DNA from: Acidimicrobiia bacterium
Lineage (GTDB): Bacteria > Actinomycetota > Acidimicrobiia > Spongiisociales > ZC4RG35
Assembly: GCA_965215185.1 (NCBI GenBank)
Contig: OZ244034.1
Location: 2,464,001 to 2,528,000, forward strand
Direction: 5' to 3'
DNA: 64,000 nt
The notes below the pieces were generated by a model. That model saw only the letters and a program-made list of their open reading frames with translations. It searched no databases and was not told where the DNA came from. Both the position numbers and the translations under genes were made by a program. Position 1 is the first letter of the stretch, and each line of letters opens with the position of its first letter. Shown here piece after piece: positions 1 to 64,000 of the stretch.

Positions 1-1170
1 CCAGCCGTCCCGATTCACCACCCGGGCCGTTTCGGCAGGCCAGTTCAGGTATCCGGAGAACGCTCCAGGGCTGCGAGCCCAAAGCTCCCCTATTACATCG
101 GCCGATACCCGCGCACCTGTCTGGTTCACCACCTTGATCTCGACTCCCTCCAGAGCAAACCCCACCGATCCGGGAAGCCTTTCCCCGTGACAGGGGTTCG
201 ACGTGATGATCCCCACTTCGGTCATTCCATAGCGCTCCACTATCCGGTGTCCGCAGCGCTCATAGAACTGCGTCCAAACTTGGGGGAGGAGAGGCGCTGA
301 TCCGCAGGTAAAGAGCCTCATCCTCGCCGCTGCCTGGTGGGACAACGCCGGATGGGCCAACAGGCGGGTGTAATAGGTGGGCACTCCCATGAACACCGTG
401 GCCCTATCCCAAAGCCGTATTGCCTCGGCCGGATCGAACGTGGACATAAAGAGGATCGAAGATCCGCTGAGCAGGGCGCAGTGGAGCGCCACCAACAATC
501 CGTGGGTATGAAACAGCGGCAGAGCGTGGACTAGGACATCCGCTGATCGAAAGTCCCAGACCCGGCGCAAAGCCAACGCATTGGCGGCCAGCGCGCGGTG
601 GCTGAGCACCGCTCCACGGGGCTGGCCCGTGGTGCCGGAGGTGTAAAGTATCACCGCCGGGTCGCTGCCGGTCGGTTGAAACTGCCAGGTAGGGTCACCC
701 CTTTGAGCGGGTGCTTCCAGCAGGGCGATTGCTCCATCAGCCTGCAGGGCAGCCACCTGCGCCAACCCGGCCTCCGCCAATTCCACCACCCGGGAAGAAT
801 CGCAGACCACCAGCCGCGGAGAGCAGTCCTCTATCAATCCATCCAATTCCCCCCGGGTGTAACCGGGATTGGCGGGAACGTAGACCGCACCGTAGCTCAG
901 GCAGGCCAGGTAAAGGACGACATTGGCCGGTGACTTGCCGACGTAGGCCAATACTCGATCCCCCGGCGCCACCCCACAGGCAGCCAACTGCGTCCGGCAG
1001 GCATGCACCTTGGCATCCAGTTCCCCGTAACTCAACGAACCGCCCTCCCCCGTCTCCAGGGCAACCTTGGTGGGGTGGCGAAGCATCACCTCGCGCAACA
1101 AGCCATAAAGCCCACCGGGGAGAGTGGGCGGATCATCCGCCCAACGGGCAAGATCCCATGTTCGAGGCAT
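1..1170 (-). CDS. Acyl-CoA synthetase, malonyl-CoA synthetase (MatB)-like; runs off window start
   Basis: Not in the ORF track; read manually on the - strand: ILYTSGTTGQPRG AMP-binding motif, LPLFHTHGL, MGVPTYY, GSAPL, ERYGMTE; in-frame ATG at 1170. Confidence 0.85.
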   Translation of the reverse strand, partial: MPRTWDLARWADDPPTLPGGLYGLLREVMLRHPTKVALETGEGGSLSYGELDAKVHACRTQLAACGVAPGDRVLAYVGKSPANVVLYLACLSYGAVYVPANPGYTRGELDGLIEDCSPRLVVCDSSRVVELAEAGLAQVAALQADGAIALLEAPAQRGDPTWQFQPTGSDPAVILYTSGTTGQPRGAVLSHRALAANALALRRVWDFRSADVLVHALPLFHTHGLLVALHCALLSGSSILFMSTFDPAEAIRLWDRATVFMGVPTYYTRLLAHPALSHQAAARMRLFTCGSAPLLPQVWTQFYERCGHRIVERYGMTEVGIITSNPCHGERLPGSVGFALEGVEIKVVNQTGARVSADVIGELWARSPGAFSGYLNWPAETARVVNRDGW

Positions 1171-1189
1171 CAAACTCGCCTCGAACCCG

Positions 1190-1262
1190 TGGCCAGGGGC
1201 AGAATCGAACTGCCGACCCTCGGTTTTTCAGACCGATACTCTGCCAACTGAGCTACCTGGCC
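1190..1262 (-). tRNA. tRNA-Phe (GAA)
   Basis: Reverse complement GGCCAGGTAGCTCAGTTGG...CTGAAAA...GTTCGATTC...CCTGGCCA; cloverleaf. Confidence 0.95.
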
Positions 1263-1273
1263 TCTCGAACCCG

Positions 1274-1351
1274 TGGCGGGGACGACGGGATTTGAACCCG
1301 CGACCTCTGGCTTGACAGGCCAGCGAACACTCCAGACTGTTCTACGCCCCC
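1274..1351 (-). tRNA. tRNA-Asp (GTC)
   Basis: Reverse complement GGGGGCGTAG...CTGTCAA...GTTCAAATCCCGTCGTCCCCGCCA. Confidence 0.95.
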
Positions 1352-1473
1352 ATTTGAGCAGAACGGGTATCGACCGAGAAGCCGAATCCCTGCGATGCCA
1401 GTATATCTATTCCTTCCAGCACCCAAGCCGGGTTTGGACATCTTGAGGATGCAGGTGCGGGCGTTTGTCCTCG

Positions 1474-2496
1474 TCAGTCCAGGGAGAGGGCAACCTTCCC
1501 CATCTGGCGTCCCGAGTCCAGTCTCGCCATCGCGGCGGGCAGTTCCTCGAAAGCAAATACGTGGTCCACAGGAGGCGCCGTGGCCCTGCCCGAGGCGATC
1601 AAATCGATCAAGTCTTGATATTCGGCAGGGGTGTACATAGTGGAGCCGATGATCTCCAACTGCCTGAAAAACAGCGCCGGGATGACGATCTGCGCCTTGG
1701 CGCCGCTAGTGGCGCCACACACCACCATCCGGCCTCCCGGCCGCAGCGAACGAAGCGACTGTCCCCAGGTGGCTGGACCGACATTCTCGATTACCACATC
1801 CGCCAGACCCCCGGCCGCCATTTTCAGATCCTTGGCGAATTGTCCGGTGGAATCAAAGCCCCCCTCTCCTCCGTTGGCCACCGCCCAGGCGATCTTTTCC
1901 GAATCTCGGGAGGTGACGAACACCCGGGCGCCCATAGAGACCCCCAGTAGAGCCGCGGCGCTGGAAACCCCGCCTCCCACTCCCACTACCAGCAGGGTCT
2001 CGCCCCGCATCAGTCGCCCGCGTCTCAGCATCCGGAAGGCGGTGCCGGCCGCCAAAGAGAACGACCCGGCCGTCTCCCAGGACATGCTCGCCGGTTTCGG
2101 CGCGGCGTTGGCGACGGGAATCACCACCCTTTCAGCCAGGGTCCCCTGGCTGTGTTCTCCCAAGACTCCGAAATGCCGACAATAGACCGTTTCCCCAGTG
2201 GCACAAACCTCGCATGCCCCACAGGAAAGAGACGGGTTGATGATCACCTCGTCCCCCTCGGCCAGGCCTTCCACCCCGGGCCCCACCGCGTCCACCACCC
2301 CGGCACCGTCCCCGCCGAGAATATGCGGGAGGCTGGGAGGGGCGGGAAGTCCGTGTGTCACCCAGATGTCGAGGTGGTTGAGGGCAATGATCCGTGGCTT
2401 TATCCGCACCTGCCCCTCTCCAGGTTCGGGGACAGGCACCTTGTCAAGGGAGAGGGCTTCGGGACCGGTAAGTTGATGTAAACGCCAAGCTCGCAT
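1474..2496 (-). CDS. Zinc-binding alcohol dehydrogenase / quinone oxidoreductase (MDR family)
   Basis: ALNHLD, CGACEVC...C structural zinc motif, C-terminal GKVAL; start trimmed to MRAW. Confidence 0.85.
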   Translation of the reverse strand: MRAWRLHQLTGPEALSLDKVPVPEPGEGQVRIKPRIIALNHLDIWVTHGLPAPPSLPHILGGDGAGVVDAVGPGVEGLAEGDEVIINPSLSCGACEVCATGETVYCRHFGVLGEHSQGTLAERVVIPVANAAPKPASMSWETAGSFSLAAGTAFRMLRRGRLMRGETLLVVGVGGGVSSAAALLGVSMGARVFVTSRDSEKIAWAVANGGEGGFDSTGQFAKDLKMAAGGLADVVIENVGPATWGQSLRSLRPGGRMVVCGATSGAKAQIVIPALFFRQLEIIGSTMYTPAEYQDLIDLIASGRATAPPVDHVFAFEELPAAMARLDSGRQMGKVALSLD

Positions 2497-2751
2497 CTGC
2501 CTGAGGGTAATGCTTTTCCAATGAAGGACGGTGGGCCCGTTGCCCGTGATAAATCTCAATGGAAGTCAAGATAGGCGAGGGGTTTGCGAATGGCTGACCG
2601 CATTTGGTGCACCGTATTCGGGGTAACGGGCGTCGGGACTGGGTGGCGGTAGGCCCGTCGGATAGTGTATCTTCATGGGTATGAGTCGGTATAGGCATGT
2701 TCTTCTGCGGTGGCCTCGGGCTGATCGTACGCCTGGCGGGGAGGTCCGTGC

Positions 2752-4908
2752 ATGGCCCGCTCCGATTTTCCCTCCGTTGCAGTTGATCCAGGTCGGACCC
2801 GGGGACGGGCGGGCGGTGAGATGACCGCCGGGACCGCGGTGGCCGGACACGGACCCCCATGGGATGCCGTGGCCGCCGGTCCGAACCTGCTAGAAATCGA
2901 GAACCTGGCGGTGCGCTTCGAATTGCCCACCGAGACGGTCCGCGCGGTCAGCGGTGTGAGCCTCACCGTGGCTCCGAGCGAAACGTTCGCCCTGGTGGGT
3001 GAGTCCGGGTCCGGCAAAAGCGTATCAATGCTGTCCGTCATGGGTCTGCTTCCTTCACCGCCGGCGGTGGTGTCAGGGTCCATCCGGCTGGAGGGCCGGG
3101 AAGTCCTAGGGATGTCCGGACGCCAACTGAAAAGGTTCCGTGGTCGGGACGTGGCCATGGTCTTCCAAGAGCCCATGTCGTCATTGAACCCTGTCCACCG
3201 CGTCGGTCGGCAGATCGGCGAGAGCCTCCGGATACACCGCGGGGTCACCCGGGCCGAGGCGCGGCGCCAGGCCATCCAGCTCCTGGACCGGGTTGGGATA
3301 CCGTCGGCGACAACCCGGGTTGACGACTACCCGCACGAGTTCTCGGGAGGGATGCGCCAGAGGGCGATGATCGCCATGGCGTTGGCGTGTGAGCCGAAAC
3401 TGCTGATCGCCGACGAACCGACCACGGCCCTGGACGTGACCGTCCAGGCCCAGATCGTGGATCTGGTCCGAGAAGTGCAGGCCGAATACCGCTTGGCGGT
3501 GGTCTGGATTACGCATGACCTCGGGGTGGTGGCCGAGATAGCCGATCGGGTGGCGGTCATGTACGCAGGGCGGATACTTGAGACCGGACAGGCATCCGAC
3601 CTCTACCGGGCGACCCGCCACCCCTACACATCCGGATTGCTCCGCTCCATACCCCGACTGAACCGCCCTGTCACAACCCGCCTGGCAGAGATACCGGGTG
3701 CCCCCTTCCGGGTTGTCAAGGAGTTGGCGGCGTGCCCCTTCGACGACCGCTGTCCGCTAGCCGGACAGGGCTGTCAGGATGCTCTCCCGGAGTTGGACAC
3801 GGTCGGGCCTGGCGGGCACCAGTCGGCGTGTATTCACCACCACCAGATGGGGCCCGCCGCCGTGCTCTGGCCGGAAGGAGCAGCAGCGGGCAGCCAGACG
3901 CCCCTCGACCAAGCCGGGGATGTAGTCATCTCGGTCCGGGACCTGCAGGTCCATTTCCCGGTCGTCCGGGGCCTAGGCAAGTCGCGTAAGGGGGCTATTC
4001 GGGCCGTGGACGGCGTCTGCCTCGAAGTGGCCCGGGGAAAGACCTTGGGGATTGTCGGTGAGAGCGGGTGTGGGAAGACCACACTGGGTCGGGCTCTGGT
4101 AGCGCTGGTGCGGCCCACCGGAGGAACGATCGAGATTAACGGGGAGCCGATCAACCATCGCAGCGGAAGGCATCGGCGGGTGGTGCAAATGATCTTCCAG
4201 GACCCCTTCTCGGCCATGAACCCTGGGATGCGGGTAGAGGATGTCGTCGCCGAGCCCCTCCGTATTCACCGACTGGCGGACGCCGAGGCCATCCGCGACC
4301 GGGTGGTCGAACTTTTGACCCAGGTGGGTCTGCCTCCCGACTCGGGTGGGCGCTTTCCGCATGAGTTCAGTGGAGGGCAGCGGCAGCGGATCGCCGTCGC
4401 CCGCGCCCTGGCGGCCGACCCCGCGGTCGTGGTGTGCGACGAACCCGTATCGTCGCTGGACGTTTCGGTGCAGGCCCAGGTAGTGAACCTGCTGGCCGAT
4501 CTGCAGAAGCGGACCGGCATGGCGATGGTCTTCATTGCGCATGATCTGGCGGTGGTGCGCCACGTCTCACACGAAGTGGCGGTGATGTATCTCGGCGAGA
4601 TCGTGGAGAGGGCCCCGCGTGACCAGCTGTACGAAGCACCCCTGCACCCCTATACCAAGGCGCTACTCGAGGCGGTGCCGGTGCCCGACCCCGACAACCA
4701 GACATCCCGGCGAACCAGCCTGGTAGGGGACGTGCCGAGCCCGTCGGATCCCCCGTCGGGCTGCCGTTTCCACACCCGTTGCCCGGTGGCTATCGAAGGG
4801 CTGTGCTCGACCGTCAAGCCGTTGCTGGAAGAGGTGAAGCCGGGCCGATGGGTCTCATGCCATCTCGTAAGTCCGCCCGCCTTAGGAATCGTAAGTCCGC
4901 CCGGCTAG
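2752..4908 (+). CDS. Peptide ABC transporter ATP-binding protein, fused OppD/OppF type
   Basis: Two Walker A motifs (GESGSGKS, GESGCGKT), FSGGMRQR and FSGGQRQR, HPYT and Cys-rich tails; start could be 2821. Confidence 0.93.
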   Translation: MARSDFPSVAVDPGRTRGRAGGEMTAGTAVAGHGPPWDAVAAGPNLLEIENLAVRFELPTETVRAVSGVSLTVAPSETFALVGESGSGKSVSMLSVMGLLPSPPAVVSGSIRLEGREVLGMSGRQLKRFRGRDVAMVFQEPMSSLNPVHRVGRQIGESLRIHRGVTRAEARRQAIQLLDRVGIPSATTRVDDYPHEFSGGMRQRAMIAMALACEPKLLIADEPTTALDVTVQAQIVDLVREVQAEYRLAVVWITHDLGVVAEIADRVAVMYAGRILETGQASDLYRATRHPYTSGLLRSIPRLNRPVTTRLAEIPGAPFRVVKELAACPFDDRCPLAGQGCQDALPELDTVGPGGHQSACIHHHQMGPAAVLWPEGAAAGSQTPLDQAGDVVISVRDLQVHFPVVRGLGKSRKGAIRAVDGVCLEVARGKTLGIVGESGCGKTTLGRALVALVRPTGGTIEINGEPINHRSGRHRRVVQMIFQDPFSAMNPGMRVEDVVAEPLRIHRLADAEAIRDRVVELLTQVGLPPDSGGRFPHEFSGGQRQRIAVARALAADPAVVVCDEPVSSLDVSVQAQVVNLLADLQKRTGMAMVFIAHDLAVVRHVSHEVAVMYLGEIVERAPRDQLYEAPLHPYTKALLEAVPVPDPDNQTSRRTSLVGDVPSPSDPPSGCRFHTRCPVAIEGLCSTVKPLLEEVKPGRWVSCHLVSPPALGIVSPPG

Positions 4909-5124
4909 GAAGTGGGGGGCAAGTCACCGGGCGCCGGTGGTTTTTGGCCAATGACAGCCACATTCGAGCGGTTTTCGAGACCTAGACTCCCAAGATGTCG
5001 CGTCTCTGGCCGATGCCAGCGCGTCTTCTCTTGTTAAGCTGGAACCAGCTAAGGGTTTTTCGCCCCTCAGCAATCGTAATTCTCCGCTACCTATTGGCGG
5101 GGAGAAGAAAGGGAAAACAAGAAG

Positions 5125-6894
5125 ATGCAACGCCTGATTAGCTTCAAGAAAACTCTGCTTCTGGTCGTGCTCGCGCTGGTGATTGTCAGCTGTGGAGATG
5201 ACGATTCCGAACCCGAACCGGCGGCCACTACAGCTGCAACGGCGCCAGTTACGACACAAGCTGCGGCGCCTTCCGACACGGATGAGGAAATGGATGAGGC
5301 GCCCGAACCCGCCCCCGAGACCACAACCACCGCGGCGGCGCCGGCGCCGCCACCCGAACCGGTCGTCGTTCGGGCTGCGGTCACGGGAGATGAGGGGACC
5401 ATGACCCCCTACACATATATCAGCGGCTTCCCCGGGTGGAATCTCATGATGCTCCAGTACGACTCTCTGATGCAGCTTGACTCGGCCGGAGTTCCCCAGC
5501 CGTGGCTGGCCTCGAGCGTCACCGTCAGCGACGACCTCACCGAGTGGTCGGTAACTCTGGTCGAGGGCGTAACTTTCCATGACGGGGAGCCCTTGACCTC
5601 CGATGACGTGTCCTTCAGTGTCGACTACTACGTGAACAACCCTGAGGCGAGCCGTTTCGCCCGCGACTTCAGCGGCGTGGCGGACGTAGTGGTACACGAT
5701 GACTACAACGTCACCTTCGTTCTCAACGGTCCCAGCGCCGGATTCGACGTGGGAGCGCTGGCCGATGCACCCATTATCCCGCGCCACATCTGGGAATCGG
5801 TGGAACTCCCGTCGGAGCACCAGTTCGAGGGCGGTACCAACATCGGGTCGGGTCCGTACAAGTTGGTCGAATACGTCGAAAGCCAGAGTTACCGATTCGC
5901 TGCCAACCCCGACTTCTTCCGGGGTGCCCCGGCGGTTGACGAACTGGTAGTCATCGTCTTTGCCGACGACGCAGGCGCTCAAGCCGCCATCCGTACCGGG
6001 GAAGTCGACGTGATCTTCGAACGGATACCCCCCGAGCAGATCGATCTGCTGGACTCCCAGGACCCGCTGGACATCGCCTTGGGACCCGAGTTCACCACCC
6101 AGATGATCAACTACGACGCTTCGAAGCGCCCGTTCGACGACGTTGCAGTCCGCCAGGCCATCAACCTGGCTATGGACCGCCAGGACTTCGTCGACACCGT
6201 GTACCTGGGGGCAGCCACAGTGGGGAGTCCCGGCTGGATCCATCCCGGGCATTCGTCTTATAACCCCGCCATCGTCCCCGTGTACGACGTGGCCGCCGCC
6301 AACGCGCTATTGGACGGCGCCGGCTATGCCGACACCGACGGCGATGGCGTACGGGAGTTCGACGGGCAGCCGATGTCTTTCGAGATCATCACCAACTCTT
6401 CCGACTCGCTACGTCTGCGGATGGCCGAGTTGACTACGGAGATGCTGGCTGCGATCGGGATCGAAACCGAGGTCGTACCGGTCGACACCGGAGTCTGGGA
6501 GCAGGCCGTGTGGCCGAGCTTCGACGTCAACAATGGTCGCAACTACGAGATCGCCATGTGGGGATGGTCGGCGCCCGTTCAGGCCGACCCGCTGCGGCTT
6601 CCCTGGTTGGTCCACAGCTCAACGGGTTCAGGATTCCTCAACCTGACCGGCTACGGCAACGCCGAGATGGATGAGCTTTCTGACGCCCTGTCTGTCGAGC
6701 CTGATCCGGCGGAACGCGACGCGATCTTGGGTCGAATGCAGGAGATAATCGCCGAGGACCTGCCGTTCGTGCTACTGCTGTATCCGGATGGCGCCTATGT
6801 GTACGACTCCAGCGTCTACTCTGACTGGGAGTTCATCGCCGGCCAGGGCATCGTCAGCAAACTGTCGCTGCTCCCGCCCTCCGCTCGCCCGTAG
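5125..6894 (+). CDS. Peptide ABC transporter substrate-binding lipoprotein (family 5)
   Basis: Lipobox IVSC, FHDGEPLTSDDV, GSGPYKL. Confidence 0.92.
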   Translation: MQRLISFKKTLLLVVLALVIVSCGDDDSEPEPAATTAATAPVTTQAAAPSDTDEEMDEAPEPAPETTTTAAAPAPPPEPVVVRAAVTGDEGTMTPYTYISGFPGWNLMMLQYDSLMQLDSAGVPQPWLASSVTVSDDLTEWSVTLVEGVTFHDGEPLTSDDVSFSVDYYVNNPEASRFARDFSGVADVVVHDDYNVTFVLNGPSAGFDVGALADAPIIPRHIWESVELPSEHQFEGGTNIGSGPYKLVEYVESQSYRFAANPDFFRGAPAVDELVVIVFADDAGAQAAIRTGEVDVIFERIPPEQIDLLDSQDPLDIALGPEFTTQMINYDASKRPFDDVAVRQAINLAMDRQDFVDTVYLGAATVGSPGWIHPGHSSYNPAIVPVYDVAAANALLDGAGYADTDGDGVREFDGQPMSFEIITNSSDSLRLRMAELTTEMLAAIGIETEVVPVDTGVWEQAVWPSFDVNNGRNYEIAMWGWSAPVQADPLRLPWLVHSSTGSGFLNLTGYGNAEMDELSDALSVEPDPAERDAILGRMQEIIAEDLPFVLLLYPDGAYVYDSSVYSDWEFIAGQGIVSKLSLLPPSARP

Positions 6895-7035
6895 GAAAAA
6901 ACTAATAAAATGACGACGGCTAGTGGCGGCCTGCCGCTCGCTCGGGAATCGCGTGTTTGAGTTGCTGCCCGGTAAGGGACTGCTCAGCACGCCCCGAGGA
7001 TCGCGGCAGGCCGCGGGCCAGGTCGAGCCGATGGC

Positions 7036-8013
7036 TTGTTGAGAAGGCGCATCGACCTCCGTCGGGTGACCCAGTACGCGGTCGTGGTAGGGGTGGCGGT
7101 AACGCTCAACTTCCTGTTGCCCCGGCTGATGCCGGGAAACCCGCTGGCGCTGATCGCCGGAGTGGATGTCGGCCTTCTGGACCCGGACCAACGGGCTGAG
7201 ATCGTCGCCCGGGTCGGTCTGGACGCGCCCCTCTGGAAGCAGTATCTGCGGTATTGGGGCGGTATCCTCACCGGCGATTTCGGGTACTCGTTCCGGGCTA
7301 ACCGTCCCATCGTCGGAATGATCTTGGACCGGCTCCCCTGGACTCTCCTGATCACAGGCCTGTCACTGGTGGCATCAGCAATCACAGGTGTGGTACTGGG
7401 CGCCCTCTCCGCTTGGCGAAGGGGCACGAAGGGCGACTTGAGCCTGCTTTCGGGGATGATCTCGATCGAGTCGTTGCCCTCCTTCTGGTTGGGTATGGTC
7501 TTCATATCGGTCTTCGCCGTTCAATGGGGTCTGCTGCCGTCGTTCGGCGCGGTGACCCCCGCGTCCGATCTGGTGGGTTGGGCCCACACCTGGGACATCA
7601 TCCGCCACACCATAATGCCCGTGGCCACCCTGTCGATCGTCGCGACGCCGGGCGTCTACATGACCATGCGCTATTCGATGCTGGAAACGCTGGGGGAGGA
7701 CTACATCCGGACCGCCAGGGCGAAAGGCGCCGGCGAGCGCAGGGTGCTGTTCGGGCATGTTGCCCGCAACGCCATCGCTCCAGTGATCACGGTTCTCGCC
7801 ATCCGTCTGGGGTTTGCCTTCGGGGGCACGGTGATCATCGAGACGGTGTTCTCCTATCCGGGACTCGGTCGCCTGGTCTTCGAAGCGGTCTCAGGACGTG
7901 ACTATCCCGTGATGCAGGCGGCTTTCTTGGTCTTCACAGGGGCGGTGTTGGTGGCGAACCTGGCGGCCGACCTCTTGTACCCGCTGATTGATCCCAGGAC
8001 CAGAACATCGTGA
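7036..8013 (+). CDS. Peptide ABC permease (OppB/DppB-like)
   Basis: YIRTARAKG, IETVFSYPGLG, RDYPV. Confidence 0.92.
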   Translation: MLRRRIDLRRVTQYAVVVGVAVTLNFLLPRLMPGNPLALIAGVDVGLLDPDQRAEIVARVGLDAPLWKQYLRYWGGILTGDFGYSFRANRPIVGMILDRLPWTLLITGLSLVASAITGVVLGALSAWRRGTKGDLSLLSGMISIESLPSFWLGMVFISVFAVQWGLLPSFGAVTPASDLVGWAHTWDIIRHTIMPVATLSIVATPGVYMTMRYSMLETLGEDYIRTARAKGAGERRVLFGHVARNAIAPVITVLAIRLGFAFGGTVIIETVFSYPGLGRLVFEAVSGRDYPVMQAAFLVFTGAVLVANLAADLLYPLIDPRTRTS

Positions 8014-8876
8014 CGGCTGCGGGCTTCGATGACAGGGCGGTGCGGCGGGCCATACGGCGGCGTTCGCGGCTGCCCACCATCCTCGGGCTGCTTGGGGCGG
8101 CGATCGTTGGAGCTCTGCTGTTCACGGCCGTGTTCGCCCCGTGGATAGCGCCGTACGACCCCACCGACCGGATAGCCAGACCCTTCCTGCCGCCCAGCGC
8201 CGAACATCTGCTGGGTACCAACGATGTCGGCCATGATCTCCTCTCGGAGATCATCTTCGGATCGCGGGTGTCCTTACTGGTGGGACTCGTGGCGGCAACA
8301 GTAGCCCTGCTGATCGGTACAACGGTGGGCGTGGTGGCCGGCTACTACCCCAAAAGGCTGGGGTCGACTCTGATGCGCGGGGTGGACGTGATATTGATCC
8401 TGCCGTTCCTTCCTCTACTCATAGTGCTGGCCGCCTACTTGGGCAGGAGCCTTCTGAACACGATCCTGGTCATCGGGGTGCTGATCTGGGCGGAGCCGGC
8501 CCGGATCATCCGATCACAGGTCCTATCCCTGCGCTCGCGAGAATACGTGCTGGCATCCCGTTCGATGGGCGCTCCTGACCGTTGGACGATCCTGCGGCAC
8601 ATCGTTCCCCGCACAGCCCTGCTCGCTACGGGCTCGTTCGTGCGGGCGGTGTCCGGGGCGATTCTGCTGGAGGCTGCGCTCAGCTTCCTGGGTCTGGGCG
8701 ACCCGATCCAAAAGAGCTGGGGCTCGACGCTGTACTGGGCCCAAACTCGGGGGGCCTTCCTGACCCCGGCATGGAAATGGTGGGTGCTGCCGCCCGGCCT
8801 GCTGATCATGCTGGCATCACTCGGATTCGCCCTCATCGCCTTCTCGCTCGAGGAACGCATCAATCCCCGGTTGTAG
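8010..8876 (+). CDS. Peptide ABC permease (OppC/DppC-like)
   Basis: HLLGTNDVGHD, EAALSFLGLG. Confidence 0.92.
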   Translation: MTAAGFDDRAVRRAIRRRSRLPTILGLLGAAIVGALLFTAVFAPWIAPYDPTDRIARPFLPPSAEHLLGTNDVGHDLLSEIIFGSRVSLLVGLVAATVALLIGTTVGVVAGYYPKRLGSTLMRGVDVILILPFLPLLIVLAAYLGRSLLNTILVIGVLIWAEPARIIRSQVLSLRSREYVLASRSMGAPDRWTILRHIVPRTALLATGSFVRAVSGAILLEAALSFLGLGDPIQKSWGSTLYWAQTRGAFLTPAWKWWVLPPGLLIMLASLGFALIAFSLEERINPRL

Positions 8877-8947
8877 CCCGTTACCCCCGGTCCGGTCGGC
8901 TTGGTATTCTTCCGGCCAGACAGGTCCAACCGAGAAAGGCATCCGGC

Positions 8948-9577
8948 ATGAACAGATGGGAACATCGAATCGAAGGGGCGCATCTGATAAAGCTGCTGGT
9001 GGGGCCCTTCGAAAACAACGCCTACATCGTGGGGTGCGCCAACACCGGGAAGGCGGTAATCGTGGACGCCGCCGCCGAGCCTGACGTCATTTTGGACGCG
9101 GTCGGTGACTATGACGTGCAGGCCATCCTCACCACTCACGGTCACATGGACCATCTCCAGGCTGTTGACCGGGTAAGCGACAAGTTGGGAGTCCCGTTCC
9201 TGCTGAACCCCGCCGATATCTTCTTGCTGGGAGAGTCCGGGATCGAAAAGATCTCCCCCGATGGGCTGATTGATGACGGGCAGGAAATCGAGGTGGGAGA
9301 TCTTCTCCTTCACGCCATTCACACCCCCGGCCATACCCCCGGTTCGACCTCATTCATTCTGGAACCGTGGCTGCTCAGCGGAGACACCCTCTTCCCGGGC
9401 GGACCCGGCGCCACTCAGTGGGACTATTCCTCTTTCGGGCAGGTTATGGACTCCGTAGAGACGCTCCTTTCCAGGTTCCCCGACCCGACCGTGATTTTCC
9501 CGGGTCATGGGGCCAATGACACCACCGTGGGTACAGAAAAGCCGCACACCCAAGAGTGGCGGGCGAGGGGCTGGTAG
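8948..9577 (+). CDS. MBL-fold metallo-hydrolase (glyoxalase II-like)
   Basis: THGHMDH, HTPGHTPG, SGDTLF, PGHG; ATG at 8948 after GAAAGG. Confidence 0.88.
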   Translation: MNRWEHRIEGAHLIKLLVGPFENNAYIVGCANTGKAVIVDAAAEPDVILDAVGDYDVQAILTTHGHMDHLQAVDRVSDKLGVPFLLNPADIFLLGESGIEKISPDGLIDDGQEIEVGDLLLHAIHTPGHTPGSTSFILEPWLLSGDTLFPGGPGATQWDYSSFGQVMDSVETLLSRFPDPTVIFPGHGANDTTVGTEKPHTQEWRARGW

Positions 9578-9948
9578 CCGAAACGGTTCAACCCAATCAA
9601 CCAGGTCGACGGGCGGGTTGGTCCGGCGATTCACACAACATCTCGCGAAATTCGTAGCCACCTGCCCACCCGCGGGCAATGGGGCAAACCCAAAACCTTC
9701 GGCAGTGACCCACCACCATTCCCTAGTTAGCCGAGCAGGCCTGGGGGCCCCTGTCGGAGGCGGACTGGTCGGGTCGACCTCTCGCCGCGGCCTGGGTCAG
9801 CTCGCAACCGGCCTGCGGGATTGTGATTGTCGTGGCTACACCAATATGGTCCTTGCCGGCGGCGGCTGCCAACCCGGAAACGGTGGGGTCTGTTCCAACC
9901 TGTTTTTGGCCAACCTGGGGGGAGCTCTGGAAGTCCCGCCCGCGGCGG

Positions 9949-11037
9949 TCAGTCGAAGACCACCACCGAGCGCAACACCTCTCCCCGCTCCATGCGGTGA
10001 AATGCGTCCTCGACTTCACCGATGCCGATGGTCTCGCTGACGAAACCGTCCAGGTCCAAACGTCCCTGCAAATACAAGTCGATGAGCATCGGGAAGTCCC
10101 TCTCCGGGAGGCAGTCTCCGTACCAGGAAGACTTCAAGGCCCCGCCGCGGCCGAACACCTCAATGAAAGGCAGTTCGATTTTCATATCCGGCGTCGGGAC
10201 GCCCACCAGCACCACCACTCCGGCCAAATCTCTGGCATAGAAAGCCTGCTCATACGTCTCGGGTAGACCGATCGCCTCGACCACCACATCTGCTCCATTA
10301 CCTCCGGTTATTTCCCGAATCCGTTCCACGGGATCCTCGTTACGGGAGTTAATAGTGTGGGTGGCGCCAAAGCCCTTGGCCCACTCCAGTTTGCGGTCGT
10401 CGATGTCCACCCCGATAATCGTCCCGGCGCCGGCCAGGCGGGACCCGACAATCGCGCCCGAACCCACCCCGCCGCAGCCGATCACGGCAACAGAATCTCC
10501 CCGTCCCACCCCCCCGGTGTTAATTGCGGCGCCGATACCCGCCATCACGCCGCAGCCCAACAATCCTGCTGCTTCCGGTCGCGCCCGGCTGTCCACCTTG
10601 GTGGCCTGTCCGGCGGCGACCAGCGTCAACTCGGCAAAAGCGCCGATGCCAAGAGCGGGCGACAGTTCCGTCCCATCGGCGAGGGTCATTTTCTGGGTGG
10701 CGTTGTGGGTGGCGAAACAGTACCAGGGACGGCCCCTGTTACAAGCCCGACAATTCCCGCATATCGCCCGCCAGTTGAGGATCACGAAATCGCCTGGCGC
10801 CACATTGTTCACGCCGGGCCCAACCGACTCCACGATCCCAGCCGCCTCATGGCCCAGAAAGAAGGGGTAGTCGTCGCTAATGCCGCCTTCTCGATAATGC
10901 AGATCGGTGTGACACACTCCACAAGCCTTCACCGCCACCCGAGCTTCTCCCGGGCCCGGATCTGGGACAATCACAGTCTGCAGGGAGACCGGGGCTCCCT
11001 TTTCCAGGGAAACTACTCCCCTTACCTCTTCAGCCAT
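9949..11037 (-). CDS. mscR: S-(hydroxymethyl)mycothiol dehydrogenase / S-nitrosomycothiol reductase
   Basis: [37 protein letters not shown]. Confidence 0.88.
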
Positions 11038-11200
11038 GTGGCGACCTCCTGTTTCAACTCCGACCCAAAGACTAGCCCCGCGGTTGCTAACAGGTCCCTC
11101 CAACCGGGGGCCCTTCATCGCCATTTTCGACCCACCGCAATCTCCATCCGACTTGTATCCTTCAAAGTGTCCGCCAGATCGGTGTTCCTCGGGGAGGTGC

Positions 11201-14200
11201 ATGGCTAGAAAAGGGCCGAATGGCCCCATTCACCCGGTGCGGTTTGTAACCGCAACCACGTTGTTTGACGGACACGATGCCTCCATCAATGTCTTCCGAC
11301 GCATCCTGGCCTCCTCCGGGGCGGAGGTGATTCACCTGGGACACAACCGCTCGGCCCTGGACATCGTGGACACCGCTGTTCAGGAGGACGCCCAGGCCAT
11401 CGCGGTCACCTGCTACCAGGGCGGCCACATGGAGTTCTTCCGGTACCTCCATGAACTGGCCTCCGAGAGGGGCAATGGGCGGATTCGTGTTTTTGGCGGT
11501 GGGGGCGGGACCATTCTTCCCGAGGAGGGCCGTCAACTGCAAGCCGACGGCATCACCCGCATCTACTCACCTGACGACGGGCGGGGGCTGGGGCTGCAGG
11601 GGATGGTGAGCGACATGATCCGCAGGGCCGATTTCCCCACCGGAGAACTGGACCACTTCTCCCCCGACCACCTCGGGGTTTCTGACCACCAGATGCTGGC
11701 GACACTCATCTCGGCCGCCGAGAACTATCCCGACAAATACGCCGATGTCTTCGAGGAAATAGCCGCCTATTCCAGCAACCGCCCCGCGCGCCCGGTGGTG
11801 GGGGTAACCGGTACCGGCGGATCTGGCAAGTCTTCTTTGGTGGACGAACTGCTCCGCCGCTACCTCTCGGGTTTTCCTGATCACCAGGTGGCGGTGCTCT
11901 CGGTTGATCCTTCCCAGAGGAGAACGGGAGGCGCCCTGCTGGGAGATCGGATCCGCATGAACTGCATCCCCCATCCCCGGGTCTACATGCGTTCGTTAGC
12001 CACCCGACAAAGCGCCACCGCCCTACCCGAGGCGGCCCGAACGGCCCTCACCGTATTCCGGGCGGCGCAATTCAACCTGATCATCCTGGAGACGTCCGGA
12101 ATCGGCCAAGCCGACACCAGCGTGGTTGGTCTCTCAGACTTGTCCCTGTATGTGATGACGCCCGAATACGGGGCGGCCACGCAGCTGGAGAAGATCGGAA
12201 TGCTCGACTACGCGGATCTGGTGGCGGTGAACAAAGGAGACAAGCCAGGCGCGGAGGACGCCCTACGCGATGTCCGCCGCCAGGTGCGACGCAACCGGAT
12301 GGCCTTCCACGATCCCGACCCCATCCAGGATGTCTACCTGACCGTGGCCTCCGACTTCAACGATCCGGGCACGGACCAACTGTATGGGGCATTGATCGCC
12401 GCGCTGGGATACGAGGGGGGACCTTCCCAGCAGGTCGTTTCCAGAGGCGCCCGGCAGGCGGTCATACCCCCGGAACGCTCCGGTTACCTGGCACAGATCG
12501 CCGAGACCGTCCACCAATACAACCGGACGGTGGTGGAGCAGTCGTCGGTAGCCCGGCAACTGTATCAACTGGAGGGGGCCCATCGCCTGCTGGAGTCCGC
12601 TGACCCCGATGACCGGTCGTCACGCGCTCTCTCCGAAGCAATTCGTTCCACCGCCGGGCGCCTGGCGCCCGAGCACCGAGAAACACTGGACAGATGGGGC
12701 GAAATGGAAGCGTCCTACCGCGGAAGGGAATTCACCTACCAGGTGCGCGACCGGCAAATAACGGTTCCTCTGTCTTCGCAGAGCCTCAGCGGCACGGTCG
12801 TGCCCAAAGTCTCATTGCCCCGCTACCAAGATTGGGGAGACCGGCTAAGGTGGCTGCTGCAGGAGAACCTCCCCGGTCGTTTCCCATACACAGCCGGGGT
12901 ATATCCTTTCAAGCGCACCACCGAGGACCCCACCCGGATGTTCGCGGGGGAAGGACCCCCGGAGCAAACCAATGGCCGCTTCCACTATCTGGCCCGAGGC
13001 ACTCATTTACGGCGACTCTCCACGGCATTCGACTCGGTCACCCTCTATGGAGAAGATCCAGGGACCCGGCCCGACATCTACGGGAAGGTGGGCAATTCGG
13101 GAGTCTCCATCTCCACACTGGACGACATGAAGCGCCTCTATTCAGGTTTCGATCTGTGTGATCCCTCCACCTCGGTGTCGATGACCATCAACGGCCCCGC
13201 ACCCATGATTCTGGCGCTGTTTATGAACACCGCCATCGACCAGCAGTGCGAACTGCACATCCGCCGCCTGGGTATGACCGAGCAGGTGGAAAAACAGATC
13301 GCTCAAATGCATGTCGAACGTTCTCGTCCCCGCTACCGGGGAACCCTGCCGGAGGGCAACGACGGTTTGGGATTATTGTTGCTGGGAACCACCGGTGAAC
13401 AGGTGTTGGATCCGCCCGTCTACCAAAGCATCCGAGCCGAAGCCCTCACTCGGGTGAGAGGAACGGTGCAAGCTGACATTCTCAAAGAGGATCAGGCCCA
13501 GAACACCTGCATTTTCTCGATCGACTTCGCCCTCAAAATGATGGGAGACATCCAGCAGTTCTTCGTGGACAACCGGGTGCGCAACTTCTACTCGGTCTCG
13601 GTTTCGGGCTACCACATGGCAGAAGCGGGGGCCAATCCGATTACCCAACTGGCCTTCACCCTTGCCAATGGGTTCACCTATGTGGAGCACTACCTGGCGC
13701 GGGGGATGAGTATCGACGACTTTGCTCCCAATCTCTCCTTCTTCTTCTCCAACGGACTCGATCCCGAATATGCGGTGATAGGAAGGGTGGCCCGTCGCAT
13801 CTGGGCCAAAGTGATGCGGGACCGCTATGGCGCCAATCCCCGCTCTCAAATGCTCAAATACCACATCCAGACTTCGGGGCGATCCCTCCATGCCCAGGAG
13901 GTGGATTTCAACGACATCCGCACCACTTTGCAGGCGCTCTACGCCGTGTACGACAACTGCAATTCCCTGCACACCAACGCCTATGACGAAGCCCTGACCA
14001 CCCCCACCGAAGAATCGGTGCGACGGGCGGTGGCCATTCAATTGATCGTCAACCGGGAACTGGGCCTGGCCAAGAACGAAAATCCCCTCCAAGGGTCTTT
14101 CGTCATCGAAGATCTAACCGATTTGGTGGAGGAGGCGGTGCTGACCGAATTCGCTCGGCTGAACCGCAGCGGTGGCGTACTGGGGGCCATGGAGCGACAG

Positions 14201-14557
14201 TACCAGCGCTCCAAAATCCAGGAAGAGTCCCTTCTCTACGAACGGGTCAAGGAATCGGGCGAATACCCCATCATTGGAGTCAACACGTTTTTGTCCCACG
14301 CCGGGTCTCCCTTTGTCACTCCCGATCGGTTGGTGCGCTCCAACGATCAGGAAAAGAACCGGCGAATAGCCGAGGTCGAAGATTTCCAGGCCCTCCACTC
14401 CGAACGCGCCGGGCCCGCCTTGGCGCGTCTGGGCTCAGCAGCGCAAGCGGGAGGCAACGTATTTGCGATGCTCATGGAGACCGCCAAGGTCGCCTCGCTT
14501 GGGCAGATGAGCAGCACCCTCTATGAGGTGGGCGGACGCTACCGACGGAGCATGTGA
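11201..14557 (+). CDS. icmF: Fused isobutyryl-CoA mutase / GTPase chaperone
   Basis: B12-binding FDGHDASIN, MeaB-type GTGGSGKSS, mutase barrel ([20 protein letters not shown]). Confidence 0.92.
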
Positions 14558-15306
14558 ACAAAATGCAGCCCACAGACCAATCCACCCCTCAGGAAAGAGA
14601 CCAAATCCCCCCCTACCGGCCTCACTTGGGCCAGCGGCGTCCCTACCTGCGGGACATGATCCTGGGACTCAATGACGGGCTGGTCTCGATTTTCCTGCTG
14701 GTGGCGGGGCTGGTGGGAGGCCAACTCGACTCCTCGGAGGTGCTGCTGGGTGGGGTGGTGGGAGCGCTGGCGGGGGGCGTCTCCATGGCTTTGGGGGAAT
14801 ACTTGGCCACCAAGTCCCAGGACGAAGTGGGGCAGGCCGAGTTGTCATTGGAGCGCGAACACATCCGGTTCTACCGGGAAAGGGAGACCGCGCAGCTCTA
14901 CGACCTGTTGGGGCAGTTCGGAATCGAGGGAGAGGACCTCACCGAAGCAGTGCGCATCTTCTCCGCGGATGACCGCCGTCTCCTGAAGGCTATGGCGGTG
15001 CTTGAATTTGGGGTGGTCGAATCAGAACGGCGCTCGCCTTATCAGGCGGGGTGGATGTCGGGAGGGATGTTCCTGGTCGGCTCTTTCCTGCCGATATCTC
15101 CCTTCCTCTTTTCCCTGACTTCGCATACCAGCCTGATCTGGTCGGTCGTATTGACATTCGTCGGCCTGTTCGGGGTGGGATGGACCAAGACCCGGCTCAC
15201 CAACAACCCCGGTATCCGCTCGGGGATGGAAAACATGCTGATTGCCGGCGCGGGAGCGGTAATAGCCTGGTGGGTGGGTCGCCTCTTGGGCTTCGGCCTT
15301 TCCTGA
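14554..15306 (+). CDS. VIT1/CCC1 family metal transporter
   Basis: [17 protein letters not shown]. Confidence 0.9.
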
Positions 15307-15331
15307 CCGGCCCTTGGTGTCCGGGAGGAAT

Positions 15332-15736
15332 TTAGTCTCCGACCGAAGAATCCTGGCCTGCCGCCTGCCGGATCCACATCTTCACGTTCCGGGGGCTGGG
15401 GAGCCGTTTGACTATCCGATGCATGTGATTGGCGCTGTGAAGCGCCAGCATCACCACTTCGGTCGAACTATTCCCAAGTTGCGCCGGAGTGTGAATACCC
15501 GCCGCCCTCAGCAGGGCGCAGTATCTGCCGCCCATCCCTTCCAGCTGCAGAAGCTCGATGGACCTTGCTACGTCCACCAATGTTTCATAATTGATACCGG
15601 TTTCCTCAGAAAGCATCCGGAGGCGATCCGTGTCCAGGGTTAATGCCAGCAACGCCTCGGCCGTTTTGATTCCCGCTTTGCGCAGCCGTGTGGCCGAGAT
15701 GTGGTCAATCCCTGCAATATGCCCGATGGTGGTCAC
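15332..15736 (-). CDS. DUF4332-like helix-hairpin-helix protein
   Basis: IAGI...LRKAGI and LEGMG...LLRAAGI repeats, RLPS...W. Confidence 0.75.
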   Translation of the reverse strand: MTTIGHIAGIDHISATRLRKAGIKTAEALLALTLDTDRLRMLSEETGINYETLVDVARSIELLQLEGMGGRYCALLRAAGIHTPAQLGNSSTEVVMLALHSANHMHRIVKRLPSPRNVKMWIRQAAGQDSSVGD

Positions 15737-16389
15737 AATCCCGCCGGCCTCCCTTTACTCTCCGGTGGTCCATCCCCCTGGGAGTCGCCCGCTTCCTGCC
15801 TCTGGCCGCGGGGTCTCAATCTATCGATATCCTGTTGGTTATCCACGTCCTCGGGGGGAAATCCCGGTTGCCACACTTCGGTAACCCACTCGGGATGCGC
15901 CTTGAAGAGGTCCATGGCGCCCCGGTCCCCATCCAGCATCATCAGGCGGCGCCACAACACTTTATCAACCAGAACCGGATTGGAATTCACATAGCGGTAC
16001 CTGGGAACCAAAACCGGGGTCACACCCGGCTGGTAAGCCTCCCGCAACTGGGCCGCGGTGGCGGGTGTCACGCCCGGTTGGTCCCCCAGCAGGATCAAGG
16101 CGCCCGACGCTCTTGAGCCCCGCTCCAAGGCGTTCAATCCCACGCCCAAGGAGCCCCCCATACCTGTTTCCCACTCTTGGTTGACAACCACCCGGCACCC
16201 CGAAAAATCCACCTCCGCCAATATCCGCTCATGCTCGGCGCCCAACACCACCCACGTCTCCTCCGATTCAAAACCCAAAGCCGCCTCCAAAACGGTTCCC
16301 AGCAAGGTTGACTCTCCCCACGGTTCCAATTGCTTAGGGCGCCCGAGCCGGGAGGAACTGCCCGCCGCCAGGACCAGATTGGCGATCAT
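15733..16389 (-). CDS. Molybdenum cofactor cytidylyltransferase (MocA-like)
   Basis: LAAGSSSRLGRPKQL, LGDQP, GDRGA; XdhC context. Confidence 0.85.
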   Translation of the reverse strand: MIANLVLAAGSSSRLGRPKQLEPWGESTLLGTVLEAALGFESEETWVVLGAEHERILAEVDFSGCRVVVNQEWETGMGGSLGVGLNALERGSRASGALILLGDQPGVTPATAAQLREAYQPGVTPVLVPRYRYVNSNPVLVDKVLWRRLMMLDGDRGAMDLFKAHPEWVTEVWQPGFPPEDVDNQQDIDRLRPRGQRQEAGDSQGDGPPESKGRPAGL

Positions 16390-17186
16390 GAGCTGTTTTG
16401 TCTCGAGGGTCGGCGGGGTTGCCCGATCAACTCAAAGGGCGCCTGGGCCTGCCTTCGCGCGGAGATCATCTCGCCCAGAATGGCCACGGCCACCTCGGCT
16501 GGCGAGTCCGCCCCTATTCCGATTCCGATCGGGCCTCTGATGCGGGCAATCTCCTCCTCTGAATACCCCGCCTCGGCGAGCCGCTCCCGCCGGGCTGCGG
16601 CAGTGCGTCGGCTACCCATCGCCCCTATGTACCGCACCGGCGCTCTGAGGACCAATGGCCAAAGCGGGGCCTCGAAGCGGGCATCGTGACTGAGCACCAC
16701 CACATAGCTGCGATGATCGAATGACAGGCGATCGGAGATTTCATCCGGCCAACCCACCAACAGTTGATGGGCGGATGGAAAACGTTCGGAAGTCGCAAAC
16801 GCGGGCCGGGCGTCGGAAACGGTGATATCGAAATCAAGGTGCTGCCCCAGGGCGCACAACGCCTGGGCGATGTGGACCGCCCCGAAGATGATGAGATGAG
16901 GGCGGGGCACAATCACGTCCACGAACACGTCCTGTCCGTCATAGGAAACTGCCATGGACTTCTCCCGGTTCATCAATGTACGGGCATCGGCCACCACCGA
17001 TCCGGCTATTGCGTCGGGGATCGCTCCGGCCACCACCCCCTTTTCGAAATCGATGGTCGCCGAATCGCCGGCACCCGGTCCCTCCACCACGGTGACCCGC
17101 GCCCCCAGCCGTCGCCCGGCAATCAACTGGGAGCAGGCCACCAGCACCTCTTCGGTTTTCATGGAACCAAAACTAATCAAGTCCAT
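16386..17186 (-). CDS. XdhC/CoxI family protein, C-terminal Rossmann part
   Basis: IFGAVHIA, YIGAMGSRRT, PIGIGIGADSPAEVAVAI. Confidence 0.88.
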   Translation of the reverse strand: MDLISFGSMKTEEVLVACSQLIAGRRLGARVTVVEGPGAGDSATIDFEKGVVAGAIPDAIAGSVVADARTLMNREKSMAVSYDGQDVFVDVIVPRPHLIIFGAVHIAQALCALGQHLDFDITVSDARPAFATSERFPSAHQLLVGWPDEISDRLSFDHRSYVVVLSHDARFEAPLWPLVLRAPVRYIGAMGSRRTAAARRERLAEAGYSEEEIARIRGPIGIGIGADSPAEVAVAILGEMISARRQAQAPFELIGQPRRPSRQNSS

Positions 17187-17239
17187 TTACAAAAAATAAA
17201 TGGACGGGCTACCGGCCCAGCCCGTCGTTTGAAACTGTT

Positions 17240-17548
17240 TCACCACGGTTCGATGAATACCTGGATCGTGCCTCCGCAGGACAGCCCCACTGTGAAGGCG
17301 TCCTCGTCGCTGATCCCGTAGGTCACCAAGCGAGGACGACCCTCTGCCATGACTCTGCGGGCGTGCTCGTAGACATCGTTTTCGACGCAGCCCCCGGACA
17401 CGGACCCAGCCATGTTTCCTTCTGAAGAAACCAGGAATTTGGATCCGACCGGACGCGGGGAAGGACCGGCGGTGGCCACCACCGTGGCTACCACCACTTG
17501 CTTTCCTTCCGCCAGCCAGCGATCCCTGGTTTCCAATGCCTCTTGCAT
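17240..17548 (-). CDS. XdhC/CoxI family protein, N-terminal part
   Basis: [21 protein letters not shown]. Confidence 0.88.
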
Positions 17549-18666
17549 TATCTCCTCCGCTCCGGCAATGATTCCAAGAGTGATACCAGCGTAGCAAGAT
17601 CGGATAGCCTGCCTCCTGCCAGAAAATCGTCAACATGAGGCAAGGCGGCCTTCATACCTTGAGTTTCGGGGGAAAAGCCTTGGCGAGAGGCCAAAGGATT
17701 GACCCAGATCAACCGGTGAACGGTCCGGCGCAGGCGTGCCATCTCCCTGGACAGCACCTCCGGATCTCCGCGATCCCATCCGTCGGAAATGATCAGGGCA
17801 ACCGGTCCGCCCCTGGTGACCCGCCTGCTCCACTCATAATTGAAGGTCCGCAGACACTCTCCTATCCTGGTTCCCCCCGACCAATCTTCCACCGACTGGG
17901 AGACCTGAGCAAGAGCCTCGGTGGGGTTGCGACGCAACAACTGGCGAGTGATCCGGGTCAGGCGGGTGGAGAACACGAAGGTCTCCATCTTCCCCAAGCG
18001 AGCGCGCGCCGCGTGCGCGAAATACAGCAGCATCTCCGTGTAGCGCTCCATGGAACCTGACACGTCGGCGATGAACAGAATCGGGCGAGGCCGGGTCCGG
18101 CGCTCGCTTCGCTCCAATTTGATCAGGTCCCCCTCCGGCCCCACGCACTTGCGCAGGGTACGCCGCAGGTCGGGACGGTCTCCCTTCGGAGAAGGACGCC
18201 GCCGCCGACTCCTAACCGGAGCCGGGCGCCAGACCATCTGCGTCAAGAGAATGCGCACCTTGGCCTGCTCGTCCTTGCTCAACTCTGAAAAATCCTTCTG
18301 GGACAGCCGCTCCGCCCAAGACGCGCCGGTGAAGGTCTCCATCTCGGGTCCGGCCGCCTCCCCGTCCCCCTCTGCTCCTCTTTGAATCCCCTTAATTGTC
18401 CACAAACGGGGCTTGGGCGGTGACGCCATGGCAATTCCGCTCGTTAGGTTGCGGCCGAAGAACCTCACAAACACCCGGTCGAAGGTAGTTAACTGCCACG
18501 GCGAGGTCACCGTCAGGCAACGAAACGCGGCGTACACGTCGGCGGCGGAGGCCAGTCCCACCTTATCCACAGCCGCCATCAGATCGGCGGCGGTGGTCGT
18601 TCCCACAGACAGCCCCTCGGAACGCAACTCCCGCGTGAATTCCACTAAGGTCTGAACGCCGGCCAT
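17548..18666 (-). CDS. coxE: CoxE-like VWA domain protein
   Basis: [25 protein letters not shown]. Confidence 0.85.
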
Positions 18667-18673
18667 GGTCGAT

Positions 18674-19564
18674 TCAACCGCCTGCTTTTGCCAGACTATC
18701 CACTCCCCGGTGGGTAACGGCCTCTACGTCTTCGCGGTATTTGAGAACCACCCCCAGCGTGTCCTGCACCGCCTGGGGAGTCAATTCGTTGGCGCCCAGC
18801 ACTCCCAGCGCCCGCGCCCAGTCCAATGTCTCGGCCACCCCGGGGGGCTTGAAGAGCTCCAAGGACCGCAGGTCGGACATCGCCTCTGCCAGTTGGCGCG
18901 CCAGTCGCAGGTCGATATCGGGCACCTTCGCCCTCACGATCGCCACCTCCCGATCCAGGTCGGGAAAGTCCAACCAGTGATACACACACCTTCTCTTCAA
19001 GGCGTCGTGAATCTCCCGTGTACGGTTGGAGGTGATCACCACCACCGGAGGCACCGCGGCCCGCACCACCCCTATCTCGGGGATGGTTATCTGAAAATCG
19101 GATAGTACCTCCAACAAGAACGCCTCGAACTCTTCATCAGCCCGATCCAGTTCGTCGATCAACAGCACGGGGGGCTTTCCTTCCGATGACGAGAATTCCA
19201 CCGCTTGGAGAAGCGGACGCGCCAGCAGGTACTCGCGGTTCATGATGTTCCCCATCGACACCTGGTTTCCGTCACGACCCGCCTCGATGAGGCGGATAGC
19301 CAACATCTGCCGGGCGTAGTCCCACTCATACAGGGCATGATTGGCGTCCAGTCCTTCATAGCACTGCAATCTGATGAGTTCCGTGTCCAACACCTGGGCC
19401 AACACTTTGGCTACCTCAGTCTTGCCCACTCCCGCCTCCCCCTCCAAGAACAGGGGACGACCGAGGCTATGAGCCAGATGGATAGCCACCGCCAGGGAAC
19501 GGTCGGCCAGATATCGGCGCTCGGCAAAGGCGGCAGTTACTGCATCGACCGAATTGGGTGTCAC
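18674..19564 (-). CDS. coxD: CoxD-like MoxR AAA+ ATPase
   Basis: LEGEAGVGKT, RLQCYEG, IDELDRADEEFEA, DALKRRC. Confidence 0.85.
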   Translation of the reverse strand: MTPNSVDAVTAAFAERRYLADRSLAVAIHLAHSLGRPLFLEGEAGVGKTEVAKVLAQVLDTELIRLQCYEGLDANHALYEWDYARQMLAIRLIEAGRDGNQVSMGNIMNREYLLARPLLQAVEFSSSEGKPPVLLIDELDRADEEFEAFLLEVLSDFQITIPEIGVVRAAVPPVVVITSNRTREIHDALKRRCVYHWLDFPDLDREVAIVRAKVPDIDLRLARQLAEAMSDLRSLELFKPPGVAETLDWARALGVLGANELTPQAVQDTLGVVLKYREDVEAVTHRGVDSLAKAGG

Positions 19565-19581
19565 CCTTGTAAACCTTACTT

Positions 19582-19626
19582 AAAAAAAGTGGGGTCCGAG
19601 CCGCTTGGCCCGGACCCCCACTTTTC
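19582..19626 (-). terminator. Rho-independent terminator downstream of the amino-acid binding protein gene
   Basis: aaaagtggggtccg...cggacccccactttt hairpin followed by a T-run on the - strand. Confidence 0.75.
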
Positions 19627-19643
19627 AGTAGTTGTCGGTTGAT

Positions 19644-20717
19644 TTAGCGAGCGGGTGGAGGATACAGGAGGCCTCCGTCGCCGTACAGAGCGTTCAGCCC
19701 GCGCTCCAAGCCCAATGGCGTCAGGTGCCGGTCGTAAACCTCGGCATAGTTGCCGACCTGCTTGATCACCTGATAGAAGGCGTCGACAGGCAGGCCCATC
19801 TTGGTCTGAAGCTCGTCCTCGGTGGCGCCAAAGAGTCGACTGGCCTCTCCATCCACATTCATCATGTCATCAATGTTGGAAGAGTTAATGCCCTTCTCCT
19901 CGGCGATCAACTGGGCGAAAACGGTCCAGGCAACCACATCGCCGAAGCGGGACTGGTTCTGGATCCAGCTTGGACCGAGGGGCTCCTTGGAGATGGGAAC
20001 CGATGGGAAGATCACCCAGTCCTCACCTGCGTCGCCCTCGGTGGCCTTGCGGGAGACCAATGTCGACCCGTCGCTGGTCACCACGTCACAGGCGCCGGAC
20101 TTGAAGCCCTCGACCACCACATTGAAATCCTCAAAGGTGCTCAACGAGATGTTGACTCCCGCCGCAGCGGCAGCCTCGGTCATGTTCTTCTCGGTGGTGG
20201 TGCCGGCGATGGCGCACACCGTAGCGCCCTCGATCTCATCCAAAGAAGACATCGAATTGAACCCGGCGGCTCCCTTGGCCATCAACTGCTGGCCGTCGTA
20301 GTAGGTGGTGGGTCCAAAGTCGAGACCCAAGTCGGTGTCTCGACTCTGCGTCCAAGTGGTATTTCGGACCAGAAGGTCAACCAACCCCGAGGTGAGCGCC
20401 TCAAAGCGGGCGGCGGCGGTTAGAGCTTCGAAGCGCACCGCTTGGGCATCTCCGACGATGGCAGCAGCCACAGCTCGGCACAGATCCACGTCAAAGCCTA
20501 TGAACGTGCCCGAGGAGTCCTTGTAGCCAAATCCGGGGATCGTCTCGTTTACTCCGCAGTTCAACTCACCGCGGGCGATCACCGTATCAAGAACATCCGT
20601 TTCAGCAGGGGCCTGGGTGGTGGTGGGGGCAGCCGTAGTCGTAGTCTCTTCGGCGTCTCCGCCGCAGGCAGCCACGATCAGGGCCAAAGCCACCAGGGCA
20701 ATTATTGTTTTTCTCAT
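19644..20717 (-). CDS. General L-amino acid ABC substrate-binding lipoprotein (AapJ/BztA-like)
   Basis: GFDVDLCRAVAAA, RNTTWT, YYDGQ, SKEPLGP, VGNYAE. Confidence 0.9.
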   Translation of the reverse strand: MRKTIIALVALALIVAACGGDAEETTTTAAPTTTQAPAETDVLDTVIARGELNCGVNETIPGFGYKDSSGTFIGFDVDLCRAVAAAIVGDAQAVRFEALTAAARFEALTSGLVDLLVRNTTWTQSRDTDLGLDFGPTTYYDGQQLMAKGAAGFNSMSSLDEIEGATVCAIAGTTTEKNMTEAAAAAGVNISLSTFEDFNVVVEGFKSGACDVVTSDGSTLVSRKATEGDAGEDWVIFPSVPISKEPLGPSWIQNQSRFGDVVAWTVFAQLIAEEKGINSSNIDDMMNVDGEASRLFGATEDELQTKMGLPVDAFYQVIKQVGNYAEVYDRHLTPLGLERGLNALYGDGGLLYPPPAR

Positions 20718-20904
20718 TCCTCCTCCTTTGTAGCCATCTTAAAGCAAGCGCTCCAGATCACTGGTAAGGGTTCCTTCATACGACGAAAATTTTTCGTTTT
20801 ACAAACAGTCTAACTACAAAGCCTCCTGCGTTTGTTCACCACAGCGAACCTACATCTGCGGCCGAGTACCCATAAAGTCTTGGCGAAACTGGTTTGCTAA
20901 TATT

Positions 20905-22281
20905 TTACCGGGCGGTTTTTGCCGGGCGGTTGTTGGGCCCTCCACTGCTGGATCCGAACCTGAATAGGAAGTACCCCAGCAAGCCGGCCAACGCTGACCC
21001 CGCCAAAATGCCAAGCTTGGCTTGATCTACCAAGGCTGGGTCAACGAATGCCAGGCTGGACACAAAGATTGCCACGGTAAAGCCGATCCCAGCCACCGCG
21101 GCCAACGCCACAACATCCCGCCCTCCCATTCCCTCGGGCAGCAATCCCCATCCCAGTTTCACCACCAGCCAGGTGCAGAGGCTGATTCCCACAACTTTTC
21201 CCACCAACAAACCCAATGCCGTCCCCATTGCCACCGGCTTGAACAACTGACCGACGTCTCCTTCCAAGCGAACGCCCGCATTGGCCAGAGCAAAGATAGG
21301 AAGAACCAGGAAAGAACTCCAGGCAAGAAGTCGATGCTCATTCCTGGCCAGTGGCGCCACCGACTCCCGAGCCACCTCGGCAAGGGTGAGTATTTGATGA
21401 TCGGCTTCTTCCCGCTGGTGATAAGTGACGATGTGGCGGGGGAACGAGTTGAGGAGCGTTCCTGCCTTGTCGTAGAGTTGCTCCGCCGAATACATTGGCC
21501 GAGACGGAGTAATGAAGGCCAAGGCCACTCCCACCAAGGTCGGATGCACCCCCGATTCATGGACGCAAAACCAGGCCACCAAAGCCATGGGAACATAGAA
21601 TGTGCGCGCCCGGATTCCAACCCGGCCCGCCACCCCCACTACCACCAGAGTAAGGATTCCCCAAGTCAACCAATTCCACTGCAGGCTCCCCGAATAAAAG
21701 AACGCGATAATAACAATCGCTCCCACATCGTCGGCGATGGCCAGCGCCAGCAGGAATAGTTTGGCGCCCGGAGCGACGCGGCTCCCCAAAAGGGAGAGCA
21801 CACCCAGGGAGAAGGCGATGTCGGTGGCCGTGGGGACCGCCCAGCCGTTGATAGCCTCGCCGCCCTCTCCCATCACTATCACCACGTAGACCAGGGCCGG
21901 CGCCAGCATCCCTCCAACCGCCGCCGCCACAGGAAGGCCCGCGGCGCGCGGATCCCTAAGTCTACCCAGCACCAGCTCGCGCTTTATCTCCAAACCCACC
22001 ACGAAGAAGAAGAGGGCCATCAGCGCATCGTTGACTAAGACTTGCAGCGACCCCGAAACATGCACGGGACCCACCGACACCTCCACATGGGTACCCCAGA
22101 GAGCGAAATAGCCTCCCGACCACCGCGAGTTGGCCCACACCATCGCCGCCGCCGCCATTAAAAGCAACACCGCCCCGGTGGAGGCTTCGATGTTCATGAA
22201 TTTCTGGATGGGGCGAACGAAGCGGCGGGGAACGAAGCGGTTGGAATCGATCCAGGTTTCGTGAAGAGGTTCTCTGAGCAT
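20905..22281 (-). CDS. nhaA: Na+/H+ antiporter NhaA
   Basis: VNDALMALFFFVVGLEIKRE, ATDIAF, LAIADD, GIGFT. Confidence 0.95.
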   Translation of the reverse strand: MLREPLHETWIDSNRFVPRRFVRPIQKFMNIEASTGAVLLLMAAAAMVWANSRWSGGYFALWGTHVEVSVGPVHVSGSLQVLVNDALMALFFFVVGLEIKRELVLGRLRDPRAAGLPVAAAVGGMLAPALVYVVIVMGEGGEAINGWAVPTATDIAFSLGVLSLLGSRVAPGAKLFLLALAIADDVGAIVIIAFFYSGSLQWNWLTWGILTLVVVGVAGRVGIRARTFYVPMALVAWFCVHESGVHPTLVGVALAFITPSRPMYSAEQLYDKAGTLLNSFPRHIVTYHQREEADHQILTLAEVARESVAPLARNEHRLLAWSSFLVLPIFALANAGVRLEGDVGQLFKPVAMGTALGLLVGKVVGISLCTWLVVKLGWGLLPEGMGGRDVVALAAVAGIGFTVAIFVSSLAFVDPALVDQAKLGILAGSALAGLLGYFLFRFGSSSGGPNNRPAKTAR

Positions 22282-22290
22282 GAAGACCTT

Positions 22291-23316
22291 TCAACTCTGA
22301 ATGGAGCGCCCCGCAGACCCCAACTCCGCACAGGCCCTCACAACCCGATCCGACATGGCTTGTTGCGCTTTGGCCATGTAAGAGCGGGGATCGTACACCT
22401 TTTTATTGCCCACCTCCCCATCCACTTTCAAAACTCCAAAATAGTTGGTGAACATGTGGTCGGCTACCGACCGCGTCAGCGCGTACTGCGTGTCGGTATC
22501 TATGTTCATCTTCACCACCCCATAGCCCACTGTCTCCCGTATCGCTTCAAGAGTCGATCCGCTTCCTCCGTGGAAGACCAGGTAATGGCGATACCCAAAA
22601 CGCTCTTCGGTGGCCCTCTGCCCGTCTCGCAAAATGGTGGGCCGAAGCTGCACCTTACCGGGCTTGTACACCCCGTGTACATTCCCGAAGACCGCCGCCA
22701 GGAGATAGTGGCCCCGCTCCCCAACCCCCAGCCGCTCGGTCACCGCCATCATGTCCTCGGATGTGGTGTAGAGCTTGGCGCTCTCCACCCCGGAATGGTC
22801 CATGGTGTCCTCCACTCCCCCCACAATTCCGATCTCCAACTCCAACAGCACTTCCTGCGAAGCGCACTCGTCCAAGAGTTGGGAGGCCAGAGCCAGATTC
22901 TCCTCCAACGGCAACGCAGAGGCATCCAGCATGTGGCTTTGGTAGAGAGGTCCCATGCCCTTTGCCCGCCGCCGGGCAGTTTCGGCCAAGAGCGGCCGGA
23001 TCAGGTCGTCCACCCGGTTGGGTGGGCAGTGATCGGTGTGCAGAGCGATCAGCATCGGGTACCGGGCCGCCACAACATGGGCGAATTCCGCCAGCGCCTG
23101 CGCCCCCAGCGCCATGTCGTTCACTTTGCCCCCGGAGAGGAACGAGCCCCCGCCGGTGGACACCTGGATAATCCCATCCGAGCCCGCCTCCGCGAACCCC
23201 GCCAACGCGGCGTTGAGCGTGTCGCTGGATGTGACGTTAATAGCGGGAAAGGCATATCCTCCCGACCGGGCCGCATCCAGCATTTCAAGATACTGGGCAG
23301 GTCTAGCGATCGGCAT
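22291..23316 (-). CDS. fbaA: Class II fructose-bisphosphate aldolase
   Basis: HTDHC, GNVHGVYKPG, FHGGSGS, KMNIDTDTQ. Confidence 0.95.
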   Translation of the reverse strand: MPIARPAQYLEMLDAARSGGYAFPAINVTSSDTLNAALAGFAEAGSDGIIQVSTGGGSFLSGGKVNDMALGAQALAEFAHVVAARYPMLIALHTDHCPPNRVDDLIRPLLAETARRRAKGMGPLYQSHMLDASALPLEENLALASQLLDECASQEVLLELEIGIVGGVEDTMDHSGVESAKLYTTSEDMMAVTERLGVGERGHYLLAAVFGNVHGVYKPGKVQLRPTILRDGQRATEERFGYRHYLVFHGGSGSTLEAIRETVGYGVVKMNIDTDTQYALTRSVADHMFTNYFGVLKVDGEVGNKKVYDPRSYMAKAQQAMSDRVVRACAELGSAGRSIQS

Positions 23317-23375
23317 TAACCACCTCCGGCGATAGCTGGTAAGACCTCAAAATACCACTCCCGGCTAGCTTTTCC

Positions 23376-23954
23376 TCATCGGCTATCGTTTTCGTCCAAA
23401 AAATTGGACAAGAGTCGTTTTCCCTCCGAAGTGAGAATGCTTTCGGGGTGGAACTGCACACCCGTCACCGGCAGGGAACGGTGGCGCACCCCCTGGATGA
23501 CCCCCTCTTCGCTCCAAGCACAGGCTTCCAGGACGGGCGGCAACACGGTGATGGCCAACGAGTGATAACGGGTGGCCACAAAGGGGTTATCGCAACCGCG
23601 GAAGATCCCCTTGTGATCATGGCGTATCGGGGAAGTCTTACCGTGGCGAGGCTCGGGCGCAGCCCCAACCTTTCCGCCGTATGCCACCGCTACGGCCTGA
23701 TGCCCGAGGCAGACTCCCAAAGTGGGTATCCGGGGCCCGAAAGTCCTCACGTAGTCGATCGAATAGCCGGCGTTTTCCGGACGCCCCGGTCCGGGGGAGA
23801 TCACCAGTCGATCCACCCCCCAGCCCAATGCCTCTTTCGCCGGAGTCACGTCACTCCTCACCACCAGCGGCTCGGCGCCCAACTCCCCGCAGTATTGGGC
23901 CAGGTTGAAGGTGAACGAGTCGTAATTGTCCAATATCAAAACCCGCATCACCAC
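23376..23954 (-). CDS. Anthranilate/aminodeoxychorismate synthase component II (TrpG/PabA)
   Basis: DNYDSFT, SPGPG, GVCLGHQ, RYHSL, QFHPES. Confidence 0.93.
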   Translation of the reverse strand: MVMRVLILDNYDSFTFNLAQYCGELGAEPLVVRSDVTPAKEALGWGVDRLVISPGPGRPENAGYSIDYVRTFGPRIPTLGVCLGHQAVAVAYGGKVGAAPEPRHGKTSPIRHDHKGIFRGCDNPFVATRYHSLAITVLPPVLEACAWSEEGVIQGVRHRSLPVTGVQFHPESILTSEGKRLLSNFLDENDSR

Positions 23955-24078
23955 GCCAGATTACCAAGCCTTCAAATCTGCCCCTCTCCCAGATTGTCCC
24001 AGCCCACCCCAATTCCACAAATACCGCCCCCGACCGACATTGTCCCGATGATCGTCCGCTACTCTCTAGGATGGAATT

Positions 24079-24315
24079 ATGCCAGTCTCCAAGAAACGGA
24101 AGGGCTCCCGGCCCAGCCAGCCCACTCCTGCCCGCAATCCTGTCAAGTCCGCTACTCCGTCCCCCCGCTGGTATGTGATCACCATGGCCGGCCTGATGGG
24201 AGTGGGTTTGATTCTGGTTCTTCTGCGTTTTGTGCTGAGTCTCGATCAACTGTGGCTGGTGGGTGGGCTGTCCCTGATCGCCGTCGGCTTCCTGATGACC
24301 ACCGCCTACCGCTAG
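24079..24315 (+). CDS. crgA: Cell division protein CrgA
   Basis: MPVSKKRK...SPRWY, two TM helices, GFLMTT; next to trpG as in other actinobacteria. Confidence 0.8.
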   Translation: MPVSKKRKGSRPSQPTPARNPVKSATPSPRWYVITMAGLMGVGLILVLLRFVLSLDQLWLVGGLSLIAVGFLMTTAYR

Positions 24316-24572
24316 CTCGACCCTCCCGGTCGCCAAACCGGAACCATATCCTCCCGACAATGACGGGGAGCGGACGTCTCTGACAAGCTGGCCATTCTTA
24401 CGGTGAGTTCCGTCCCGCACAAGGTGCACCGGTAGTCTTGCACAGCCTCCACTACCAAATCGGGATCGGGCTGGTCCGGGGCGGCCGCCAGGGCGCGGAG
24501 AAACCAAATGCACAATCGCCACACCGCCACCCCGATCAACAGGGCGACGATCAGATTGAAAAGGCTGATCAA
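24312..24572 (-). CDS. Small membrane protein with a putative zinc ribbon
   Basis: N-terminal TM segment, YRCTLCG...HC. Confidence 0.65.
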   Translation of the reverse strand: MISLFNLIVALLIGVAVWRLCIWFLRALAAAPDQPDPDLVVEAVQDYRCTLCGTELTVRMASLSETSAPRHCREDMVPVWRPGGSS

Positions 24573-24596
24573 CGCTTAGGCGACCGCCGGCCGCTT

Positions 24597-25772
24597 TTAG
24601 AGTTTCTCGATGATGGTGGCGTTGGCCATCCCCCCACCCTCACACATGGCCTGCAATCCGTAGCGGGTACCGGTTCTCACCATCTCGTGTACCAGAGTGG
24701 TCAAAAGCCTTGCCCCCGAGGCGCCCAGCGGGTGCCCAAGGGCGATGGCGCCACCGTTGACATTGGAGCGCTCCCAAAGACCCTCCACGTCACTACCCCC
24801 GTATTCGGCTCGCCAAGCGGCCACCACCGAGGAAAATGCCTCGTTGATTTCGAACAGTCCGATGTCGTCAATGGTCAGACCGGCCCTCTCCAGAGCTTTA
24901 GCCGTAGCCGGAATCGGCCCGGTGAGCATCATCACCGGATCAACTCCCGCCAGGGCAAACGAGACGAACCGCGCCATGGGCGCCAGGTTGAGTTGCGAGG
25001 CCCGCTCTTCGCTCATGATCAGCACCGCGGCCGCGCCATCGGATATCTGAGAAGAGTTCCCGGCGGTGATCTTCCCATCCGCCTTGAAGGCGGGAGGAAG
25101 GCCAGCCAAGGCTTCCAGGCTGGTGGTCCGGCGAATGCCCTCATCGACGGTCATCACCTCTTGGGCGCCTCCCACCGTCACAGTCACCGGTTGGATCTGT
25201 GATTGGAAACGGCCTTCGTCGGTTGCCCGCATTGCCCTCTGGTGAGAGAGAAGCGAAACCTGATCGAGTTCCCCGCGGCTCAGTCCCCACTTGTCGGCGA
25301 TCATCTCTGCCGAAATCCCCTGCGGAACCAAACCGTTGGCATAGCGCTCCATCACTTTGGGGCCAAACGGAAGCCCGGGACCCAATTCAGCGGTGATCCC
25401 CATCGGAACCCGGGTCATCGACTCCACCCCGGCGGCGATCACCACGTCGTACGCCCCGGCCATAACACCCTGGGCGGCGAAGTGGGCAGCTTGCTGAGAT
25501 GATCCGCACTGGCGGTCGATCGTGACTCCCACCACCTCCTCGGGGAATCCCGCCGCCAACGCCGCGTTGCGCGCCACGTTCAGGCTCTGTTCGCCAGTTT
25601 GCATGACGCAGCCGCATATCACGTCCTCCACCAGACCCGGATCCACATCGTTGCGTTCCATGAGAGCAGCCAAAGGAATAGCCGCCAAGTCCACAGAGTG
25701 GATTCCGGACAGTTTCCCCTTGCGTCTACCTGCCGGAGTGCGCACCGCATCTACGATTACAGCCGACTTCAT
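24597..25772 (-). CDS. Acetyl-CoA C-acyltransferase (thiolase)
   Basis: DRQCGSSQ, EINEAF, GHPLGASG, MCEGGG. Confidence 0.95.
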   Translation of the reverse strand: MKSAVIVDAVRTPAGRRKGKLSGIHSVDLAAIPLAALMERNDVDPGLVEDVICGCVMQTGEQSLNVARNAALAAGFPEEVVGVTIDRQCGSSQQAAHFAAQGVMAGAYDVVIAAGVESMTRVPMGITAELGPGLPFGPKVMERYANGLVPQGISAEMIADKWGLSRGELDQVSLLSHQRAMRATDEGRFQSQIQPVTVTVGGAQEVMTVDEGIRRTTSLEALAGLPPAFKADGKITAGNSSQISDGAAAVLIMSEERASQLNLAPMARFVSFALAGVDPVMMLTGPIPATAKALERAGLTIDDIGLFEINEAFSSVVAAWRAEYGGSDVEGLWERSNVNGGAIALGHPLGASGARLLTTLVHEMVRTGTRYGLQAMCEGGGMANATIIEKL

Positions 25773-25949
25773 CTTCCTGCTCCTCTCGGGTGTGTTTTGT
25801 TCACTACATCGGGCGTGGAGACGACGTTCGCGCCGATTGGATTTCCATCGTGTTCATACGTCTCCCGGGCATGTGTTTGTCCAGGTCGTGGCCTATTTGT
25901 GGTTGTCTGGTCGTCTCAGGACGTTCAGCAGCCGCCACAACAAGCGCAC

Positions 25950-26125
25950 TACTTTGATTCGTTTATGGAGTATAAGCCACCCTGGTCGCTTTGGCGACGG
26001 CCGAGGAGGCCATGGTCGAGCCTGATAGTCCATCCCGGCCGCAATCGAGGGGCGGCTTTCCAAAGCCTGGGCGCAGAGGACCCGGATTAAGCCCCAAAGG
26101 AGACCGCACTATGCTCGATTTGCCC
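25950..26125 (+). pseudogene. Integrase Arm DNA-binding domain remnant
   Basis: PGRFGDGRGGHG...GRLSKAWAQR across frameshifts; homologous to 40921-41067 and to the 57795 integrase N-terminus (PGRFSDG). Confidence 0.7.
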
Positions 26126-26209
26126 CTCAGACCCCGTGGGGCATTCCAAGTGTTCGCCCACCAACGTCATTGGCCGAGGGTGGGCAAGGTAGAAAGGGAA
26201 AGGTTTCAC

Positions 26210-26564
26210 ATGAGACTTAGATGACGGTGGATGGCGACGGTGGCGCTTGTGTCGGTTGTGTCGGCAGCCTGCGGAACTGATTCGGATAGCCCAGCGACCA
26301 GCCAGGACAGTGCCGGTGAGGTGGCTTCTTCGGACGCGTCGACGGGAAAGGTCTCGGCGAACAACGCCAGCGAAGAAGATCTGCTGGCAGCGTTCGAGGA
26401 GGCGGGAATCCCGAACGCTGAGCAATTGGTCCCACGAGGTCGAGGAGTACCGCCCGTACCCCGTCGACGATCCCAGCTTCCAGAAGCTGCGGGCCGAGCT
26501 CCACAAGTACAACCCCGGGCCCGGCGTCGTAGATGCCGTAGTGGCGCTGTTGGAGCTGTCCTGA
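26210..26564 (+). pseudogene. Small lipoprotein, disrupted
   Basis: RBS and ATG 26210, in-frame TGA at 26222, lipobox SAAC, +1 frameshift near 26426 joining ...GIPNAEQ to WSHEVEEYRPYP...KYNP. Confidence 0.65.
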
Positions 26565-26744
26565 CACACAAACACATCTTCGAGGGAACCGCCGGGTCGC
26601 GGCGGGCGGGATCGCTGTTCCTGACGGCTCTTTTGGTGGTGAGTCCGGTGTGCCGGGTGCGCTGAGGAGGGATGGAGTCGAGCGGGTACCCTTCATCCCG
26701 GAAACCCAGCTTCCGGATCAGTTGGTCAGAGAGGAGATTCGCTC

Positions 26745-27662
26745 ATGCGCATTGTTGCAACTATTGGCTCGGAGGCTCTGGGCGTCGCCCGCGCTCCCAG
26801 CGATGTGTTGACAGATGCTGTGGCCGCTGAGAAAGCCGGGTTCGCGGCGGCTTGGTGCAACCATTTCAGCAGGAACATGGATTCCCTGGTCATGCTGGCG
26901 GCCGCCGCGCGAGCCACCTCCCGGATCGAATTGGGAGTTGGGGTGATACCAACCTATCCGCGGCATCCGGTAGCCATGGCGCAATCGGCGGCAACGGTAC
27001 AGGAGTTGGCCTCGGGCCGGTTGGTCTTGGGGGTGGGAGTGTCCCATCGCGTGGTCATTGAAGGTATGCACGGCCTGGACTACTCAAGCCAACTCGGACA
27101 TCTCCGGGAATACCTGACCGTGCTGGGCGCCCTGCTCGCGGAAGGCCAGTGTTCCTTCCAGGGGGAGCATTATCGGGTCCGGGCAGCCATCCAGGTTCCT
27201 GGCACCAGCCCTGTTCCGGTAATAGTGGGCGCGGTTGGTCCCGCCATGTGCCGGTTGGGGGGAGAGTTGGCCGACGGGGTGAACACCTGGATGGCCGGTC
27301 CCAAATACATCGAGGACGTGGTTGCTCCGATGGCTGCTGAGGGCGCCGGGGTCTCGGGCCGGTCCTCGCCACGAATAGTGGCCGGAATCCCCGTGTCTCT
27401 CGACTCTGATCGGGATCGGGCTCTGCAGGTCGCCGCCTCCACTTTCGCCATGTATGGCATGTTGCCCAACTATCGACGCATGCTGGATCGTGCGGGAGTG
27501 GACGGTCCCGCTGATGTAGTGATCGCCGGAGACGAGAAAACGGTGCGGTCGGGACTGCAAGCCTTTCTCGATGCGGGCGCCACTGATGTCTGGGCGGTTC
27601 CGTTCGATACGGGGAACGGCACGGCCCCAACTCTGGAGTTGCTGGCGGATTTGGCCGATTAG
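26745..27662 (+). CDS. LLM-class (probably F420-dependent) oxidoreductase
   Basis: ATSRIELGVGVIPTYPRHP, GRLVLGVGVSH, GELADG. Confidence 0.88.
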   Translation: MRIVATIGSEALGVARAPSDVLTDAVAAEKAGFAAAWCNHFSRNMDSLVMLAAAARATSRIELGVGVIPTYPRHPVAMAQSAATVQELASGRLVLGVGVSHRVVIEGMHGLDYSSQLGHLREYLTVLGALLAEGQCSFQGEHYRVRAAIQVPGTSPVPVIVGAVGPAMCRLGGELADGVNTWMAGPKYIEDVVAPMAAEGAGVSGRSSPRIVAGIPVSLDSDRDRALQVAASTFAMYGMLPNYRRMLDRAGVDGPADVVIAGDEKTVRSGLQAFLDAGATDVWAVPFDTGNGTAPTLELLADLAD

Positions 27663-27666
27663 AACC

Positions 27667-27915
27667 TCAGGGGGTCGGGAAAGAGACCGTCCCTAACAGG
27701 CCCGTTTGTTCCTGCCACTCGACCGGATTTAACTGCCGTTCCCTGACCAGCGGTTGTAGGGTTTCAAAGCGTAGGCTGGCGCGCAGGGCCTCCAACGCCA
27801 GCACCCGATTCGGGTCGATGTTGCCCAGACTCACGTTGGGTCCGAACCGTTGGATGAATGTGACCTGCTGGCTCTTGTCGGGCGCCTCCCACACCAACCG
27901 GTCCACAGCTTCCCC
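27667..27915 (-). pseudogene. comA: Phosphosulfolactate synthase (ComA/XcbB-like), C-terminal remnant
   Basis: WEAPDKSQQVTFIQRFGPNVSLGNI...LEALRASLRFET matches the ComA C-terminal pattern; about 80 aa left. Confidence 0.8.
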
Positions 27916-28298
27916 GGAAGGCGGAGTGGGTGGCTATGCCCCAAGCATGCGCCATGACCCTGGCGGCCACCGGTTTCGCCACAGTCTTGCTGGAAGGACT
28001 GGTGGTTGACCGTGAGCGAATGAGAGAGAACATCGACGCTCGCCGAGGTTTCGTCTTTGCCGAGCCGGTGATGCGGGCGCTGGCCGACCAGATCGGAAAA
28101 CACACGGCGCATGACGTCGTCTACGAGGCTTCGATGAAGGGAGTGGAGTCGGGCATGGGATTCGTTGATGCGCTCCTGGCCGACGAACGGGTGACCCGGC
28201 ACCTGGATCGCGATGAGATAGAGAGCCTGTTTGACCTGGAGAAGGTGCTGGGAGCGGCGCCGGATCTGGTGGACCGAGTGCTGGAGGCCGGTGCTTGA
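27916..28298 (+). pseudogene. Adenylosuccinate lyase-like (XcbD-like), C-terminal remnant
   Basis: KAEWVAMP, LEGLVVDRERMRENI, GKHTAHDVVYE; N-terminal part missing. Confidence 0.8.
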
Positions 28299-29239
28299 CC
28301 GCCCGGGTGTCCGTCGCCACCCTTCCCACCCCACTGGTGGCGGCGCCCCGGCTCTCTGAGGCCCTGGGACTGGAGGTCTGGCTCAAGCGGGATGATCTGA
28401 CCGGCTTGGGCTTAGGGGGCAACAAAGCTCGACCCCTCGATTACCTGCTGGGGGACGCCCTGGCCGAAGGCGCTGACTATTTCGTGACGGGCGGCGGGCC
28501 GGGCTCCAACTGGGTGCTCATGGCGGCTTTAGCCGCTCTGGGCAGGGGTCTGGGGGTGGAGGTGGTGCTGTTCGGCACTGATGATGCTCCCGCCGTCGGT
28601 TGCCTGCGTCTCCTGAAGCAGCTGCCGGGCGTGGGAATCACATTCACGGGTTCTCCGGAGCGGTCCTCGGTCGACACTCTGCTGGAGTCGGTTTCTTCCC
28701 GACTGCGAGAGCGCGGGCGCCGACCCTATGTGGTTGGCCGGGGAGGGGCCGAACCTGTCGGCGCCTTGGGATACGTAGATGCCGTCGACGAGATGGGCCC
28801 ACAACTGGCGGACAAGGGGATAGCTGCGGGTACCGTCTGGTTGGCCACGGGGTCATGCGGGACCCAGGCTGGCTTGGTTGCCGGGTACCGCAGGCCGGGA
28901 CGGAGCGGAACCCGAATTGTCGGGGTTTCCGTTCACCGGCCGCTGGAGGAGTGCCGTCAGCGGATAACCGCTATCTCTGACGCCGCCCTCGATCTCTTGG
29001 AGGTGGAGATCAGACCGGAGGTGGAGTGGGAGGTTTTGGATGGGCTCAGCCCCGATCCGGTGAGAGTCAGAGAAGCTGCCCGGCTGATGATGACAACCGA
29101 GGGGATCTTCCTGGATCCCGAGTTCGGCGCTCCCGCTTTTGCCGCTCTGGCGAACGGGGCCGACCAGGTTACTGAACCGGTGGTGTTTCTGGTCACCGGA
29201 GGGGCGCCAGGGCTGTTCGCCGGGAGCCCTCTAACATGA
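28295..29239 (+). CDS. PLP-dependent D-cysteine desulfhydrase/ACC deaminase family (XcbE-like)
   Basis: LPTPL, KRDDLTGLGLGGNKAR, GALGY, GSCGTQAG, TEGIFLDP. Confidence 0.88.
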   Translation: MTARVSVATLPTPLVAAPRLSEALGLEVWLKRDDLTGLGLGGNKARPLDYLLGDALAEGADYFVTGGGPGSNWVLMAALAALGRGLGVEVVLFGTDDAPAVGCLRLLKQLPGVGITFTGSPERSSVDTLLESVSSRLRERGRRPYVVGRGGAEPVGALGYVDAVDEMGPQLADKGIAAGTVWLATGSCGTQAGLVAGYRRPGRSGTRIVGVSVHRPLEECRQRITAISDAALDLLEVEIRPEVEWEVLDGLSPDPVRVREAARLMMTTEGIFLDPEFGAPAFAALANGADQVTEPVVFLVTGGAPGLFAGSPLT

Positions 29240-30741
29240 CGAACCCGCCCGAAGGCTATCTGGGATCCGAAGGGCGCCTGGCAGCCGGCCCATCGCCCCG
29301 GTTGGTAGAGGCAGGGTATGCCCTGGAGTTGGCCGACGCTTCGTTCTTGCACAGCGGACTCTGTCTGGCCGACTTGGCCCACATTCTGGAACTGGATGAG
29401 ATCGGAGTGCTCCCCGAAGGCGCCGCCGCCGCTCTATGCCGGGAGTTGCTCGATTTCATGTCGACCCCGGTAGAAGAATTTCCCTACGACCCCGTCTACG
29501 GGGATGCCTACAACAGCCGCGAGCGGGAACTCGAGAAGCGCTTGGGGAGAATCGCCGGGTGGTTGCCCACCGGTCGCACCCGCAGAGAGGCGGGCCGGAT
29601 CGCATTGAGGCTGGCATTGCGGGAGAGGCTGCTGCAACTGCACGAGGCGGTGGCCGGGCTGGCTTCGACCCTGGCGAGCCGGGGAGCAGAGTTGGCGGAA
29701 GCCGCTTGGAACGACACCACGTACCTTCAGCCCGCCCAGCCTTCCAGCTTCGGCTATTACCTGGCCGGGTTCGCAGAGCAGGCCACCCGTGATCTGGAAC
29801 GCATCCGGTTGTGCCACCGGTGGGTGAATCGGTCGCCGGCCGGCTCCGGCGGGGTGGGGGGAACGACCATTCCTCTTGACCGGGAACGCTTGGCAACCCA
29901 ACTGGGGTTCGACGAACCCACCGCCCACATTCGGGACGGCATGTGGTCGGCGGACTCTCTGGTGGATGCCGCGGTGGCCTCGACACAGGCGGTGCTCACC
30001 ATTGATCGGCTGGCCGAAGACCTGGAGATCTTCACCAGCCCCCAGTTCGGCTACGTGCGGCTCGCCGGCGCAACATCACGGGCTTCGGTGCTGTTGCCGC
30101 AGAAGCGCAACCCCTACTCGTTGTCGGTTATTCGGGGAGGCGCCGGGACCCTTATCGGTAGGGCGGCGGGTCTGATGGCCACCCAGAGAACTCCGTCGGC
30201 TCGGACCGATAACTGGCTGTACGCCTATGGGGAGGTGATCGCAGCAGTGGAGATGGCCACAAGGCTGGTCAGGCTAGGAGAAGAGGTTGTGGGCGCCATG
30301 GAAGTTGACGTGGCGACCTTGGAGGGCTCAGCCGGGGCCCATTTCTCGCTGGCGACCGATCTGGCCGAGCGGATGGTGCTCCACCAGGGCCTGGACTACC
30401 GGAGTGCTTATCGCGTCGTGGGCCGGGCGGTGGCGGAAGCTGAGGCAGAAGGGCGACGTTGGCCTGCCGCGGGTGACCTTGCCCGGGCGGCACAGGAACT
30501 GGGCATCGACGCTGAAATGGGGGATCTGGATGGAGGGGCGGACGCGGAAGGGAGCCCCTCGGAGTTGTTGAACCTGAGGAAGGGAACCGGTTCCTGTTCA
30601 CCCGCCCGGGTGTTGGACCATTGCCGGTCCGTACAGAATGCGGTTGCCCGCGCCCGGCAGTGGTCGACCGGCGCTACCGAAAGGGCCCAGGCTGCGGTCT
30701 GCGGGCTCCTGAAGGCCGCGTCTACAATCGCTGAGCATTAG
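29236..30741 (+). CDS. Argininosuccinate lyase-like aspartase/fumarase superfamily protein (XcbC-like)
   Basis: TYLQPAQP, RLAEDL, variant signature ASVLLPQKRNP, ATDLAE, YRSAYRVVG. Confidence 0.85.
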   Translation: MTNPPEGYLGSEGRLAAGPSPRLVEAGYALELADASFLHSGLCLADLAHILELDEIGVLPEGAAAALCRELLDFMSTPVEEFPYDPVYGDAYNSRERELEKRLGRIAGWLPTGRTRREAGRIALRLALRERLLQLHEAVAGLASTLASRGAELAEAAWNDTTYLQPAQPSSFGYYLAGFAEQATRDLERIRLCHRWVNRSPAGSGGVGGTTIPLDRERLATQLGFDEPTAHIRDGMWSADSLVDAAVASTQAVLTIDRLAEDLEIFTSPQFGYVRLAGATSRASVLLPQKRNPYSLSVIRGGAGTLIGRAAGLMATQRTPSARTDNWLYAYGEVIAAVEMATRLVRLGEEVVGAMEVDVATLEGSAGAHFSLATDLAERMVLHQGLDYRSAYRVVGRAVAEAEAEGRRWPAAGDLARAAQELGIDAEMGDLDGGADAEGSPSELLNLRKGTGSCSPARVLDHCRSVQNAVARARQWSTGATERAQAAVCGLLKAASTIAEH

Positions 30742-30743
30742 AC

Positions 30744-30932
30744 ATGCCAGTGCTGCAGATCAGATGTCCCGATTGTGATCACCAGTATCGCTCCCTGGTG
30801 CCGCCGGGGGCCAGAACACCGAAGGTATGGGTCTGCTCCAAGTGCGGGGGGCGTGACGGCCAGCCTGTGGGCGAGATCACCGATTCCGATCACCCTTGGT
30901 CGGATCAGACCATGGATGCCTGCTGCGGCTAG
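30744..30932 (+). CDS. FmdB-like zinc-ribbon protein
   Basis: MP...CPDC...CSKCG; starts 2 bp after the lyase stop. Confidence 0.7.
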   Translation: MPVLQIRCPDCDHQYRSLVPPGARTPKVWVCSKCGGRDGQPVGEITDSDHPWSDQTMDACCG

Positions 30933-31208
30933 TCACCTCCGCAACAGTTGATAGACCCGTGCCTCTGCCGGACACCGGCGGCCAACGCAGGTGAAGTGCC
31001 CGATCTGCCCGGCTCGCTGTACGTAAGGTCTTCACGCTCGCCACTCTTGATCGACTCGTTCAGGCCACCCGCCCTCCGCGACTTCACTTCCTCCTGACCG
31101 TCCTCAAGCCCATGTGCTCACTCGTAAGGTGCCTGTGGGAGGTGGGGCATCCCGTGTGTCGCAATGTCGCCGCCGGAGTATCACCACCAGGAAAACCCGA
31201 GCGGTTCA

Positions 31209-31233
31209 GACAGATATTATCCAAATATCTGTC
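31209..31233. repeat. Perfect 10-5-10 inverted repeat
   Basis: GACAGATATT-ATCCA-AATATCTGTC. Confidence 0.8.
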
Positions 31234-31449
31234 ATTGGCGGTTGCCGAAGGGCTTTTCTACCTTGGGGCGGGATAAGTAGAACTCAACTGTTTCGGTTAT
31301 GACGGAGGTATTCCTAGGTACCTTCTGTGATTCGGGAGCCCAGGTTGTCGTGGTGGAACCCTGCGACTGTGATCATGTTTTGAGCGGTGTCGCGGGGGTC
31401 TAGGTAGTAGATGAGCATGTTGCGCGGCAGAGTTCCTTTGTCAGACGTT

Positions 31450-31650
31450 GGAGTCGGATAACGCGGATTTCCGCTGTTATGAAGTGGTGTATAGCGCAGG
31501 GGTTCCGAGAGGACAATCCTGCTGACGGCCGTATCACCGCCGCGTTGGGTTCTAACACCCAACCACCCCATCATATGAAGGCCCTGCACTACAATCTGGT
31601 CGGTGCTGCTGTTCGGGCGGTAGAAGCAACCGATGCTCATTGGGCAACGA
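31450..31650 (+). pseudogene. Tyrosine integrase central-domain remnant
   Basis: RISAVMKWCIAQGFREDNPA...HMKALHY, comparable to RISKIMKYAIALG...HRRYIHY of the 57795 integrase. Confidence 0.7.
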
Positions 31651-31651
31651 A

Positions 31652-31810
31652 TCGGAGTGTTGCCCCACGCTCGCCAGGTAGCAAACCCATTTCACGTGAG
31701 CAGATTGGCGAACCAGCGGCTCGATCAGGTCCGCCGCCGTGTCCAAAACGAAACATTGGGACACCGTGGACGAAAAACGATCCTTTGTATCGGAACCCCC
31801 GGCTACTGAT
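31652..31810 (+). mobile_element. ISL3 transposase internal fragment (diverged third copy)
   Basis: [40 protein letters not shown] matches the 53915 transposase. Confidence 0.8.
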
Positions 31811-31990
31811 TATCCGCCACCGTGGGTCTGTGATGCGGTCTGGGTTTGTTCGAGGTCCGGTCTCCGTGGGCACCGCTGTGCCGAGGGTTAGCTTTTGCGT
31901 TTCTCCTGAGAATCGAGTTGGCGATCCGGGGTCGCCTGGAAGCGTTTCGGACAATACTGAGGATTCTTGATTGTTGATGAGGTAAAGAGT

Positions 31991-34378
31991 ATGAGCGGGC
32001 GGCGTTACCTCTGTGTCGGTGTTTTGGTGGTTGTGCTGGTGGGGACGGTGGCTGCTCCGACTGTGGCCCAGGAAGCCCCCCCTTCTGAGGATGGGGGTGG
32101 GTTTGTGGACATTGAAGGGAATCCTCACGAGGAGGACATCCGCTTTATCGTGAAACGGGGACTAACGGTGGGGTGTGACCTCGACGGGCCTCGGTACTGT
32201 CCTGATAGTCCTGTTACAAGAGCGCAGATGGCCGCTTTCTTGGTCCGCGCTCTCCGTTTAGACACCACTGGTCCCTATTTGGGTGTGTATTCCGACGTTG
32301 AGGAGGGCACCTGGTATACCCGTGTTGTTGAAGCAATGGGTGCGCACGGGCTCCCCGATACCCAAGTGTCGGGGAGTTACCGACCTTACGATCCCATGCT
32401 CCGTTCGGAAATGGCCATTTTCCTGCAAAAGGCGTTCCGGCTTCCGCTAAGCGATGAGGCATCAGCTTCTTCGTTCCAGGATATACCAGCAGACGCCACT
32501 TATGCCGCAGCGGCCGAAGCCGTACTGGAAGCGGGAATCACCCGTGGATGCGGTGTCGAACCCCTCCGTTACTGTCCTAACGACACAGTCAAAAGGGACA
32601 CCATGGCCGCCTTCTTGGCCAGAGCCATCCGCACATCAGACCTCAAAAAGGTACTGGCCTTGGCACCCGGACGGGAGACCCTTCGGCCTAGCACCATCGG
32701 GGCACACACGTGGAAGGTCTGGGTCTGCGACAACGCTCCCATCAAAGAAGATCCCGTAGTCTATCTCAACCGTGAAATCAGCTCGTATTACCAGTGGCTG
32801 TCGGGCAGGAAATATCGGATGCGATTCGAATATGGCACCGACCCCACTCCGGAGGTCAGCGCGGTTCTGGACAACTGCGAGAACAAGGGCCACTGGAACC
32901 TTAGACCTGCGGGCAACAATATCTTCGTAGGGAGTGATCTATGGACCGTCGGATTCCCCGTCGGCGGTAGAGGGGGAGGGCACTTCGACTCTCAGAGCCA
33001 GCAGTTCTCCCGGAATGTCTGGATGGACAAACGGTCAGTGTATGACACCACTGCGTACGCTCACGAGATCGGCCACACCTTCGGATGGCCCCACAATCAT
33101 AGGGATAGGAACTCTCCAGCATCAGAGCCTCTGCATACCAGGATGGACATCATGGCCAGCCTCGGGCAAGTGATTGGTACCAATGCGCACAATCTCTTTC
33201 AGTTGGGTTGGATAGACCCAGAGAAAGTAGCACTCCATTCCGCAGGAGCGGCCACCTACACGATCACTCCACCCCATTCAGGAGGGGACCTCGAATTGCT
33301 GATGCTACCTCTGGGACCCGACCGGCTCATCAGTATCGGAGCCCGGGTCAAGGAAGGCCTCGACAAGAACATCCGCACAGCCGGAGTCGAGCTTTATGAG
33401 ATAGCCTTCTGCGGGTCGATCCCGGGCTGCAAACAGGTTTACCTTCCCCCCGGCGCCCAGTCCAAGGATCCTGTAGTCCTAGACGTTGGAGACTCTTGGA
33501 CAGCTCGCGTAACAACGACCCCCGGGGGTAGGCACTCGCAGACCCTCGACATCAAGGTGTCGGTAACCGATCGGCACAACCGATCTTACACCCTAAATGT
33601 AGAGCAAACTACCGTGAGGGAAGAGGAAGATGAGGTCTCTTGGATCACGGTGGGGAAAGGTGGAACTTGCATGCTCCTGACCAGCGGAGCCGTGTTCTGC
33701 TCGGGCGGGGTGCGATCAGTTCCAGAAGGGACATTCACATCTCTAAGTGTCGGATCCTACGCCTGCGGGACGAAAACAGAAGGCGGCATCGAATGCTGGG
33801 GCGGACGGTACGAGGGCATTACAACCCCTAGTGAAGAGTTCACCTCTGTCAGTGTTACTGGCCGCCATGCGTGTGCCCTTCGCAATGATAAAACAGTGGC
33901 GTGCTGGGGACTAGCCAGTGATAGTGAACCCGTCGTTCAACCTCCGGACGGAGAATTTATCTCGGTAAGCCCTGGTCTCTCCCACGCCTGCGGCATTCGA
34001 GTTGACCAAACGGTGCAGTGCTGGGGACAAAACAGTGATGGCGCGGACCTGGCACCACCACCACATGGGGAAGTCTCTGCCGTCAGCTCAGGGGCTAACT
34101 TCTCATGCGGTTTGCGGCCCGATACAAGCTTGACCTGCTGGAGTACACTAAGGGGCTACGGATGGTGGCAACCTCCCCCCGGCCAGTACACCTTTGTTGA
34201 AGCCGGATGGAACGACGCCTGCGCAATCCGCACCGACGGTACCGCCACCTGCTGGGGCCACGGTTACGTCGACTCCACGCCTCCAGAAGGTATCTTCACC
34301 GCCCTCAGCGTTGGGTACCGCCGTGCTTGCGGCCTGCGACCCGACCACACCGTCGAATGCTGGGAGACACCTCGCTAG
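31991..34378 (+). CDS. Secreted protein with SLH-like repeats, zinc metalloprotease domain and RCC1/BLIP-II-like repeats
   Basis: Signal peptide; VTRAQMAAFL-type repeats; HEIGHTFGWPH plus DIM Met-turn; repeated CG.R.D.T..CWG units. Confidence 0.85.
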   Translation: MSGRRYLCVGVLVVVLVGTVAAPTVAQEAPPSEDGGGFVDIEGNPHEEDIRFIVKRGLTVGCDLDGPRYCPDSPVTRAQMAAFLVRALRLDTTGPYLGVYSDVEEGTWYTRVVEAMGAHGLPDTQVSGSYRPYDPMLRSEMAIFLQKAFRLPLSDEASASSFQDIPADATYAAAAEAVLEAGITRGCGVEPLRYCPNDTVKRDTMAAFLARAIRTSDLKKVLALAPGRETLRPSTIGAHTWKVWVCDNAPIKEDPVVYLNREISSYYQWLSGRKYRMRFEYGTDPTPEVSAVLDNCENKGHWNLRPAGNNIFVGSDLWTVGFPVGGRGGGHFDSQSQQFSRNVWMDKRSVYDTTAYAHEIGHTFGWPHNHRDRNSPASEPLHTRMDIMASLGQVIGTNAHNLFQLGWIDPEKVALHSAGAATYTITPPHSGGDLELLMLPLGPDRLISIGARVKEGLDKNIRTAGVELYEIAFCGSIPGCKQVYLPPGAQSKDPVVLDVGDSWTARVTTTPGGRHSQTLDIKVSVTDRHNRSYTLNVEQTTVREEEDEVSWITVGKGGTCMLLTSGAVFCSGGVRSVPEGTFTSLSVGSYACGTKTEGGIECWGGRYEGITTPSEEFTSVSVTGRHACALRNDKTVACWGLASDSEPVVQPPDGEFISVSPGLSHACGIRVDQTVQCWGQNSDGADLAPPPHGEVSAVSSGANFSCGLRPDTSLTCWSTLRGYGWWQPPPGQYTFVEAGWNDACAIRTDGTATCWGHGYVDSTPPEGIFTALSVGYRRACGLRPDHTVECWETPR

Positions 34379-34574
34379 ATGAGCTTCCCACATAGGTGGG
34401 TTCCAAGTTGGGTGATGGGTAGTTGGCCTTGTAGTGAGCTGTGGGGTCTGCGGTGATCCCTGTTCAGCCAATCTCTTATTACCGGCAATGATGAAGGCTT
34501 TTTCCTCAGGAGTTGGTGGCCGGTCAGGGAAGACCAGCCGATGCTCCAGTCGGATCACGCAAGCCGCCACCCCG

Positions 34575-34843
34575 ACCCTTTCGACAGCGACCGATCTCAC
34601 CTGTTCGGCTTGTGCCTTGGAATCGCGGTCTAGTCCCGTCTCGGCAGCGTCCAACAGAACTTGGAACGGGTAAACCCGTTTCGTGTTCGACGTGACAGGA
34701 ACGACTATGACAACCCCACGTCCAAGCCGTGCCGCAATCGTGTTGGCACCGTCATTGCTGACGATCACAGCCAGCCGGATCCGGGCTGCCTCGACCCCGA
34801 CGACGTTACCGAGATTCACGACGCGGATGTCTCCGCGACGCAT
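34575..34843 (-). pseudogene. mazF: MazF/PemK toxin, C-terminally truncated and chimeric
   Basis: MRRGDI...VIVSNDGAN...VVPVTSN...YPFQV...DSKAQAEQVRSV; family similarity ends after ERVG. Confidence 0.8.
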
Positions 34844-34847
34844 CAAC

Positions 34848-34910
34848 TAAACCCCGTCGGCAACGGTGGCATCCCACGCCTCTTCGTCTCGTTGGATGCC
34901 CGCTCCACCC
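34848..34910 (-). pseudogene. MazE-like antitoxin C-terminal remnant
   Basis: EEAWDATVADGV-stop immediately before mazF. Confidence 0.55.
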
Positions 34911-35000
34911 AAAGGAGGGGATCGCCCGCCATCCCTATACTGCTGACGACCCATGGGCGATCAACACGATTCATCCTCATCGGATCCGCTGGTCTTGTTG

Positions 35001-35425
35001 ATGATTGACTGGCGTGGCTGCCCTGTCGTGGAATACGTTCCAGACAAAGTTTCCGGCAAGCCCTCGTTCGCCGGGTTGCGGTTGCCTGTCGGGATCTTTG
35101 TTGATTGGGTAACCGGTGGACACAGCATAGAAGACTTCGAAGATGGTTATCGCGTGGGATTGAACAAACTACGCGTTGCCGCGGAATACCTCAACAGTGA
35201 CCCGCCTGTCCAAGTCGCTGATCTGAGGAAGTGCCCAGAGGTAGAATTCAGACCCGACGGTACCCCTGGTCTGACGGGTTCCGGGTTCCCAGTAGATATA
35301 ACTTCAACCACCTCAAGGGTGGCCGTACATCACAAGAAATCTGCGACAACTTCGGAGTTGATCACAACCAGGTCCGGTCGGTTATAGCCTGCCTTGCCGA
35401 CCCTAAGGAGTCAACAGCCAAATGA
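35001..35425 (+). pseudogene. Tandem DUF433 antitoxin-like protein, frameshifted near 35300
   Basis: SGKPSFAGLRLPV...SIEDF and a second unit GTPGLTGSGFPV/FNHLKGGRTSQEICDNF. Confidence 0.7.
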
Positions 35426-35625
35426 AAATCCTTCTCGACAAATGCGTGCATGAGGGACTACGGCATCATCTTCCCGGCACAGTTCACACGGCTCGGTACA
35501 TGGGCTGGGGCTCATTGCCCAACGGCAAGCTGCTCGACGAAGCCGAGCGGCATGGGTATGACGTTGTCGTGACGGCAGACAGCCGTATGATTGTCCAGGG
35601 AGACCGAACCCGCTGCTTGCGTTAA
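35422..35625 (+). pseudogene. DUF5615 PIN-like toxin, truncated
   Basis: MKILLD...GW...NGKLL...VVTAD; only 67 aa. Confidence 0.7.
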
Positions 35626-35707
35626 AGAGTTTGACCATTTTCCCCACCAGAAAAGAGGGGAAAAGACACTTGCAATTGTACGTCGATGCGACGTACACTG
35701 AGTCCTT

Positions 35708-35980
35708 ATGGACACAAAGACCAAACGGTGGACCCTCAGGGTGACACCGGCCCAGGACACAATCGTGCGCCAGGTACTGAGTACCAGCGGGATGTCACTG
35801 AGCGAGTACGTAGTCAGCCGTGCAGTCGCCTCGGCTGTCGAAGACCTAGCCGACCGTCAGGTCTTTGCCGTGTCTGCAGAGGTTTGGGAAAAGCTTCAAG
35901 AGGTGCTCCAACGCCCGGCGACAGCCAAGCCCAAGATCGCGGCGTTGCTGGCCGAGGACTCGGTACTCGACTCGGGGTGA
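35708..35980 (+). CDS. TacA/DUF1778 RHH antitoxin
   Basis: LRVTP, SLSEYV, LADRQVF...W...L.RP. Confidence 0.85.
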   Translation: MDTKTKRWTLRVTPAQDTIVRQVLSTSGMSLSEYVVSRAVASAVEDLADRQVFAVSAEVWEKLQEVLQRPATAKPKIAALLAEDSVLDSG

Positions 35981-36465
35981 GCCCATATCAGGGGCCAGAG
36001 CTGCTGGCTGCTTCGCATGATGTTGGCAGATTCGACTGCGGAAACGAGTCTCTCAACCACTGGATCAAGAGTCGGGCGCCACGCAATCAGCGAGAAGGTT
36101 CAAGCCGTACCTGGGTCGTTACGGACGGCACTGGGGTGGTCGGTTTCTACGCGTCTGCCACGGCGGTAGTGGCCCGTACAGAGGCCACTACACGCGCTGC
36201 CCGTAACCAGCCCGACCCTCTGCCCGCAATGCTCCTCGGTCGTCTGGCCGTTGACCGCAACCACCAAGGTAAGGGCCTCGCCGCGGCACTGCTCAAACAC
36301 TTCCTCCTCAAAGCGCTCGAAGTAGCCGAACTCACCGGGCTACGGCTGGTGCTAGTCCACGCCAAAGACTCCCAGGCCGCTGGCTTCTACCGCCACTACG
36401 GGTTCGAACCTTCCCGAGTCGACGACCTGACACTCATGCTATTGATCAAAGACATCCAACCCTGA
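35977..36465 (+). CDS. GNAT toxin (TacT/AtaT-like)
   Basis: FDCGNESLNHW, LLGRLAVD...QGKGL, VHAKD, FYRHYGF; GTGA overlap with the antitoxin. Confidence 0.88.
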   Translation: MSPYQGPELLAASHDVGRFDCGNESLNHWIKSRAPRNQREGSSRTWVVTDGTGVVGFYASATAVVARTEATTRAARNQPDPLPAMLLGRLAVDRNHQGKGLAAALLKHFLLKALEVAELTGLRLVLVHAKDSQAAGFYRHYGFEPSRVDDLTLMLLIKDIQP

Positions 36466-36977
36466 AAAGCGCTGGGCGTGCAATCTCCGTCGGACGTGGC
36501 GCCAAAAAGAAATGGCAGGGCTGGGCAGTTATCGGACAATTAGAGCGACCTTGCCCCTCGGCAACAGTTCGCTTTTTGCTGTCGCCTCAAAGCGCATCGA
36601 CCTGGGCGAAGTGGCCTGCACCTACATCATCACCGCCTATGTCGAGGCCCACCAACGCCAAACATAAACCCTTCAATGAGCCTCTTATCGGCTGACCAAG
36701 CCCCCCGGCACCGCCCCATCCAGGGACCCCTTCCCACTTAGCAAGGCCCGGCCTGCTATTGATTCCGTGGCCACTCGGCGATGCGGTGGGGGTGTCGTAG
36801 TGGTTGACTCTTTGTTCGACTGGTTGCAGTCCGGTGTTTTCGGTGATCTGGTGGGTGATGTTTTGGTCGGACCGCAAGGTGCGCCGAAGGCCCAAGCCCA
36901 CGGGGTAACGGCCCTTTTGGGCTTTTCTTTGGAATTGCGGTGCCCCGTGTCCCAGGCGTCGGGTACGGTTCGGAGTC

Positions 36978-37943
36978 ATGCAACTTCAGCTCCCGGAACC
37001 CGGGTCGGTATTGTCAGCCACGGCCGACAACCTGGCCAGTTCCCGCTCGATGGAGACCCGCCGTGCCTATCAGCGGATGGTTGGCCGTTGGGTGGAATGG
37101 GCGACCCGTCGGGGAGCCTGGCCCAAGACATGGACCACCCCTCCAGAGGGGTGGCGTTCTGCGACCGCCGGGGATGTGGCCGACTGGCTGTCGACCCTGG
37201 CCGCCACCGGCCTGGGTATCTCGACGGTGCGCACCGCCCGCGCTGCAAGTGTCGGCCGCCCATCGGGAGGGTGCCAGCCTCCAGACGCTCGCCGGTGGTC
37301 CGACGGTGGCCGATCCCACGCAGGATTGGCTGGTGTCAGCCAGATCGCCGGGATAGCCCGGCGTGTCGGCTCTTCGACGCAGGCGGCCGGGCTGCGAACC
37401 GACAGCTTTGCCCGGATCCTGGCCGTGGTGGAGTTGCAGGCCGACCCGAGCACCCCCCGAGGACGGATGGCCATCCGTGACGCGGCGCTTCTGTCGGTGA
37501 TGCGTGACGGGTTGTTACGCCGGGGAGAAGCCGCCGCGCTCCACTGGGACGACCTGACCATCGAAGACGACGGTTCGGGGCAGCTCACGGTGCAGCGTTC
37601 CAAGTCCGACCAGACCGGCGAGGGGGCGGTGCTGTGGATCAGTCCGCAGACCATCGAGGCGACAGAACGCTGGCGGAAAATAGCCACCACCACGTCCTCG
37701 ATGTTCGATCTGTCGGCCCGGTCGGTGGGTCGGGTGGTCACCCGCCGTGCCGAGGCGGTGGGTCTTCAGGCCTCCGGCCACTCTTTGCGGGTGGGAATGG
37801 CCCAGGACCTGGCCGCCTCGGGCATTAGCCTGCCCGAGTTGTGTCAGGCAGGCTGGTGGCAATCCCCGACAATGGCCATCCGTTATTTACGCTCCCAGGC
37901 GGCCGACCGGGGAGCGGTGGCCCGCTACTACCGGCATTCCTGA
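36978..37943 (+). CDS. Cre-like tyrosine recombinase, probably damaged
   Basis: RDAALL...LLRRGE, RSKSDQ, GHSLRVG, M..RY. Confidence 0.8.
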   Translation: MQLQLPEPGSVLSATADNLASSRSMETRRAYQRMVGRWVEWATRRGAWPKTWTTPPEGWRSATAGDVADWLSTLAATGLGISTVRTARAASVGRPSGGCQPPDARRWSDGGRSHAGLAGVSQIAGIARRVGSSTQAAGLRTDSFARILAVVELQADPSTPRGRMAIRDAALLSVMRDGLLRRGEAAALHWDDLTIEDDGSGQLTVQRSKSDQTGEGAVLWISPQTIEATERWRKIATTTSSMFDLSARSVGRVVTRRAEAVGLQASGHSLRVGMAQDLAASGISLPELCQAGWWQSPTMAIRYLRSQAADRGAVARYYRHS

Positions 37944-38179
37944 AACCTGAAAAAGGGCGCCCGGAACCGGCGGAATGCGAAAAAACCGCCTAAGGTGATC
38001 GCTCACTAGTGGCAGTTGCCGGACATCCCTCACTTTTTCTCAGAGCACCCCCCTTACCTTGTTGAGGTATATCCCTTGTGTGATGCTTGGGGCTGATCGC
38101 CCGCCACGGCGGCCTGGAGCGATTACCCCTGATTAGGAATCTGGACTGCGGCAAAGACAGTGGCGGCCAGCCATGGCGA

Positions 38180-38345
38180 CGCCCGATGCGGTGACGGTCG
38201 GTGACTACCACTTGAAGAATGTGGTTGCCTGGCACCTTGAAGGTCGCCCGCGTGGGACCGACGAAGAGATGATGGCACTTATCGGCGGCAGGGTGGTGAG
38301 ACTGTTGGAAGAGGCGGGCCCGGCGCCGTCGGTTCGGACCGGGCA
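38180..38345 (+). pseudogene. AlkA-like DNA glycosylase C-terminal fragment
   Basis: DAVTVGDYHLKNVVAW.LEGRPRGTDEEM. Confidence 0.6.
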
Positions 38346-38367
38346 TGCCGCTACGAGATTTTCGGTA

Positions 38368-39252
38368 TCAGTGAGTTGATCGCAGAAAAGAGACAATCGC
38401 CTCTCCCACGACCTGAGGGTTCGCCAAAGCACGGTGATACGCGTTAGGAATAACCTCAAGGGTCACGTCATGTCCCGCCGCTACCAAGGCGTCGGTGAAA
38501 TCCTGCGAATGGAAAGGGGGAGCCATTTCGTCCGCCCCGCCGGCCATCAGAAAAAAGCGACGCGGATCATGATTGACCGCTAGCTCAAGGGGATCGAGGA
38601 ATAGCCATAGGTTCTCGGGAACATGCCTCTTCACGGTATGGGCGAAAAACTCGGCCTGTAACCGGTCCCTCTTCCTCAGCCAATCGGCTCCTTCGGGCAG
38701 CAGGGTGGCCAGTGCAGCCTCATGCCAGAGATGTTTGATTTCATAAAGCCCACCCAAGCCGATCATGCCAACAATCTCGCTGGGTTCGTGAGGACAAGAT
38801 TGAGGAATGATGTCTCCCGAGAGGGTCGCCATGGCCACGAGGTTCGCCCCGGCAGAAAAGCCCAGCATCCACACCGGACCGGCCGGATAAGTGAGGTGCG
38901 GTTGTGCCAGCAAAGGCGCTGCGGATGCTATGCAAACCACTTCATGCAGTAGATACAAGAGGTGCCGCCCCTTTGACAAAGGTTGGTAATCGGCGTTGAT
39001 CGCCACCACCCCTTGAGAGGCCAGATATTCGGCCAAAGGTGAGAGTTGGGTACGATTTAGGGCACTATAGCCTCCACCGTAAGTGAGCGTCACTACTGGG
39101 TAGTTCCCCGGCTGAACAGGAGCGTGTATGTCAGCAAGGATCTGGGGCATGAACTCGACGGTTGAGACAGAAGCATCGTAGAGCGACGGCCGGGGTGATG
39201 GGCCGTCGCTCGGCAGAATCAGTCCAGATGAATTGGTCGAGGATTGGCTCAT
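38368..39252 (-). CDS. Alpha/beta hydrolase (esterase-like)
   Basis: YGGGY oxyanion loop, GFSAG nucleophile elbow, D and H triad candidates. Confidence 0.8.
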   Translation of the reverse strand: MSQSSTNSSGLILPSDGPSPRPSLYDASVSTVEFMPQILADIHAPVQPGNYPVVTLTYGGGYSALNRTQLSPLAEYLASQGVVAINADYQPLSKGRHLLYLLHEVVCIASAAPLLAQPHLTYPAGPVWMLGFSAGANLVAMATLSGDIIPQSCPHEPSEIVGMIGLGGLYEIKHLWHEAALATLLPEGADWLRKRDRLQAEFFAHTVKRHVPENLWLFLDPLELAVNHDPRRFFLMAGGADEMAPPFHSQDFTDALVAAGHDVTLEVIPNAYHRALANPQVVGEAIVSFLRSTH

Positions 39253-39569
39253 TGTCCGTCTGCTCCCTTGACTTGGTACACTTTGGAACCCTACAGGTGG
39301 CCGGGAACAAGACTAAGAGATTATCGGGTAGGGGTGTTGCCTGGCAGCGGCCAAGTCCTGGGGCCATTCCCGGACCCTAGGAACATGAACACCGCCTCCG
39401 GGATGCGATCTCTGGGACTGTCCTTCCCCCGACCGGACGAGGACCAGGAGCAACATTGAGCGATCCGGTCTGGGCGGCGCCATTCCATTGGGCTTGCCAT
39501 ACCGAGCGGTAACTTTTCTCGACCCTGCTCGGCGAACCGCCCGGATAAGCAGTTACCGGACAACCCTCT

Positions 39570-40150
39570 GGCTCCATCCCTTCGCCGATGGAAACGGCCG
39601 CACTGGAAGGGCGCTTATTCATGTGGCTCTGCGACGACGTGGCTTGGTGCCCAACTTCCTCCCGCCGGTGAGCCTGGTGCTCGCCAACTGGACGGACGAC
39701 TACATAGGAGGACTGACCGCTTACCGGCATACCTCCCCTCCAGATAGTCCCGCCCGTTCCGAAGCTGCCCACACCTGGCTGAGGACTTTCGCGGCAGCCA
39801 CCCGCCAAGCTTGCCTTCACGCTCGACATTACGCCGCCGCCATTACTGACCAGCACGCCAGCTGGCGGGAGCGGATCGCACGGACGCGTAGGGACTCCTC
39901 CTTATTGCTGCTACTAGCCGCTCTACCTGGGGCGCCAGTCATCTCGGTCAAGATCGCCGCCGCCCTCATCGGGCGCTCGACGGTGAACACCAACGCTGCC
40001 ATCAACAGACTGGTGGAAGCCGGAGTGTTGACCCAACGCAACATCGGTAAGCAGCGCTATCGAATCTTTGAGGCCCCCGAGGTCATCGATCTCATCACCG
40101 AGCTGGAGACCGTTCTCAGCACTCCTACTCGGAACATCCAAGACCACTAA
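39570..40150 (+). pseudogene. Fic family protein, C-terminal part with winged-helix tail
   Basis: HPFADGNGRTGR; no recognisable N-terminal half. Confidence 0.8.
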
Positions 40151-40164
40151 GTTGCGAGAACACA

Positions 40165-40400
40165 TGCGTGCCAGACAGGAGTGGAACGCCGAACAGATTC
40201 CGGATCTGACGGAGAAGGTGGTTGTGGTCACGGGGGCCAACAGCGGAATCGGACTGGAGGCTGCCAAAGATTTCGCCCGAAAAGGCGCCAATACGATCCT
40301 CGCCTGTCGATCAGGGAACGAGGACACCGGGCCGTCAGGGGCCTTAGGGAGGAGTTGCCCGACGCCAAGCTTCATCTGATGGCACTCTACCTTGCCAGCC
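40165..40400 (+). pseudogene. SDR oxidoreductase N-terminal fragment
   Basis: [19 protein letters not shown]...LACR, then frame is lost. Confidence 0.75.
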
Positions 40401-40635
40401 TGGCCTCCACAGAACCTCCAGAGACTCCCGGACCGCCAACGGCACTTCTTTCTCAATAGGCGCACCTTCCTACCACACCCGAACCCTCCGCTCTACCAGA
40501 AACAGCAGTAGCTTCCCACTCCTGTCTTTTTTCAGCCAACCCAGCAGAAGAAGAGCCAATCGATAGCCCACTACCCCATCCCCACCGTAGTGGGCTCTCC
40601 CACTACCTCAATCCTCCCAGCTACCCACTAACCCA

Positions 40636-40666
40636 TATGACTGATATTCGCTGAGTATCAGTCATA
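40636..40666. repeat. 13-5-13 inverted repeat related to the one at 31209
   Basis: TATGACTGATATT-CGCTG-AGTATCAGTCATA (one mismatch). Confidence 0.8.
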
Positions 40667-40920
40667 GCGAGGAAAAGGGAGGCTGTTTTAGTTGAGTGGA
40701 GGTGCGGTCAAGACAGGTTGGTTTCCTTGGTGGTTGAAGTGTCCTGTAGGCGTGTATTTGGCCAGGTCATGGGTTGTTTGTGGTGGTGGGGTTGTCCCAT
40801 GCCGTCCCATGTTGTCCCATCCAATCCGATGATCTTTGGAGTAACGATCGGAGTACCTCACAGGCGGGAACCACGGGGAAATGCCTTGCCGATGTTGAGA
40901 ATAGCGCAAAGGGGGAAGAG

Positions 40921-41067
40921 GTGAAACGACCAGCAACACTTTCGGCCACATTCGTTAGAAAATATACGCCAACCTGGTCGCTATGGCGACGGTCGAGGCG
41001 GTCATGGGCTTTCTCTCTTGGTCAAACCTACCAAGATCGAGGGGCGGGTTTCCAAGTCTTGGGCTCA
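40921..41067 (+). pseudogene. Integrase Arm-domain remnant cut by ISL3
   Basis: VKRPATLSATFVR/PGRYGDGRGGHGLSLLVKP...SKSWAQ. Confidence 0.78.
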
Positions 41068-43906
41068 GACTCTTCGGAAATGAGGGGGGAGTAGGGGATC
41101 TGGCAGGGGGTTGGGAATCCACCAAAAGTGAGGAGGGGCCCTCCATAATCGGCTGTTGGAAAACGACATCCGAGGCAGGAGGACCCCTGTGGAGACTGAT
41201 CCTACGCGCATGAGCGAGAAGTTGGTAGGCCTAGGCGACGTGGAGTTGGTCGGGATCGACGACCTGGGCGAGGGGGAACCCTTGGTGGTGGTGATCCGTT
41301 CCCGCATGGCTCGTCCGACCTGTGAGGGCTGTGGTGGACGGGTGTGGTCCAAGGGGTATCGCACCGCCCTGTTGGTGGATCTGCCGGCGTTCGGCCGTCC
41401 GGTTCGGCTGCGGTGGCGGAAGCGTCGCTGGACGTGCCCGAACCCCGAGTGTGCGGTCGCTTCGTTCGTTGAACAAGACCCCACGATCGGTCCGGCTCGG
41501 GCGTTGCTGACATCCCGGGCCGCTCGGTGGGTCACCGTCCAGGTCGGACGGTCGGGCCGCCCGGTCCAAGAGGTCGCCGAAGAGCTGGGCTGTGATTGGC
41601 ATACGGTCAACGACGAGGTGCGCCGCTGGGGTGAAGCACTCTTGGAAGCCGATGCCGATCGGGTAGGGGCAGTCGAGGCTGTGGGCGTGGACGAGACGTT
41701 GTTCTGGCGGAAAGGCAGATGGCGGACCAAGCAGTGGTGCACCTCGGTGGTTGATGTGGGAGGCCACCAGTTGATCGACATAGTGGCGGGTAGAACAGCT
41801 AATAGTGCCGAAGGGCCTGTCAAATCGTCTGTGTGAGGGTGTGGGTCCATGGGTTTTTAGCGGGTTAGGTTTAGTCGGTTAGGGAAGTGGATTTCGAGTT
41901 GGTTTAGGGCTGTTTTCCAGCCGCGGGTGCCGGTACCGAGGTTTCCTCCTCGTTTGTTGGTTATGTTTCGGGCGGCGAGGCGCAGCAGCTTTAGAGCGGA
42001 TTGGTCGGTGGGGAAATGCCCCCTGGTTTTGGTGACTTTCCGCAGTTGGTAGTGGACGCTTTCGACGACGTTGGTTGTGTACACGACCTTGCGAAGCTCT
42101 GGCGGGAACCGCAGGAACGGGGTGAACTCTTCCCACGCCTGGCGCCATATTCGTATAACGCCGGGATAGCGGTCTCCCCATTGTTCCTCGAGCTCGTCCA
42201 ACGCCTTCCCGGCGGCTTCGGCGTTTACCGCGGTGTAAACACGTCGCAAGCCCGCCACAATGGCTTTTCGGTCTTTCCAACTGCATAGGCGCATCGAGGC
42301 TCGCAGCAGGTGGATCACACAGGTCTGCACCAGCGCCTGGGGCCATGTCGCCTCAATAGCGTCCGGGAGCCCCTTCAGGCCGTCACAGCACACGATCAGC
42401 ACGTCTTCGAGGCCTCGGTTGCGTATCTCGGTCAATACCGACAGCCAGAAGTTTGGCGCCTTCGCCGCCGTCGCCGAGCCATACCCCCAGCACGTGTTTA
42501 CGTCCGTCCACGTCCACTCCAACGACCACGTACGCTGGGCGGTTGATAACAGTTCCGTTGGTTTTAGACCTTGACCACCATGGCATCTATGTACAACATG
42601 GGATAACACCCGTCAAGCGGCCGGTTCTGCCAGTCTGTGAGCTCCTCAACGATCCCGTCGGTGACTTTGGACACCAACGCCGGCGACACATCCACGCCGT
42701 ACATGCGTTTCAGTTCCAAGCCGATATCACGAGTGGACAGGCCACGGGCGTACAACGCCACGATATTGGAATTGAACCGTTCCAGGCGCCGGGCGCCCTT
42801 GGGAACGATCCTGGGCTCAAACGTGGCGTTACGGTCCCGTGGCACATCCAAATCCACCGCGCCGATCTCGGTAAGCACCTGTTTGGGAGAGGACCCGTTA
42901 CGGTTGTTACCCGTACCATGACCCATCGGATCACCAGACTCATAACCCAGGTGATCGGTCATCTCCTCAGCCAAAGCACGTTCCAGAATCCGCTTCGTCA
43001 ACTCCGCCAACACCCCATCAGGACCCAAAAGGTCCACACCACCAGCAGCAGCGTCCGAAACCACCGCCTCCACCACCTCATCAGACACCACACCAGCAGC
43101 CACCACAGCGGCCTCCGTCACATCATGTTCAATAGGCATCACAACACTCTCCTTTCGGGCCGGCTCTCACACCAGCCACAGCAATTAGAGAACCCACCTC
43201 ACACAGACATGTATACAGGCTCGGTTCCGGTCACAGCCCGCCGAGTGGATCGAGGGGATCCGCTGGGCCGTGTTGGACATGTCAGGCCCGTACCGGAAAG
43301 CCTACGACCGGGTCCTGCCCCACGCTCTGCAGGTAGCAGACCCGTTCCACGTCACACGCTTAGCCAACCAGCGCCTCGACGAAGTCCGCACACGGGTCCA
43401 GAACGAAACCCTCGGACACCGAGGCCGCAAAGGCGACCCACTGTATCGAGCGCGGCGTCTCCTCAAGGCTGCTTCCGAACGGATCAGCGACCGAGGCCGA
43501 ACACGGCTCCGTGGCCTCCTCAACGCCGGCGACCCCCACGGAGAAGTCCGCACCGCCTGGCACGCCAAAGAGACAGTACGGGGCATCTACGACATCGACA
43601 GCATCGCCGTCGCGTTCCGCTACACCCTGCAGCTCGCCGACGACCTCCAGGACGAATCCTGCCCACCCGAGATCAACAAACTGGGCCGGACCATCGCCCG
43701 CTGGACACCCCAGATCACCAACTGGCACATCTCCAAGGTGACCAACGGACCCACCGAAGCCCTCAACAACCTCATCAAGAGAATCAAACGAACAGCCTTC
43801 GGGTTCCGCAACTTCTCGAACTACCGAATCCGGGCCCTCCTCTACGCCGGGAAGCCCAACTGGGACCTACTCGCATCGGTCACTCCCCACTGATATCCGA
43901 TGAGCC
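41068..43906 (+). mobile_element. ISL3 family element interrupted by IS256
   Basis: Ends GACTCTTCGGAAAT and ATCCGATGAGCC; the two halves are close to the 53827-55259 copy. Confidence 0.92.
41813..43222 (-). mobile_element. IS256 family element; transposase has two +1 frameshifts
   Basis: Inverted repeats GGGCCTGT...GTCTGTGTGAG and GAGCCTGT...GTCTGTGTGAG; [23 protein letters not shown]. Confidence 0.92.
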
Positions 43907-44239
43907 AGATAACGGACCTGAGATGATCGCCTGGGTCCTACGCGACTGGTGCCGCCTGCGAGGTCTCGGCATCATCTACATCGAACCGGGATCCCCGTGG
44001 CAGAACCCGTGGGTTGAGTCGTTCAACGGCAGAGTCAGGGACGAACTGTTGAACATCACCGAGTTCGGATCTCTCACCGAGGCCCGCGTACTGATCGAGG
44101 ATTGGAGGAATGAATACAACACCTGGCGGCCACACAGCAGTCTTGGAGGGCTCACCCCCATCGAGTACGCTGACCAGTGCCGACACGAACACCAACCAAC
44201 ACACCCATAACAGCCGGACCTATTCCCGGGGCCCTGTCA
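43907..44239 (+). mobile_element. IS3 family 3' remnant (integrase core and right end)
   Basis: DNGPE...PGSPWQN..VESFNG..RDE, YN..RPHSSLG; ends in ...CCCTGTCA. Confidence 0.88.
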
Positions 44240-44240
44240 A

Positions 44241-44470
44241 CTGGACGGTCAAGACCCCGTCACACTGGCCGACGCCGGATGTCGCCTCGGTGTCTCTCAT
44301 CAGCGGATTCAGCAGCTTGAACTGCAACTACGTCGAAACCGAGATCGAGCACAACCACCAGCAGGGATTTGGATGCCACAAATCTCCGAAGCTGAAAGAA
44401 ACGGATGGCCCAATGAATTCACCCACCGTGGTATCGACGCGATCCGATCCTTCTTCGGGCACAGGCTAAA
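44241..44470 (+). pseudogene. Sigma-70 region 4-like HTH fragment
   Basis: VTLADAGCRLGVSHQRIQQLE, read manually. Confidence 0.45.
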
Positions 44471-44519
44471 TCAGGTTGCATTCCCAGGGACCGGGTACGG
44501 CTCGATCGTGTCCCCCGTC

Positions 44520-44809
44520 ACCATCATCTCATCCAACACAGCAAGCCCCGTTGACACCGAAAGGGCCAACAGACCCTCCCGGGCCACTTGGGCGATATCG
44601 CCCAACGCAACAACCACCTCTTGGGGCAGCCGGCCCATCATCTCTCCCACATCGCCAGAATCAGCGACATTCACCTTCTCATCGACTACGTTCCTACCCG
44701 TGGCGGTCCCTCTCCTTTCGGAATCGTATTGTACCGCCCGATCCTGCCACACGGCGGGGACCAGGCGGGGGACCGCCACCCTCACTTCACCAGCATTTGG
44801 GACAACCTC
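44520..44809 (-). mobile_element. Second IS256-type element, 5' remnant
   Basis: AREGLLALSVSTGLAVLDEMM N-terminus; terminal GAGGTTGTCCC. Confidence 0.6.
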
Positions 44810-44885
44810 CCTGAGAACCCGGTCACTGGGATACTCCCTACTGAGTTGATTGTGCGCACCACGCGTGGCGCTTTTACCCCAACCG

Positions 44886-46550
44886 TCACTTGATCCCGTC
44901 ACTTGATCTGACTGTCCTCTCGACGTCCTCCTCCGACTGAAACGTATCAGTCACGGTTGGGTCGTTCCCACCTGAGACAGATCCACCGATCAAACTCAGC
45001 CCACCCGGTTCGGCGAACGCAGTCGGTGATCCGCCGGGCTGGTCGGCAGCTCGCGCTACCGTGACTACATTTCGTCCTCGTCTGGCCAACTCTTTCCCGA
45101 CGCGTATCAGTTTCTTGTCAATGAGGATGGTGTTGGGCGAACCCGGTATCGAACCGACGTCGAATCGCGGTGCCGTAAGGGCCTCCCGCATTTCCATCCC
45201 AAACACGGAGACGTTCAATGCTACCTGGGTCATTGCTGAGACCGTTCGATTGCCGCCCGGACACGAAATCCCGAACAACGCCCCATCGCTGCTCCGGTAG
45301 CCAACGACCGGCCACCCTGGTATCGGCCTCGTCTGCCCTGGGGCTGCGGAAGTCGCCGTGCCGGGAATCGGATTGAAACCCAGCATCTGGTTGTTGAGTA
45401 AGACCCCAGTTTCAGGAGCGACGATTCCCGACCCGAAGAGGTATCCGTGTGTCTGAAGCACCGTGATAATCGTGCCCCCGGAATCAAGAACTGAAAAACC
45501 CGTTGTGTGACCATGTCCCAACGGCAAAGTCTCTGACGGCCCGGGAAGCGGCATCCGAATGCTATCGGAGAGGCGCCTGAGATACGCGGGGTCGAGCATC
45601 TCGTCGATCGTCGCCGGCGCGCCACGAGACCCAAGGTACTTCCGGAATTCATGTTGAGTAATCCCGATGCATTTGCATGCAAGGTCGACGTACTCTGCTG
45701 AATTGTGTCCGCGCTTGTAGACCTCCTTAGCGTGCAGCAACTCAAGGGTCTGGAGCAAGGTGAAGTCGGGGCCAGTGATCAGTGCCCAATCGCCGATCTT
45801 TCTTATCGTCGCCGAGCTGTGGTGGCCTCCGAATGACCGAAGATCGTTGGTGGATATCCAGTTCCCTCCAGTAGCGGCCACAATAGCCTCGGCCACAGGT
45901 CCATCATAAAACCCGCTGCGACCGTTGTTGGCGATCATACGCAGCGTGCCAGCTAGGTCGGATTGAATCAGGCAGTTAGGGTTCTCCGGCGCGACTTGGA
46001 TATCCAGTGTCAGGTCAGCAAAGTTCGAGGTAAACACTCGCATGGCTTCTTCGTCGAAGATGCCCGTAGCAACCGCCTGGAATAAGTAGATCATGTCGCT
46101 CCAACCGAGGTTGAATCCTTGTTCGGCGAACTTGATCGCGGGTGCGATGAGACTTGCAAGCGGAAGCCGACCACCGATCTCGTGTGAAGCGCATAGACCT
46201 GCAACCACCCCCGGTATCGCCACCGACCGCCGGCCGACTTCATTTGCCCTCTCTTCAACCCCCGGGAAACCCCAAATGCCGGCTTTCTCGCCCTCCTTCA
46301 CCTTGTAGATGTCTCCTCGTGCCCCCGAAGGGGCTGTGATAGGAGATTCGATTACACCGCTAGAACCGTCTCTTCCCCTGTAGACGAGTTGGAAGGCACC
46401 ACCGCCCAGTCCAGACATATGTGGCTGTACGACGGCGAGAGTAAAGCCGATCGCGACTACGGCGTCCCAAGCGTTGCCCCCCTCCTCAAGTACCGAGAGC
46501 CCTACCTCGGTAGCAAGGGGATGTTTGGTGACGACGACGCTCGGCGGCAC
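44886..46550 (-). CDS. Gamma-glutamyltransferase-fold Ntn hydrolase
   Basis: GGNAWDA, SGLGGG, FYDG, HTTGFSVLD (nucleophile Thr), FGSG, LLNN. Confidence 0.88.
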   Translation of the reverse strand: MPPSVVVTKHPLATEVGLSVLEEGGNAWDAVVAIGFTLAVVQPHMSGLGGGAFQLVYRGRDGSSGVIESPITAPSGARGDIYKVKEGEKAGIWGFPGVEERANEVGRRSVAIPGVVAGLCASHEIGGRLPLASLIAPAIKFAEQGFNLGWSDMIYLFQAVATGIFDEEAMRVFTSNFADLTLDIQVAPENPNCLIQSDLAGTLRMIANNGRSGFYDGPVAEAIVAATGGNWISTNDLRSFGGHHSSATIRKIGDWALITGPDFTLLQTLELLHAKEVYKRGHNSAEYVDLACKCIGITQHEFRKYLGSRGAPATIDEMLDPAYLRRLSDSIRMPLPGPSETLPLGHGHTTGFSVLDSGGTIITVLQTHGYLFGSGIVAPETGVLLNNQMLGFNPIPGTATSAAPGQTRPIPGWPVVGYRSSDGALFGISCPGGNRTVSAMTQVALNVSVFGMEMREALTAPRFDVGSIPGSPNTILIDKKLIRVGKELARRGRNVVTVARAADQPGGSPTAFAEPGGLSLIGGSVSGGNDPTVTDTFQSEEDVERTVRSSDGIK

Positions 46551-46558
46551 GTGCAGAC

Positions 46559-47770
46559 CTAGAGACTCGTCGTGGCTGTCAATGCGGCATCAAAGTGTGC
46601 CTGCAAGCTCTCCATCATCTCCTGCGAGCTGACGTCCCCCCGAAGGGCCCTTTGCATGGTGGTAGGCCAGGCGCTCTCAACGAATTCGCCGAATCCGGGA
46701 TGAAGCCATGGGTCCGCTCCCCGATTCGGGAGCGAATTGATAGATACCTCAAATATCGGGTCACTCCGATAAAAGGAATCGTTCATTAGTGACTTGACGT
46801 TGGGAAGCATCGGGCGCCTAGAATTCTTGCACCATCTTTCGACTTGTGGCGCTTCGGCTAGCCACGAGATGAACCGCCAAGCCCCCTCCTTGTTGGATGC
46901 TCCCTTGTATATGGCGTGATTCTGAGGGTAGAAGGTCGTCCAAGAGCCCCCGGGCCCGGACGGCATCGGCACGGCGCCGATCTTATCGCCAAGCTCCTCG
47001 CGGAGGATTGCCTGCAGATGAATCGTGTGGGCTACCATCGCGATCTTCCCCGCGACAATTTGCTCGACGTGTTCGCCGACGCTATCGGTAATGGCACTCG
47101 GTGGTGTGACCCGGTGTCGGGAATAGAGGTCGATATACCACTGATTAGCCTCGATGGCCTCAGGCGTATTCAGTGTGATATTCCCTTCATCATCATTGAA
47201 CTGAAGTCCATGCGCACGGGTCAGGTCGCCCCAGAACCGATGGCCTACTCGGGAGCCCCTCATGCCAAACCCGTAGCGCTCTGGGGCATGGGTGAGAGCA
47301 AGGGCGGCGTCCAAGAACTCATCGAGTGTGGTCGGAGGAGTCAGTCCCAGGGAATCGAAGATGTCGGTTCGGTAATACAAGATATCAACGCCTCGCCCGC
47401 CCCCCACAACAAAGTGTGGCGAGTCTGGCGCGCCGCCCATCTCTCCCCAGTATCCGTCGACAAAATCCTCGGCCGCCGCCCAGTCTGCGATAAAGGGATC
47501 CAGAGGCTCGAGCATGTCCTTGGCCACGAACTCTCCTAGCCAGTACTCGGGGACATCCGAGCAGTCTGGTGGATTGCCACTCTCTGCCGCTTCGACGAGC
47601 ATTTCGTGCTCTCGGTTCCAGGGGACCTCAACCATCTCGACGTGGAGATCAGGGTTGATGTTGTTAAAATCTCGAACCATCCCCCAGAACACTGGGTCGT
47701 TTGGGATATCGAGATGTCGCCAAAAAACGACATTTTCCTTGTCTGTCATTACTCTCTTCACTCTCTTCAT
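46559..47770 (-). CDS. Family 1 (sugar-type) solute-binding-fold protein without a signal peptide
   Basis: GNPPD, LEPLD, LYYRTD, PPTT, GKIAM, NKEGAWRF. Confidence 0.82.
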   Translation of the reverse strand: MKRVKRVMTDKENVVFWRHLDIPNDPVFWGMVRDFNNINPDLHVEMVEVPWNREHEMLVEAAESGNPPDCSDVPEYWLGEFVAKDMLEPLDPFIADWAAAEDFVDGYWGEMGGAPDSPHFVVGGGRGVDILYYRTDIFDSLGLTPPTTLDEFLDAALALTHAPERYGFGMRGSRVGHRFWGDLTRAHGLQFNDDEGNITLNTPEAIEANQWYIDLYSRHRVTPPSAITDSVGEHVEQIVAGKIAMVAHTIHLQAILREELGDKIGAVPMPSGPGGSWTTFYPQNHAIYKGASNKEGAWRFISWLAEAPQVERWCKNSRRPMLPNVKSLMNDSFYRSDPIFEVSINSLPNRGADPWLHPGFGEFVESAWPTTMQRALRGDVSSQEMMESLQAHFDAALTATTSL

Positions 47771-47812
47771 TGTTTCGCGTAGTACATAGTGATCCCATGG
47801 CGCCCGCCAAGG

Positions 47813-48907
47813 TTAGGTGTAGGTGTGAATCTGGTTCCTCTCGTTGATACCGTCCGGCCGAAAACCACGAGCAGCGATTTCCCTGAAAGCGCTTACTGCG
47901 TATCCAATATCAGCTTCATCGATCCCCTGATACGTACAGAGCCTGATCGTGTAAGGAGCCGTCGAGAGTGCCATCACGTTCAATTCGCGCAGTGACTGCA
48001 GGACGGTTTCGGCACTGAATCCTGTTCCGGACACGTCGACATAGACCATGTTGGTCTGTACCCGCTCCAAGTCGACCGTCAAGCCCTCAACGCTCGCTAT
48101 GCCTTCCGCGAGCGTACGTGCATGCCTGGCATCGACCGCGAGACGATCCACCATCGAATCGAGTGCGACCAAACCTGCAGCGGCGATAATGCCAGACTGG
48201 CGCATTCCACCGCCAATCATCTGTCGGTTCCTTCGAGCTGCCGCGATGAAGTCACCAGAGCCAGCGAGGGCCGCTCCCAGGGGAGCCGACAAACCCTTGG
48301 TTAAGCAGAACGTCACGGAGTCTCCCCACATGCACAGATCATCTGGACCAACACCAAGCGCAACAGCTGCTTCGAAGATTCGAGCTCCGTCGATGTGGAC
48401 CGGAACGGCATGCCTTGCCGCGACCTCGCTCAGTTGTTGCATTCGCTCAAGAGTGACCACGGTGCCTCCACCGCGGTTGTTGGTGTTCTCGACAATGATC
48501 AAGCCGGTGGTGGGGCGATGCGTGCTTGATCCTGGTCTGATCGCGGCTTCCACCGCAGCGGGGTCCAAGCCCTGTGGCCCGCTCGGGAGTGGGCGGCAGG
48601 CGAGTCCTGCAACCCGCGCATAGCCTGCAACTTCGGCGTTGTAGAAATGAGTATCGTCGCCGACGATGACTTCTTGGCCTGGCCTGGAATGGGTCATCGC
48701 GGCAACGAGGTTGCCCATCGTCCCGCTGAGGACGAGCAGCGCCGCCTCCTTGCCAACGAGTTCTGCCGCTTTCTGCTCGAACTCGATGGTCAGCCGATCC
48801 TCCCCGTACTGATCGTCGCCCAGCGGAGCATCAGCAATGGCAGTCCGCATGGCTTCCGTGGGTAGCGACAGCGTGTCACTACGAAGATCAACAAACCGCC
48901 CGCTCAT
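47813..48907 (-). CDS. ltaE: Low-specificity L-threonine aldolase
   Basis: DLRSDT, SGTMGN, ENT, HIDGARIF, CLTKGLSAP, GGGMRQ. Confidence 0.92.
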   Translation of the reverse strand: MSGRFVDLRSDTLSLPTEAMRTAIADAPLGDDQYGEDRLTIEFEQKAAELVGKEAALLVLSGTMGNLVAAMTHSRPGQEVIVGDDTHFYNAEVAGYARVAGLACRPLPSGPQGLDPAAVEAAIRPGSSTHRPTTGLIIVENTNNRGGGTVVTLERMQQLSEVAARHAVPVHIDGARIFEAAVALGVGPDDLCMWGDSVTFCLTKGLSAPLGAALAGSGDFIAAARRNRQMIGGGMRQSGIIAAAGLVALDSMVDRLAVDARHARTLAEGIASVEGLTVDLERVQTNMVYVDVSGTGFSAETVLQSLRELNVMALSTAPYTIRLCTYQGIDEADIGYAVSAFREIAARGFRPDGINERNQIHTYT

Positions 48908-49662
48908 GTACGACCTCCTTCGACATATGGACTGGCGAATAGGCGCCCCAGGCCGTTGACGTTCGGCTGGACCCCGCTGAGATGCAGGGCCTCCCACATC
49001 GTCGCCTGGAGGGCTGAGACGATGGGTTTTCCGAGGTCCTCTTCCAACGCATCGATGATCGGCAAGCTCCGAATCCCAGTGCAAGCCACATACACCCCGT
49101 CACAGTCCTTGGAATTGACCTGGCGCACCAAGCGGGCGACCTCTTCGAGGGAAATGTGGCCGAGGTCAGGCCCATGAATTCCGAGGTTTTGCTGCCGAAT
49201 GATCTTGAAGCCACTCGCGTCAAGAAACTCGGAGAGCAAAACGTCTATCTCGCCTATGTAGGGAGACGCTATCGAGATCCTCTCAAGGGAGAGCGAATTC
49301 AAAGCATTAACTGTTGCGGTGGCTGCGTTAGACGCTGGGATCCCCCCAGCCGCGTCCGACAACCTCGAATTCAGTTCGGCATCACCGCCATGGCCGCGGA
49401 TAAACCCCGCGGCCGTGCATGCGTATGTAACGACGTCGACGTCAATCTTTCCCAAGCCCTCGGCGAGTCGCTCGGTGTTCTCACTGACCGCCATAGCTTT
49501 GAGGACTTCCACAGACGCTGGCCCGTCAACGAGTGTCCGCGCCAAGTGAACTGCAACGCCACTAGGGACAAAACCCCAAAGCTCGTCGTCGATATTTCCA
49601 GTTTCCGGCCAAAGGACGCCGATTCGCGCCCGCCAGCCAGGATTGATACTTGTGGTGCTCAT
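48904..49662 (-). CDS. Maleate cis-trans isomerase / Asp-Glu racemase family (EutA-like)
   Basis: YACT and VACTG cysteine pair, SPY, LGKPIVS. Confidence 0.88.
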   Translation of the reverse strand: MSTTSINPGWRARIGVLWPETGNIDDELWGFVPSGVAVHLARTLVDGPASVEVLKAMAVSENTERLAEGLGKIDVDVVTYACTAAGFIRGHGGDAELNSRLSDAAGGIPASNAATATVNALNSLSLERISIASPYIGEIDVLLSEFLDASGFKIIRQQNLGIHGPDLGHISLEEVARLVRQVNSKDCDGVYVACTGIRSLPIIDALEEDLGKPIVSALQATMWEALHLSGVQPNVNGLGRLFASPYVEGGRT

Positions 49663-49672
49663 TGGTGCCCTT

Positions 49673-50470
49673 CTATGCGCTAGAGTCGTTTGATTGAGGA
49701 CCTGGGTCGTCGTGCCAACTGAGCTGGTTCAAGAACCCCTTCGTTCGCTCGTGACTAGGATTCGTAAACATCTCGTCCGGTGGACCCGTTTCGACTACTA
49801 CACCCTCATCAAACATATAGACACGGTCTGCGGCTCGCCGAGCGAACCCCATCTCGTGGGAGACGACGATCATGGTCATCCCTCCATCGGCTAGTTGCTT
49901 CATCACTTGGAGGACGTCGCTCACCAGTTCAGGATCCAACGCCGATGTGGGCTCGTCGAACAACAAAACGGCCGGGTCCATAACAAGAGCTCGGGCTATG
50001 GCCACCCGTTGCGCCTGCCCTCCGGACAGTTGGCCGGGTCGTTGGTCCGCCACTGCCGAGAGGCCGACATTCGCTAGCTCAAAGGCTGCCCGTTCTCGCG
50101 CCGCCTTGCGCCCCATCCCTCTGACCGTAGTGAGGCCCTCCATTACGTTCTCAAGGGCGGTCCGGTGCGGGAAGAGATTGAATTGCTGAAAGACCATCCC
50201 GCACTTCGAGCGCAGAGAGGCGATGTCAGTCGATTTGTCGTTGACGTCTTTGCCAAGGACTGAGATCTTCCCCCCCTGAATCTCTTCGAGGCGGATGACG
50301 CAACGGAGGAACGTACTCTTTCCTGACCCACTCGGACCCATAATCACAACAACTTCTCCCTTACTGACGCCGAGGTTAACCCCCCGGAGGACCTCAACAT
50401 CTCCGTAGTTCTTACGGACATTGACAGCTTCTACCAAGAGGTTCGTGTCACTGAGTGCTGATTCAGTCAA
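49673..50470 (-). CDS. Polar amino-acid ABC ATP-binding protein
   Basis: GPSGSGKST, LSGGQAQR, DEPTSALDPEL; TTG start assumed. Confidence 0.93.
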   Translation of the reverse strand: MTESALSDTNLLVEAVNVRKNYGDVEVLRGVNLGVSKGEVVVIMGPSGSGKSTFLRCVIRLEEIQGGKISVLGKDVNDKSTDIASLRSKCGMVFQQFNLFPHRTALENVMEGLTTVRGMGRKAARERAAFELANVGLSAVADQRPGQLSGGQAQRVAIARALVMDPAVLLFDEPTSALDPELVSDVLQVMKQLADGGMTMIVVSHEMGFARRAADRVYMFDEGVVVETGPPDEMFTNPSHERTKGFLNQLSWHDDPGPQSNDSSA

Positions 50471-51132
50471 TCCAACCTCACTCTGCGGTGGATGAAGTCG
50501 GCCGCACGCGCCTGGGGATATGTAGCGAGAAAATAGATGACACCGACAATTATGTACAACTCGAGGAACTGGAAGGTAATGGTCGCCGCCCACCTTGCTC
50601 TAAAGAAAAGCTCGCTGACCGATATCACAGAGGCGAGCGACGTCTCACGGAAGGTCGACACCCAAAAGGTAGCGATTGGTGGAATAACATATATAATGGC
50701 GATTGGGAGAACGATCCTTCTGTACACTTGGCTTTGCGACATGCCAAGCGCCCGCCCGGCATCCCATTGGCCCTTATCCACAGCGGCAACGCCGGCTCGC
50801 AGAACCTCTCCAAGGAAGGCACCGAGGTTGAGCGACAGTGCCACCCAGGCTGCAAGGAAAGCCGCAGGGGTGATGTTGCCGGTTATTATGGGGATCGCAT
50901 AGAACACCCAGACGAGTTGGGTAAGGAGCGGCGTGTTGCGGAAGAATTCTGTATACACCAGTGTTAATCTCCGCAGCCACGTTGGTCCACTGATGCGAGC
51001 CATTGCAACCATGACTCCAAGGGCGAGGCCTGTGACCATCGATGTAATAGCCAAGAGAATCGTGTTGCCGATCCCCACCAAGACCCACGGTATCCATTCG
51101 AGGGCTATATCCCATTGCCAGTTGTATCCCAT
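50467..51132 (-). CDS. Polar amino-acid ABC permease
   Basis: FRNTPLL, EVLRAG...GQWDA. Confidence 0.9.
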   Translation of the reverse strand: MGYNWQWDIALEWIPWVLVGIGNTILLAITSMVTGLALGVMVAMARISGPTWLRRLTLVYTEFFRNTPLLTQLVWVFYAIPIITGNITPAAFLAAWVALSLNLGAFLGEVLRAGVAAVDKGQWDAGRALGMSQSQVYRRIVLPIAIIYVIPPIATFWVSTFRETSLASVISVSELFFRARWAATITFQFLELYIIVGVIYFLATYPQARAADFIHRRVRLD

Positions 51133-51135
51133 CGC

Positions 51136-51834
51136 TTACTCGACCCTGAGCTTATTATAGGTGATGTTGAACAAGACTGCGATCGGAGTAGTCAGTAGGA
51201 AGTAGAGAACTGCAATTACGGTGTAAGTCTCTAACCTTCTAGACGTCCACATTATCACCGCTTCCCCCTGCCACATCAGATCGGCAACGCCGATCAGGGA
51301 TACGAGTGCAGTCGCCTTCATTAGGCTGATGGTCTGGCTCCCCAACGGCGGAAGCATCCTCACTATCGCCTGTGGAAGGATCACTCTGCGATAGAGCTGT
51401 GGGGTGGACATGCCAATGGCCCGGCCGGCCAGCCATTGCCCCGTGTCGAGACTGTAAATCGCTCCCCGAAATAGCTCCGAGAAAGCAGCACCAGTCGAGA
51501 ACCCGAGGGCCACAATCCCAGCTTGCACAGGGCCGACGTTCGTCCCGATCACAACGGGGAGCAAGAAGAAAGTAAGAAAGATTATGACGATATCGGGCAC
51601 ACTTCTTCCGATGTCGACATAGAGAGTGAGGAACTGGTCGACAGGTCTCGGACCCGCGATGCGGGCCACAGCAACGAAGATTCCTATTGCGACGGCCAAT
51701 GTAAACGAACCTGCCGCTACTAGCAGCGTTATCTTGATCCCGCTGACGAGAAACGGCGCAAGATCGAACACGCCGCTGAAGTCGATGGTATATCCGCCAG
51801 CGGCGAGTACCCAGAATTGTTTCATAACGATCAT
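51136..51834 (-). CDS. Polar amino-acid ABC permease
   Basis: ELFRGAI...GQW, VILPQA...PPL. Confidence 0.9.
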   Translation of the reverse strand: MIVMKQFWVLAAGGYTIDFSGVFDLAPFLVSGIKITLLVAAGSFTLAVAIGIFVAVARIAGPRPVDQFLTLYVDIGRSVPDIVIIFLTFFLLPVVIGTNVGPVQAGIVALGFSTGAAFSELFRGAIYSLDTGQWLAGRAIGMSTPQLYRRVILPQAIVRMLPPLGSQTISLMKATALVSLIGVADLMWQGEAVIMWTSRRLETYTVIAVLYFLLTTPIAVLFNITYNKLRVE

Positions 51835-52775
51835 GGCGATCCAATCAACGATGAGACTCGCTGAGCGGCCACAGTGGATTCCGCCCACTCGCTGATGCTG
51901 TCGGCCAGCACGCCATCTGATGCGAGTTGGGTCACGAATTGTTTTAGGAATTCGACAATTGCCGGGTCGTCACCTCGCGTGGTTATCCCCCATGTCGAGG
52001 TCCAAAGTGGCGAGTCGTCCCCACATCCACTAGGTTCAACCGTTAGCCCACGGTGATCTGAAGGGATTAGCGGAACGAGCGAGCTCACTATCACTGTCCG
52101 GTCCGCCACTCCTTCGACAACGGCGCGGATGGCCCCTTCGAGTGTTGGTTCGGTGACCTCCACTACTTCACCCGCGGCGGGGAGAAATTCTCTTCCTACT
52201 GGAGCGCCCGCCACCACTGCCAATCGGTCTTCACCGGAGGAAGATGGGTTCGACCCTCTGATCAGGCAATAGCCGACTTCTAGGACGGGGACCCACCCAT
52301 AGGATTTGTTCGCTGGCTCTTCGGTCACGAATATCAGCTGTACGACACCCTTGTCAAGGTCGTCAGGAATGTCCTCCCAACGTTGTACTTGGGCGATTAT
52401 GCCTCTGAAGCCTAGGCGCTCAGCCAACTCATTTGCCATATCCGGGAAAACACCCACGAGGTCACCAGGCCCGGGACGGACCATTGAATATGGGCTCGCC
52501 ATAGGTAGCCCGACTCGAAAGTACCCCTTGTAGATTGCATCTATGACAGTTGGGCTATCGATAAGCCCGGGCACGCGCTCATATGCTTCGGTCACCACGA
52601 ACCGTTCCGGCCTCACGGTCTGAGGTGGTTCAATATTGCATCCTGTAGCGACGAACGCCACGATGAGCCAAGCAAAATGAAGGCGATGCCTTCGCCATTG
52701 CCATGGACTCACCGCGACGCCGTAAATACGCCGACACCCCGGACCCGGGCTGGTGCACCCAGATCGTGTCGGCAC
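51831..52775 (-). CDS. Divergent family 3 substrate-binding lipoprotein
   Basis: Lipobox ATGC; partial similarity to the neighbouring binding protein; start uncertain. Confidence 0.65.
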   Translation of the reverse strand: MPTRSGCTSPGPGCRRIYGVAVSPWQWRRHRLHFAWLIVAFVATGCNIEPPQTVRPERFVVTEAYERVPGLIDSPTVIDAIYKGYFRVGLPMASPYSMVRPGPGDLVGVFPDMANELAERLGFRGIIAQVQRWEDIPDDLDKGVVQLIFVTEEPANKSYGWVPVLEVGYCLIRGSNPSSSGEDRLAVVAGAPVGREFLPAAGEVVEVTEPTLEGAIRAVVEGVADRTVIVSSLVPLIPSDHRGLTVEPSGCGDDSPLWTSTWGITTRGDDPAIVEFLKQFVTQLASDGVLADSISEWAESTVAAQRVSSLIGSP

Positions 52776-52787
52776 CGCATCGTTAAC

Positions 52788-53741
52788 TTACCCTTCGATG
52801 CCCAATCGAAGCTGTTCGGGTGCGTACCAGTAGGCGAGCAGATCGTCCCATGTTCCGTCTGCTTTCAGCTCCTCGACCGCCGCGCCAAACCACTCAAGCA
52901 TCACCGTGTCACCCTTGGGAACAGCCATACCCCAAGGCTGTCCCAATATCGGTGCTTCAAAGCAATCCTCGGGGATAACCTTGAGATTGGGATAAACCTC
53001 TATCTCTAGCGGGATGCTTATTGATCCCATCAAGGTCCCATCGATGCGTCCAGTCGACACCTCTTCAGCAAGACTCGTACGTGTGGACTGCATACTAACA
53101 AGATTGATGCTGGGAAAGTCTGACCTTATCATCGCCTCTTCAGCGATCCCTGCGATCTGCCCCAATCTAAGTTCAGGGTTTTCAGCAAAGGATTCCCAAG
53201 ATTGGACACGGTCGTCGTCAGCACGAGCAAGGACACAGAACCCGTACGAACCCAACAACTCGTAGTCAACCGACTCGGCGCGCTCGGGGCGGAAGGTGAG
53301 GCCGGTTACGATCATGTCGTACTTGCCGGTGGCGAGGCCAGGAACTATAGCGTCCCAGCCGGAACCTACCGTCCGATACCTGACGCCAAGTCTCTCGGCT
53401 AGGAGTACCGCAATCGATGGACCCAGGCCAACCCATTCGTTAATCGACGGGTCGATGATGCAGTGCGGGGTCGTTGGAGCACAGCCACCCACGAACTCGC
53501 CGTTGTTGTAGATCCGGTCGAGCGTTGCACTCTCACCCGGTGCCGGCACTCCGTCTGGCCGTTGACTAACCGCTTCGTCTTCACCACTCACGATTGTCGT
53601 AGTAGTGGTTGCTACTGTTGTTGTGGTTGCGTCGGAGGTCCCGTCACTGCTACAACCCGCTGCGAGAAGGGCGATGGCCAAGACGAGCGCCCCAACCATT
53701 ATAAAACTGTTCCGTAACTTTTCTCTACTCATTTGCCTCAC
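52788..53741 (-). CDS. Family 3 amino-acid substrate-binding lipoprotein
   Basis: Lipobox AAGC, WDAIVPGLATGKYD, RPERA, LKADGT. Confidence 0.9.
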   Translation of the reverse strand: MRQMSREKLRNSFIMVGALVLAIALLAAGCSSDGTSDATTTTVATTTTTIVSGEDEAVSQRPDGVPAPGESATLDRIYNNGEFVGGCAPTTPHCIIDPSINEWVGLGPSIAVLLAERLGVRYRTVGSGWDAIVPGLATGKYDMIVTGLTFRPERAESVDYELLGSYGFCVLARADDDRVQSWESFAENPELRLGQIAGIAEEAMIRSDFPSINLVSMQSTRTSLAEEVSTGRIDGTLMGSISIPLEIEVYPNLKVIPEDCFEAPILGQPWGMAVPKGDTVMLEWFGAAVEELKADGTWDDLLAYWYAPEQLRLGIEG

Positions 53742-53826
53742 CTTCGCTGGGTTGGTTCTATATGTGTTCTACCCGGACGCCATTTAGCATACACCTTGAT
53801 GGGGCGAACCGCAACCACACCAAACT

Positions 53827-55259
53827 GGCTCTTCGGAAATGAGGGGGGAGTAGGGGATCTGGCAGGGGGTTGGGAATCCACCAAAAGTGAGGAGGGGCCC
53901 TCCATAATCGGCTGTTGGAAAACGACATCCGAGGCAGGAGGACCCCTGTGGAGACTGATCCTACGCGCATGAGCGAGAAGTTGGTAGGCCTAGGCGACGT
54001 GGAGTTGGTCGGGATCGACGACCTGGGCGAGGGGGAACCCTTGGTGGTGGTGATCCGTTCCCGCATGGCCCGCCCCGCCTGTGAGGCATGTGGCGGATCG
54101 GTGTGGTCCAAGGGGTATCGCACCGCCCTGTTGGTGGATCTGCCGGCGTTCGGTCGGCCTGTTCGTCTGCGGTGGCGGAAACGTCGCTGGGCGTGTCCGA
54201 ACCCCGAGTGTGCGATCAGATCGTTCATCGAACAAGACCCCACGATTGGTCCCCAACGGGCGTTGTTGACCTCCCGGGCGGCGAGGTGGGTGACCGTCCA
54301 GGTCGGGCGGAGGGGTCGTTCGGTCGACGAAGTGGCCGCGGAACTGGGTTGTGATTGGCATACGGTGAACAACGAGGTGCGCCGCTGGGGCGAAGCACTC
54401 TTGGAAGCGGATGGCGACCGGGTAGGGACAGTCGAGGCTGTGGGAGTGGACGAGACGTTGTTCTGGCGGAAAGGCAGATGGCGGACCAAGCAGTGGTGCA
54501 CCTCGGTCGTTGATGTGGGAGGCCACCAACTGATCGACATAGTGCCTGGTAGAACAGCCAATAGTGCCGAAGAGTGGTTCCGGTCTCAGCCCTCCGAGTG
54601 GCTAGACGGGATCCGCTGGGCCGTGCTGGACATGTCAGGCCCATACCGCAAGGCCTACGACCGGGTCCTGCCCAACGCTTTGCAGGTAGCAGACCCATTT
54701 CATGTGATCCGGTTGGCCAACCAGCGACTCGACGAAGTACGCAGAAGAGTCCAGAACGAAACCCTCGGCCACCGAGGCCGCAAAGCTGACCCGCTCTATC
54801 GGATACGACGCCTCCTCACCGCCGCCCACGAACGCATCAGCGAACGGGGCCAGACACGGCTGCGTGGTCTCCTCGACGCCGGCGACCCCCACGGCGAAGT
54901 CCGCACCGCCTGGCACGCTAAGGAAACCGTCCGAGACATCTACGGGATCGACAAACCGGTCCTCGCGCTCCGATACACTCTCCAGCTCGCTGACGACCTC
55001 CAAGACCAGTCCTGCCCTCCCGAGATCAACAAACTGGGACGTACCATCGCCCGCTGGACACCCCAGATCACGAACTGGCACATCTCCAAGGTGACTAACG
55101 GACCCACCGAAGCGCTCAACAACCTGATCAAGAGAATCAAACGAGCAGCCTTCGGGTTCCGCAACTTCTCGAACTACCGAATCCGGGCCCTCCTCTACGC
55201 CGGGAAGCCCAACTGGGACCTACTCGCATCGGTCACTCCCCACTGAAATCCGATGAGCC
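53827..55259 (+). mobile_element. ISL3 family element, intact
   Basis: Ends GGCTCTTCGGAAAT and AAATCCGATGAGCC. Confidence 0.95.
53915..55246 (+). CDS. ISL3 transposase
   Basis: Zinc finger, [32 protein letters not shown]. Confidence 0.95.
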   Translation: MENDIRGRRTPVETDPTRMSEKLVGLGDVELVGIDDLGEGEPLVVVIRSRMARPACEACGGSVWSKGYRTALLVDLPAFGRPVRLRWRKRRWACPNPECAIRSFIEQDPTIGPQRALLTSRAARWVTVQVGRRGRSVDEVAAELGCDWHTVNNEVRRWGEALLEADGDRVGTVEAVGVDETLFWRKGRWRTKQWCTSVVDVGGHQLIDIVPGRTANSAEEWFRSQPSEWLDGIRWAVLDMSGPYRKAYDRVLPNALQVADPFHVIRLANQRLDEVRRRVQNETLGHRGRKADPLYRIRRLLTAAHERISERGQTRLRGLLDAGDPHGEVRTAWHAKETVRDIYGIDKPVLALRYTLQLADDLQDQSCPPEINKLGRTIARWTPQITNWHISKVTNGPTEALNNLIKRIKRAAFGFRNFSNYRIRALLYAGKPNWDLLASVTPH

Positions 55260-55610
55260 ACTTTAACACGGTTTAAGCCCAAGAGTGAACACTTTCGCTG
55301 ATCGTCATCAGCGATGGCCAACTGGCTGCCATGCCTAGACTCCCGCTTCCCCGAAGCAGTCGGCCTGGCCTGCAAACGCAAAGCGCCCCTCACCGACGCC
55401 AACCTCCTCATGGCCGCCCACCTGTCAGGAGAAGGGGCGAAAGCCGGGCAGAAAGACGCCGGCCGCCACCTGCAAACGCATCCTCAGCAGGTCGCCGCCC
55501 CTAACCCCACTAAACGAGAGCCAACTCCCAGGCGGACTCCCGATAGTGCTTGCCCGGGTATTCCGCCAGTGACAGGCCGTTAGCTCAATGTTGTTGCCGC
55601 CTGGCGGTGT

Positions 55611-57364
55611 TCAGCGACGACCGGGCGGAAGCCCCAACGCTCGCCGCGGTGTGTACTGGATTCCCAGGATCGAACAAATCGACTGAGCGATTTCTGGTCT
55701 GCTGCGGTGGGTGTTCAGGTAGTTCTGGGTGCGGAGCGACAATACCCTTCCAACGAAATCCGTCCGGCGCTCCGGGTAGAGAGCCTTCAACGAGTCGCGT
55801 TCGCTGGTTGTCAATTCTTCGGCGTTGTCCAGTTCGCAGAAGTAGCCGAGGATCTTGTAGGCGGGCGTGTTGTGGCGTGCCACGACCGAGTACACGGCTT
55901 CGCGGATGCCGGGGACGCTGACCGCATACACAGCTTGCTCAACGCAGATCACAGTCCACACAAACGAAAAAAAGGTCAATAGCCTTATGCACTCGTCGAG
56001 GGCTATGTCCGGCGATTCGGCCACAATACGCAACGCCAGTCTCCGTATTTCATCTTCGTCCTTCAACATCACATTCACGAGCCTGAACGAGCTTTCTGCT
56101 ATTACCTCTACGATCTCCTCCACCCGGTCCTTCTGGAGCCGCCCATGCTGGTTGCGGAGCACCTGTCCTAGACCGCGATCTCATCGGAGTCGTCGTCGCT
56201 GTGAGTGTTCTCAATGCGTTCTATTCGCTGGCGGGCTTCTGCACGTTCTTCTTCAACTGATTGCTCTGAGAGCACGCTTGTGGGGAGGGCCGACACGATG
56301 CTGTCGAATCTCGCTGTTTCCTCTTGGCATAGCGTCGCTACTTCAACGTCGTCACCTTCAGCCATGGTATACAGCAAAATCTCGTCGATGATGCTGTTGT
56401 CGGTCGCGTGATGGATGGCAAACAGCAGCGTCAGATGGTAGTCGCGCTTGTAACTGAGCTCAGCCAACTCTGGGAGGTGCTGTTCGCCCAGCGAAGAATC
56501 GGCGGCAAGCAGTTTCCCGAGGAAGTAGTAGTACATGTAAGCGGTCTTGAACTCCCCAGCTTCTGTCATGATGCCGTACTCCTTGTGCGTCAACCTGTTA
56601 GCGAGGGATGTTTCCATGAAATAGTTGGCACTGTATTGTTGTTTGAATGCGGCAAAGTCGACACCCGCGTCGCCCTGCTGTTTGGCGAGAAACGTGGCAA
56701 GTGCCAGCTGCTCGGCGAAGTTGAAACATGAGTTGATCGCTTCGTCGGTGTTCGCGATGCCGGCACGGCTGAGGCTGGCCACTATGAAGATGTAATAGCA
56801 GTGGCCGTAGGAAGTGATTGATATGGGGGCGGGCATCACGGTGTCGTAGATGTGGAGGACAGCGAGGATGTAGAAGGGGTATCGGGGTACTATCCGGTTC
56901 GAGATGATTACGGAGTTGACGTGGTTCTCCGCCTGGTCTACGAATCCGTCGGCTAGAGCGTCCTCTCGGTTCAAGGTGGCGAGCCGTTTCCTGATCAACG
57001 TCTCTTGTTGTGTGTGCGTAAATGGCTTCAGGCTGGCTATCTGGAAGCTCGCAGTGCGGACATCGTCCATCAAGAAGGCGTGGTATATGTCTGACGATGT
57101 GAACAGGTATATTCGGTCGAACTCTTCCAAGTGCTTTTCTATGAATGACAGCACTTGAGGGGTTTCGGTCATGTCATCGACAAGCAGAGTTTTGTTGTCC
57201 TGTTGTTTCCATAGGTCAAAGTCGCCTTGGAATTGGCTTTCGTATAGGTTCCGCAGAAAATTGCGGCCGAGTTGGCCGGCTGCCGTGTCCATGGTCACGA
57301 GCAGGACCGGCTCGTTCATGTCGATGAGCTTCCGGGCGACGTGTTTGGCGAGGGCCGTCTTGCC
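55611..57364 (-). pseudogene. STAND/NACHT-like P-loop NTPase, 5'-truncated and frameshifted near 56165
   Basis: GKTALAK, LLVDD, PFYIL, helical C-terminus continuing in another frame (LGQVLRNQHG). Confidence 0.7.
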
Positions 57365-57802
57365 AACAGGACCAAAGAAGGAAGGCCCCATAACGTTCCC
57401 CTCAGCGGACCGGTCCTGGCTGTCCTTGCTGACGCTTGGGAACGCACCGGCGGTGTCGGGTTGGTGTTCCCCTCCGCGACCGGACGGGCCATCTCCCCGA
57501 CCACGCTGCGCAAACTACTTCGTGCCCTGGGCGTGGATTTCACCCCGCATGGTCTGAGAGCCACCTATCGCACCTGGATGGCCGAACACGGCGTACCCGA
57601 CGAGGTGGCCGAGCTAGCTCTCGGCCACACCCATAAGAAGGTTCCACCCGGGATCGACCTGCTCGAGCAGCGAAGGGCCGTAGCCGAACGGTGGGGAGAC
57701 TACCTCACCGGGACCACTGGCCCCGACCAACCAAACCCACCCCCGTCCCAACACGACGACACCACTGACGATCCGAAAGAGAAAGGAAACAACAATGGCT
57801 AA
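57362..57802 (+). pseudogene. Tyrosine integrase C-terminal half lacking the catalytic Tyr
   Basis: TKEGRPHNVPL, LVFPS, HGLRATYRTW, LGHTHKKVPPGIDLLEQRR. Confidence 0.8.
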
Positions 57803-59021
57803 ATACCGACCCCAGCGCCTTACCCACTTATTTCTCAAAAAGAGGATCAAAGAGCCCGGGCGCTTCTCTGACGGCCCCGCCAGCAACGGCCTCTACGCCC
57901 TGGCCACACTGCAGCACGGCAAACTGGTCGTCTACTTCGATCAGAAGATCCGCATCCGCGAAAAGGTCACAACACTCAGGCTGGGCAAGTTTCCCGACAT
58001 GTCCCTCAAAGAGGCGCGTCGGAAGGCGGAGGAAAACGTCAGAGCCGTCGCAGAACGCCGAGACCCCCGCAAACCCTCGGACATCACCTTCAAGACAATC
58101 GCCATGGAATACATCGACTGGTGCGCTTTGGGGGGCACATGGAGTCCCGGAGGGCGGAGCCGCCAGACCTGGATAAACAGTCTCACCACCTATGCCTTCG
58201 CAGTCATAGGCCCAATGCACCCCCGGGATATAGCCAGCCTCCATATCTTCGAGATCCTAAAACCCATCTGGATCACCAAACACAAGACCGCCGTGGACCT
58301 CGGAGGCCGGATCAGCAAGATAATGAAATACGCCATAGCCCTGGGTCACTGCGACACCGATCCCGCCCAGATAGCCCTGGACGGTATGGTCCCCGTTCAC
58401 GTAGAAACCAAACACCGCAGATACATCCATTACAAGCATCTCGGAGAAGCCCTCAGGATCGTGGCAGCGTCCGACGCCGACCCCATCGCTGTCAACGCTC
58501 TCATCTTCGCGGCCCTCACCGGTGTCCGCAGCGGCGAACTCCGGAAAGCCACCCGGGACCAGTTCAACATCGAGGAGCGCAGGTGGCACATACCTGCGGC
58601 GAATGTCAAGAACCGCCGCGACCATTTCGTGCCACAATGCGACAGCGCCATAGCCGTGCTGGAGGACACCTTCGAACGCACAGGCCCCGACAGCGAATGG
58701 GTGTTCCCCGCGCCTCGGGGAGGGATGATGCACTCCGACAATCTCAAAAAACTCCTCCGGGATTGTGGACTCGATACAGACGTCCACGGGTTCAGATCAT
58801 CTTTCCGCACCTGGGCGGCCGAAAACAAAATCGACGACACAGCCGCGGAAGCCGTCCTCGCCCACAAAGAACCCAACCCCTACATCCGAACCACCCTATA
58901 CGAAGCCCGCATCGCTATCATGGATAAGTGGGCCAAATACCTCAACATCTGGCCGCTCCCCTCCAGAAAAGGGGAAAACACACCCCCCAATAGCCAAAAC
59001 CCAACCCTCGGTCGAAACTGA
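57795..59021 (+). CDS. P4-like tyrosine integrase (Arm, N and catalytic domains)
   Basis: PGRFSDG, LGKFPDMSLKEAR, TGVRSGE, K, HGFRSSFRTW, LAH...Y.R; adjacent to tRNA-Ala. Confidence 0.92.
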   Translation: MAKYRPQRLTHLFLKKRIKEPGRFSDGPASNGLYALATLQHGKLVVYFDQKIRIREKVTTLRLGKFPDMSLKEARRKAEENVRAVAERRDPRKPSDITFKTIAMEYIDWCALGGTWSPGGRSRQTWINSLTTYAFAVIGPMHPRDIASLHIFEILKPIWITKHKTAVDLGGRISKIMKYAIALGHCDTDPAQIALDGMVPVHVETKHRRYIHYKHLGEALRIVAASDADPIAVNALIFAALTGVRSGELRKATRDQFNIEERRWHIPAANVKNRRDHFVPQCDSAIAVLEDTFERTGPDSEWVFPAPRGGMMHSDNLKKLLRDCGLDTDVHGFRSSFRTWAAENKIDDTAAEAVLAHKEPNPYIRTTLYEARIAIMDKWAKYLNIWPLPSRKGENTPPNSQNPTLGRN

Positions 59022-59096
59022 CACCTAGAATGATACAACAACCAAACGGATCCCCGAAATATGCCTCCGACCAGGCCAAACATGGCGCGGGCAGTG

Positions 59097-59170
59097 TGGA
59101 GACGATGGGACTTGAACCCACGACCTCCTGCTTGCAAAGCAGGCGCTCTTCCAGGCTGAGCTACGTCCCC
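59097..59170 (-). tRNA. tRNA-Ala (TGC)
   Basis: Reverse complement GGGGACGTAGCTCAG...TTTGCAA...GTTCAAGTCCCATCGTCTCCA; G3:U70 pair. Confidence 0.95.
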
Positions 59171-59232
59171 CGGCAATACAAGACTACCTGGACCCAGGCC
59201 CTGCGCGTCTTGTGTAATATGCTGGCCGAGAA

Positions 59233-59307
59233 GGGCTCATAGCTCAGGTTGGTTAGAGCGCATCCCTGATAAGGATGAGGTCCCTGGTTCAAATCCAGGT
59301 GGGCCCA
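59233..59307 (+). tRNA. tRNA-Ile (GAT)
   Basis: GGGCTCATAGCTCAG...CTGATAA...GTTCAAATCC...GGGCCCA. Confidence 0.95.
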
Positions 59308-59543
59308 CCGAACTGGAACATCAAAACCGTCCCATTGCAGGCAGAACGGGTTGTTCTCCTTTTCGACTTACCCGCTTCTGCACCCCCATTCGCGGCCTGT
59401 GCTCCGCAAACGCCGCCTTAGCTTGCCCAGCCGGTCCGGCGGGCTGCCCCCTCGGTATTGATGAAAGGCTTGCACCATCTCGGATTTCTCCTGCTACGGG
59501 AGAATGCCCACGCACCAACTAACGCTAAAGGGGGGGACCCGCC

Positions 59544-60050
59544 TCAGCTTGTCTCCACCACCATGGTGGGCTGGTCGGGATCCATCGTCTCAGTTTGCCC
59601 CGGTGTTGAAAAAGGCCCAACCTGGGCGGGCTCGAAGGGAGGGGCGGCCACCATCACCGGAACCACGTTTTCCTCCAGTAGCACAATCTCAACCCCTCCT
59701 ACCACATCGGCCACCAGGTTGTACATGATCGCGGCCAAAGTGGTGAGTCCGCAGGACAACACAGCCCAAGCCACTGCCAGGATCGCCGAGAGGCGCACGA
59801 ATTGCTCGGTGTTGGAAAAAGGGGCTTCTCCTTCATCAAGCAGGGTGATCTGGATCAAGAAGTCGGTGATCTTTTGGGGGATTCCCGATCGTTCCACCAC
59901 TTCCCAGAACATCACCGAAGCCAGCATGAACGCGAAAGCAGCCACCAGATAGACGATGAAGGAGACTTTCAGAACGGTCCAGGGGTCTACCCGACGGACA
60001 ATTCTGCGAACGCGGTGAACCGAGTGGGTGGGCTGGGTGTTCAGCACCAT
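59544..60050 (-). CDS. DUF3566 membrane protein
   Basis: VRRVDPWTVLKVS, YNLVADVVGGVEI; downstream of gyrA. Confidence 0.88.
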   Translation of the reverse strand: MVLNTQPTHSVHRVRRIVRRVDPWTVLKVSFIVYLVAAFAFMLASVMFWEVVERSGIPQKITDFLIQITLLDEGEAPFSNTEQFVRLSAILAVAWAVLSCGLTTLAAIMYNLVADVVGGVEIVLLEENVVPVMVAAPPFEPAQVGPFSTPGQTETMDPDQPTMVVETS

Positions 60051-60092
60051 CGCAAGACTACCGGAAGGGCCCTCGGTTTGGCGGTGCCCGGA

Positions 60093-64000
<3,908 letters not shown>

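Follow-up and report, generated by a model that had tools for sequence, protein, structure and literature searches.

The region at positions 27667–30932 of the window, by which we mean the whole 64,000-nucleotide stretch of DNA that was analysed, is very probably the stump of an actinobacterial-type locus for making coenzyme M (CoM) and carboxylating epoxides. One recent deletion of ~10.8 kb would have cut this locus, so that the making and use of CoM were lost and xcbE and xcbC were orphaned. The region contains the 3' stumps of comA and xcbD, two complete genes, one XcbE-like and one XcbC-like, and a short gene for a zinc-ribbon protein (Table 1). The initial annotation had recognized four gene families here and had called the ComA and adenylosuccinate lyase-like (XcbD) genes remnants. 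Pfam and NCBIfam profiles matched all four families at their positions, and only the 3' ends of comA and xcbD are present, lying back to back with 2 nt between them. The span given in that annotation, with its end at 30932, also takes in the zinc-ribbon open reading frame.

Table 1. Features of the deleted CoM locus and its left flank (positions in the window)
Feature	Position	Strand	Remarks
F420-dependent LLM-class oxidoreductase (TIGR03564 family), intact	26745..27662	+	Left edge of conserved block; convergent with comA
comA (xcbB, phosphosulfolactate synthase), 3' stump	27667..27915	-	Last 82 codons plus stop, of ~287 codons
Deletion junction	27916..27917	.	10,832 bp of G006 locus missing; 2-nt GG microhomology; no insertion-element scar
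xcbD (3-sulfopropionylcysteine synthase), 3' stump	27918..28298	+	Last 126 codons of ~448
xcbE-like PLP enzyme, full length, 314 aa	28295..29239	+	Substrate supplier gone
xcbC-like aspartase/fumarase-superfamily lyase, full length, 501 aa	29236..30741	+	Substrate supplier gone
CxxC zinc-ribbon protein, 62 aa	30744..30932	+	Right edge of conserved block

Both stumps are cut at the same point. The ComA open reading frame (27667–27906, minus strand) matches positions 197–241 of 243 in PF02679 (60.6 bits) and 192–241 of 241 in TIGR03849, and the comA frame remains open and homologous as far as 27915. It is 73%–82% identical to the C-termini of ComA from congeners and alignable right up to the junction. 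The XcbD open reading frame (27930–28298, plus strand) matches positions 327–443 of 443 in NF052536 with 127.8 bits, versus 54 bits for purB; its homologous frame begins at 27918, and it is 86%–87% identical to residues 323–444 (of 448) of congener XcbD. A functional xcbABCDE cluster includes complete XcbB/ComA and XcbD, of which C-terminal profile positions and residues 323–444 of 448, respectively, are all that is left.

Comparison with the intact locus of a congener, G006, located the missing DNA. In blastn alignment with the G006 locus (L105rc), window 26729–27917 corresponds to 2642–3829 and window 27916–30932 to 14662–17675. Collinearity is interrupted solely by one clean gap, whose junction alignment contains the GG microhomology and no foreign DNA, and DNA similarity to G006 is confined to window 26729–30932, stopping at 30932. 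We considered an IS-mediated deletion and rejected it, since the junction consists of a 2-nt microhomology without foreign DNA. A single illegitimate-recombination event would instead have removed the ~10.8 kb from the 3' part of comA to the 3' part of xcbD, a segment that spans nine and a half genes as well as the divergent promoter region. What would have been left over are the flanking F420-dependent LLM oxidoreductase gene, the two stumps, intact xcbE and xcbC, and the zinc-ribbon gene.

The DNA that is missing here encodes, in G006, both the making and the use of CoM. It comprises most of comA, genes for 2-ketopropyl-CoM carboxylase (2-KPCC), an NDP-forming acyl-CoA ligase, transferases including a CoA-transferase, an SDR of the hydroxypropyl-CoM dehydrogenase type, and epoxyalkane:CoM transferase (EaCoMT), as well as xcbA and most of xcbD. 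The G006 proteins score above the profile cut-offs for ComA (297 bits, cut-off 280), XcbA (385 bits, cut-off 150), and XcbD (665 bits, cut-off 600). The G006 DSOR protein matches the structure of 2-KPCC from Xanthobacter autotrophicus (PDB 1mo9) with 787.9 bits over residues 5–522, and a MetE-like protein is 79.5% identical to the pXAUT01 "2-hydroxypropyl-CoM lyase," the EaCoMT of X. autotrophicus Py2. Having seen no EaCoMT, the initial annotation had suggested that the thiol could have had a different use. That suggestion falls with the EaCoMT, 2-KPCC, and SDR encoded by the deleted DNA in G006, which are predicted from homology to form the classical CoM-dependent epoxide pathway. Its expectation of a HAD-type xcbA was also mistaken, as XcbA is a DUF7714 protein with a [2Fe-2S] cluster that acts as a thioaldehyde reductase, according to PMC9457059.

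The intact locus was found in six of the 16 congeners, where comA, xcbA, xcbD, xcbE, and xcbC occur together (XcbA at 374–385 bits), and the genes of this region recur, in the order seen here, in 79 related loci overall, so the grouping of the four genes in the window is not due to chance. In 64 of these 79 loci (22 out of 27 of the sponge type and 42 out of 52 others), the cluster has an EaCoMT-like gene as a neighbour. Both the idea of a partly destroyed bacterial CoM cluster, which also draws on the XcbD score and on the grouping of XcbC with that of X. autotrophicus, and the idea that this lineage once made CoM are borne out by the full set in congeners. The ancestral product was probably CoM. 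Two further genes accompany the locus. The LLM protein scores 281.5 bits against TIGR03564 (cut-off 234), and its gene, with a dN/dS of 0.084, adjoins comA in all seven of seven intact-locus genomes and has orthologues in exactly the seven of 16 congeners that have xcbC. The zinc-ribbon protein matches Zn_ribbon_8 and the FmdB family weakly, and tblastn matches to it directly follow xcbC in 24 out of 79 loci, all of Acidimicrobiia/sponge type.

The two full-length genes are predicted not to be housekeeping ArgH or DcyD, judging from profiles and phylogeny. The best NCBIfam model for the XcbE-like protein was XcbE (NF052537, 231.1 bits), ahead of CuyA (198.6) and the D-cysteine desulfhydrase family (194.2), and the best for the XcbC-like protein was XcbC, a lyase that eliminates phosphate from phosphosulfolactate (NF052535, 392.5 bits), ahead of argH (218.7). 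These scores are below 450 and 575, respectively, which are NCBIfam's curated "exception" cut-offs. In phylogenetic analysis, the XcbC-like protein grouped with X. autotrophicus XcbC, apart from three ArgH proteins, with 100/100 support, although the Xanthobacter sequence sits on a long branch. The XcbE-like protein formed a clade with xcbE of Nocardioides sp. JS614 and Mycolicibacterium chubuense NBB4 (91/96), outside three sampled DcyD-family proteins (95/98), and its monophyly with X. autotrophicus XcbE lacks support either way. Its GGNK stretch, which we take to hold the PLP lysine, aligns with that of PDB 1j0a. The XcbE-like protein has the length of its orthologues, with none of 79 invariant columns changed, and the XcbC-like protein has none of 148 changed. 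If the genes were instead ordinary ArgH, PurB, and DcyD paralogues that became adjacent by chance, with no link to CoM, the generic Pfam domains of these enzymes (Lyase_1, ADSL_C, and PALP) and the XcbE and XcbC scores below cut-off would be accounted for. This explanation is already contradicted, and its probability is close to nil: Xcb models rank top for all three proteins, XcbC separates from ArgH in the tree, separate ArgH and PurB proteins are encoded at other places in the genome, and linkage with comA, xcbA, EaCoMT, and 2-KPCC is conserved. The outcome that would have pointed to housekeeping enzymes, placement in true ArgH, PurB, or DcyD clades without comA linkage in relatives, was looked for, and the linkage and the XcbC tree both went the other way.

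No other copies of the lost genes were found in the 3.12-Mb genome. The stump was the sole match in a search for ComA, and a search for XcbA (NF052538/DUF7714), a component of a functional xcbABCDE cluster, found none. AFS-family matches elsewhere are a PurB-like protein (258 bits) and ArgH, leaving no second xcbD. By tblastn, EaCoMT, XcbA, the CoA-transferase, orf258, and the CoA ligase were all without a match in the genome, and the best matches to 2-KPCC were merely 25%–27% identical. EaCoMT and 2-KPCC, which characterize a CoM-dependent epoxide carboxylase system, are absent from both the window and the genome. In vitro CoM synthesis used all five Xcb proteins and needed all five, as reported in PMC9457059. 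Because of this requirement and the absence of any other comA, xcbA, or xcbD, CoM synthesis is probably dead in this strain, which we predict can neither make nor use CoM.

The block from the LLM gene to the zinc-ribbon gene is patchy in the genus, being present in seven out of 16 congeners, and mobile elements are plentiful to its right, where an integrase, toxin-antitoxin genes, and transposase fragments lie at 34–44 kb. To this extent, the description of the cluster as lying on an island may be partly apt, but its destruction was by plain internal deletion, not by an insertion element. Direct repeats, att sites, and tRNA genes were looked for at the block borders and none were identified, with the only tRNAs in the window at 1.2 kb and 59 kb. 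A second loss was seen in congener G004, ~78% identical to this genome in DNA, in which the LLM orthologue is still open, xcbC is truncated and frameshifted, and ~25 nt of the comA end are retained at the LLM-xcbC junction. We considered this junction as a later stage of the same deletion and rejected that as the simplest reading. The two losses are best read as independent because a ~99% identical strain (see below) appears undeleted whereas G004 is only ~78% identical.

Gene sequences and strain-level data suggest that the deletion is recent. The dN/dS of both stumps (0.117 for comA and 0.117 for xcbD) equals that of intact orthologues (pair medians of 0.135 and 0.117, respectively), and a strain in run X1 that is ~99% identical to the window (13 differences in 1218 nt) diverges exactly at the junction. 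One X1 contig ceases matching at 27917 and continues for 6905 nt, and another ceases at 27916 and continues for 4153 nt; combined, these overhangs are about the size of the missing segment. The stop points and lengths of these contigs suggest that the X1 strain carries the undeleted allele. The unchanged invariant columns of xcbE and xcbC, their omega of 0.115–0.178, and a short terminal branch (0.065) also fit a recent loss. Run X2, a sponge metagenome, covered only seven of 30 bins, in short pieces, and was given no weight.

A metagenome-type single-contig assembly, such as this genome, could contain an artefactual junction or one from a minority variant, with most cells of the population intact, and the apparent presence of the near-identical undeleted form in another sample (X1) is in keeping with this. 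We consider it very improbable, as short-read contigs bridge the junction in two other runs: X6 record 19 spans 26700–31000 without a difference, and X5 record 14 spans 27129–30418 with two, although X5 and X6 belong to one study that may include the genome's source sample and so are weak as independent support. No alternative joint at 27916/27917 was reported in the contigs of these two runs, and runs X5 to X8 contain 0.99–1.00 of junction-spanning words.

The intactness of xcbE and xcbC invites another explanation, in which the deletion is real and these genes, with the LLM and zinc-ribbon genes, are retained by selection because they have taken on a role unrelated to CoM, for example the conversion of a different phospho- or sulfo-acid and of a cysteine adduct from the host or sponge community. 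Both genes are full length with unchanged invariant residues and an omega of 0.115–0.178. The LLM orthologue is open in G004 despite the damage to xcbC, and other Acidimicrobiia have comA-xcbC pairs without xcbD or xcbE (loci L017, L024, L025, and L028), which would mean that XcbC-type lyases work outside the five-gene pathway. However, the certainly dead stumps have equally low omega, so the low values of xcbE and xcbC mirror only a recent deletion, and we rejected low dN/dS as proof of selection on them. Moreover, ComA, which makes the substrate of XcbC, and XcbD, which makes that of XcbE, are gone from the genome, the divergent promoter region was also deleted, and the same genes were lost outright in G004. 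We therefore judge retention for a new function to be improbable and favour recent loss, under which xcbE and xcbC have been orphaned and still appear intact only because so little time has passed since the deletion. Continued selection would likewise give intact frames and low dN/dS in these two genes.

Among known systems, pXAUT01 of X. autotrophicus Py2 (xecA-xecC-xecD/E plus xcbABCDE; Wu et al. 2022, PMC9457059) shares the five biosynthetic families, and its CoM-using enzymes are common to the intact locus of the congeners, with the EaCoMT identity and 2-KPCC score given above. The window itself retains only xcbE, xcbC, and two stumps, with xcbC and xcbE each 40.4% identical to those of Py2. 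Gene order differs, as the xec genes of Py2 are followed by xcbB-C-D-E, all in the same orientation, whereas in the sponge type comA is divergent and the other arm runs xcbA-D-E-C. Py2 also has an adjacent alkene monooxygenase, and its stretch is without the F420 LLM and zinc-ribbon genes. The remark in the initial annotation that no alkene monooxygenase gene lies in the window extends to the congeners for one enzyme type: none of the 16 searched had a diiron monooxygenase (PF02332).

The closest sequences in the plasmid collection were from JS614 (pNOCA01) and NBB4 (pMYCCH.01). These strains are ethene and vinyl-chloride degraders that use CoM in growth on these compounds. Window XcbC is 58.8% identical to that of JS614 and 60.8% to that of NBB4, and XcbE 50.3% and 50.2%, respectively. 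Their loci have the architecture of the intact locus: genes for a CoA ligase, two CoA-transferases, one or more SDRs, and a flavoprotein disulfide reductase are divergent from comA/xcbA/xcbD/xcbE/xcbC, and a TIGR03564 F420 LLM gene is nearby. Unlike these, sponge-type loci have comA as the outermost gene of the divergent arm and EaCoMT as the first gene of the xcb arm, and the congener EaCoMT is far closer to that of Xanthobacter than to those of JS614 (49.2%) and NBB4 (45.5%). The window locus is chromosomal and deleted, whereas those of JS614 and NBB4 are on plasmids.

Methylohalobius crimeensis 10Ki resembles the congeners in having CoM biosynthesis and an epoxide pathway with no dedicated alkene monooxygenase, according to PMC11507031. 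As described there, this gammaproteobacterium is a methanotroph whose methane monooxygenase can provide the epoxide, its CoM-dependent epoxyethane cluster has signs of lateral transfer, and its final biosynthetic enzyme does not resemble XcbA; the congeners, by contrast, have true XcbA.

The window contains an ordinary remnant of a CoM/epoxide locus of known, actinobacterial type; the lineage is that of the sponge Acidimicrobiia, for which our literature search, covering sources outside subscription journals, found no report of this pathway; one sponge paper lists a ComA transcript among C1 genes and says no more. In bacteria, the use of CoM has been described in a few cultured organisms that degrade alkenes and epoxides. 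Here, a full make-plus-use locus occurs in uncultured sponge-associated Acidimicrobiia (the six congeners and many related loci), lacks an accompanying diiron alkene monooxygenase, and appears to have been repeatedly lost. A broader reading, which we offer tentatively as possible but rather doubtful, is that sponge Acidimicrobiia run complete and self-supplied CoM-dependent epoxide carboxylation, with the F420 LLM protein as an extra dedicated component. Since a diiron alkene monooxygenase is absent, the epoxides consumed would then come from the host or neighbours. The trait would be dispensable at the strain level and removed by single-step deletions in some host populations, with the window catching its loss almost as it happened. 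Which epoxide symbionts meet inside the sponge is a question that these loci raise. For genome annotation, two intact xcb genes do not mean CoM production, and a wrong metabolic call is avoided here. The near-identical deleted allele and the presumed undeleted allele make up a natural knockout pair for metagenomic and metabolomic comparison.

The feature in the window is the known bacterial coenzyme M (CoM) system in its actinobacterial layout, of which a single recent deletion has left only a stump. ORF, Pfam and NCBIfam profile scans placed six ORFs in one block (26745-30932; table), and these profile matches confirm the initial annotation, which had described the four CoM-type genes at 27667..30932 correctly, including both calls of a remnant. 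The window corresponds to G000:C1:2464001-2528000, the source genome (G000) being a single contig of 3.12 Mb. The closest loci belong to uncultured Acidimicrobiia and 'Candidatus Spongiisociaceae' MAGs, and near-identical DNA occurs at a small share in sponge metagenomes, among other runs.

Features of the window block, the intact locus (L105) of congener G006 and the downstream stretch of the window
Feature	Location	Strand or arrangement	Remarks
Window block
F420-dependent LLM-class oxidoreductase	26745-27662	+	TIGR03564, 281.5 bits (cut-off 234)
Phosphosulfolactate synthase ComA, 3' stump	27667-27906	-	last ~50 profile positions; PF02679 197-241 of 243
XcbD, 3' stump	27930-28298	+	last ~117 positions; NF052536 327-443 of 443, 127.8 bits; purB 54 bits
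XcbE-like PLP enzyme	28295-29239	+	314 aa; top NCBIfam model XcbE 231.1 bits (cut-off 450); CuyA 198.6
XcbC-like aspartase/fumarase-superfamily lyase	29236-30741	+	501 aa; top model XcbC 392.5 bits (cut-off 575); argH 218.7
Zinc-ribbon protein	30744-30932	+	62 aa
G006 locus
LLM		convergent with comA (window orientation)
comA			287 aa; TIGR03849 297 bits (cut-off 280)
Flavoprotein disulfide reductase (2-KPCC)	L105 13961-15532	comA's strand	523 aa
NDP-forming acyl-CoA ligase		comA's strand, after disulfide reductase
321-aa ORF		comA's strand, after CoA ligase
CoA-transferase		comA's strand, after 321-aa ORF
SDR		comA's strand, after CoA-transferase
258-aa ORF		comA's strand, after SDR
MetE-like protein (EaCoMT)	L105 7303-8412	heads arm divergent from comA arm	369 aa
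XcbA		divergent arm	385 bits (cut-off 150)
XcbD		divergent arm	665 bits (cut-off 600)
XcbE-like, XcbC-like, zinc-ribbon		divergent arm, after XcbD
Window, downstream
SLH, reprolysin-like motif and RCC1 repeats	31967-34378		803 aa
MazF-like toxin	34148-34846
DUF433	within 31967-44000
TacA antitoxin and GNAT pair	35686-36465
Tyrosine integrase	36978-37943
Fic fragment	within 31967-44000
Mutator-family transposase, split in two	41857-43142
ISL3 fragment	43270-43893

Identity of the window XcbC is 60.8% with the M. chubuense NBB4 homologue, 58.8% with the one on Nocardioides JS614 plasmid pNOCA01 and 40.4% with that of X. autotrophicus Py2; with plasmid argH genes it reaches 30.5% at most. In a maximum-likelihood tree of 24 rows, 21 XcbC-like proteins split from three ArgH rows, one of them the source genome's own, with 100/100 support; the window protein thus stands with Py2 XcbC, flagged as a long branch, and apart from ArgH, as the initial annotation had expected. 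For the window XcbE, identity is 50% with the genes of JS614 and NBB4 and 40.4% with that of Py2, and it does not exceed 39.5% with genes of the DcyD family. Its expected separation from the DcyD family was recovered (three rows, 95/98), but it grouped with JS614 and NBB4 (91/96) and had no supported grouping with Py2 XcbE. Across 79 related loci, counting only matches that spanned at least 60% of the query, an EaCoMT-like (epoxyalkane:CoM transferase) gene accompanies the cluster in 22/27 sponge-type and 42/52 other loci, xcbA in 22/27 and 46/52, and xcbD in 22/27 and 47/52.

The intact syntenic locus that the initial annotation suggested seeking in relatives is present in congener G006. Its disulfide reductase matched X. 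autotrophicus 2-ketopropyl-CoM carboxylase (2-KPCC) structures (1mo9 and others) with 787.9 bits over residues 5-522, and the alignment includes an identical stretch, 'DELFLNPTHFIQL', presumably holding the Phe/His pair that distinguishes 2-KPCC from other family members. The top solved relative of the SDR was 4gh5/4itu (204.9 bits; R-HPCDH 2cfc, 144 bits), and we take 4gh5 to be S-HPCDH. Between the MetE-like protein and the '2-hydroxypropyl-CoM lyase' (EaCoMT) of X. autotrophicus plasmid pXAUT01, identity is 79.5%. With these matches beside the xcb genes, congeners are predicted to encode both CoM synthesis and, adjoining it, the classical CoM-dependent epoxide carboxylation route.

Affinities differ between parts of the locus. 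Congener EaCoMT (49% identical to JS614, 46% to NBB4) and 2-KPCC are far nearer alphaproteobacterial X. autotrophicus than actinobacterial JS614 and NBB4, whereas XcbC and XcbE show the reverse. The CoM locus looks mosaic, which suggests lateral transfer between phyla.

Comparison with the G006 locus defined the deletion. In blastn, window 26729-27917 corresponds to 2642-3829 of L105 in window orientation (78.0% identity) and window 27916-30932 to 14662-17675 (75.5%); the two blocks are collinear, and the window lacks the 10,832 bp that separate them in G006. At the junction there is a 2-nt GG microhomology, and the alignment of this site with G006 contained no foreign sequence. Both stumps are open and homologous up to the junction, over 82 codons of comA (27670-27915) and 126 of xcbD (27918-28295). 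Lost were ~205 codons of comA, ~322 codons of xcbD, the divergent intergenic region, and the entire genes for 2-KPCC, CoA ligase, the 321-aa ORF, CoA-transferase, SDR, the 258-aa ORF, EaCoMT and xcbA.

Genome searches found no second copies: the stump is the sole ComA match in the source genome, and XcbA has no match. Apart from the genes of the block, the AFS family is represented by a PurB-like gene (258 bits with the XcbD model; 32% identity) and by the strain's own ArgH. The check for CoM-using enzymes that the initial annotation had called for, made by tblastn with G006 proteins, returned no EaCoMT, CoA-transferase, 258-aa ORF or CoA ligase, and only generic 2-KPCC relatives (25-27% identity). 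Wu et al. 2022 (PMC9457059) established that the CoM route runs through XcbB (ComA), XcbC, XcbD, XcbE and XcbA, every step being required; since there are no back-up copies, the strain should be unable to make CoM.

Several observations bear on the age of this loss. Median dN/dS against congeners was 0.117 for the comA stump (5 pairs; intact orthologues 0.135, 10 pairs) and 0.117 for the xcbD stump (7 pairs; intact 0.117, 21 pairs), with rows below 70% identity or with gaps, and the duplicate L105, dropped. With split- or short-match loci dropped, no otherwise-invariant column was altered in xcbE (0/79, 23 rows) or xcbC (0/148, 26 rows), and omega for the two was 0.115-0.178 (congener range 0.122-0.231). 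The XcbC branch of the source genome is short (0.065 versus 0.20 for its sister). We note that the stumps cannot be functional and yet have dN/dS as low as intact genes, so the intactness of xcbE and xcbC is uninformative on retained function. Contigs from two public runs bridge the junction, X6 record 19 (26700-31000, 0 differences) and X5 record 14 (27129-30418, 2 differences), although both may stem from the study that yielded the assembly. Run X1 belongs to a different study, and its strain shows 13 differences in 1218 nt; the match of a 10,415-nt contig ends at 27917, followed by 6905 unmatched nt, and that of a 5086-nt contig begins at 27916, with 4153 unmatched nt on the opposite side. 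The simplest reading of these match ends is an undeleted allele in a ~99%-identical strain.

Among 16 congeners, xcbC was found in seven and comA and xcbA in six each, and the full set is also present in G033, from another family of the same order. The LLM orthologue occurs in exactly the seven xcbC-holding congeners and adjoins comA in 7/7 intact sponge-type genomes; this association concerns window 26745-27662 and loci L094-L100, L110 and L111, and in L078, L081 and L084 the LLM gene lies 3' of xcbC. Plasmids pNOCA01 and pMYCCH.01 share the CoM locus layout and have an LLM annotated near xcbC, whereas the pXAUT01 stretch has none. The TIGR03564 oxidoreductase may be an unrecognised component of the CoM pathway. 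A search for diiron monooxygenase (PF02332) found none in the 16 congeners or the source genome; the sole match was in G025, of another family. Congener G004 carries a decayed copy (L011 6979-9654) consisting of LLM, ~118 bp and then an xcbC missing its first ~25 codons and frameshifted near codon 415; ~25 nt of the comA end remain, and its genome has no comA, xcbA, xcbD or xcbE. This decay is a second loss, probably independent of that in the window.

The initial annotation had placed the cluster on an island, for which the neighbourhood and the patchy distribution of the block speak, but edges of the kind that mark an integrated element were not found. DNA similarity to G006 is limited to 26729-30932 (blastn). 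The genes on the upstream side are of housekeeping type (thiolase, CrgA, a GATase, class II aldolase, NhaA); downstream, G+C is reduced over 31-44 kb, and 31967-44000 is accessory and mobile-looking. In G006, a 283-aa ORF and NfeD lie 2-4 kb downstream of xcbC. Their homologues in the source genome (G000:C1:2435737-2437772) are ~54 kb upstream of the locus, outside the window, which points to a rearranged region with a breakpoint just after 30932; their flipped order and strands are read as a large inversion. The HTH_66 gene following the G006 zinc-ribbon gene has no match in the source genome. The ~1 kb between thiolase and LLM (25772-26745) has no Pfam-recognisable ORF (two candidates scanned) and no blastn similarity to G006, and may contain the left breakpoint of the block.

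We rate the feature an ordinary, well-explained relic, of moderate interest for the context it revealed. A literature search found no published account of the CoM system in sponge-associated Acidimicrobiia. Measured against the publications found, two further points are new, namely that those genomes lack a diiron alkene monooxygenase and that the TIGR03564 F420 oxidoreductase is strictly co-distributed with the locus. The lack of the monooxygenase has a precedent in Methylohalobius crimeensis (PMC11507031).

Some related loci differed in layout. In four Acidimicrobiia loci (L017, L024, L025, L028), comA immediately precedes an XcbC-like gene and the fetched flanks contain none of xcbD, xcbE and xcbA, a two-gene layout unlike the CoM cluster. 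A CxxC zinc-ribbon gene (62 aa) directly follows xcbC in 24/79 loci; every one of these belongs to the Acidimicrobiia/sponge type, and no locus of the soil Actinomycetes type is among them. A Methylocystis iwaonis plasmid (L112) carries comA-xcbA-like-xcbD-xcbE-xcbC, neighboured not by epoxide genes but by a nitrilase of the Nit6803 family and an MSMEG_0568 radical SAM gene.
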